From Anaerolineae bacterium (GTDB taxonomy: Bacteria; Chloroflexota; Anaerolineae; S140-20), in assembly GCA_027021705.1 (NCBI GenBank), contig JALUTT010000088.1, positions 1 through 37,919 on the forward strand: 37,919 bases of DNA, read 5' to 3'. The notes beneath the pieces are model-generated. The model ran no database searches, was not told where the DNA came from, and saw only the letters and a list, made by a program, of their open reading frames with translations. A program made the position numbers and the translations under genes. Below, piece after piece: positions 1-37,919 of the stretch (position 1 is the stretch's first letter; every line of letters starts with the position of its first letter).

Positions 1-395
1 GGCTTTCGATTAGCCGCTTTTGCAGTCGTGCCCCCCCATCCGCCGACGGCCATCCGCTCCAAATCCGCTCAATCCGTTCCCCCATCCGCTGACAGCCATC
101 CGCTCTAAATCCGCTCAATCCGTTCCCGAATCCGCTGACAGCTATCCGCTGACAGCCATCCGCTCCGGCCCCGGTGGGGAACACGAAGGACACCAAGAGC
201 TCAAAGGACACAAAGCGGTACGAAAACCCGGCTTTCGATTAGCCGCTTTTGCAGTCGTGCCCCCCCATCCGCCGACGGCCATCCGCTCCAAATCCGCTCA
301 ATCCGTTCCCCCATCCGCTGACAGCCATCCGCTCTAAATCCGCTCAATCCGTTCCCCCATCCGCTGACAGCTATCCGCTGACAGCCATCCGCTCC
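1..395. repeat. 229-bp-period tandem duplication built from ATCCGCTC/ATCCGTTC-type short repeats plus a CACGAAG/CACAAAG nonamer block (~180-215)
   Basis: 1-166 recurs at 230-395 with about 2 mismatches; may continue left of the window. Confidence 0.9.
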
Positions 396-398
396 AAC

Positions 399-3300
399 TT
401 AGAGGTCGGAGCGGCGGGGGGAGCCGTAGGTGCGGACGGTGTGCCCCTGGCGACGGAGGGCCGCCAGGTCGGCCCGGATGGTGCGGGGGGAGACCTCCAA
501 AGCGCCGGCCAGATCGGCAACGGTGGGGAGCCCACCGGCTGCCTCCGCCTCGGCCAGCAGGCGCAGGAGACGATGCCGGCGCAACGCCACCCTCCCCCCC
601 TGCTCCGCCACGGCCTCGTCCGCCTCGCCCGCGTCCACCGTCCAGACAACGGCGACTTTCTCCTCGGGGGGAACCCGGCGTCGGACCGGCGCGTCGGATC
701 GAGGCAGGTAGACGAGCAACTGCCCCGGCGGCGGCTGGCAGGCCATCGCCTCAGCAATGGCCCGGTGAAGACGGAGGCCGGTGCGATAGGTCTCCCGCCA
801 AGCCGGATCGCCAATGCGCTCGGCCCGCTGGGCGATGATCTCGGCCGCCTCCTCCAGGGCCACCCGGGCTGCCGCCCAGTGGTGCGTTCCTGTGGCTATG
901 CGAAAACAGTTGTAGTAAACCTCCGGACACCGCTCCGCCCCCGACCACGCCGCCCGCACCCTCGCCATCACCTCCTCGCTGTGCCGCCACGCCGCCGCCC
1001 CCTCCCCCAACGCCAGCTCCGCCAACGCCAAATAGGAAAGGACGATGACCGCATCGTCCACCTCCCCCAGCCGGCGGTGCAGCCGATAGGCCACCTCCAG
1101 GTGCGCCCGCGCCTCTTGCGGATCCCCTTGCAACAACGCCACCTCCCCCAACACGCTCCGGGTGTGCGCCTCCCAGAAACCATCCCGAACCTCCTGGAAG
1201 ATCGCCAATGCCCTCTGCAGGTGATCCCGGGCGGTCTCCAGGTCGTCCCGCTGGATGGCGACGTAGGCCAGGCGGACCCGGACGACCGCCCGACGCCGTT
1301 TCTGGCCGCTCTGCTCCGCCAGGTGGAGGGCCTGACGCAGATAGGGTTCGGCCGCTTCCACGTCGCCCAGGTCAATGTAGCCCAGCCCCACGGCCGCGAG
1401 GGTGTAGCTGATCAGCCGCTGGTCCCTCGTCGCCTTCGCCAGCGCCAAGCTGCGCCGGCAGTACTCCAAGCTCAGGAAGAGATCGCCTTCGTACTGGGCC
1501 ACGTGGGCCAGCCCCATCAGGCACTCGATCTGGCCCTTCAGGTCCCCTACCACCTCCAGGATGGGCAGGGCTTCCTGGAGGTAGCCCCGAGCCCGGAGGC
1601 AGTCGGTGTAGAGCAAGTTGCGGCCGAGCTGGCTGAGCAACCGAGCCCGAGCCCGGTCGTTCCCTAGCCGACGGTAGATCTCCAGTGCGGCCTGGGCATC
1701 TTCGTTGGCCGCCTCGTAGCGTCCCTGGAGACGGTGCCACTCGCTCCGCAGGTGGAGGGCTCGGGCCAGCCGGGCCTCATCGGTGAGGAGGCGGGCCAGC
1801 CGGACCATCTCCTCCAAATCCCGCCCTTGGGCCTCCCGGTCGCCGACCCAGCCCAGGAGCTCGGCCCGGTCGCTCAGCACCCCGTAGCGGAGCGGGCGAT
1901 CCTCGGGGCGGGTCAGCAGCGCCAGGAGCCGGTCGTAGCAGGCCAGCGCCGTCTCGTGGGCGAAGACCCGGCGGGCCTGCTCGGCGGCGCGGGTCAGGTA
2001 GCGGACGGCCAATTCCCGCTCCCCGGCGGCAGCGAAGTGGTGGGCCAGCGCCTCGAAGTGGTCGGGGAAGAGGCGTTCCATCGCCAAGGCCACCCGACGG
2101 TGCAGGCGACGCCGCTCCTGCGGAGGGAGTCGGTGGTAGGCCGCCTGCCGTACCCGGTCGTGGCTGAAGCGGTAGCCGCGCTCCGTCTCCACCAGGAGCC
2201 CTAAGCGGAGCAGTTCGTCGCTGGCCACCAGGTAGGGGTCGAGGGGGGACGGGTCGGACCCGGAGTCGGGGAAGGTGCAGACCTGGGCCAGCAGGTCGAA
2301 GTCCACCTCGGTGCCGATGGTGGCGGCTGCGGCCAGGAGCGCCTCGGCGTGAGGGGAGAGGCCGGCCAGACGATGGCCGATGATGGTCTCGCCCCGATGG
2401 GAGGCGGGCAAAAGCGCCTCTCCCTCCCGCCAGCGCCAGGTCCCATGCCGGGTCGGCCGCAGGACCCCCTCATCGCGCCACGCCTTCAAGGTCTCCACCA
2501 GGTAGAGGGGAACCCCCTCGCTCTCCCGCGTCAGGTGATCTCTCAGCGTGGGGCAGTCCCGGCCCAGGAGACAGCGAACCAGGTAGCCGATGGCCTTGGC
2601 ATCCAACCGGCCCAGCCGGTATCGAGGGAGCGGCCCGGCCCGATCCAGCGCCTGAAGCGCATTCCAGACGGAGGGATGGGTCCGCAGTTCGGCGCTGCGA
2701 CTGGTGAGCAGCCAGAGCGCCCGGCTCTCGCCCAGGCGGGCGCTCAGGGGAGGCAACAGCGCCAGGGTCTCGGCATCGGCCCACTGGAGGTCCTCCAGCA
2801 CCCAGAGGTGGGGGGCGATGCGGGTCAGGCCGAGGAAGAGGGCGACGAGGGCCTGTTGGAGGCGCTCCTGGGCCTGGCGCGGGGGGAGGTGGGGGAGGGA
2901 TGGGAGATCGGGCAGGAGGCGACCGATGGCGGGGAAGAGCAGCGTCGCCGCCTGCAGGTGCTCCGGCTCCACCAGGCGGGCCAACTGCCGGATGCGCAGG
3001 GGGGTCAGGGCCGGGGTCAGGAGGGCCAGCGTCAGGGCGTAGGGGCTCTGGCCCGCCTCCTTCGCGTGGGCCAGGAGGACCTGGACGTTGCGCCACCGGG
3101 CCCCGGCCACCACCTCCTCGGCCAGGCGGCTCTTGCCGATGCCCGGCTCTCCCTCCACCAAAACGACGCCCCCCCGTCCGGTGATGGCCGCCTCCAAGTG
3201 ACCCAGCAGCGCAGCCCGCTCGGCGTCGCGGCCCACCAGCGGGGGGGCGTCCAGGTCTACGGGAGCGTAAGCCGCCGGAGGGGGCAGGTAGACCTCCGGC

Positions 3301-4022
3301 ACCGCCTCCGCCGAAGGGGAGGGTGACCGACGGCGCAGGGCCTGGTAGAGGGCCTGGGTCTCCGGGGCGGGGGCCACCCCCACCTCCTCCTGGAGGACCT
3401 GCCGGCAGCGGTGGTACTGGGCGATCGCCTCGGCGTCCCGGCCCAGGAGGTGGTAGAGGCGCATCAGCTCCCGGTGGGCCGCCTCGTACAGTGGTTCGGC
3501 GGCGACGAGGCGTCGGGCGACGGCCAGGGCGCTCTCGTAGTCGCCCGCCTGCTTGTGCAGGTCCAGCAGGCGGCCCAAGGACTGCAGGTAGAGGTCGCGC
3601 AGCCGCTCCCGCTCCAGGAGCACCCAATCGTGGTAGAGGCCCTCCAGGAAGGGGCCGTCGTAGAGTTCGACGGCTGCGGCCAGGGCGCGGGGATCAGGGG
3701 GTCGGCGGGTGACGGCCTGCTCGAAGATTTCCACGTCGAGCCAGGCGGGGAGATCGGCGTTGAACCAGAGCCGCTCCGCGTCGGCCATCACCTGGTCGCC
3801 GAGGACCCGGCGGACGCGCCAGAGGGTGTCGGAGAGGCGGCGGAGCGCCTTCTCCTCGGGTAGATCGGGCCAGAGGAGGCCAGCCAGGACAGGCCGGGGA
3901 TGGGCGCGGCGGCGAAAGGTGAGGAGGTAGGCCAGCAGATCGCGGGCCTTCCGGGTGGGCAGGAGGAGAGGCTGCCCCTCGTGCTCGATTCGCAGGCCAC
4001 CGAAGGTGTAGAAGCGCAACAT
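399..4022 (-). CDS. SARP/BTAD-domain STAND ATPase-TPR transcriptional regulator with C-terminal DUF1670-like HTH
   Basis: Start at MLRFYTFGG (ATG 4022); wHTH/BTAD motifs (LLAYLL..R..LAGLLWPD, YDGPFLEG, EAAHRELMRLY); Walker A GEPGIGKS; Walker B VLEDLQWAD; TPRs; C-terminal PTVADLAGALEVSPRTIRADL. Confidence 0.88.
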   Translation of the reverse strand: MLRFYTFGGLRIEHEGQPLLLPTRKARDLLAYLLTFRRRAHPRPVLAGLLWPDLPEEKALRRLSDTLWRVRRVLGDQVMADAERLWFNADLPAWLDVEIFEQAVTRRPPDPRALAAAVELYDGPFLEGLYHDWVLLERERLRDLYLQSLGRLLDLHKQAGDYESALAVARRLVAAEPLYEAAHRELMRLYHLLGRDAEAIAQYHRCRQVLQEEVGVAPAPETQALYQALRRRSPSPSAEAVPEVYLPPPAAYAPVDLDAPPLVGRDAERAALLGHLEAAITGRGGVVLVEGEPGIGKSRLAEEVVAGARWRNVQVLLAHAKEAGQSPYALTLALLTPALTPLRIRQLARLVEPEHLQAATLLFPAIGRLLPDLPSLPHLPPRQAQERLQQALVALFLGLTRIAPHLWVLEDLQWADAETLALLPPLSARLGESRALWLLTSRSAELRTHPSVWNALQALDRAGPLPRYRLGRLDAKAIGYLVRCLLGRDCPTLRDHLTRESEGVPLYLVETLKAWRDEGVLRPTRHGTWRWREGEALLPASHRGETIIGHRLAGLSPHAEALLAAAATIGTEVDFDLLAQVCTFPDSGSDPSPLDPYLVASDELLRLGLLVETERGYRFSHDRVRQAAYHRLPPQERRRLHRRVALAMERLFPDHFEALAHHFAAAGERELAVRYLTRAAEQARRVFAHETALACYDRLLALLTRPEDRPLRYGVLSDRAELLGWVGDREAQGRDLEEMVRLARLLTDEARLARALHLRSEWHRLQGRYEAANEDAQAALEIYRRLGNDRARARLLSQLGRNLLYTDCLRARGYLQEALPILEVVGDLKGQIECLMGLAHVAQYEGDLFLSLEYCRRSLALAKATRDQRLISYTLAAVGLGYIDLGDVEAAEPYLRQALHLAEQSGQKRRRAVVRVRLAYVAIQRDDLETARDHLQRALAIFQEVRDGFWEAHTRSVLGEVALLQGDPQEARAHLEVAYRLHRRLGEVDDAVIVLSYLALAELALGEGAAAWRHSEEVMARVRAAWSGAERCPEVYYNCFRIATGTHHWAAARVALEEAAEIIAQRAERIGDPAWRETYRTGLRLHRAIAEAMACQPPPGQLLVYLPRSDAPVRRRVPPEEKVAVVWTVDAGEADEAVAEQGGRVALRRHRLLRLLAEAEAAGGLPTVADLAGALEVSPRTIRADLAALRRQGHTVRTYGSPRRSDL

Positions 4023-4078
4023 CGTTGGGGATGGAGAACCCCGGCGGGGCGGAGACCCGAGCGGCACACCTTGCCGAT

Positions 4079-4107
4079 AGTATAGCACAGATTTTCTTGG
4101 GGGACAA
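4079..4107 (-). promoter_or_regulatory. sigma70-type promoter for the SARP gene
   Basis: TTGTCC-17-TATACT on the minus strand, with TG extension. Confidence 0.55.
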
Positions 4108-4145
4108 TCACCCATCGCCCGGCCCAGCCCGGACGCGGCGGGCTC

Positions 4146-4174
4146 TTGCCTTGCCCCCTGCTTTGCGGTACAAT
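4146..4174 (+). promoter_or_regulatory. sigma70-type promoter for the ATPase-TPR operon
   Basis: TTGCCT-17-TACAAT. Confidence 0.55.
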
Positions 4175-4218
4175 CTGACCATCGGGTTCGTCCGTAGTCC
4201 TCACCCCGGAGGCTGCCG

Positions 4219-5532
4219 ATGAGCTATCCCGCTCGAACCGTTGACGATACCTACCACGCTTGCCATCCTGAACTCCCTCTAGAGCCGGGTGATCCTCGCT
4301 ACGTTCCTCTGACCCCGGTCCGTGGCGGATTCGACCTTTCCATCGTCGTGGCCCAGTGCATCCGGCGCACCCGCCCTCCCGCCTTTCACCGTCAGTTGGT
4401 CACAGGTCATCGGGGATCCGGCAAGTCCACAGAGCTCAAACATCTCCAAGCACGCCTACGGGAGGCCGGATACTTCGCAGTTTACCTGGACGTCGAGGCC
4501 GTTTTAGACCTGGGTGACATCACCTACCTGGACGTGTTGGTAGCCATCGCCCGCGCTCTGAACGATGCCATCCGCGCCGAGAAGATACGCCTCTCCCGTA
4601 GGCTACTGGAGGACCTGGACCGCTGGTTTGCCGAAACGGTGCTGACGGAGGAGCAGCGACGGGATGTCACCGGTAGCCTCAAGGCAGAGTTCGGTGTCGG
4701 GCCCAAGGTGCCTCTCCTGACTCGAATGCTGGTCGCGATCACCGGCCAATTTCAGAGCGGCAGTTCCCGCCGCGTGGAGATCCGCCGCACCCTCGAGCGA
4801 GAGCTGAGCGTCTTCCTCCAGCGCCTCAACGACCTGATTAGCGACGCTCGCACCCGGTTGGCACGCAAGGGCTGGAAGGACCTGGTCATCATCGTGGACG
4901 GGTTGGAGAAGATGCATTACGCTGTGCTGCCCGACGGTCAGAGCACCCATTCGGCTTTCTTCGTTGCCCACGCTGAACAATTGAAGTCTCCCTGCTGTCA
5001 CATCGTTTACACCGTTCCCATCTCCCTCGTCTTCAACGTCAACCTGGGAGACGCCTTCCCCGATCCTACCGTTGTCATCCCGATGGTCAAGCTAACCGAG
5101 GAGGATGGCTTCACGCCCTATGAGGAAGGACGGCAGGCCCTTTTCGAGATGATACGTCGGCGAGTGGACGTGGAAGCGGTCTTTGAGGACCCCGACACGA
5201 TTTGGCAGTTGATCGAAGCCAGCGGTGGTTCCGTGCGTGATCTGATGCGCCTCGTCCGCCTGGCCTGCTATGGGGCTACGGAGCGCATCACGCCGGCCCA
5301 CGTGAAACAAGCCATTCGCTCCCTGATCCTGGAGTACGACCGATTGCTGAAGGAGGAGTATCTGGACCGGCTGCGGCAAGTGGCCGAGCAGCGCTATCTG
5401 CCTCAGGATGAACTTTCAGCCCAGCTCTTGCACCATCGCTTGGTGCTGGAGTACGTCAACGACGAGCGGTGGGCCGACCTCCATCCGGCGGTACGACGCA
5501 GTCCTCGCCTGCGGAGAATCGCGAGGGGATGA
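4219..5532 (+). CDS. P-loop/AAA ATPase (STAND/KAP-like)
   Basis: Walker A GHRGSGKST, Walker B LVIIVDGLEK, SGGSVRDLMRL; ATGA overlap with next gene. Confidence 0.85.
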   Translation: MSYPARTVDDTYHACHPELPLEPGDPRYVPLTPVRGGFDLSIVVAQCIRRTRPPAFHRQLVTGHRGSGKSTELKHLQARLREAGYFAVYLDVEAVLDLGDITYLDVLVAIARALNDAIRAEKIRLSRRLLEDLDRWFAETVLTEEQRRDVTGSLKAEFGVGPKVPLLTRMLVAITGQFQSGSSRRVEIRRTLERELSVFLQRLNDLISDARTRLARKGWKDLVIIVDGLEKMHYAVLPDGQSTHSAFFVAHAEQLKSPCCHIVYTVPISLVFNVNLGDAFPDPTVVIPMVKLTEEDGFTPYEEGRQALFEMIRRRVDVEAVFEDPDTIWQLIEASGGSVRDLMRLVRLACYGATERITPAHVKQAIRSLILEYDRLLKEEYLDRLRQVAEQRYLPQDELSAQLLHHRLVLEYVNDERWADLHPAVRRSPRLRRIARG

Positions 5533-7796
5533 CGGTGTTGGGACAAGCCGAGGCTCTGGCGGAAACCACCGGCGTAGAAATTGCCGACCTAGACCGACTG
5601 GTTCACGCCCTTCATCTAGCACGCGGGTTCGCTCTCTTCTTTGCCCGCTGCAACGTGCCCCCTTTCCGACGGTGGCTGGTTAAAGCGCTGGACCGGAGGA
5701 TCGAGCGCCCCATCGTCGAAGTGGACCTGCCCGCCGAGGGGGACCCCCTGCTCCCGATCGCCCGGGAGGCCGAAAAAGCACCTGACGATGCTATTCTCTT
5801 CATCTACGGATTGGAGCGGATGCTCCCTTCCTATGATCCCGACCGTTGTCAGGCGACGTTGAACCGTCTCAACTGGCGTCGGACGGCCTATCGTCGGCTG
5901 GGACGGCCTCTCGTCTTTTGGTTACCGGAGTACGCGCTGATCCAGGTAGCCCAGGGAGCTCCCGACTTCTTCGACTGGAACAGTGGCATCTTCGAGTTCA
6001 GCGTGTCGGAGGCAGTGCGCCCTGTGCTGCTCAGTAAAAGCGTGGACCTGGAGGAGGGTGGGCTATCTCGGCTCGATACGTCGCAGAAGCGTGAGCGCAT
6101 CGCCTTGCTGGAGGCGCTGTGGGAGGAGTATGGGGAAGAGGGAGAAGTCGAGCAACAGACCCGGCTGCGCGTTGCCCGTGAGCTAGGGGAGCTCTACGTC
6201 CATCTAGGCGCGTATGAGGAGGCACGCCGCTGGCTGGAGGAGGGGGCGCACATCGCCGAGAGAATGGGCAGCCAGCGGGACCTGGTTGCTCTCCTCCATC
6301 AGATGGCCGGCATCCTCGCCCAGCAGGGCGACCTGGAGGGGGCGATGGGCCTCTACCGGGAGGCGCTGGAAATCTTCGAACGCCTGGGGGACCAACGGGG
6401 CCGGAGCGCCACCCTCCACGAGATGGCCGGTATCCTCGCCCGGCGGGGCGACCTGGAGGGGGCGATGGGCCTCTACCGGGAGGCGCTGGAAATCTTCGAA
6501 CGCCTGGGGGACCAACAGGGGCTGGCCACCACCCTCCACGAGATGGCTTACATCCTGCGGGTGCGGGGCGACCTGGAGGAGGCGATGCGCCTCTACCAGG
6601 AGGCGCTGGAAATCTTCGAACGCCTGGGCGACCAACGGGGCCGGAGCGCCACCCTCCAAGCGATGGCCGGCATCCTCGCCCAGCAGGGCGACCTGGAGGG
6701 GGCGATGCGCCTCTACCGGGAGGTGCTGGAAATCTTCGAACGCCTGGGCGACCAACAGGGGCTGGCCGCCACCCTCCAAGCGATGGCCGGCATCCTCGCC
6801 CAGCAGGGCGACCTGGAGGGAGCGATGCGCCTCTACCGGGAGGCGCTGGAAATCTTCGAACGCCTGGGCGACCAACGGGGCCGGAGCGCCACCCTCCAAG
6901 CGATGGCCGGCATCCTCGCCCAGCAGGGCGACCTGGAGGGGGCGATGCGCCTCTACCGGGAGGTGCTGGAAATCTTCGAACGCCTGGGCGACCAACAGGG
7001 GCTGGCCGCCACCCTCCAAGCGATGGCCGGCATCCTCGCCCAGCAGGGCGACCTGGAGGGAGCGATGCGCCTCTACCGGGAGGCGCTGGAGACTCTAGAG
7101 CGCCTGGGCGACCAACGGGGCCGGAGCGCCACCCTCCAAGCGATGGCCGGCATCCTCGCCCAGCAGGGCGACCTGGAGGGAGCGATGCGCCTCTACCGGG
7201 AGGCGCTGGAGACCCTGGAGCACCTGAGGGACCAACAGGATCTGGCCGCCACCCTCCACGAACTGGGCCGCCTCGCCCAGGCCACCGGCGACTACACCCA
7301 GGCCCGCCGTTTCTACCAAGAAAGTGCCGAGATCGCCCAGCGCCTGGGCGACCAACAGGGGCTGGCCCGAACCCTCCACCAGATGGCTACCCTCGCCCAG
7401 GCCACCGGCGACTATGCCCAGGCCCGCCGCCTCTACCAAGAAAGCGCCGAGATCGCCCAGCGCCTGGGCGACCAACGGGGGCTGGCCGCCACCCTCCACC
7501 AAATGGCTACCCTCGCCCAGGCCACCGGCGACTACGCCCAAGCCCGCCGCCTCTACCAAGAAAGCCAACAGATCTTCGAGCGCCTGGGCGACATCGTCGG
7601 CCTCAGCTTCACCCTCTACAACCTCTCCACCTTGGCGGAGGCCGAGGGAAATCTGGATGAAGCCATCGCCCTGATGGAAAGGGTGATCGCCATTGACCGG
7701 CAGGTTGGCTACCCTGACCTGAAGAGCGACACCCAACGGCTGGAGGCCCTGCGACGACGGCGCGAGGAGGCTGTGAGGAAGGTATTGGGGGAATGA
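5529..7796 (+). CDS. TPR protein with N-terminal degenerate NTPase-like region, translationally coupled to the ATPase
   Basis: ATG 5529 overlaps upstream TGA; 11 near-identical 40-aa TPR units; no intact Walker A in the N-terminal region. Confidence 0.85.
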   Translation: MTVLGQAEALAETTGVEIADLDRLVHALHLARGFALFFARCNVPPFRRWLVKALDRRIERPIVEVDLPAEGDPLLPIAREAEKAPDDAILFIYGLERMLPSYDPDRCQATLNRLNWRRTAYRRLGRPLVFWLPEYALIQVAQGAPDFFDWNSGIFEFSVSEAVRPVLLSKSVDLEEGGLSRLDTSQKRERIALLEALWEEYGEEGEVEQQTRLRVARELGELYVHLGAYEEARRWLEEGAHIAERMGSQRDLVALLHQMAGILAQQGDLEGAMGLYREALEIFERLGDQRGRSATLHEMAGILARRGDLEGAMGLYREALEIFERLGDQQGLATTLHEMAYILRVRGDLEEAMRLYQEALEIFERLGDQRGRSATLQAMAGILAQQGDLEGAMRLYREVLEIFERLGDQQGLAATLQAMAGILAQQGDLEGAMRLYREALEIFERLGDQRGRSATLQAMAGILAQQGDLEGAMRLYREVLEIFERLGDQQGLAATLQAMAGILAQQGDLEGAMRLYREALETLERLGDQRGRSATLQAMAGILAQQGDLEGAMRLYREALETLEHLRDQQDLAATLHELGRLAQATGDYTQARRFYQESAEIAQRLGDQQGLARTLHQMATLAQATGDYAQARRLYQESAEIAQRLGDQRGLAATLHQMATLAQATGDYAQARRLYQESQQIFERLGDIVGLSFTLYNLSTLAEAEGNLDEAIALMERVIAIDRQVGYPDLKSDTQRLEALRRRREEAVRKVLGE
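6294..7592 (+). repeat. 120-bp coding tandem repeats (8 type A + 3 type B) with a 240-bp higher-order period
   Basis: Lines at 6661/6901, 6721/6961 and 6781/7021 are identical. Confidence 0.95.
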
Positions 7797-7810
7797 TCGG
7801 TGGGCGAGGG

Positions 7811-7972
7811 GGGAGGAGGCACCGAGGGCCGAGGCACTGAGGGGCGAGGGGCGAGGGGCAAGCGGCCTAGCGGCCGGCGGCCTAGCAGCGGACTGAGGAC
7901 CGTGGACTGAGGACCGAGGACTATGGACCGAGGACTGAGGACTATGGACCGTGGACCGAGGACTGAGGACCA
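7811..7972 (+). repeat. Composite short-repeat cassette (GGGGCGA, TAGCGGC, GGACTGA/GGACCGA/GGACTAT blocks)
   Basis: Heptamer blocks read directly; 7811-7909 recurs at 12724-12822. Confidence 0.9.
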
Positions 7973-10900
7973 AGTAACCACCGGCGGCGATGTCGCCGAC
8001 AGCATCATCATCACCGGCGATCACAACGTCGTCCAAGTCGTCCACCAAGCCCGAGACGAGGCCGCCCGCCGGGGGCACGACCTGCGCCGGATGCTCCGCG
8101 TCCTGGTCCTCCTGGCCGCCCCCGTCGTCGGCGCCGAGCCCGGCGACCCCCCTCCGCCCCGCCTGAACCTGCCGGGCGAGTGGCGCCGGCTGGCGGAGGC
8201 CGTCCGCCAGAGCCAGGCCCCCATCGCCCTCATCCGGCTGATGCCCCCCACCCTGGAGGCCCTCCGCTTCGCCCTCAGCCCCCGCGCCCTGGAACAGGAG
8301 CTGGCCCCCCACATCCTCCACTTCGCCGGCCACGGGGGCCCCGACTACCTCCTCTTCGAGGACCCCTGGGGCCGCGCCGACCGGGTCCCCACGGAAGCGC
8401 TGCTCGCCCTGGGCCGAGACCTGCCCGCCCCCCTGGCCCTGGCCGTCTTCAACGGCTGCCGGACCGCCGATGGGGCCGACGCCGCCGCCCGGGCCGCGGT
8501 GGAGGGAGGGCTGGCCCGTGCCGCCCTGGGCCACCAGGAGCGGGTGGCCGACGAGGAGGCCATCCGCTTCGCCGCCCGCCTCTACGCCGAGCTGGCTCGG
8601 GGGGGCTACCCCCTGGAGGAGGCGCTGGAACGGGCCTGCGCCGACCTGGGCCTCCGGGGGCCGGCGACCGGCAGGGAAGGGCCGGAGGAGGGCCCCGTCG
8701 TCGTCGCCGGCCGCCCCTACCGCCCCCCACGCCTCTTCGGGGATCCCACCCTCCGGCTGGGGCCGCTGCCGCCGGGGGAGCCGCTGGTGGAGGACGCCCG
8801 CCCGCCCGGCACCCTCCCCTCCAACCCGACCCCCTTCTTCGGGCGGGGGGAGGAGCTGGTGAGCCTGGCCCGGGCCCTGGCCGACGACGACTGGCGGGTG
8901 ATCCTCCTCACCGGCATCGCCGGCATCGGCAAGACGGCGCTGGCGGTGGAGGCGGCCCACCGCAACGGCTGGCGCTTCGGCGGCGGCGTCACCTGGGCCG
9001 ACGCCCCCCAGCGCCCGGAGGCGGCCGCCGGCCTGACCGCCGACGACCTCCTGAGCCGGCTGGCGGCGGACCTCAGGCTGCCAGGGCAGCCGGGGGAGCG
9101 GCCCGCCGACCGCCTCCTGGCCCACTGCGCCGCCCGCCCCACGCTGCTGCTGCTGGACAACCTGGAGGCCTGGGCCCAGGCACGACCGGATCAGCTCGAG
9201 GTGCTGGCCGACTTCCTGCGCCGCCTGCCCGCCCCCTCCCACGCCTTGGTCACGCTGCGCCCGCCGTCGGCGCGGCTGGAGGCGCTGCCGAACGCCTGGT
9301 CGCTGCCGCTGGTGGAGGGGCTGGATTCGGACGCGGCCCGCGCCCTGGTCCGGCACGTGGCCCGGGTGAAGGACACGGCGGCGTTGCGGGAGGGGGCCGA
9401 GGCCCTTCGGTGGGCGGGGGCGCTGGCGGACCGGCTCCACGGCCACCCCAAGATGCTGGAGCTGGCGGTGGCCCAGGCGAAGCGGCGGGGGGTGAAGCGG
9501 CTGCTGCGGGAGCTGGAGACGCTGCGGGGGGAGCCGGAGCGGTGGCTGGCGACGATGGTGGGCTGGTCGGTGGAGCTGCTGGGGGAGGCGGGGCGGCGGG
9601 TGCTGCCCTATCTGCTCCTCTTCCCGGCCGGCTCCTGCCGGGGGGAGGCGATGGAGGCGGCGGTGGGGGGGGAGGCGGTGGCGGGGCTGGACGAGCTGCA
9701 CGACGCGGGGCTGGTCTTCTACGACGATGGAAGCGACCGCTACCGCTGGCACGGCTCGGTGGTGGACTACGTGGCGGGGCCCGGCGCTCCGGCCTTAGCG
9801 GAGGAGGAGGTGGCCGCCGCGCGGGTGCGGCTGTTGGCTCATTACGGCGGGTGGATAGAAGAGGTGGGCTGGGAGAACTACCGGGCCATCGCCACCGAGC
9901 AGGAGAACCTCTGGCCGCTGCTGGAGTGGGCGCGAGCCGCAGCCGAGGGAGGGGATGAGCGGGTATGCCACCCTTACGGAGAGCTGGCCTGGCGGCTGAA
10001 CCAGTACTTCATCGTGCGGGGATATTGGTCCGAGGGCATCCGCCACCTAGAGGCCGCCCTGGGCATCGCGCGGGCGGTGGGGGATCGAGCGCGAGAGGCC
10101 GGCCTTGTCCACCACCTGGCGGTGATGTACCAGGCCACCGGCGACTACGCCCAGGCCCGCCGCCTCTACCAAGAAAGCCGCCGGATCAAAGAGCGCCTGG
10201 GCGACCAACAGGGGCTGGCCGCCACCCTCCACGAACTGGGCCGCCTCGCCCAGGCCACCGGCGACTACGCCCAGGCCCGCCGCCTCTACCAAGAAAGCCG
10301 TCGAATCCTAGAGCGCCTGGGCGACCAACAGGGGCTGGCCGCCACCCTCCACGAACTGGGCCGCCTCGCCCAGGCCACCGGCGACTACGCCCAGGCCTAC
10401 CGCCTCTACCAAGAAAGCGCCGAGATCGAGAGGCAACTAGGCAACCAGAGGGGGCTGGCCGCCACTCTCCACAAACTGGGCTGCCTCGCCCAGGCCACCG
10501 GCGACTACGCCCAGGCCCGCCGCCTCTACCAAGAAAGCCGACAGATCTTCGAGCGCCTGGGCGACCAACAGGGGCTGGCCGCCACCCTCCACGAACTGGG
10601 CCGCCTCGCCCAGGACACCGGCGACTACGCCCAGGCCCGCCGCCTCTACCAAGAAAGCCGTCGAATCCTAGAGCGCCTGGGCGACCAACAGGGGCTGGCC
10701 GCCACCCTCCACGAACTGGGCCGCCTCGCCCAGGCCACCGGCGACTACGCCCAGGCCCGCCGCCTCTACCAAGAAAGCCGACAGATCAAAGAGCGCCTGG
10801 GCGACCAACTCGGCTGGGGGCAAACCACCTTTATGCTGGGGTGGCTGCTCTGGAAAGAGATGGGTGATGCTCCCCAAGCCATCGCCCTTTGGGAACAGGT

Positions 10901-11072
10901 GCTCTCCGTCTTCGAGCGCTACGACGTTGAGGAGATTATGGAACGTCGGGGCTTTCCGGTCCGTGAGGCACTGGAACAGGCAAAGGCCGGGCGCACAGCC
11001 GAAGAGTGGCTGGCCCAGGTGGAGCGGGAGATGGGGGATCGAGGAACGGGACAACGAATGGGGAACGAATAA
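7923..11072 (+). CDS. CHAT (caspase-like) - NB-ARC/STAND - TPR protein, bacterial NLR-like
   Basis: CHAT dyad motifs HILHFAGHG and VFNGCRT; FFGRGEEL; Walker A GIAGIGKT; Walker B LLLLDNLE; LHGHPKML; C-terminal TPRs. Start uncertain (7923 or 7944). Confidence 0.88.
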   Translation: MDRGLRTMDRGPRTEDQVTTGGDVADSIIITGDHNVVQVVHQARDEAARRGHDLRRMLRVLVLLAAPVVGAEPGDPPPPRLNLPGEWRRLAEAVRQSQAPIALIRLMPPTLEALRFALSPRALEQELAPHILHFAGHGGPDYLLFEDPWGRADRVPTEALLALGRDLPAPLALAVFNGCRTADGADAAARAAVEGGLARAALGHQERVADEEAIRFAARLYAELARGGYPLEEALERACADLGLRGPATGREGPEEGPVVVAGRPYRPPRLFGDPTLRLGPLPPGEPLVEDARPPGTLPSNPTPFFGRGEELVSLARALADDDWRVILLTGIAGIGKTALAVEAAHRNGWRFGGGVTWADAPQRPEAAAGLTADDLLSRLAADLRLPGQPGERPADRLLAHCAARPTLLLLDNLEAWAQARPDQLEVLADFLRRLPAPSHALVTLRPPSARLEALPNAWSLPLVEGLDSDAARALVRHVARVKDTAALREGAEALRWAGALADRLHGHPKMLELAVAQAKRRGVKRLLRELETLRGEPERWLATMVGWSVELLGEAGRRVLPYLLLFPAGSCRGEAMEAAVGGEAVAGLDELHDAGLVFYDDGSDRYRWHGSVVDYVAGPGAPALAEEEVAAARVRLLAHYGGWIEEVGWENYRAIATEQENLWPLLEWARAAAEGGDERVCHPYGELAWRLNQYFIVRGYWSEGIRHLEAALGIARAVGDRAREAGLVHHLAVMYQATGDYAQARRLYQESRRIKERLGDQQGLAATLHELGRLAQATGDYAQARRLYQESRRILERLGDQQGLAATLHELGRLAQATGDYAQAYRLYQESAEIERQLGNQRGLAATLHKLGCLAQATGDYAQARRLYQESRQIFERLGDQQGLAATLHELGRLAQDTGDYAQARRLYQESRRILERLGDQQGLAATLHELGRLAQATGDYAQARRLYQESRQIKERLGDQLGWGQTTFMLGWLLWKEMGDAPQAIALWEQVLSVFERYDVEEIMERRGFPVREALEQAKAGRTAEEWLAQVEREMGDRGTGQRMGNE
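10131..10809 (+). repeat. Six 120-bp type-B TPR DNA repeats, nearly identical to those at ~7250-7592
   Basis: Shared core CAGGCCACCGGCGACTACGCCCAGGCCCGCCGCCTCTACCAAGAAAGC. Confidence 0.95.
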
Positions 11073-11083
11073 ACGAATGATGT

Positions 11084-11719
11084 ATCGCACCGGCCTGGAA
11101 GAGCCGGTGCTGGGAGGTTGGGCGGCCCCCCGGCGCATCTCCCAGCCCCGCCGGTTCCACGGCGGGGCATCGCACCGGCCTGGAAGAGCCGGTGCTGGGA
11201 GGCTGGGCGGCCCCCCGGCGCACCTCCCAGCCCCGCCGGTTCACGGCGGGGCATCGCACCGGCCTGGAAGAGCCGGTGCTGGGAGGCTGGGCAGCCCCCC
11301 GGCGCATCTCCCAGCCCCGCCGGTTCCACGGCGGGGCATCGCACCGGCCTGGAAGAGCCGGTGCTGGGAGGCTGGGCGGCCCCCCGGCGCACCTCCCAGC
11401 CCCGCCTGTTCACGGCGGGGCATCGCACCGGCCTGGAAGAGCCGGTGCTGGGAGGTTGGGCGGCCCCCCGGCGCCCCCCAGCCCCGCCGGTTCACGGCGG
11501 GGCATCGCACCGGCTGGAAGAGCCGGTGCTGGGAGGTTGGGCGGCCCCCCGGCGCCCCCCAGCCCCGCCGGTTCCACGGCGGGGCATCGCACCGGCCTGG
11601 AAGAGCCGGTGCTGGGAGGCTGGGCGGCCCCCCGGCGCATCTCCCAGCCCCGCCGGTTCCACGGCGGGGCATCGCACCGGCCTGGAAGAGCCGGTGCTGG
11701 GAGGCCGGGCGGCCCCCCG
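11084..11719. repeat. Intergenic tandem array of 82-85 bp multi-palindromic units (7 full + 1 partial), REP/BIME-like
   Basis: Unit starts at 11084, 11169, 11253, 11338, 11422, 11504, 11586, 11671; stems GCACCGGC/GCCGGTGC and GCCCCGCCG/CGGCGGGGC. Confidence 0.92.
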
Positions 11720-11722
11720 ACA

Positions 11723-11797
11723 GACCGAGGACCGACGACTGAGGACTGAGGACTAAGGACTGAGGACTAAGGACTGAGGACTAAGGACTGAAGACTA
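11723..11797 (+). repeat. GGACTGA/GGACTAA heptamer array directly upstream of mutM
   Basis: About 10 heptamer units. Confidence 0.9.
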
Positions 11798-11800
11798 TCA

Positions 11801-12625
11801 ATGCCCGAACTCCCCGAAGTCGAAACCATCGCCCGCCAGCTCCGCCCCCCCCTCCTCGGGCGCACCTTCGTCCGCTTCTGGACCGACGCGCCGGCCCTCG
11901 TCACCCGCCCCTCCCCGGCCGAGATGGCGGCGCGGCTCCCCGGCCGGCGGATCGCGGCCCTCACCCGGCGGGGCAAGTACCTCCTCCTCCCCCTCGACCG
12001 GGAGGGCGCGCCGGCCGATACCCTCATCCTCCACCTAGGGATGACCGGCCAGCTCACCGTCGCGCCGGCCGACGCGCCGGCCGACCGCCACCTCCACGCC
12101 CGCTTCGACCTGGACGACGGCCGCCAGCTCCGCTTCCGCGACGTGCGCAAGTTCGGGCGCATCGCCCTGGTGGACGACCCGGCCTCGGTGGTGGGCCACC
12201 TGGGGCCGGAGCCCCTGGACGACGCCTTCACGCCGGCCGACTTCCGCCGACGGATCCGACGCCGGCGGGGCCGCCTCAAGCCCCTCCTCCTCGACCAGCG
12301 CTTCCTCGCCGGCGTGGGCAACCTCTACGCCGACGAAGCCCTCTTCCTGGCCGGCCTGGACCCCCGCCGCCCTGCCTCCTCGCTGACCGACGAGGAGATC
12401 GCCCGGCTCTACCACAGCCTGCGCCACGTGCTGCGCCGGGGGATCGAGAACGAGGGGGCCAGCCTCAGCGACTACCGCAAGCCCGACGGGAGCCCGGGCC
12501 GGGTCCAGGAGAGCCTCCAGGTCTACGGGCGGGCCGGCGCCCCCTGCCCCCGCTGCGGCACCCCCATCCAACGCCTCCGCCTGGCCGGGCGCAGCGCCCA
12601 CTTCTGCCCGCGATGTCAGGGGTAG
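11801..12625 (+). CDS. mutM: Formamidopyrimidine-DNA glycosylase / AP lyase
   Basis: MPELPEVET, RRGKYL, HLGMTG, LLDQ..AGVGNLYADE, CPRC..CPRCQ zinc finger. Confidence 0.97.
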   Translation: MPELPEVETIARQLRPPLLGRTFVRFWTDAPALVTRPSPAEMAARLPGRRIAALTRRGKYLLLPLDREGAPADTLILHLGMTGQLTVAPADAPADRHLHARFDLDDGRQLRFRDVRKFGRIALVDDPASVVGHLGPEPLDDAFTPADFRRRIRRRRGRLKPLLLDQRFLAGVGNLYADEALFLAGLDPRRPASSLTDEEIARLYHSLRHVLRRGIENEGASLSDYRKPDGSPGRVQESLQVYGRAGAPCPRCGTPIQRLRLAGRSAHFCPRCQG

Positions 12626-12853
12626 ACGACCGCCGACGACCGACCGCGGACCGCCGACCGGGGGAGGCACCGAGGTCTGGGGGATAAGGCACTGAGGAGC
12701 GGCATAGCGGCTGGCGGCCCGGCGGGAGGAGGCACCGAGAGCCGAGGCACTGAGGGGCGAGGGGCGAAGGGCAAGCGGCATAGCGGCTGGCGGCTTAGCG
12801 GCGGACTGAGGACCGTGGACTGTGGACTGCGGACTGTGGACTGAGGACTGCGG
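12626..12853 (+). repeat. Composite short-repeat cassette downstream of mutM
   Basis: GACCGCC, TAGCGGC, GGGGCGA and GGACTGN blocks starting right after the stop codon. Confidence 0.88.
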
Positions 12854-12856
12854 AAA

Positions 12857-12911
12857 TCTAATACAACTCTAATACCCCGCTAACGCTCATCTTATGCGAC
12901 CCGATTAGAAT
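12857..12911 (+). promoter_or_regulatory. Four 11-bp-phased boxes followed by a candidate -10 TAGAAT
   Basis: TCTAATA 12857, TCTAATA 12868, GCTAACG 12879, TCTTATG 12890; TAGAAT 12906-12911; no consensus -35. Confidence 0.55.
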
Positions 12912-12926
12912 GAAACCGGATTGTTG

Positions 12927-12951
12927 CGGTCGAACCCCTAGGGTTCAACCG
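12927..12951. promoter_or_regulatory. Dyad CGGTCGAACCC-cta-GGGTTCAACCG, candidate operator or leader hairpin
   Basis: 11-bp arms with one mismatch. Confidence 0.4.
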
Positions 12952-13005
12952 TCTGAGCAGCCGTGGGGACGGTGGTCCCACGGGTCCTAAGTCAGGAGGC
13001 GAACG

Positions 13006-13233
13006 ATGACCACCTTCCCCCGTTGTGCCAATTGCGGCATCCCCATCCGCTGGGAGCCGACCCTCGTCCAGGGACGCCCCTACTGCTGTCCCGGCTGTGC
13101 CCAGGGCGGGCCGTGCAGTTGCGACTACAGTCGGCTGCCCCGGCGGGGAGAGGAGGCCGCCCTGGTTCAGATGAGCACGCTTTCAACCAAAACCCTGTGG
13201 CCTGATGAGCATGGTCAGGAGAGGAGCGGATAG
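13006..13233 (+). CDS. Small Cys-rich metal-binding protein (metallothionein/TRASH-like)
   Basis: RBS AGGAGG; CANC..YCCPGC..CSC (7 Cys); ends 2 nt before dnaK. Confidence 0.72.
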
Positions 13234-13235
13234 AT

Positions 13236-15152
13236 ATGAGCAAGATCGTGGGAATTGACCTGGGAACGACCAACTCCGTCGTCGCCGTGATGGAAGGCGG
13301 CGAGCCCACCGTCATCCCCACCGCCGAGGGGGGGCGGCTCTGCCCCTCCGTGGTCGCCTTCACCAAGGGCGGTGAGCGGCTGGTGGGGCAGCCGGCCAAG
13401 CGCCAGGCCATCGTCAACGCCGAGAACACCATCTACTCCATCAAGCGGCTGATGGGCCGGCGCTACGACGACGCCGAAACCCAGCGGACCCGGGAGATGG
13501 TCCCCTACGAGATCGTGCGCGGACCCCAGGATGACGCCCGGGTGCGCATCCCGGTGACCAACCGCGTCTACACCCCCCAGGAGATCTCGGCGATGATCCT
13601 GCAGAAGCTGAAGCAGGACGCCGAGGCCTACCTGGGCGAGCCCGTCACCAAGGCGGTGATCACCGTGCCCGCCTACTTCAACGACAGCCAGCGCCAGGCG
13701 ACGAAGGACGCCGGTCAGATCGCCGGGCTGGAGGTCGTCCGCATCATCAACGAGCCGACGGCCGCAGCCCTGGCCTACGGCCTGGACAAGAAGACCAACG
13801 AGACGATCCTGGTCTTCGACCTGGGCGGCGGCACCTTCGACGTCAGCATCCTGGAGGTCGGCGAGGGCGTCATCGAGGTCAAGGCCACCAACGGCGACAC
13901 CCACCTGGGCGGCGACGACTGGGATCAGCGGATCATTGACTGGATGGTGGAGGAGTTCAAGAAGGACCAGGGCATTGACCTGAGCCAGGACCGCCAGGCG
14001 ATGCAGCGGCTCAAGGAGGCGGCGGAGAAGGCGAAGATCGAGCTCTCGACGCTGAAGGAGACGGAGATCAACCTGCCCTTCATCACCGCCGACGCCAGCG
14101 GTCCCAAGCACCTCCAGATGCGGCTGACGCGGGCCAAGTTCGAGCAGATGACCGAGGACCTGGTGGAGCGCTGCCGCGTCCCCTTCGAGCGGGCCCTGGC
14201 CGACGCCAAGCTGACGGCCCGCGACATTGACGAGGTGATCCTGGTCGGCGGCGCGACCCGGATGCCGATGATCCAGGACCTGGTCCGGGAGCTGACCGGC
14301 GGCAAGGAGCCCCACAAGGGCGTGAACCCCGATGAGGTCGTCGCCGTCGGCGCAGCCATCCAGGCCGGCGTCCTGGCCGGCGAGGTGCGCGACGTCCTCC
14401 TGCTGGACGTGACGCCGCTGAGCCTGGGCGTGGAGACCCTGGGCGGGGTGATGACCGTCCTCATCCCCCGCAACACCACCATCCCGGTGAGCAAGAGCGA
14501 GATCTTCTCCACCGCCGAGGACGGGCAGACGGCCGTGGACATCAAGGTCTACCAGGGCGAGCGCCCGATGGCCGCCGACAACGTGCTGCTGGGCCAGTTC
14601 CGGCTGGACGGCATCCCGCCCGCGCCTCGGGGCGTGCCTCAGATCGAGGTCACCTTCGACATTGACGCCAACGGCATCCTGAAGGTCTCCGCCCAGGACA
14701 AGGCGACGGGCAAGCAGCAGCAGATCACCATCACCGCCACCACCAACCTGAGCAAGGAGGAGATCGAGCGGCTGGTGCGGGAGGCCAAGATGCACGAGGC
14801 GGAGGACCGGCGGCGCAAGGAGCTGGTCGAGGCCCGCAACACGGCGGACCAGGTGATCTACCAGACGGAGAAGGCGCTGCGGGAGCTGGGCGACCAGGTG
14901 CCCGCCTCCGACCGGAGCACCATCGAGGCCAAGATCGCCGAGCTGAAGAAGGTGATGGAGGGCGAGGACACCGCCACCATCCGGCGGCTGACCGAGGAGC
15001 TGCAGCAGGCCAGCTACGCGCTGGGGCAGCAGCTCTACGCCCGGCAGGCCCAGGCCGCCGGTCCCGGCGCGACCGGCCCGGGTGCCGGCGCCGGCCCGAC
15101 CCCCGGCAGCGGTGAGGAGGACGTGGTCGAGGGCGAGTTCCGCGAGGCGTAA
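13236..15152 (+). CDS. dnaK: Chaperone DnaK (Hsp70)
   Basis: [60 protein letters not shown]. Confidence 0.99.
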
Positions 15153-15180
15153 GGGCGATGGCATAGGGACGCGCAAGGCA

Positions 15181-15210
15181 GGGGGGTGGCGTCACGGGCC
15201 ACCCCCCTTT
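15181..15210 (+). terminator. GC-rich hairpin after dnaK (weak terminator or mRNA stabiliser)
   Basis: GGGGGGTGGC-7nt-GCCACCCCCC followed by only TTT. Confidence 0.55.
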
Positions 15211-15243
15211 CAAGCGTGGGCACGGCCCAACAATCCGGCAAAC

Positions 15244-15342
15244 CCCTTTGTGCCCTTCGTGCTCTTCGTGTTCTTCGTGCCTTTCGTGCCCTTTGCGCCC
15301 TTCACACCCTTTGTGTTCTTCGTGCTCTTGGTGTCCTTCGTG
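15244..15342. repeat. Eleven nonamer repeats (YYYTTYGTG) between dnaK and grpE
   Basis: Reverse complement of the CACGAAG/CACAAAG nonamers at ~180-215 and 19470-19508. Confidence 0.9.
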
Positions 15343-15392
15343 TGTCGTGTGAACGTCCCAGAGACGGCGGAATCAGAACGGTGGAGTGAAGG

Positions 15393-16082
15393 ATGACGAA
15401 CCAGAACGGACGAAAGCGCATTCGCATCCCGGTACGAACGGTGGACCCCGACGAAGAGCGGCGGGCCGCCGAACAGACGATGGAGGTGCCGGCCGCCCTC
15501 CCGGCCGAGGAGCCGGAGCCCCTCGGCGGGCCGGCGGCGGAGGTCGAGGAGCCCCGAGCCGAGGCCCCCACCGCCCCGCCGGAGGCCCAGGGGGAAGGCG
15601 AGGCCCCCTGCCCCGAACCGGCCCCGGAGGCCGCCTCCGAAGCGGTGGAGGCATTGGAGGCGGAACTGGCCTCCTGGAAGGACCGGGCGCTCCGGCTCCA
15701 GGCCGAGATGGAGAACTACCGCAAGCGGATGGACCGCCGGGCGGAGGACCGGATCCGCCAGGAGCGGAAGCGGCTGCTGCGCACCTTCCTCACGGTGGCC
15801 GACAACCTGGAGCGGGCCCTGGCCCAGGGCGACCCCAACGATCCCCTCTATGAGGGCGTCGCCCTCACCCACCGGGAGCTGATGCGGCTCCTGGAGCAGG
15901 AGGGGGTGAAGCCCATCGAGGCGGTGGGTGCCCCCTTCGACCCGGCCCACCACGAGGCGGTGGCGACGACCGACAGCCGCAGCGAACCGATGGTAGTCGT
16001 GCAAGAGGTGGAGAAGGGCTACCTGCTGGACGACGAACTGCTGCGACCGGCCAAGGTGATCGTGGGCGGAGGGAACACGTAG
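15393..16082 (+). CDS. grpE: Nucleotide exchange factor GrpE
   Basis: [45 protein letters not shown]. Confidence 0.96.
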
Positions 16083-16125
16083 GAAAGCAGGAACCCGGTC
16101 GGCGCAGGACGGAGACGGAACGGCG

Positions 16126-17073
16126 ATGGAGTACAAGGACTACTACAAAATCCTGGGCGTCCCTCGGAACGCCACCGAGAAGGAGATCAAACGGGCCTTC
16201 CGCCGCCTGGCCCGCAAATACCACCCGGACGTGAACCCCGGCGACCCCGAGGCGGAGGCCCGCTTCAAGGAGATCAACGAAGCCTACGAAGTGCTCAGCG
16301 ACCCGGAGAAGCGGGCCAAGTACGACCAGTTGGGGGCGGACTGGCAGCGCTGGCAGCGGATGGGCGGTCGCCCCGAGGACTTCGACTGGAGCCGCTGGAC
16401 GAGCGCGGCGGGGCCGGGTGGCCAGCGCGTCTACGTCCGCTACGGGACGCCGGAGGACCTGGAGGACCTCTTCGGCGGGTCCAGCCCCTTCTCCGACTTC
16501 TTCGCCCAGATCTTCGGTGGGATGGGGGCCGGTCGGGGCTTCGAGTTCCGCCCCCGCCCCCAGCGGGGCCGGGACCTGGAGCACGAGGTGGAGATCACCC
16601 TGGAGGAGGCCTACCGGGGCACCACCCGCCTGCTGACCAAGGACGGACGGCGGCTGGAGGTCAAGATTCCGCCGGGGGTCAAGACCGGCTCCAAGGTGCG
16701 CATCGCGGGGGAAGGCGAGGCGGGCGTCGCCGGCGGCCAGGCCGGCGACCTCTACCTGCGCATCAAGGTCCTGCCCCACCCCCGCTTCGAGCGCCGGGGC
16801 GACGACCTCTACACCGAGGTCCCGGTGGACCTCTACACCGCCATCCTGGGCGGTGAGGTGCGGGTTCCCACCCTGAACGGCAGCGTCATCCTGACCATCC
16901 CGCCGGAGACCCAGAACGGGCGCATCTTCCGGCTGCGGGGCAAGGGGATGCCCCGGCTGAACCGTCCCCACGAACGCGGGGACCTCTACGCCACCGTCCA
17001 GGTGCGCCTGCCCCAGGGGCTGAGCCCCCGGGAGCGGGAGCTCTTCGAGGAATTGGCCCGGTTGAGGAAATAA
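16126..17073 (+). CDS. Class B J-domain co-chaperone (DnaJ/CbpA-like, no zinc finger)
   Basis: [12 protein letters not shown] motif, G/F region, DnaJ_C; no CxxCxGxG repeats. Confidence 0.92.
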
Positions 17074-17193
17074 CCGTTCACCCTCTCGCAGGTTAGGCGC
17101 GTTTCCGACGCGAAACCGTGCTTCCAAGAGCCCATCGGGGCTGAAAGCGCCCTCGATCGGTGACCTGCGGGAGGGTAAGCTCGAGGAAATAAC
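17064..17193. mobile_element. Candidate MITE-like or structured element (~108 bp) flanked by an 11-bp direct repeat
   Basis: GAGGAAATAAC at 17064-17074 and 17183-17193; imperfect inverted repeat 17080-17095 / 17161-17176. Confidence 0.5.
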
Positions 17194-17244
17194 GAAAGCG
17201 CTGAGGCGCACAGTCGTGCGCTCGCTATGCGAAGGAGGTCGAGG

Positions 17245-18519
17245 ATGAGTAATCAGCGAGGGGCCGGTTTCATCTTAAAGGCGATCGGCTGGCTGGTCCT
17301 GTTGGCCGTCATCACCTCGGTCAGTTGTCTTGGGAGCGCCGTGCTGGCCCCCAAGGTGAGTGAGTGGATCTACGGAACGGAAGTGGCGGTGGCTCCGGCC
17401 GTGGAGCAGCCCCCCACCCCCCAACCCACCACCGTCGCTCCCCCGGAGCAACCTTCGACGCCCAACGAACCGTCGGCCCTGCCGGCCGACGCCGACGCGG
17501 AGGAGCGGCTCATCGCCCAGGTCTACCGCCAGGTCAGCCCCTCCGTCGTCTACATCCAGGTGATCAAGCAGGTAGGGATCGAGATCCCCGGCATGCCCGG
17601 CATAGAGGCCGGCGTCGGCTCCGGCTTCGTCTGGGACCGAGAGGGCCACATCGTCACCAACTACCACGTCGTCCAGGAGGCCGATGTGGTTGAGGTGACC
17701 TTCCTGGACGGCACCCAGGCCCTGGCCGACGTGGTGGGCACCGACCCCCACTCCGACCTGGCCGTCGTCCAGGTGCGGGACGTGCCCCAGGAGGTCCTCA
17801 AGCCGGTGACGCCGGGGGATTCCGATCAACTCTTCGTCGGGCAGCGGGCCCTGGCCATCGGCAGCCCCTTCGCCCAGCAGTGGACGCTGACCGTCGGCGT
17901 CATCAGCGCCCTGGGCCGCACCATCCGCTCGGGCACCAGCCGCTTCTCCATCCCGGAGGTGATCCAGACGGACGCCGCCATCAACCCCGGTAACTCCGGC
18001 GGCCCGCTCCTGGACGACAGCGGTCGGGTGATCGGCGTCAACACGATGATCCTCTCAGGGGCCCGCTCCTCGTCGGGGGTCGGCTTCGCCGTGCCCATCA
18101 ACATCGTCAAACGGGTCGTCCCCGCCCTCATCGAGAAGGGCGAGTACGTCTACCCCTGGCTGGGCATCGCCGGCGTCACGCTGAACCGGGACCTGGCCGA
18201 GGCGATGGACCTGGACCCCAACCAGCGCGGGGCGATGGTCACCCAGGTCGAGCGGGGCGGGCCGGCCGACAAGGCGGGCCTGCGGGGGGCCGACCGGACG
18301 GTGGAGATCTTCGGCCAGGAGGTGGAGGTGGGCGGTGACGTGATCATCGCCATAGACGACCGGCCCGTCAAGGGGATGGACGATCTCATCGTCTACCTGG
18401 TCAAGGAGACCGAGCCGGGCCAGAAGGTCGTCCTGACGGTGCTGCGGGACGGCAAGGAGATGGAGATCCCCGTGACCCTGGGCGAGCGACCAAAGGCGGA
18501 GGAGATGCCGGGACGATGA
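17245..18519 (+). CDS. HtrA/DegP-like membrane-anchored serine protease with PDZ domain
   Basis: RBS AAGGAGG; N-terminal TM; GSGFV, TNYHVV, DLAVV, TDAAINPGNSGGPL; PDZ. Confidence 0.93.
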   Translation: MSNQRGAGFILKAIGWLVLLAVITSVSCLGSAVLAPKVSEWIYGTEVAVAPAVEQPPTPQPTTVAPPEQPSTPNEPSALPADADAEERLIAQVYRQVSPSVVYIQVIKQVGIEIPGMPGIEAGVGSGFVWDREGHIVTNYHVVQEADVVEVTFLDGTQALADVVGTDPHSDLAVVQVRDVPQEVLKPVTPGDSDQLFVGQRALAIGSPFAQQWTLTVGVISALGRTIRSGTSRFSIPEVIQTDAAINPGNSGGPLLDDSGRVIGVNTMILSGARSSSGVGFAVPINIVKRVVPALIEKGEYVYPWLGIAGVTLNRDLAEAMDLDPNQRGAMVTQVERGGPADKAGLRGADRTVEIFGQEVEVGGDVIIAIDDRPVKGMDDLIVYLVKETEPGQKVVLTVLRDGKEMEIPVTLGERPKAEEMPGR

Positions 18520-18863
18520 CGGAGGAGCGCGAAGGCTGGATCAGCGTAGAGGTCGCGGCCCGCCGGGTCGGACTGACGCCGGCCACCGTGCGCCGCTACG
18601 CCCGGCGGGGCCTGATCGTGTTGCGTCCGGGACCAGGACGTCGGATGGGGCTGCGGGAGGAGGACCTGCCCCTGCTGCGCCGCATCCGACGGCTGACCGA
18701 GCTGGGGCTCAACCTGGCCGGCGTGGAGGTGGCCCTGCACCTCCACCGGCAGGTCTGCGACATGCAGCGGCGGCTGGCCGCGCTGGAGACGGAGATGCTG
18801 AGGATGGAAGCCGAGATGGACGCCCACATCCAGCGCCTCTACCGTCGGCTCGCCTCCCGGTGA
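18516..18863 (+). CDS. MerR-family HTH protein (HspR/CbpM-like)
   Basis: AARRVGLTPATVRRYARRGLI..RRIRRLTELGLNLAGVEV, coiled-coil tail; ATGA-coupled to htrA. Confidence 0.85.
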   Translation: MTEEREGWISVEVAARRVGLTPATVRRYARRGLIVLRPGPGRRMGLREEDLPLLRRIRRLTELGLNLAGVEVALHLHRQVCDMQRRLAALETEMLRMEAEMDAHIQRLYRRLASR

Positions 18864-18949
18864 GCGGACGGCGGGTTGCCTGAAAGCCGGGGATGAGGTA
18901 GAATCTCTGCGCTTCGTCGGACAAAGCACTCACCAGCGAGGAGGACACG

Positions 18950-19426
18950 ATGGCCGAAGAACGGACCGCCGATCTGGACCTCAAGGCGAAGGTCGAGGAA
19001 GCCCTCTGGTACTACGAGCCCCTGCGCCAGAGCCTGAGTCCGGTCAGCGTCGAGGTGGACGACGGCGTCGTCGTGCTGCGCGGCGTCGTCCCCACCCGCA
19101 TCATCAAGTTCCACACCCTGAAGCTGGCCCGTTCCATCCCCGGCGTCCGAGAGGTGCGGGACGAACTGCTGACCGACTCGGACCTGGAGGTTGCCGTGGG
19201 GATGGCCTTGGCCCGGGATGGGCGGACGAAGGACCTGCTGGGCCACGTCTCGGCCAACGCCACCTACGGCACCGTGGTCCTCACCGGCTACGTCGAGTCC
19301 GAGGAGGACAAGGCGCTGGTGGAGACCATCGCCCGCCAGGTGCCGGGGGTGCGCCGGATCGTCAACCGCCTCCACGTCGAGCCCCAACTGGTCGAGCTCT
19401 CCGAGACGATCCCGACGCCGGCGTAG
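18950..19426 (+). CDS. Double BON-domain protein (OsmY-like)
   Basis: VEVDDGVVVLRGVV..IPGVREVRDEL and GTVVLTGYV..VPGVRRIVNRL; RBS GAGGAGG. Confidence 0.88.
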   Translation: MAEERTADLDLKAKVEEALWYYEPLRQSLSPVSVEVDDGVVVLRGVVPTRIIKFHTLKLARSIPGVREVRDELLTDSDLEVAVGMALARDGRTKDLLGHVSANATYGTVVLTGYVESEEDKALVETIARQVPGVRRIVNRLHVEPQLVELSETIPTPA

Positions 19427-19469
19427 GCGATGACGCCTCGGGCCGGAGCGAGGGGGGGGAGGATCTAGA

Positions 19470-19508
19470 GAGCACGAAGAGCACAAAGGGCACAAAGAGC
19501 ACAAAGAA
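19470..19508 (+). repeat. CACRAAGRR nonamer repeats
   Basis: Four units. Confidence 0.8.
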
Positions 19509-19559
19509 AGGCCGATCATCTGGTGGTGCCCTAGAGCAGCGATCTCCGAAGGTCAGCGG

Positions 19560-19592
19560 AGGCGCGACGCACTTCAGAAGTGCGTCGCGCCT
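19560..19592. terminator. Long perfect palindrome (REP-like or terminator) at the end of the chaperone operon
   Basis: AGGCGCGACGCACTTC-a-GAAGTGCGTCGCGCCT followed by TCTTCGTT. Confidence 0.55.
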
Positions 19593-19609
19593 TCTTCGTT
19601 GGGATGTAG

Positions 19610-19638
19610 TTGACCGTTGGCGCGAGGTTTGTTATACT
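19610..19638 (+). promoter_or_regulatory. sigma70-type promoter for the ECF sigma operon
   Basis: TTGACC-17-TATACT with TG extension. Confidence 0.7.
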
Positions 19639-19743
19639 TGCCCTCACCTGACCATCGAATCGCAACCATTCCGGCCCTGGGGTGTTCCTACCAGCAGACG
19701 TGGGATGGGAACCCTCCCGGGCCTCCGTCGGTTCAGGAGGCTG

Positions 19744-20313
19744 ATGGTGAGTCAGGCCGACGAGATCGCGGAACTCGTGGCCCGGGCCAAAGAGGACCCG
19801 GAGGCCTTTGGCCGCCTCTACGAGATCTACGTCAACCGGATCTACAACTACATCTACTACCGGGTGGGCAACCATCACGACGCCGAGGACCTGACCGCCC
19901 GGACCTTCTACCGGGCCCTGGCCCACATCGGCAGCTACACCGAGCAGGGTATCCCCTTCTCCGCCTGGCTCTACCGGATCGCCCACAACCTGGTGGCCAA
20001 CTGGCACCGCGACCGTAGCCGGCGGCAGGAGGTCCCCCTGGAGACCATCGCCTTCTGGAGCGCCGAGCGGGATGCCCCAGAGCACCTCATCGAGGCCGAG
20101 GAGGAGCGCCGCTGGCTGCTCGACGTGATCCACCGGCTCCCTCCTGAGCGGCAACAGCTCCTGATCCTGAAGTTCGTGGAGCGGCTCTCCAACAAGGAGA
20201 TCGGGGAGATCATGGGGCGCAGCGAAGGGGCGATCAAATCTCTCTACCACCGCACCCTGTTGGCGCTGCGCGAGGAGATGGAAAAACGCAAGCAGGAGGA
20301 GGAAGAGCCGTGA
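19744..20313 (+). CDS. ECF RNA polymerase sigma factor
   Basis: RBS AGGAGG; DPEAFGRLYE, DAEDLTARTF, FSAWLYRIAHN, region 4 LSNKEIGEIMGRSEGAIKS. Confidence 0.93.
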   Translation: MVSQADEIAELVARAKEDPEAFGRLYEIYVNRIYNYIYYRVGNHHDAEDLTARTFYRALAHIGSYTEQGIPFSAWLYRIAHNLVANWHRDRSRRQEVPLETIAFWSAERDAPEHLIEAEEERRWLLDVIHRLPPERQQLLILKFVERLSNKEIGEIMGRSEGAIKSLYHRTLLALREEMEKRKQEEEEP

Positions 20314-21155
20314 TCCGCATCGTCACCGACAGCACCTGCGACCTGCCGGAAGCGGAGGTCGCTCGCCACCGGATCCACGTCGTTCCCATCATCATCGCCT
20401 TTGGGACGGAGAGCTACCGGGAGGGGGTGACCATAGACCCGCCCACCTTCTACCGGCGCATCGAGGAGGAGGGGGTGCTGCCCACCACCTCCCAGCCCTC
20501 GCCGGGGGACTTCGCCGAAGCCTACCGGGCCCTGGCCGCCGAGGGCGCCGACACGATCCTCTCCCTCCACGTCACGGGGAAACTGAGCGGGACCTGCCGC
20601 TCGGCGGAGATGGCGGCGGAGATGGTGAAGGACCTGGTCCGGGTCCACGTCTTCGACAGCCTGGCCGGCTCGGCGGCCCTGGGCTACATGGCCCTGGAGG
20701 CGGCTCGGATGGCCGAGAAAGGAGCCGACGCGGCGACCATCCTGAGCCGGCTGGAGGCCATCCGTCGGCGGGTCCACTTCCTCCTGACGCTCCAGGACCT
20801 CCGCTTCGCCCAGATGAGCGGTCGGGTGGGACGCCTCCAGGGGGCGCTGGCCTCCCTGCTCAACGTGAAGCCCATCATCTACCTGGAGGATGGGCTGCTG
20901 GACGTGGCGGAGCGGGTACGCACCCGGAAGCGGGCCGTGGATCGGATGATCGAGATGATGAAGGAGCGGGTGGGCACCTCTCTCCCCGTCCGGCTGGCCG
21001 TCGTCCACGCCGAGGCCCCGGAGGAAGCCCAGATGCTGCTGGAGCGGGCGCTGCAGACCTTCAACGCCCAGGAGAGCTTCCTGGAGGACTTGGCCATCAG
21101 CCTGGCCGTCCACTTCGGGCCGGGAACGCTGGGGCTGATCGCCTATTCGATCTAG
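20310..21155 (+). CDS. DegV/FakB-family fatty-acid-binding protein
   Basis: IVTDSTCDLP, PTTSQPSPGDF, KLSGT, SGRVG, LNVKPII, VHFGPGTLG. Confidence 0.93.
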   Translation: MIRIVTDSTCDLPEAEVARHRIHVVPIIIAFGTESYREGVTIDPPTFYRRIEEEGVLPTTSQPSPGDFAEAYRALAAEGADTILSLHVTGKLSGTCRSAEMAAEMVKDLVRVHVFDSLAGSAALGYMALEAARMAEKGADAATILSRLEAIRRRVHFLLTLQDLRFAQMSGRVGRLQGALASLLNVKPIIYLEDGLLDVAERVRTRKRAVDRMIEMMKERVGTSLPVRLAVVHAEAPEEAQMLLERALQTFNAQESFLEDLAISLAVHFGPGTLGLIAYSI

Positions 21156-21194
21156 GTCGGGTGGTCAGGTGGTCAGGTGGTCGGATGGTCAAGC
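21155..21194 (+). repeat. GGTCRGGT octamer repeats starting at the DegV stop codon
   Basis: Five units; same family as in the glycosyltransferase inserts. Confidence 0.8.
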
Positions 21195-21261
21195 TGACCG
21201 CTCTCCGGGCGCTGGACCGGAGGATCGGAAGGAAGTCGTAGAGGAGAGACGAGGCGAAGCG

Positions 21262-21537
21262 ATGAAGAAGATGAAAGGCCAAGAGAACCTAGAGCGTTGG
21301 ATGGAAGAGCTACTGGCGGAGATGCTGACTCCGGTGGAGCCGTCGCCGCGCTTCGTGCAGGCCCTGGGGCAGGACCTGGTGCGCCGGGCAGCACGGCAGC
21401 CGGTGCGGTTTGTGGAACGGTATCGGCGGATGATCGTCGTCGGGCTGGCCGCCTTGGGATCGGCCCTTTCCCTGGCCGGCCTGTTGCTCTTCTACCTGTT
21501 GCGAGGGCGAGCTCGGAAACCCGCCCTTCAAGCCTGA
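21262..21537 (+). CDS. Small single-TM hypothetical protein (possible minimal anti-sigma factor)
   Basis: PVEPSPRFVQAL helix, C-terminal TM, basic tail; start uncertain. Confidence 0.65.
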   Translation: MKKMKGQENLERWMEELLAEMLTPVEPSPRFVQALGQDLVRRAARQPVRFVERYRRMIVVGLAALGSALSLAGLLLFYLLRGRARKPALQA

Positions 21538-21565
21538 GACTGCCAAGGAAGGAAAAGGAGGCATC

Positions 21566-22759
21566 ATGCAGAAGTTCGGTCGCATCGTGGGATGGGGGCA
21601 CTACGCGCCGCCTCGGGTCCTGACCAACTACGACCTGGAGAAGATGGTCGAGACCTCCAACGAGTGGATCGTCACCCGGACGGGGATCCGGGAGCGACAC
21701 ATCGCCGGCGAGGGCGAGACGACGGCCACGATGTCCATCGCGGCGGCCCGGCAGGCGCTGGAGCGGGCCGGGATGACGGCGGACGAGCTGGACCTGATCA
21801 TCGTCGCCACCTCCTCGCCCGACTACATCCTGCCCCCCGTCTCCAGCATGATCCAGGACCGGTTGGGGGCCCGGCGGGCCGGCGCCTTCTCCCTGGTGGC
21901 CGGCTGCACCGGCTTCGTCTACGCCCTGGTGACGGCCCAGCAGTACATCGCCACCGGGGCCTACCGCAACATCCTGGTCATCGGCGCGGAGCTGATCAGC
22001 CGCTTCCTGGACTGGGAAGACCGCGCTACCTGCGTGCTCTTCGGCGATGCGGCCGGTGCCGTCGTCGTCCAGGCCGACGACGAGCCGACGGGCGTCCTCT
22101 CCTTCGCCCTGGGCTCCGATGGGTCCTTGGCCCACGCCCTCATCGTCCCCGGCGTGGGCTCCGCCACCCTGCTGACCGAGGAGGTGATCCGGCGCAAGGA
22201 CCACACCATCAAGATGGACGGGAAGGCGGTCTTCAGGTTCGCCACCCGGGTCCTGGCCGAGTCCACCGTGGAGGTGGTCTCGGCGGCCGGCCTGACGCTG
22301 GAGGAGATCGACCTGATCATCCCCCACCAGGCCAACCTGCGCATCATCCAGTCGGCGGCCCGCCAGCTAGGGGTGCCGATGGAGAAGTTCTTCGTCAACC
22401 TGGACCGCTACGGGAACACCTCGGCGGCTTCTATTCCGGTGGCCCTCTCCGAGGCGCTGGAGCAAGGGCGGGCCAAGGAGGGGGATACGGTGGTGATGGT
22501 GGGCTTCGGCGGGGGGCTGACCTGGGCGGCGGCGGTGGTCCAGTTGGGGACGATGCCTCAGCGGCGGCAGGCCCACGGGCTCCCGCTCCCCTTCTCGATC
22601 TCCATCCCCCGGCCCTCGCTGCCCATCTCCGTCTCCCTGCCCGTGTCGCCGGGCCGGATGGGGGCGCGGGTGCGGAACGCGGCCGACGCCGTTTCCTCCA
22701 AAGCGACGGCGCTCCTGCTCCCCTTCTTCTCCCGCTCAGAACGGAGAGAGGATAAGTGA
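21566..22759 (+). CDS. fabH: Beta-ketoacyl-ACP synthase III with C-terminal extension
   Basis: RTGIRERH, AGCTGF, FGDAAGA, PHQAN, YGNTSAAS, GFGGGLTW; RBS AAGGAGG. Confidence 0.93.
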   Translation: MQKFGRIVGWGHYAPPRVLTNYDLEKMVETSNEWIVTRTGIRERHIAGEGETTATMSIAAARQALERAGMTADELDLIIVATSSPDYILPPVSSMIQDRLGARRAGAFSLVAGCTGFVYALVTAQQYIATGAYRNILVIGAELISRFLDWEDRATCVLFGDAAGAVVVQADDEPTGVLSFALGSDGSLAHALIVPGVGSATLLTEEVIRRKDHTIKMDGKAVFRFATRVLAESTVEVVSAAGLTLEEIDLIIPHQANLRIIQSAARQLGVPMEKFFVNLDRYGNTSAASIPVALSEALEQGRAKEGDTVVMVGFGGGLTWAAAVVQLGTMPQRRQAHGLPLPFSISIPRPSLPISVSLPVSPGRMGARVRNAADAVSSKATALLLPFFSRSERREDK

Positions 22760-22763
22760 CAAG

Positions 22764-23216
22764 CTATCGGTCGGAGCCTGCTTCCTGATCAGGGAACTCC
22801 CGAGCCAGGAAATCCCGCACGGTGAGAATTGGAATACCAGCGTACTCACCCAAAGCCAGAAGGTGGCGATCGCCGGAGACCACGTAGGCAGCCCCCACCG
22901 CAACCGCGCAGTGGAGAAAGATGTCATCGTCAGGATCGGCGGCCACCACGGGGTCTCCCTCTGGTACCTGTACCTCGAACATAGAAGCGAGACTCATCGC
23001 ATAGGCCACCAGATCCGAGGGCGCCAATCCCAGTTGACTGAGGCGAGGCTGGAGCCGGTCATAGTCTAGCACTTCAGCCAGTTCAGCCAACATTGAGGGG
23101 GCCATACACAACTCCACCTGACCCTCCTCTGCCAAGCGCAGTAGGTTCCAGCACATTCCTCGCCACAGCAGCCCAGAGACCCATATGTTGGTATCAATCA
23201 CAAGGCGCACGTTCAC
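22764..23216 (-). CDS. PIN-domain toxin
   Basis: VIDTNIWVSG, DPDDDIFL..A, VVSGDRHLL. Confidence 0.9.
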   Translation of the reverse strand: MNVRLVIDTNIWVSGLLWRGMCWNLLRLAEEGQVELCMAPSMLAELAEVLDYDRLQPRLSQLGLAPSDLVAYAMSLASMFEVQVPEGDPVVAADPDDDIFLHCAVAVGAAYVVSGDRHLLALGEYAGIPILTVRDFLAREFPDQEAGSDR

Positions 23217-23455
23217 ACCGCCCGTCGTTGACGTCGCACTTCGTGGACGATCTCGCTGATCTCATCCAGAGAGAGCGGTTCTCCCTCTGGGGCCTGGGCA
23301 ACGATCTCCGTCACCGGCGGCGGAGTGATGCGCTTCAGGTGCAAAGTGTCGCCTTCGACCCAGACAACAAAGCGGTCGGCAGGGCGAAAGTGCGCTGCGA
23401 TCGTCTCCGGCAGTTCCAGCGTGCGTTGAGAGGTCAACTCGGCGATCTCAATCAT
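23213..23455 (-). CDS. Putative AbrB/MazE-like antitoxin
   Basis: 80 aa, GTGA overlap with toxin; ELPETI..FVVWVEGDTLHLKRI pattern. Confidence 0.72.
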   Translation of the reverse strand: MIEIAELTSQRTLELPETIAAHFRPADRFVVWVEGDTLHLKRITPPPVTEIVAQAPEGEPLSLDEISEIVHEVRRQRRAV

Positions 23456-23488
23456 CTCTCCCTCCCCACTGATAAGGGCTCCCTAGCC

Positions 23489-23519
23489 ATAGTGTACTAT
23501 ACTGGCCTCCAACCGTCAA
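23489..23519 (-). promoter_or_regulatory. TA promoter with palindromic operator over the -10
   Basis: TTGACG-17-TACACT; ATAGT-gt-ACTAT dyad at 23489-23500. Confidence 0.65.
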
Positions 23520-23559
23520 CAGATTCCAGCAGGATGACCACCCGTTAACGTTGTGGCAG

Positions 23560-23637
23560 GCCGTTCACGAACGAGGCACGAATCCAACGAATAGCAGGCC
23601 ATTTCATTCGTGCATTCGTGAGGGATTCGTGGACGGT
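23560..23637. repeat. ~77-bp palindromic element of three ACGAA(T) units facing three ATTCGTG units, copy 1
   Basis: Ends CCGTTCACGAA / TTCGTGGACGG; second copy at 30488. Confidence 0.8.
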
Positions 23638-23662
23638 CCATCGTCTCCCCTACAAGCGGTGA

Positions 23663-25798
23663 TCAAGGACTCTCCCCAAAAACCGCCTGGACCTCCTCGG
23701 GGCGGTAGAGCTCCAGCATCGCCTCCCACCAGGTGAGCCCCTGGGTCTTGCGAAACTCCCACCAGCGGATGTCCTCCCAGTAGTAACGCCAGCGGAAGAT
23801 GGCCGGCACCCGCTCCCAGCCATAGTCGGCCGCCAACGTGGTGAAGTCCACGTAGTAGCCCGTCGGGATGGGAACCTTGAGCCGCCCCCCCTCCCGCTCG
23901 GCCAGCCCCCCCTCGAAGCGGGCCTTCAGGTCCCAGGGGGCCTCCCGCAAGGGCCGGCCCATACTCCCGTCCTGCCGGGCCGTCCTCAAGTAGACCCGCC
24001 AGTAGGTGCGATAGCCGATCTCCTCCCGCACCACCTCCACCAACGGGGGCTCCTGGTCATAGAACCCCTGGCTGAAGGAGAAGGCCCGGCCCGCTTTGTG
24101 CCAGTCGTAGGGGGATTGGCCGGGCAGGGGGGGCGCTCCCAGACGCCGGATGGAATCCCCCAGCACCCCCAGGTAGTCTATCCCCGTCTCCTCCAGAACC
24201 CGCCGCCGCAGGGCGTTGAAAGAGTCGTCCACCCGGTCGGAGAGGAACTCCCGGTCGTCTCCCCCGTTGACGTCGGGCAGCCCCACCAGTGTGTAAGGGG
24301 GGCCATCGGAGGGCAGGGGGCGCACCTTCTCCAGGTAGAGGGGGGGCGAGGCCTCCGGAACGATGGACCGGGCCAGGGCGATGGTCTCCGGCGAGAGCGG
24401 ATGGGCCGTCCAGGTGGGCGGTCCGATCCGATCCTGCCCGCTGAAGGCCGGCCGGGCGATCCCCCAGCCGCTGATGCTGGCCACGATCAGGTGGGAAGCC
24501 CCGCCGCGCTCGTAGGTGTAAACCAGCGTCTGGCCGTCGGGGCCCCAGGCCGGGGTGCTCCCCTGGCCGAAGAGCTGGGTGCGGGCCTCGTCGTAGCCCC
24601 CGAAGCCGGCGTCCAGGCTATCCCAGTCGAAGGTGTTGATGTAGATGGTCGCATCGCTGTCCCGCCCGATGGTGAAGGCCAACTGGGTTCCATCGGGAGA
24701 CCAGGCCGGGTTGTCCTCGTCCAGGTCCGGCGTGTTGGTCAGGTTGACCACCGCCTCCTCCCGCGCCTGGTCCAGGGGGTAGAGGTAGATCTCCTTGTTG
24801 CCATCCCGGTAGGAGACGAAGGCGATGTGCCGGCCGTCGGGGGACCAGGCCGGCGCGAAGTCCGGCGCAGGGTCGTAGGTCAGCCGGATCGGTTCCTCGC
24901 CGAACTCCGTCATAATGTAGATGTCCAGGTTGCCGTCCCGATAGGCCTCGTAGGCGATGAACTTGCCGTCGGGTGACCAGGTGGGATGGGCCTCGTAGTC
25001 GGGGGAGCGGGTGAGCCGGATGAGGGCCAGGCTCTGCAGGTCCATCCGGTAGATGTCCCAGTTGTTCCCCCGGCGGGAGGCGAAGGCCAGCGTCTGCCCG
25101 TCGGGCGACCAAGCCGGGTCCACGTCCTCGGCGGGATGATAGGTGAGGCGCACCGGCTTCCGATCCCCCAGGTTGACGGCGTAGATGTCGGCGTTCCCCT
25201 CCCGGCGCAGGGAGAAGGCGATGGCCCCACCGCCGCCGAAAGGGGTGGGCGTGGGCGTGAGCGCGAGGGCGGCGAGCCGGTCTGCATCGGCCGGGGAGAG
25301 CACGGGCGTGGCCGGGGGAAGGGTGACCTGACCGGCCGAGGTCGCCGTCGGGGTGGCGGTGGGTGCGGACCGGGCCTGGCTCAGGCCGGCCACCTGAATC
25401 CCCAGGAGGCCCAGGTTGGTGAGGGCCAGCAGCAAGAGGAGGAGGGCGGTCGTCGGGCGGAGGAGGATGGGTTGGCTCAGCCGTTGGCGGTGGCGGCGCA
25501 CCCCCTCGGCGATCCGACGGCGCAGCCGGCGCTGCCCCGCCACCAGGGCAGCGAGGCGATCCCCGGCCCAGCGCCAGGGGCGCAGGACCAGGTCACGGAG
25601 GGCGCGGCCCAACCGGCGCAGGAGACGCAGCGGTAGGCCGAGCAGAGCGCCTCCCAACCGGTGCAAGAGGCGCAGCGGGAGACCGAGCAGAGCGCGGCCC
25701 CGACGGGCCAGGCCCCCCACGGCGGCGATGCCCCAGCGCAGCGGTGCGGTCAGGAACCGGCCTATGCGTTTCACCTGAGAGGGAGGATCGTCGAGCAT
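23663..25798 (-). CDS. Membrane-anchored TolB-like beta-propeller (PD40) protein with extra C-terminal domain
   Basis: Repeated PAWSPDG..IAF motifs; TM helix; Pro/Thr linker; start MLDDPP. Confidence 0.85.
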   Translation of the reverse strand: MLDDPPSQVKRIGRFLTAPLRWGIAAVGGLARRGRALLGLPLRLLHRLGGALLGLPLRLLRRLGRALRDLVLRPWRWAGDRLAALVAGQRRLRRRIAEGVRRHRQRLSQPILLRPTTALLLLLLALTNLGLLGIQVAGLSQARSAPTATPTATSAGQVTLPPATPVLSPADADRLAALALTPTPTPFGGGGAIAFSLRREGNADIYAVNLGDRKPVRLTYHPAEDVDPAWSPDGQTLAFASRRGNNWDIYRMDLQSLALIRLTRSPDYEAHPTWSPDGKFIAYEAYRDGNLDIYIMTEFGEEPIRLTYDPAPDFAPAWSPDGRHIAFVSYRDGNKEIYLYPLDQAREEAVVNLTNTPDLDEDNPAWSPDGTQLAFTIGRDSDATIYINTFDWDSLDAGFGGYDEARTQLFGQGSTPAWGPDGQTLVYTYERGGASHLIVASISGWGIARPAFSGQDRIGPPTWTAHPLSPETIALARSIVPEASPPLYLEKVRPLPSDGPPYTLVGLPDVNGGDDREFLSDRVDDSFNALRRRVLEETGIDYLGVLGDSIRRLGAPPLPGQSPYDWHKAGRAFSFSQGFYDQEPPLVEVVREEIGYRTYWRVYLRTARQDGSMGRPLREAPWDLKARFEGGLAEREGGRLKVPIPTGYYVDFTTLAADYGWERVPAIFRWRYYWEDIRWWEFRKTQGLTWWEAMLELYRPEEVQAVFGESP

Positions 25799-25805
25799 CG
25801 CCGTC

Positions 25806-25833
25806 ACTATACCACGCTTCGCCCGACTGTCAA
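25806..25833 (-). promoter_or_regulatory. Promoter for a probable leaderless transcript
   Basis: TTGACA-16-TATAGT, 7 nt before ATG 25798, no SD. Confidence 0.65.
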
Positions 25834-25976
25834 GGGGCAAGGGGCAGGGGGCAAGGGGCAAGGAGCAAGGGGCAGGGGGCAAGGGACAAGGGACAGTGGA
25901 CTGCGGACCACCTGACCACCCGACCAAGCGACCCCCCGACCAAGGACTGCGGACTGCGGACTGCGGACTGCGGACT
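25831..25976. repeat. Composite cassette (GGGGCAA)n-(GACCACC)n-(GGACTGC)n
   Basis: Fills the whole gap between the upstream stop codon and the -35 box. Confidence 0.9.
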
Positions 25977-28809
25977 ACTTATACCGCTCCCCCAGCGCCA
26001 CCAGCGCCCGGTAGTAGCCCTCGATGCTGGGGATGTAGTGGCGCTCGTGGCGGCTGTGGGGACCGATGCCCGACTGCCCCCAGACGACGGCCTGTCCTCC
26101 CGGCGCGAAGCGCCCGCTGGTGCCGGCCAGCTTCCGCCCGATGACCGGCGGCTCCCCCGTCACCTCCTGCACGGCGGCCTTCAAGTTCGCCAGGTGGGGG
26201 TTCTCCGGGTCGCAGGCCACCCCCGCTTCCATCACCTGCACCTCCAGCTCCAGCCCGGCCCCTTTGCAGTAGTCGGCGATGCGGGCCATCACCCCCTCCA
26301 GGTCGTCCTCGGGGATGGGCCGGATCTCCACACCCAGGTAGCCCACGTCGGCGGTGATGTTGTAGACGCCCGGCAGCCCCACGTTGATGAAGGGGAAACG
26401 GTAGGCGGTCTGCCAGCCATCGGAGGCCGAGATGGTCATCTGGGCCTCGATGAGGCTGGCGATGGCCCCCCGGGCGGCGGTCAGCACCGCCGCCATGTCG
26501 GGCAGCCGCCCTCCCAGCCCCGTGTGCTGGCGCTCCCCCCGGGCGACGACGGAGAAGCGGACGACGCCCCGGTTGGCGACGTGGATCGCCCCCATCCGCT
26601 CGTCCCCGCGCTCGCCCGTCCGCTCGCCGACGATCATCAGCTCCGGCGCGTAGCCCCACTCCCGCTCTAACTCGGCCAGGACGTGGGGAGTGCCGTAGGG
26701 CTCGCCCTCGCCGTTCTCCTCGTTGCCCACCAGCAGCAGGTTGATGGCCGGCTTCGGCCCCGGCCGGCGCATCATCTCTTTCATCCAGACCAGGTAGGTG
26801 GCGACGACGGTCTTCATGTCGGCGCTCCCCCGCCCCCAGAGGTAGTCGCCGTGGATCGTCGGCTCGAACTGCCCATCGTCGGGCTCCGGGGGCACGACGT
26901 CGAAGTGGCCGGCCAACATCACCGGCGCCCTGGCCCGACCGGGGAACCAGGCGAGCACCGCCGGGTAGGCCCCCCGGTCGAAGAAGCGGACCTCCAACCC
27001 GGCCCGGCGCAGGTAGCGGACGATGAAGCGGGCCGCCCGGAAGACCTCCTCGATCCGCTCCTGGGGGCAGTTGGTCACCGAGGGGATGCGGATCAGCTCC
27101 TGGGCCAGGGCCACGATCTCGCTCACCCGGTCTGGGTAGCCGACGGCCACCACGGCCGGCGTCGGCTCCACCTCGAAGGGGACGACGGCGACGGGGCTCT
27201 GCCGGGCCTCCTCCCGCAGCCCGTGGAGCAATCCCCGCAGCTTGGGCGCTTCGTCCCCCAGCCGCAGGTAGTCCTCGACGATCTGGGCCACCTCCCGCCG
27301 GACCTGCTCCTCCCGCTCGACGGCCAGCGCCTTGAGCACCTCCCAGGGGACGATGAGGGAGCCATCGGGGGCCTGCTCCCCCTTCCCCACCATCGCCCGG
27401 ACCCGCTCGCGGAGCCGCTGGGCTGTGTTCGGGCCCCCCTGGGCCATCGCCTGGAGGGGGGCCAACGACTCCCAGCGTCCCAGAGCTTCGGCCAGGGGGC
27501 GGACCTGCTCCAGCGTCCAGCGGAGGAAGTCGCGCATAGCGATGGGCCGCCCGGTGAAGGGGTCCTCGATCTCCGCCCGCAGCCCGTCCCGGGCCGCGAT
27601 CTCCTCGTTGCGCCGGACGCGGGCGATGTCGCGGGCGTTGTAGACGAAGGAGCGGGCGAAGGTGGGGTCGGCGTAGGTCTGGATGAGGAGCAGTTCCTTT
27701 AGCGCCAGGTTGGCGATGTCCAGGGCCAGATCGTGCCCCCCCTCGTCCGTCCGCACCTCGACGCGGCCCATAGGCAGGTCAATGCGGGCCAGCAGGTTCT
27801 CCACCTCGATCTCCCGGGCCACGTCCTCGATGCCCGTCCGCTCGTCCAGGCTGTAGATCCCCTTCTGGTAGAGGGCGTGGAGTTGCTCACTGGTGGCCTG
27901 GATGAGGCGGGCCACCGGCTCAACGTCGGAGCGGGCCCGGGTTGGGGTCCAGTTGTTGTTGCCGAAGCGGACACCCCGCCGCACCAGGTCGTAGGAGATG
28001 CGGATGTAGTCGGCGTGGCTGCGGTAGAGGTCGGGCACGTCCAGGTCGGGCGGGTTAGGGAAGGTCAGGATGCGGTTGGAGTCGTACTCCGTCAGCAGGA
28101 CGGCGGGCTCCCCCTGGATGAGGGCCGGACGCATCGGGGTGCTGGCGGTGGTGGCGATGAAGAGGGCGGCGAAGGGGCGCAGCAGCCGGGCCCCCCGGAT
28201 GTAGACGCGGTTCTTGTAGCTGTCCAGGTGGCCGTTGCCCCGCTCGTCGGGGGGCAGGTGGAGGAAGTCCCAGCTCAGCAGCGCCTCGGGCAGAGAGACG
28301 TTGGCGTGGAGGCCGGCGGTGGCCAACTGCTCGCCGAAGAGGGCGACGCACCGCTCCAGGTAGCGCCGCTTGGCCAGGCTCCAGCCACCGGGGATGCTCT
28401 CCGGCCCCACCTGGACCGGGTAGAGGATGTTGCCGTGGAAGATGTAGAAGCGCTCTCCGAAGGAGAGGCCAACCCGGGCCAACACGTTCAGCAGCGCCCC
28501 TTCCAACAGCCGGGCTTCGTAGACGGCCCCCTCGGGCGAGTAGTAGGGCCGGGTGGCCCACTCCGTCATCCAGTGGTAGACCTCCCGCTGGTTCCGGTCG
28601 GCCAGCCAGTCGGGGATGTAGTGGTCCCGCAGGTAGTCAATGAAGCTCTGACGCTCCGGCCCATAGCCGACCTGGAGCACAGGGCGGAGGTCGGCGTCGA
28701 GGATGTTCCACTCCACTTCCAGCCCGCAGGTGCCGCTCTCGAAGCGGGACTGGAGCGACGCCTCGCGGGCGAGCTGATACTTCTCGGCGAATCGGGTGAT
28801 CTCGTTCAT
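25975..28809 (-). CDS. Fusion of a glutamate-cysteine-ligase-family (GCS2-like) carboxylate-amine ligase and an M20 (ArgE/DapE-like) deacylase
   Basis: N-half TCGLEVEWNILD, GLHANVS, RVEVRTD; C-half LAGHFDVVP, GRGSADMK, NEENG, GPHSRHE. Confidence 0.82.
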   Translation of the reverse strand: MNEITRFAEKYQLAREASLQSRFESGTCGLEVEWNILDADLRPVLQVGYGPERQSFIDYLRDHYIPDWLADRNQREVYHWMTEWATRPYYSPEGAVYEARLLEGALLNVLARVGLSFGERFYIFHGNILYPVQVGPESIPGGWSLAKRRYLERCVALFGEQLATAGLHANVSLPEALLSWDFLHLPPDERGNGHLDSYKNRVYIRGARLLRPFAALFIATTASTPMRPALIQGEPAVLLTEYDSNRILTFPNPPDLDVPDLYRSHADYIRISYDLVRRGVRFGNNNWTPTRARSDVEPVARLIQATSEQLHALYQKGIYSLDERTGIEDVAREIEVENLLARIDLPMGRVEVRTDEGGHDLALDIANLALKELLLIQTYADPTFARSFVYNARDIARVRRNEEIAARDGLRAEIEDPFTGRPIAMRDFLRWTLEQVRPLAEALGRWESLAPLQAMAQGGPNTAQRLRERVRAMVGKGEQAPDGSLIVPWEVLKALAVEREEQVRREVAQIVEDYLRLGDEAPKLRGLLHGLREEARQSPVAVVPFEVEPTPAVVAVGYPDRVSEIVALAQELIRIPSVTNCPQERIEEVFRAARFIVRYLRRAGLEVRFFDRGAYPAVLAWFPGRARAPVMLAGHFDVVPPEPDDGQFEPTIHGDYLWGRGSADMKTVVATYLVWMKEMMRRPGPKPAINLLLVGNEENGEGEPYGTPHVLAELEREWGYAPELMIVGERTGERGDERMGAIHVANRGVVRFSVVARGERQHTGLGGRLPDMAAVLTAARGAIASLIEAQMTISASDGWQTAYRFPFINVGLPGVYNITADVGYLGVEIRPIPEDDLEGVMARIADYCKGAGLELEVQVMEAGVACDPENPHLANLKAAVQEVTGEPPVIGRKLAGTSGRFAPGGQAVVWGQSGIGPHSRHERHYIPSIEGYYRALVALGERYK

Positions 28810-28870
28810 AGCGACCTAGAGTTAGCGAATGGCAGCTTAGCGAATGGCAGCTTAGCGGATAGCGGCCTAG
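28810..28870. repeat. TTAGCGAATGGCAGC / TAGCGG repeats filling the intergenic gap
   Basis: Two exact 15-mers plus related units. Confidence 0.75.
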
Positions 28871-30180
28871 CGGGCAAGGGCTTGGAGGCCCTCCAGGAGC
28901 CGCTGGGCTGCGGCTTGGGTCCGCTCCGGCGGCAGGGCGTAGGAGAAGCGGATCCAGCGGGCTCCGTGGCGGGAGAAGTAGACGCCGGGGACGATGGCCA
29001 GACCGTGCTCTTCGGCCAGGTACTGCCCCAGCACCGCCGAGTCCTCCATGCCGGCCTTCTCCAGCCAGGGGGCCACGTTGATGAAGGCGTAGTAGCCCTT
29101 GCCCAGGATGGCGGTGAGGCCGTGCTCCTGGAAGAAGCGGCGCAGAACGGCCCGGCTGGCGTTGGTCGGCTCGACGATGGTCGCCGCCGCCCGATCGAAG
29201 CCCATCTCGTAGGCCGCGATGGCCACCGCCTGGCTGTAGAAGCTGGGGATGACACCGTGGGAGGCCCGGCTCTGGATGAACCGGATCACCCGCTCCGGAG
29301 CCACCAGGTGGGCGTTGCGGATGTTGGAAGCCCCCAGCGACTTGGTGATCCCGTCCAGGATGATCAAGTGCTCCCGCTCCTCCGGCTCGAAGGCGAGCAG
29401 GAAGCGGTTGAGATCCATCGGCTCCTCGTCGGTCACCCGGTGGTAGATCCAGTCGTAGAGGACGAAGGGGATGCCCAGCCGCAGAGCGGCCTTGCCCAGG
29501 GCGACCTGCTGTTCGAGGGAGAGGGTGTGGCCGGTGGGGTTATCGGGCGAGGTGACGATGAGGGCGGCCACCTTGCGCCCGTGGCGTTCGGCCACCTCCA
29601 CGCAGGCGGCGATCCCCTCCTCGGTGTAGGCCCAGCCCTCTTCCTCGCGGCCGGGGGCCAGCATCACGTTGGCCCCGACGCCGTAGGGTCCCCAGTTGTA
29701 GCTGATCCAGGGGACGCGAGAGACGACGATGACGTCGCCGATCCGCCCGTGGCCCAGGAAGAGCATCGCCTGGTAGACCTTCTCCAGGGCATCGCGCCCC
29801 CCCTGGGCGGCGATGATGTTGGCCGGCCCCCAGCCCGTCGCCGAATCGAGCTGCCAGTAGTGCTCGACCACGGCCTGACGGAAGAGGTCGCAGCCGTAGG
29901 GCATATCGTAGCCGGTGCCGTGCTCCCGCTGGAGCTGGTGCGCCCGGTCCAGCACCTCCGGCGGCACGCCCGGCAGGCTGGCCCCGCCATCCCCCTGGGA
30001 GGCGTCGTAGACGGGACGGTCGGGATAGCGCTCCCGGAAGGTGGCCAGCGACTTCTTGATGAGGAACATCTTGGAAGGGGGGATAGGCATCATCGCCGCC
30101 GGGTAGCCGTTCACCGGCACCAGGGCCTGGGGAGGGACGACGAACTCAGGGGTATCGGGGGATGGGGTCTGGGTGGACAT
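28867..30180 (-). CDS. PLP-dependent aminotransferase, class I/II
   Basis: SPDNPTG, YDWIY, DGITKSLG..R, IVPG.YF, IRFSYA; RBS AGGAGG before ATG 30180. Confidence 0.9.
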   Translation of the reverse strand: MSTQTPSPDTPEFVVPPQALVPVNGYPAAMMPIPPSKMFLIKKSLATFRERYPDRPVYDASQGDGGASLPGVPPEVLDRAHQLQREHGTGYDMPYGCDLFRQAVVEHYWQLDSATGWGPANIIAAQGGRDALEKVYQAMLFLGHGRIGDVIVVSRVPWISYNWGPYGVGANVMLAPGREEEGWAYTEEGIAACVEVAERHGRKVAALIVTSPDNPTGHTLSLEQQVALGKAALRLGIPFVLYDWIYHRVTDEEPMDLNRFLLAFEPEEREHLIILDGITKSLGASNIRNAHLVAPERVIRFIQSRASHGVIPSFYSQAVAIAAYEMGFDRAAATIVEPTNASRAVLRRFFQEHGLTAILGKGYYAFINVAPWLEKAGMEDSAVLGQYLAEEHGLAIVPGVYFSRHGARWIRFSYALPPERTQAAAQRLLEGLQALAR

Positions 30181-30214
30181 CGTTTGCCTCCTGTGTGCAC
30201 TGCTCTGGACATAG

Positions 30215-30245
30215 AAAAAGCCCCCGGACGGGCGGGTCCGGGGGC
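30215..30245 (-). terminator. Intrinsic (attenuator) terminator upstream of the aminotransferase
   Basis: mRNA GCCCCCGGAC-ccgccc-GUCCGGGGGC-UUUUU. Confidence 0.85.
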
Positions 30246-30271
30246 GATCTTCCGTCGGAAAAGGGCTGCGC

Positions 30272-30373
30272 TCAGAGCCGATGAACAGCGTGAGCCGGAC
30301 CCGCCGGGTGGGGGTCAAGGGTGGTATTGGTACGAGTGCGGGTGTTCAGGCTCACGATACGAAAAAGGCTCAT
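30272..30373 (-). CDS. Thr-rich attenuator leader peptide MSLFRIVSLNTRTRTNTTLDPHPAGPAHAVHRL
   Basis: GAGGA before ATG; 5 Thr in codons 11-18; contains an 11-nt segment (30295-30305) complementary to the terminator 5' arm and loop. Confidence 0.72.
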   Translation of the reverse strand: MSLFRIVSLNTRTRTNTTLDPHPAGPAHAVHRL

Positions 30374-30410
30374 CGGTCCATCCTCACAAGGTGGCTGATA
30401 GAGCGAGAGG

Positions 30411-30439
30411 AGTGTAACACAAAAGGGCGAGAACGTCAA
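30411..30439 (-). promoter_or_regulatory. sigma70-type promoter of the attenuated operon
   Basis: TTGACG-17-TACACT with TG extension. Confidence 0.72.
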
Positions 30440-30487
30440 GGACAGGGGAACCGGTGATTACCCATATCTTTGGAGATAGGGAGACAA

Positions 30488-30564
30488 GCCGTCCACGAAT
30501 GGGGCACGAATACACGAATTAAGGGCCGCCTCATTCGTGCATTTGTGAGAAACTCGTGGACGGC
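30488..30564. repeat. ~77-bp palindromic ACGAAT/ATTCGT element, copy 2
   Basis: Perfect 11-bp terminal inverted repeat GCCGTCCACGA/TCGTGGACGGC. Confidence 0.8.
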
Positions 30565-30628
30565 CTGCTACGGACCACTCTCTCGCTCACTTGTGGGTAA
30601 TCACCGCCAGGGGAACCTCCACGGAGGA

Positions 30629-31126
30629 TCACCGGATTGGATGGAACTCGTAGCGGTGAGCATCCCCATCGTACAGCCCCCAGCCCGGCTCCCCGTAGCG
30701 CCCCATCACCTCGCCGGGATTGACCAGGTAGCCCTCGCCAACCTGCTCCCGGTGCTGCCGGTGGTCGTGACCATAGCAGACCAGATCGAACTGACCTGAC
30801 TGGGCGATGCGCCGTGCCGGCTCCGGATAGTGGATCAGCGCCACCCGCCGCCCGCCGAGAGTTAGCTCAGCGTAGATGCCGTGGAGGGTGACGTGGGGGA
30901 ATTGGCCCGCCACCGTATGGAGCAAGCGGCCATCCCCATCGTTGTTGCCGAAGACGACGTGGATGGGGCCGGAGAAGCTCTCGGCCATCTGGGCCAGCAC
31001 GAAGGGAGCGCAGAGGTCACCACAGTGCAGCAGCACCTCGGCCCCCCGCTCCTGGACCTGGCGCAGCGCCACCTCCAGGTTCCAGATGTTGTCGTGACTG
31101 TCGGAGAAAATGGCAATCTTCGTCAT
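30629..31126 (-). CDS. Calcineurin-like metallophosphoesterase (YfcE/MJ0936-type)
   Basis: SDSHDN, HCGD, GNND, YGHDH, VNPG; RBS AGGAGG. Confidence 0.92.
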   Translation of the reverse strand: MTKIAIFSDSHDNIWNLEVALRQVQERGAEVLLHCGDLCAPFVLAQMAESFSGPIHVVFGNNDGDGRLLHTVAGQFPHVTLHGIYAELTLGGRRVALIHYPEPARRIAQSGQFDLVCYGHDHRQHREQVGEGYLVNPGEVMGRYGEPGWGLYDGDAHRYEFHPIR

Positions 31127-31284
31127 CCTGCTTCCTCCTTCTTTGTGAGCAGATGTCGTAGCGACCCGCACAAGCCTTTCCCGCTGAATTATACCGCATC
31201 CTCGCGGAATCAGCGCATCCTCACCTGGGGACCGTCATCTGAACCGTCAGAAGCGGTGATGGGAAAATCGCCCGCCCTGCTTCC

Positions 31285-31313
31285 TTGACATCCCCCCCCT
31301 TTTCCCGTATACT
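31285..31313 (+). promoter_or_regulatory. Near-consensus sigma70 promoter
   Basis: TTGACA-17-TATACT. Confidence 0.75.
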
Positions 31314-31398
31314 CAGCCGCTTGGAGCGAGCCTGGGGCTCCCCCACCCGAGCATCCCCTTGCCCAGGCCCCTGAAATCCCACGGAAGGAGGCTTGACG

Positions 31399-32547
31399 AT
31401 GAACCTTTCCTCGCAACGACTAGGGCTGGTCGTCGCCCTGACGACCGCGATGATCGCGCTGGTGGCCCTGCTCTCCACCGCTCCCCACCTTCCCGCCCAC
31501 GCCCAAGGGCAGACCACCCCTCCCGACCCGCAGGCCAAGACCTCGCCGGCCGGCAGCGCCTCGCTACACAACCCTACCTTCGACAACCACGACTGGTACG
31601 AGTTCAACCGCCGCTACCAGAGCGCCTATCCGGCCGGCTCTTGGCTGCCTGACGACGACAACAACTTGAACGACGACATCCCGGAGAGCAGCCGCCAGGA
31701 CTGGCGGCTCTGGTTCCAGAACGGGACCGACATCGTAGAGACCGACCCCGAGCAGGTCTACGCCCACTCCATCGAAGGGGTCCAGATCCGTCCCTACGGA
31801 GGGGGACACCAACTGGCCGGCCTCTACCAGGTGATCTACAACACGACCCCCTGCTTGGTCTACCAGTTCCAGATGTACGGCCAGTCCCGGCCCGAGGGGG
31901 GGGACACCTGGGCCGTCCTCCAGGTGGGGATTGACCAGGTGGGCTGGCACCCCGACTCCACCAACGACCCGGCGGTCCACGCCTTTCCCAGCACCACCGT
32001 TTGGGGGCCCTCCCACGACTACAAGTGGACCTACGGCCCGCTGACGGTGACGGCCGAGGCATTGAACACCCAGATCACCGTCTTCACCTACGCCGACTCG
32101 CCGGGCGGACGCTCCCACCGCATCCTCTGGGACACAGGCTCCTTCCAGGACGTGACGCCGGCGATGATCCATGACCCGGACAACCTGCCCTCACCCGGCG
32201 GGATCAGCAACCTGAGCGTGACGCCCGGCAGCACGACGGCCCAGGTGACCTGGACAACGGCCGAGGCTGCCCTGGGCCAGGTCTACTACCGCAAGCTCCC
32301 CACCCCCGGCAGCCCACCGACGGGCACCGTTATCTTCCAGGTTTACCTTCCCCTGGTCGCCCGCTCCGGCGGGGTCACCTGGCAGGCGACGCCGCTGAAC
32401 AAGACGCCCACGACCTCCCACTCGGAGACGATCACCGGCTTGGAGCCGGACAGCACCTACGCCTACATCGTCGTCTCCCGGGGCCTCTCCGGCGGGCAGT
32501 GCGTCACCTGGGTGTCGAGCGAGCAGCAGTTCACCACCACCCCGTAG
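31399..32547 (+). CDS. Secreted protein with a beta-sandwich (CBM-like) domain and C-terminal FN3 domain
   Basis: RBS AAGGAGG; signal peptide ending AHA-Q; LHNPTFD, AGLYQ; FN3 AQVTWTT..ITGLEPDSTYAY..FTT. Confidence 0.8.
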   Translation: MNLSSQRLGLVVALTTAMIALVALLSTAPHLPAHAQGQTTPPDPQAKTSPAGSASLHNPTFDNHDWYEFNRRYQSAYPAGSWLPDDDNNLNDDIPESSRQDWRLWFQNGTDIVETDPEQVYAHSIEGVQIRPYGGGHQLAGLYQVIYNTTPCLVYQFQMYGQSRPEGGDTWAVLQVGIDQVGWHPDSTNDPAVHAFPSTTVWGPSHDYKWTYGPLTVTAEALNTQITVFTYADSPGGRSHRILWDTGSFQDVTPAMIHDPDNLPSPGGISNLSVTPGSTTAQVTWTTAEAALGQVYYRKLPTPGSPPTGTVIFQVYLPLVARSGGVTWQATPLNKTPTTSHSETITGLEPDSTYAYIVVSRGLSGGQCVTWVSSEQQFTTTP

Positions 32548-32587
32548 GCGGGAACGCCGTCAAGAGCGTCTCCTCCCCACCTAAAGG

Positions 32588-35176
32588 CTACCGGCCGGCG
32601 ACGACCACCGATGGCAGCGTGACCTGGTCGCCGGCCGGTTCCCCATCCACCTGCACCGGCCAGCGTTCCAGCGTGGCCAGCCAGTAGACCCCCGTCGTCA
32701 GCCGGTACTCCCCCGGCGGTGCGTCGGCCGGCAGCGCCAGCCGGTGGCGCTGGACGAGGATGTCCCCCACCCGCCACTGCTCCACGGGCACGCCCAGCCC
32801 ATCACCGACGAGGACGGGCGCTCCTCCCGGCCCCACCAGGTGCAGCATCACCGAGAGGGGGCGATCCGGCAGCCCCTCCACCCGCCACCAGGTCGTCACC
32901 TCCACCGTCTGCCCCGGCGCGATGGAGCGGGCGTCCACGCCCCCGTAGCCCAGGAAGGCTAGGTCCCCCACCCGGACGGACGCTTCGGGCCGGGAGCGAG
33001 GAGGGGGCACGGGGCCGGCAGGCTGCTCGTAGACGGCGAAGGGAGGGAGTTGGGTCGGGCGGCGCTGTTCGTAGCTCAGCCGGGCATCCGCCAGCCGCGC
33101 CTCGATGAAGGCATCCTCCATCCGGGCCGTCTCCCGGTAGAGGGCGTACCAGCCCGGCTCCTCCCCGCCCGTGGGATAGAGCCAGCCCTGGGTGCAGTCG
33201 AAATAGGCCATCCGCAGGTCGTCCCGTCCAAAGCCCTCGGCGGCCGCCGGGGGCGGAAGGGGGGCTACCGGGGCAGTGCACTGGGCCAGCCAGGTGGGCG
33301 CCGGCTCCGGCGGGAGGACCCGATAGACGAAGAGGGCGTAGCCGGGACGGGCCACTGGCTCCCGGTGGCGGAACCAGTCGTAGGTGTCGGGCTCGGCCAC
33401 CATCACCCCTTGCAGCGTCGTCGCCCCCAGGACGTAGGTGCCGGGAGCCGGGTTGAAGCGCCGGGGGAGGACGGGAGGGCCGCCGGGGGCGGGCGGGATC
33501 GGTTCGTAGGCGATGCCGTAGAGGGCCGGGTCGGCGTAGGTGTAGTAGCTCAAGCGCACCGGCCCCTCCCCGGTCTCATCCAGGTAGGCCCGCAGCGCCT
33601 TGAAGGACTGTCCCCAGTCCAGGTTGGAGTCCACCAGGTAGCAGTACCCCCCCGCCGGACCGCCGGCCAGCTCGTTGAAGAAAGCCAGGTAGTGGGGCGC
33701 GATGCGCAGGGTGCCGAAGAGATACCAGGCGAGCAGGACGAGAAACGTGATGCGTGGCGCGTGAGGCGTGAGGCGCGAGGTGGGTGGTCGGGTGGTCGCC
33801 TGGTCACTTGGTCGGGTGGTCGCTTGGTCATCTGGTCGGGTGGTCGCTCGGTCGGGTGGTCGCTTGGCCCCTGCCCCTTGCTTGCCCCTTGCCCCTTGCC
33901 CCTTGTCACTTGGTCGGGTGGTCGGGTGGTCATCTGGTCGGGTGGTCGGGTGGTCATCTGGTCGGGTGGTCGGGTGGTCATCTGGTCGGGTGGTCAGGTG
34001 GTCGGCGGTCCGCGGTCGGCGATCCGCAGCAAGGCGGGCGACGAAGACATCGAGGAAGGGGAGCAAGACCAGGAGGAAGCGGTAGCCGATGGCGATGGTG
34101 CTGAAGAGGGTGACCAGGCCGTAGGCGACCGGGTAGGCCCAGAGGGGGAGCTCCTCCCGCCAGCGCGACGGCCCCGCCCCCAGGAAGACCACCACCGCGC
34201 CGAGGAGAAGGAGCAGGAGGGGAAGCGGCGTCTTCAGGAGGAAGGCCAGGGGGTAGTAGTACCACCAGCCGGTGGCCCGGATCTCCCCCATCAGGAAGGC
34301 GGTGTGGCCCTGGCGGGCGTGACGCTGCACCCCCAGCCAGGTCTCCCACTGGGTGGCGAAGGGGAGGGGCCAGGGGGGCGCACCGGGCCGCTCCAGAGGG
34401 CGCCACTCGAAGCGGTAGAGCCCCCACAGCACCAGCAGGGCCAGCCCCACCAGGACGACTGCCTCCCCCAGCGCCCGCCCGATCCCCCGCCGCCGAGCCC
34501 CCAGGAGGGCGTGGAGGGGAACCAGGACGAGGAGGGCGAAGAAGCCCGACGACTTGGCGCTCAGGGTCAGCCCCAGGGCCAGGCCGGCCGCCAAGAGGGC
34601 GCTCCCGGAGGGCCGCTGCAGGTGCCGGAAGACCAGGTAGGCGCCGGCGAAGCCGAAGACGGCCAGCCCCAGGTCGGTGGTGGCCAGGGTGGCGTGGGCG
34701 AGGAGGTTGGGATCGAAGGCGAAGAGGGCCAGGGCGAACAGGCCGGCCCGACGACCAAAACGCTCGGCGGCCCAGCGGAAGACAAGGGCCGCGCCCAGAA
34801 GGGCCAGGAGCAGGATGGGGAGCCGGGCGGCGAAGGTGGCCGCCTCCAGGCCCTGCCCCAGGCCGGAGACGAAGGCCGGGGCGAAGCGGGCCAGGTCCGC
34901 CTCCGCCCATCCCGGCAGCGCCGTCACGTCGGGGCCGGGCTGCAGGAGGAGCGGCAGCGCCGTCAGCACGAAGAGGAGGGGAGGGTGAGCGGCCGCCGGG
35001 ATCAGCCGCAGGTCCCCCGTCCGCAGGTAGGCGTAGCCCGGCCCCAGGAAGGCCGGTTCGTCGGCCGTCAGGGAGAGACGGGGGATCGCCATCACCCCCT
35101 GGGCGAAGAAGATCAGGAGGAGCAGGATCGCCCCGGCGCGGGAGCGGGCGGGTCGGGTCAGGGGGCTCCTCCTCAC
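32588..35176 (-). CDS. GT-C (ArnT/PMT-like) membrane glycosyltransferase with C-terminal extracytoplasmic domain, paralog B
   Basis: TADEP, HPPL, FDPNLLAH..LATTD, KTPLP, YRFLL, YLVDSNLDWGQ; in-frame low-complexity insert. Confidence 0.85.
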   Translation of the reverse strand: MRRSPLTRPARSRAGAILLLLIFFAQGVMAIPRLSLTADEPAFLGPGYAYLRTGDLRLIPAAAHPPLLFVLTALPLLLQPGPDVTALPGWAEADLARFAPAFVSGLGQGLEAATFAARLPILLLALLGAALVFRWAAERFGRRAGLFALALFAFDPNLLAHATLATTDLGLAVFGFAGAYLVFRHLQRPSGSALLAAGLALGLTLSAKSSGFFALLVLVPLHALLGARRRGIGRALGEAVVLVGLALLVLWGLYRFEWRPLERPGAPPWPLPFATQWETWLGVQRHARQGHTAFLMGEIRATGWWYYYPLAFLLKTPLPLLLLLLGAVVVFLGAGPSRWREELPLWAYPVAYGLVTLFSTIAIGYRFLLVLLPFLDVFVARLAADRRPRTADHLTTRPDDHPTTRPDDHPTTRPDDHPTTRPSDKGQGARGKQGAGAKRPPDRATTRPDDQATTRPSDQATTRPPTSRLTPHAPRITFLVLLAWYLFGTLRIAPHYLAFFNELAGGPAGGYCYLVDSNLDWGQSFKALRAYLDETGEGPVRLSYYTYADPALYGIAYEPIPPAPGGPPVLPRRFNPAPGTYVLGATTLQGVMVAEPDTYDWFRHREPVARPGYALFVYRVLPPEPAPTWLAQCTAPVAPLPPPAAAEGFGRDDLRMAYFDCTQGWLYPTGGEEPGWYALYRETARMEDAFIEARLADARLSYEQRRPTQLPPFAVYEQPAGPVPPPRSRPEASVRVGDLAFLGYGGVDARSIAPGQTVEVTTWWRVEGLPDRPLSVMLHLVGPGGAPVLVGDGLGVPVEQWRVGDILVQRHRLALPADAPPGEYRLTTGVYWLATLERWPVQVDGEPAGDQVTLPSVVVAGR
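33746..34028 (-). repeat. In-frame composite 7/8-mer cassette within paralog B
   Basis: Encodes ADRRPRTADHL(TTRPDDHP)3..KGQGARG..SRLTPHAPRIT. Confidence 0.92.
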
Positions 35177-35177
35177 G

Positions 35178-37694
35178 TCAGCGCCCTCCCCCCACCGTCG
35201 TCAGGACCATCCGGTCCGCCTCCGAGCCGTCGGCCATCCGCACCGGCCACCGTTCCATCGTGTCCAGCCAGTAGGCGCCGGCCACCACGGCGTACCGGTC
35301 GGCCACCGCCCCCTCGGGGAGGGGGAGCCGATGGCGCTGGACGATGATGTCGCTGGGCCGCCACGCCCCGACGGGCACGCCCAGCCCATCCCCCACGGCA
35401 ACCGGCCTGCCGTCCGGTCCCAGCAGGTGGGCCATCAGCGAGAGAGGGCGGGCCGGTACGTCTTCCACCCGCCAGAAGGTCCAGAGGGTCACCACCCGCC
35501 CCGTCGTAAGCTCCGTTCGGTCCAGCCGGTAGCCCAGGAAGGCCAGCGGCCCCTCGATCCGCCCCGCCTCCCAGCCCTCGAAGTCGGGCAGCCCGCCGGC
35601 CTCGACGCGGAAGAGGGCGTAGGCCGGCGAACCGTCGGGGTGCCGGGCCTGCAACTCCGGCGTGGCCCCCGGCGGCGGCGGCGCGTCCGGGGGCAACAGG
35701 TAGTCGCCGGGCCGCCTCCGGCCGTCGTCGGCCGGATAGACCCAGCTCTGCCCGCAGTCGAAGGGGATCAGCCGCAGGTCGGTGCGCCCGAAGCCGGCCC
35801 ACACCGCCTCCGGCGGGAGCAAGGGCGCAGGCGCGGCGCAGAGGGCCACCCAGGCCGGCGGCTCTCGGGGCGGTACCCTGTAGAGGAAGAGGGCGTACCC
35901 CAGCCGGGCCAGCGGCTCGTGGCTGCGGAACCAGGCGTAGGTGTTCACGTCGGGGGTGTAGACGCCTTGGAGGACCGTCGCGCCGATGGCGTAGAAGCCG
36001 GGGGCCGGATCGAAAGGGGCGAAGGGGACGGCGCGGGGGTCCGGCGGCAGGAAGTCGGCCGCCACGCCGTAGACCTGGGGGCGGGCCGGGCTGAAGTGGG
36101 CGTAGTAGACCCGCTCCACCCCCGTCGCCCGCATCCAGTCGCGCAGCTGCCCCAGGTTCTGGCCCCAGTCCAGGTTGGAGTCCACCAGGTAGCGGTAGCC
36201 CCCCGCCGGGCCGCCGGCCAGTTCGTTGAAGAAGGCCAGGTAATGGGGCGCAACGCGCCAGGTGCCGAAGAGATACCAGGCAAGCAGGACGAGAAACGTG
36301 ATGCGTGGCGCGTGAGGCGTGAGGCGCGAGGTGGGTGGTCGGGTGGTCGCTTGGTCATCTGGTCGGGCGGTCGCTCGGTCGGGTGGTCGCTTGGCCCCTG
36401 CCCCCTGCCCCTTGCCCCTTGCCCCTTGCCCCTTGCCACTTGCCACTTGCCCCTTGCCACTTGCCACTTGCCCCTTGCCACTTGGTCGGGCGGTCAGATG
36501 GTCGGCGGTCGGCGGTCGGCCGTCGGCGGTAGGCCGTCGGCGGTCCGCAGCAAGGCGGGCAACGAAGATGTAGAGGAAGGGAAGCAGGGGGAGCAGGTGC
36601 CGGTAGCCGATGTCCACGCTGCTGAAGAGGGCCGAGAGGGCGTAGAGGGCTGGGAAGAGGGTGAGGGGCGAGTTGCGAATGGCGGATTGCAGATTGCAGA
36701 TTGCAGATTGCAATTTGCAATTCGCAATTCGCAATTTACAGATTGCGGCGAAGGCGAGGAGGAGCAGCATCGGCAGGGGGGTTTTGAGGGCGAAGGCGAC
36801 GGGGAAGTAGTACCACCAGCCCCGCTCGCCGTTTTGCCCCATCAGGAAGGCCGGGTGGCCCAGCCGGTAGTGCTCCTGGAGGGAGCGGTAGATGGCCAGG
36901 TGGGTGGCCGCCGGGATGGGGAAGGGGATGCCGGGCAGAGAGGCGACCTGAAAGCCGTAGACAGCCCAGAGGGTCAGGCCGGCCAGGAGGAGCGCGACGA
37001 GGGCCGCCCCCAACCGCCGGAGGGGGGAATGGACCTGGGGAAGCAGAAGGAGCAGCAGCCCCACCGTCGGCACCAGGAGCAGGGCAGAGACCTTGGAGGC
37101 CAGGGCCATCCCCAGGGCAACGCCCACGGCCGGCAACCGTCTTGGCGAGGGCCGACGTCGGTAACGATCCAGCAGGTAAAGGGTTAAAACAATGAAAAGG
37201 GTCACCGCCATATCGGTGGTGATGAGGGAGCCGTGGGCGATGAGGTTGGGGTCGAAGGCGAGGAGGGCCAGGGCAAGGAGACCGCCCCACATTCCATAGC
37301 GGTCTGCAGCCCAGCGGAAGACCAGCGCGGCCAGGAGCATCGTCAGCAGGATGATGGGCAACCGGCCGGCCAGGGCCAGGCGGGCGGGATGAGGATACCG
37401 CCAGACCACCGCGTCGGTCACCGCCGAGAGGCTGGCGATCTCCCAGCCCTCCACCGTGCGGGGATCGGGCAGGTCCGACTGCAACAGCAGAGGTGCAGCG
37501 GCCATTACGTTAGCGAGGGGAGGGTGAATGTGGACCGGCTGCAAGCGCCAATCCCCCGTGCGCAGGGTGGTGTAGCCCACCGCCAGGTGGGGTCCTTCGT
37601 CGAAGGTGATGGACGCCGTCCAAGCGTGCCCCATCGCCTGGGCGAAGAGGGCCAGCAACAGCGAAATGGCTAGAAATCCCTTCTTGGTGCTCAA
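35178..37694 (-). CDS. GT-C (ArnT/PMT-like) membrane glycosyltransferase, paralog A
   Basis: TFDEG, HPPL, FDPNLIAHG..TTD, KTPLP, YRHLLP, YLVDSNLDWGQ; TTG start with GAGGGAGG upstream. Confidence 0.85.
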   Translation of the reverse strand: MSTKKGFLAISLLLALFAQAMGHAWTASITFDEGPHLAVGYTTLRTGDWRLQPVHIHPPLANVMAAAPLLLQSDLPDPRTVEGWEIASLSAVTDAVVWRYPHPARLALAGRLPIILLTMLLAALVFRWAADRYGMWGGLLALALLAFDPNLIAHGSLITTDMAVTLFIVLTLYLLDRYRRRPSPRRLPAVGVALGMALASKVSALLLVPTVGLLLLLLPQVHSPLRRLGAALVALLLAGLTLWAVYGFQVASLPGIPFPIPAATHLAIYRSLQEHYRLGHPAFLMGQNGERGWWYYFPVAFALKTPLPMLLLLAFAAICKLRIANCKLQSAICNLQSAIRNSPLTLFPALYALSALFSSVDIGYRHLLPLLPFLYIFVARLAADRRRPTADGRPPTADHLTARPSGKGQVASGKGQVASGKGQGARGKGQGAGAKRPPDRATARPDDQATTRPPTSRLTPHAPRITFLVLLAWYLFGTWRVAPHYLAFFNELAGGPAGGYRYLVDSNLDWGQNLGQLRDWMRATGVERVYYAHFSPARPQVYGVAADFLPPDPRAVPFAPFDPAPGFYAIGATVLQGVYTPDVNTYAWFRSHEPLARLGYALFLYRVPPREPPAWVALCAAPAPLLPPEAVWAGFGRTDLRLIPFDCGQSWVYPADDGRRRPGDYLLPPDAPPPPGATPELQARHPDGSPAYALFRVEAGGLPDFEGWEAGRIEGPLAFLGYRLDRTELTTGRVVTLWTFWRVEDVPARPLSLMAHLLGPDGRPVAVGDGLGVPVGAWRPSDIIVQRHRLPLPEGAVADRYAVVAGAYWLDTMERWPVRMADGSEADRMVLTTVGGGR
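36297..36550 (-). repeat. In-frame composite 7/8-mer cassette in paralog A, same site as in B
   Basis: Encodes ADRRRPTADGRPPTADH..(KGQVASG)2KGQGARG..SRLTPHAPRIT. Confidence 0.92.
36668..36746 (-). repeat. Second in-frame heptamer insert (TTGCAGA/TCGCAAT) in paralog A only
   Basis: Encodes ICKLRIANCKLQSAICNLQSAIRNS. Confidence 0.9.
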
Positions 37695-37772
37695 ACCCTC
37701 CCTCGCTTGCGTGAGAAATCTCCTTCCCTCCCGCAGATTCCTCGTGACCTGGGGGAGGGTGACAACGGGGAG

Positions 37773-37801
37773 ATTATAACACGCCCTTTCTCGGCAGCCA
37801 A
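37773..37801 (-). promoter_or_regulatory. Promoter of the glycosyltransferase pair
   Basis: TTGGCT-17-TATAAT with TG extension. Confidence 0.62.
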
Positions 37802-37814
37802 CCGCTCCAGATTA

Positions 37815-37843
37815 TTGTCAAATCCCCGATTTTGATGTATACT
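37815..37843 (+). promoter_or_regulatory. Divergent promoter for a gene beyond the window
   Basis: TTGTCA-17-TATACT. Confidence 0.55.
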
Positions 37844-37919
37844 AGGGCCGGTTTTGTGATCCAACCCGTCGTTCTCCCGTCTGTTCATTCCTCCTCCCGA
37901 CAACAAGAAAACAGAGCTT

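Follow-up and report, generated by a model that had tools for sequence, protein, structure and literature searches.

The DapD/DapC/DapE branch follows the order acylate, transaminate and deacylate, with acylation through acyl-CoA transfer, while the synthesis of lysine and ornithine on LysW uses a temporary gamma-glutamyl amide handle that is removed by the M20 hydrolase LysK. This latter route uses an ATP-grasp enzyme (LysX) and a carrier protein as the handle, passes through kinase and reductase steps, and relies on a class III aminotransferase, LysJ. Regarding glutamate ligases, GshA, GshF, plant and yeast GCL, PafA and GS all activate the gamma-carboxylate of glutamate. The thr, his, trp and ilv attenuators of enterobacteria combine a promoter with a short ORF that holds a run of regulatory codons, and with antiterminator and terminator hairpins that exclude each other. 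Finally, methionine salvage (MtnE/MtnU) offers an example of the ketoglutaramate ratchet, in which a glutamate amide acts as alpha-amino donor, 2-oxoglutaramate is hydrolysed and one ATP is spent; the combination of a glutamine-type alpha-amino donor with ketoglutaramate hydrolysis makes amino transfer irreversible, a logic that "may go far beyond" methionine salvage (PMC6302742).

The locus described here, contained in a window of 37,919 nucleotides (the whole stretch of Anaerolineae DNA analysed), resembles each of these systems in part. The two ORFs reported by the first-pass annotation, an aminotransferase and a 944-residue fusion protein, were found where it had placed them (Table 1), and their GC3 values (0.90 and 0.95, respectively) are typical for real genes in a window of ~70% GC. 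A longer frame of the aminotransferase, opening on TTG, extends to 30318. The gene for a PD40 beta-propeller protein lies 47 nt downstream of the fusion gene on the same strand, and may be co-transcribed with the two enzyme genes; among the ORF clusters of 80 related loci, the 25 with the widest distribution do not include its ORF, and the protein is outside the conserved unit.

Table 1. Features of the locus, with positions in the window.
Feature	Position	Strand	Basis
Sigma-70-like promoter upstream of the leader (TTGACG, 17 nt spacer, TACACT with TG)	30411..30439	-	consensus match only
Leader ORF, 33 codons and stop, MSLFRIVSLNTRTRTNTTLDPHPAGPAHAVHRL, with GAGGA ribosome-binding site ahead	30272..30373	-	read from the sequence, recovered by script
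Regulatory codon run N-T-R-T-R-T-N-T-T, leader codons 10-18	30320..30346	-	
Proposed antiterminator 5' half GGGUCCGG, complementary to CCGGACCC (terminator 5' arm and loop)	30295..30302	-	read by eye
Intrinsic terminator: 10-bp stem (9 G-C pairs), 6-nt loop, then T run; also delimited as 30220-30245	30213..30245	-	
Class I/II PLP aminotransferase, 437 aa from ATG	28867..30180	-	PF00155, 91 bits
Ligase-M20 fusion protein, 944 aa	25975..28809	-	
Predicted GS/GCS-fold ATP-dependent carboxylate-amine ligase domain, fusion residues 1-550	27160..28809	-	structure model and Foldseek
M20 (DapE/ArgE-like) di-metal amidohydrolase domain, fusion residues 555-944 and stop codon	25975..27147	-	PF01546
PD40 beta-propeller protein, 754 aa	23663..25927	-	Pfam PD40 and DPPIV_N

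The N-terminal half of the fusion gave no match of its own in the Pfam search and a weak one to gshA_cyano (33 bits), while many homologues carry PF04107 (GCS2) as a precomputed assignment. Its structure model (residues 1-550; pLDDT 87, pTM 0.90), which closes with a long helix at residues 489-537, was matched by Foldseek to YbdK (1tt4/1r8g), GshF (3ln7), GshA (3nzt/1v4g), plant GCL, PafA/Dop and GS, with E values from 3e-10 to 1e-7 and query-normalised TM scores of 0.44-0.54 for YbdK, GshF and GshA; YbdK is, among these relatives, a structural-genomics entry. The profile of the domain also matches YbdK at the VEVR motif (E 3e-4) and GshF at the GIHxN motif, and residues E31, E33, E76, E83, H168, N170, R291, R293, E351 and R353 are invariant. 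The model hence places this half among ligases of the gamma-glutamyl-type (GS/GCS) fold, in agreement with the GCS2-like ligase initially suggested. In its fold, and in the order in which acidic residues and histidines are conserved along the chain, the domain agrees with the GshA/YbdK glutamate-cysteine ligases; on the other hand, it is just 12-18% identical to their solved members, and is here fused to a hydrolase and linked to an aminotransferase. When 1.84 billion representative proteins were searched exhaustively with phmmer, only 138 relatives were recovered, nearly all from the same ligase-domain family.

The C-terminal half is recognized by PF01546 (residues 631-939, 79 bits). DapE models score 95-99 bits on it, under their cut-offs of 284-381, and its match to LysK is weak (36 bits). 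The closest structure is 2rb7, an M20 protein of unknown function, followed by DapE, and fold matches further include the Cys-Gly dipeptidases CN2 and Dug1p (ranks 17-27) and the poly(aspartate) hydrolase 7ljh (rank 41). The claim that this half retains its metal-binding motifs is borne out, all ligands (H635, D637, D664, E697/E698, E729 and H918) aligning with the DapE/2rb7 motifs and being invariant across 30 homologues; the domain looks catalytically intact.

Sequence comparisons place the aminotransferase in a divergent subfamily nearest to class Ib aspartate aminotransferases. It falls far under the cut-off of all NCBIfam equivalogs, and its top PDB matches by sequence are the aspartate aminotransferases 1j32 (E 2e-15) and 1bkg (E 1e-14), with which its PLP lysine aligns. 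Arg128, within a GGRD motif conserved in at least 95% of 61 orthologues, occupies the position of the Lys in their GGK motif, and the enzyme thus carries an invariant Arg where theirs have the distal-carboxylate site.

At least 1551 clusters of homologous proteins were identified, and relatives are encoded on 303 stretches of genomic DNA. Of 68 loci with enough room, 48 encode the aminotransferase on the same strand no more than 600 nt upstream; another 17 have it farther upstream, separated by unrelated inserts, and in the remaining 3 none was detected. The proposal that the three activities form one unit is thus upheld, and the aminotransferase together with the ligase-amidase fusion is a conserved, uncharacterised enzyme trio. 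In a divergent split form, which is an independent lineage, the gene order is ligase, aminotransferase and M20 hydrolase, as a ligate-transaminate-hydrolyse sequence predicts.

Expression of the trio appears under the control of an attenuator, spanning about 30213-30439, that comprises a promoter-like site (1 site against a mean of 0.1 over 50 shuffles), leader ORF, antiterminator and terminator, the latter ending about 33 nt ahead of the aminotransferase start codon and folding with z = -2.9. Using as criterion at least 5 Thr/Asn within 10 residues, similar leaders were detected in 43/58 related (Chloroflexota-type) loci, against 5/58 on the reverse complement used as control, and 41 of those 43 have a hairpin with T run downstream of the leader. 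Their 10-residue cores, 430 residues in total, contain 170 T, 115 N, 47 R, 27 D and 1 K. Leader peptides vary from 16 to 48 aa, with a freely variable C-terminus and the Thr/Asn run as their only common trait. In 27 relatives, 95.1% of antiterminator cells are paired, against 30-54% in slid controls, and one pair covaries (G-C 15, A-U 9). The attenuator is therefore real, and the earlier view that it points to amino-acid supply holds. A script scan of the genome recovered such a leader only upstream of the aminotransferase. It shares its architecture with the enterobacterial attenuators, but occurs in Chloroflexota and mixes Thr and Asn (plus Arg and Asp) codons, a mix that to our knowledge is not seen in described attenuators and for which our literature search found no example. 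The split form is preceded by a leader with ...MRDNKN... (Asp/Asn/Lys) in 3/3 loci with readable upstream DNA. Asn is the sole residue common to both leader types. On the contrary, Aminicenantia-type loci conserve the ligase domain (53-64% identity) and an upstream hairpin with T run, yet have no Thr/Asn leader or leader-type ORF.

As a tentative explanation, we propose that the operon might supply the aspartate family through an ATP-driven, irreversible transamination to aspartate; the choice of aspartate as product and of glutamate as acyl donor, the nature of the carrier and each chemical step are our best guess. Stalling of the ribosome at Thr and Asn codons would switch the operon on. The ligase would then couple glutamate, through its gamma-carboxylate, to an amine carrier, spending ATP to produce a gamma-glutamyl amide; the aminotransferase would move the alpha-amino group of this amide onto oxaloacetate, giving aspartate and an N-substituted 2-oxoglutaramate; and the DapE-like M20 domain would split this succinyl-like amide into 2-oxoglutarate and the amine, to be returned to the ligase. 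In net terms, Glu, oxaloacetate and ATP would yield Asp, 2-oxoglutarate, ADP and Pi, making the system a dedicated analogue of the glutamine transaminase/omega-amidase ketoglutaramate ratchet. It would differ from the latter in that the amide would come from a dedicated GshA-fold ligase rather than glutamine synthetase, the hydrolase is a ligase-fused M20 metalloenzyme rather than a nitrilase-superfamily omega-amidase, and the acceptor would be oxaloacetate. This ratchet is favoured because Thr, Asn, Arg and Asp, which add up to 359/430 leader core residues, all need aspartate, and because the split-form leader is joined as an aspartate-family signal by an AsnRS-like asparagine synthetase A gene (385.8 bits, cut-off 309) that opens the operon at one locus. 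It is also favoured by the kinship of the aminotransferase to aspartate aminotransferases and its invariant Arg at their distal-carboxylate site, the glutamate gamma-carboxylate chemistry of the ligase fold relatives, the better scores of the M20 domain against hydrolases of N-succinyl amides (DapE) than against LysK, and the split-form gene order, which is that of the proposed reactions. Several observations nonetheless count against it. Asp codons, which a direct aspartate sensor might use, are just 27/430; glutamine synthetase is present in cells, so that glutamine could drive such a ratchet and a dedicated ligase is left unexplained; the omega-amidases known so far are nitrilase-superfamily members rather than M20 enzymes; a further aspartate aminotransferase-like gene (534 bits to PRK07682) is present in the genome, along with two transaminases of YbdL type; Aminicenantia-type loci lack the Thr/Asn leader; the module is patchy and accessory; and the asparagine synthetase A linkage comes from that one locus.

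The first-pass annotation had instead envisaged the protect/deprotect logic of the DapD/DapC/DapE, arginine and lysine pathways, which stands as regards the conserved unit and the split-form order but not as regards those targets. In such a scheme the ligase would place a gamma-glutamyl group on the alpha-amine of an amino-oxo acid (ring-opened tetrahydrodipicolinate, or the semialdehyde of aspartate, glutamate or aminoadipate), the aminotransferase would install a second amine, and the M20 domain would deprotect the product to DAP, ornithine, lysine or 2,4-diaminobutyrate. The three-enzyme logic, an M20 domain closest to DapE with some similarity to LysK, an aminotransferase of class I like some DapC, and Arg as third commonest leader residue all agree with it. 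Also, neighbours directly upstream in Aminicenantia-type loci, a ProA-like aldehyde dehydrogenase in 4/8 (its C-terminus resembling gamma-glutamyl phosphate reductase, though Pfam gives only Aldedh) and, upstream in 3/8, a PLP decarboxylase, are no less compatible with a semialdehyde or diamine reading than with the ratchet. However, the acylation would here be an ATP-dependent ligation, and the M20 domain lies far under the DapE equivalog cut-off (99 vs 284 bits). Moreover, the genome itself (94.9% complete) gave no match to DapB, DapF or LysA at E<=0.001 and nothing over cut-off for DapL (TIGR03542), and therefore offers no tetrahydrodipicolinate to protect. It contains full separate sets for arginine (ArgC-ArgB-ArgD) and lysine (LysX-LysY-LysZ-LysJ-homocitrate synthase), the latter cluster being apart from the module, and LysA is over cut-off in 3/5 other module-bearing genomes, so that the module, found both with and without it, is independent of the lysine route. 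Since the leader codons are in addition Thr and Asn, with a single Lys, the DapD/C/E, Arg and Lys analogies misfit. Neither Thr nor Asn carries a second amino group of the kind that a transaminase might add to an N-protected intermediate, and their shortage calls for no obvious diamino acid; overall, we regard this scheme as unlikely.

Trapping of oxaloacetate, which we consider rather improbable, would start with amidation of its 4-carboxylate by the ligase, using ammonia or an amino acid; the aminotransferase would turn the 2-oxosuccinamate-type product into asparagine or a beta-aspartyl amide, from which the M20 domain would free aspartate, so that scarce or unstable oxaloacetate would be drawn into the aspartate family at the expense of ATP. 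This reading draws on the same regulatory evidence as the ratchet, Asn being shared by both leader types, and poly(aspartate) hydrolase 7ljh is among the fold matches; oxaloacetate is heat-labile, and DNA runs with at least half of the window are labelled hydrothermal vent. Nevertheless, homologues mostly come from MAGs without a thermophile label, AsnB is encoded in 5/5 module-bearing genomes, and, among characterised enzymes of the GS/GCS/PafA fold class matched by the ligase model, we know of none that activates anything other than a glutamate gamma-carboxylate. The presence of opposed activities on a single polypeptide, the GshA-like fold and the Cys-Gly dipeptidase matches would rather evoke a synthetase/amidase pair in the style of glutathionylspermidine, setting one gamma-glutamyl dipeptide or thiol pool (e.g., gamma-Glu-Cys or gamma-Glu-Asp) for which the aminotransferase merely supplies one amino acid. 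This is quite improbable, as it accounts neither for the strict aminotransferase linkage, with this gene flanked in the split form by those for the ligase and the hydrolase, nor for the Thr/Asn attenuator, and the dipeptidases rank under the DapE-type matches. A most improbable reading takes the Thr/Asn-rich small ORF not as a sensor but as a peptide precursor or scaffold, RiPP-like or of carrier type, modified by the three enzymes, the hairpin merely setting the precursor-to-enzyme ratio. The short ORF does lie directly ahead of modifying-type enzymes and is followed by a terminator, and PafA and Dop, which act on the terminal Glu of a peptide, share the ligase fold; but the variable length and C-terminus of the leaders, the conservation of the downstream element as an RNA that pairs with the terminator arm, and the Aminicenantia-type loci that retain the enzymes without such an ORF all speak against it.

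Returning to the supply of the aspartate family, the phylogenetic profiling suggested in the first-pass annotation shows no gap in asparagine or threonine genes: AsnB, aspartokinase, ThrB and ThrC are all over cut-off in the 5/5 module-bearing genomes, and the Thr and Asn routes are complete in the genome studied here. With standard routes to Thr, Asn, Arg and Lys in place, the module brings extra capacity and closes no gap, and its patchy occurrence (6 of the 251 genomes sampled from its own phylum, 27 of 251 from the Aminicenantes-type phylum) makes it accessory, not core. Altogether, the Thr/Asn leader points to an undescribed supply route for aspartate-family amino acids, and not for lysine or arginine.

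The aminotransferase gene (AT) and the fusion gene that follows it show third-position G+C fractions of 0.90 and 0.95, respectively, as in real genes, within a window of ~70% G+C content. The first-pass annotation had described a class I/II aminotransferase followed by a single 944-residue protein joining a ligase to an M20 hydrolase with its metal motifs retained, an observation that holds in every particular upon Pfam searching, structure modelling and alignment.

Features of the AT-fusion operon and of other genes in the window
Feature	Positions	Strand	Remarks
Promoter-like site	30411-30439		upstream of AT
Leader ORF, 33 codons, own ribosome-binding site	30272-30373		reads MSLFRIVSLNTRTRTNTTLDPHPAGPAHAVHRL
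Terminator-type hairpin, 10 bp, G+C-rich, and T run	30213-30245		~33 nt before AT start
AT, 437 aa	28867-30180	-	PF00155, 91 bits (Pfam)
Fusion, 944 aa	25975-28809	-	begins 57 nt after AT
M20 domain, C-terminal 390 residues of fusion			PF01546, 79 bits, cut-off 24.6 (Pfam)
Large STAND/TPR protein, BTAD-AAA_16-TPR	399-4115	-	
Large STAND/TPR protein, all-TPR	5469-7796	+	
Large STAND/TPR protein, CHAT-AAA_16-TPR	7923-11072	+	
DnaK-GrpE-DnaJ operon	13236-17073	+	
HtrA-type protease	17227-18519	+	follows DnaK-GrpE-DnaJ operon
PIN-domain gene	22764-23216	-	overlapping unannotated 151-aa ORF on opposite strand
PMT_2-type glycosyltransferase, ~870 aa	32588-35176	-	dolichyl-phosphate-mannose protein mannosyltransferase-like
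PMT_2-type glycosyltransferase, ~870 aa	35178-37811	-	adjacent to the preceding; same type

The best solved relatives of AT are the class Ib aspartate aminotransferases (AspAT) 1j32 and 1bkg, whose PLP lysine aligns with the Lys of the ...DGITKSLG... segment; their Asn, Asp/Tyr and C-terminal Arg positions align as well, the PLP-binding positions being conserved in 61 orthologues. The Arg of a GGRD motif, conserved at 95% or above, occupies the place of the Lys in the GGK motif of both structures, a residue that binds the distal carboxylate in the Thermus AspAT. Equivalog-level matches to characterised AspAT were not found among the NCBIfam models (69.6 bits for a cut-off of 550, and 65.4 bits for one of 617). 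AT shares 23-25% identity with the other class I aminotransferases of its genome (G000), which also holds another AspAT-like gene.

The N-terminal 550 residues of the fusion have no Pfam match of their own; this half scores 33 bits against gshA_cyano (cut-off 249), and precomputed PF04107 assignments are found on many homologues. The structure model of these residues, built on 30 homologues (pLDDT 87, pTM 0.90), matches 1tt4, 1r8g, 3ln7, 3nzt and 1v4g with E from 3e-10 to 1e-7 and probability 1.00 (Foldseek), 2d32 being also among the structure matches, and plant and yeast GCL, PafA/Dop and glutamine synthetases appearing as more distant ones. Of these structures, 1tt4 and 1r8g are YbdK, 3ln7 is the ligase domain of GshF, and 3nzt, 1v4g and 2d32 are GshA. 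As modelled, residues 1-550 have the GS/GCS carboxylate-amine ligase fold (GshA, YbdK/GCS2, PafA, GS), whose members of known chemistry, to our knowledge, activate the gamma-carboxylate of glutamate. The profile of the domain matches YbdK at E 3e-4 around the VEVR motif, to which E351/R353 align, and GshF around the GIHxN motif, H168/N170 aligning to its GIHYN. Acidic, His and Arg positions typical of the fold class (E31, E33, E76, E83, H168, R291, R293, E351 and R353), together with N170, are all invariant across 30 sequences, their putative roles in metal and ATP binding following those assigned to GshA residues. An exhaustive phmmer search of the domain against 1.84 billion representative proteins returned only 138 matches, mostly fragments of the ligase-M20 family; within the fold class, the domain thus forms a family standing apart. 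Searching with residues 1-530 for stand-alone ligases gave mostly truncated or partial fusions, and the ESM Atlas only leads of the own cluster and Glu-Cys-ligase-like ones.

Regarding the C-terminal half, residues H635/D637, D664, E697/E698, E729 and H918 align to the metal-ligand motifs of DapE and 2rb7 and are invariant in 30 homologues, so this half is, as aligned, a member of the M20 peptidase family with a complete di-metal ligand set. It has no equivalog-level match: the best DapE score is 99.4 bits (cut-off 284), DapE models giving 95-99 bits (cut-offs 284-381), and DapE-ArgE (91 bits for 217.6) and LysK (36 bits for 363) also remain below cut-off. The best structure for the full-length fusion model (pLDDT 83) is 2rb7, an M20 protein of unknown function, followed by DapE structures.

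The fusion has at least 1551 homologous protein clusters, and a relative is encoded in 303 stretches among one-genome-per-species contigs. The best 120 of these clusters are 57-98% identical over 895-980 aa and carry, where organism names are given, the names Chloroflexi, Anaerolineales, Aminicenantes and Phycisphaerae; the ~940-aa fusion keeps 54-65% identity across phyla. Among the 80 loci kept for neighbourhood counts, AT linkage was scored on the 68 whose upstream DNA extends for 1300 nt or more. The adjacency seen in the window recurs in 48 of them, with AT less than 600 nt upstream on the same strand, while in 17 more AT lies further upstream on the same strand beyond unrelated inserts (WD40/glyoxalase, HisKA, DNA methylase, NUDIX or glycosyltransferase genes), and in 3 it was not found.

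Beyond AT, no functionally consistent neighbour was detected in the 80 loci. His_Phos_1 (22 loci), MgsA (16), FGE-sulfatase (11) and GNAT (10) genes look like lineage-level synteny and were set aside as partners, as was an EgtA/B/C/E-like thiol reading drawn from the FGE-sulfatase gene, which lies ~4 kb off and in those 11 loci only. Open frames of 1357 and 1439 aa that looked like fusions of AT, ligase and M20 are out-of-frame ORF extensions. Neither the downstream PD40 gene of the window nor its upstream Metallophos_2 gene is in any of the 25 most widespread ORF clusters, and the STAND/TPR cluster is a signalling or possibly defence-type one, unrelated to the module of AT, ligase and M20 hydrolase.

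Of 251 genomes sampled from its own phylum, 6 contain the module, G000 included, the other 5 all belonging to one genus; it was also found in 27 of 251 from the phylum of an Aminicenantes-labelled metagenome-assembled genome. In a comparison with G001 and G273-G447, the ligase domain of the window is 64% identical to the copy in the latter genome but only 54-56% to the other Chloroflexota copies, which, together with such patchy occurrence, suggests that the module has spread horizontally. Within families, it is confined to single genera.

The region upstream of AT folds better than all of 200 shuffles (z = -2.9) and, as predicted from its sequence, is a classical leader-peptide attenuator. 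In a survey of the 58 related loci with at least 300 nt upstream of AT, a short ORF with at least five Thr/Asn in a 10-residue core was found in 43, versus 5 of 58 on the reverse complement, and it is followed by a hairpin and T run in 41 of those 43. Alignment of 27 leaders indicates that the leader ORF contains an element, CGGGGCRUUGG, with the same sequence as the terminator's 3' arm and complementary to the 5' one. The resulting 9-pair antiterminator has 95.1% of cells paired, versus 30-54% in slid controls, the shuffle control carrying a caveat for related sequences. One of the pairs is G-C in 15 and A-U in 9 of the 27. Outside the Thr/Asn run, the leader peptides vary freely in length (16-48 aa) and sequence. 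A ribosome stalled at the Thr/Asn codons would thus leave the antiterminator free to form, and the suggestion that the attenuator points to amino-acid supply is borne out by the leader survey. No match at gathering score was found with Rfam in the window or in nine related loci, neither riboswitch nor T-box. A genome-wide scan of G000 found no other leader-type ORF with a terminator, and there is therefore no in-genome control that leader codons match operon products.

The summed cores of the 43 leaders (430 residues) contain 170 Thr, 115 Asn, 47 Arg, 27 Asp and 1 Lys, so that Thr, Asn, Arg and Asp make up 359 of them. Lys codons were also considered as a tracer of the diaminopimelate (DAP) route and discarded, G002-G004 having LysA and leaders devoid of Lys.

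A group of Aminicenantia-type loci (L095-L102) has no Thr/Asn leader ORF. Around 100 nt upstream of the AT start they share a G+C hairpin and, after it, TTTTTCGTATCGG, immediately ahead of the ribosome-binding site of AT; this may be a different regulatory element, and no Rfam match was found in the two scanned (L095 and L099). The gene upstream of AT is ProA-like in 4 of these loci and a PLP decarboxylase in 3. In a further locus, L104, the intergenic DNA ~150-250 nt upstream of AT contains CACTTTT(CA) repeated in tandem about eight times.

Through one distant stand-alone relative, P0257 (30% identity), four metagenome loci of low GC were found in which the module is split into three tightly packed or overlapping genes, ligase (569-592 aa) first, then AT (450-463 aa), then M20 (388-394 aa). 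For two of these loci (L107 and L109), the AT and M20 assignments were confirmed with Pfam. In three of the four, a leader ending in ...MRDNKN(Y/K)(D/Y).GFLLL is followed by antiterminator and terminator hairpins. The first gene of the L109 operon, 22 nt before the ligase, encodes an asparagine synthetase A resembling AsnRS (NF005054, 385.8 bits for a cut-off of 309), a linkage seen in this one locus, the leader of L110 standing directly before the ligase and the upstream DNA of L108 being too short. This divergent lineage supports an aspartate-family reading independently.

The first-pass annotation had drawn on the DapD/DapC/DapE, arginine and LysX/LysJ/LysK pathways as analogues and proposed looking for gaps in asparagine and threonine synthesis; none of these leads was supported by genome-wide searches. 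In G000 (94.9% complete, 5.19 Mb, 183 contigs), DapB, DapF and LysA, the context of the DAP succinylase branch, have no match at E<=0.001; among 14 control genomes, these searches were positive in 11, 9 and 13, respectively. No gene passes the cut-off for DapL (TIGR03542). ArgC-ArgB-ArgD are found together on one contig, and contig C144 (~18.8-24.6 kb) carries LysX (355 bits), an ArgC/LysY paralogue, LysZ (432 bits), a LysJ-like transaminase and homocitrate synthase. G000 thus makes its lysine through the aminoadipate/LysW route, and its arginine in the usual way. Among five other genomes with the module, LysA is over cut-off in three, split into two frames in one and below cut-off in one; since it is present in some module genomes and has no match in G000, the module is independent of the lysine route. 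AsnB, aspartokinase, ThrB and ThrC are over cut-off in five of five module genomes, and G000 also has Asd and a homoserine-dehydrogenase-like gene beside aspartokinase. The genes of these routes being found separately, the module does not stand in for any known step in making Lys, Arg, Thr or Asn.

Several features of these genomes deserve mention in their own right. Three related Anaerolineae-type genomes with the module have LysA. An aminotransferase of G000 (C9:4218-5426; L081:1468-2676) exceeds the cut-off of the PRK09276 'LL-diaminopimelate aminotransferase' model (540 bits versus 507), in a genome with no match for the rest of the DAP pathway; it is probably a general transaminase, and the name an annotation trap. 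The ArgC match on the short contig C74 (2525-3544) contains one in-frame TGA, probably at the end of the match, ORF 2489-3538 being open. At C19:10121-13660, a 1179-aa methyltransferase-like gene with a weak BREX PglX match sits between aspartokinase/homoserine dehydrogenase and aspartate-semialdehyde dehydrogenase.

By established pathways, the amino acids that dominate the leader cores (Thr, Asn, Arg and Asp) draw on aspartate for their synthesis, Thr and Asn taking its skeleton and Arg using it through argininosuccinate. From the leader codons, the split-form leader, the asparagine synthetase A of L109 and the AspAT-like character of AT, we therefore consider that the operon probably serves to supply aspartate and is induced by a shortage of the amino acids made from it. 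How it would work is more tentative. The ligase would spend ATP to make a gamma-glutamyl amide, AT would pass the alpha-amino group of this amide to oxaloacetate, yielding aspartate, and the M20 domain would hydrolyse the N-substituted 2-oxoglutaramate, a succinyl-like amide suiting a DapE-like enzyme, the amine being reused. The net effect, an ATP-driven and irreversible aspartate aminotransferase, is a possible mechanism, short of a probable one; that a ligase-amidase fusion cycling a small amine provides a formerly unknown ATP drive for transamination is to be held just as cautiously. Glutamine as alpha-amino donor makes the transfer irreversible in 'the ketoglutaramate ratchet' of glutamine transaminase and omega-amidase, according to PMC6302742. 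A ratchet of this kind explains the ligase-hydrolase fusion, because the carrier is recycled, and it also accounts for the constant presence of AT, for the order of genes in the split form and for the regulation. What it does not explain is why it would be needed beside glutamine synthetase, why leaders have few Asp codons, and why Aminicenantia-type loci have no leader and stand beside ProA-like or PLP-decarboxylase genes.

The group on which AT would act separates the ratchet from the protect/deprotect scheme of the first-pass annotation, where it would be a keto group carried by the amine moiety of the gamma-glutamyl amide, the product being a diamino acid. Of the two, only action on the alpha-amino group of the glutamyl part gives an aspartate-family product. 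The protect/deprotect scheme is held to be unlikely. Trapping of oxaloacetate through a beta-amide appears less likely still, a synthetase/amidase pair setting a dipeptide pool is improbable, and a peptide-scaffold system is very hard to credit; the probability left over falls to an explanation not yet thought of.

Compared with known systems, the module has none of the ATP-grasp LysX, the carrier LysW or the LysZ/LysY steps that the LysW/AAA pathway places between ligation and transamination. The hydrolase of the glutamine transaminase/omega-amidase pathway belongs to the nitrilase superfamily, whereas that of the module is an M20 enzyme, and AT is no closer to the glutamine-transaminase side (57.8 bits versus the YbdL-type transaminase of G000, 58.2 versus its AspAT-type one); any likeness would thus lie in the proposed logic only. 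With leader-peptide attenuators the agreement extends to the regulatory-codon ORF, the terminator and the competing antiterminator, all of them predicted. The fusion had not been recognised as characterised, and searches of full-text literature, outside subscription journals, found no description of it, of the module or of a Thr/Asn leader; nor did a term search in text passages of the GapMind 2026 preprint. Public annotation names the fusion only 'succinyl-diaminopimelate desuccinylase' or 'M20 hydrolase'. Both the families of the enzymes and their general logic were known before; how they are combined, how the module is regulated and its probable target were not.

Uncultured anaerobes carry the module widely, among them Chloroflexota and Aminicenantes-type Acidobacteriota, and targets for its assay are reframed by two results, the aspartate-family regulation and the failure of the lysine and arginine analogies. 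Should the ratchet fail, the module would still mark an undescribed three-step pathway whose inducing signal, as predicted from the leader, is now in hand. Should it hold, these organisms would have a high-affinity, starvation-induced aspartate route, standing to ordinary AspAT as GS-GOGAT stands to glutamate dehydrogenase, and the ratchet would add a principle to amino-acid biosynthesis and offer metabolic engineers a useful part.
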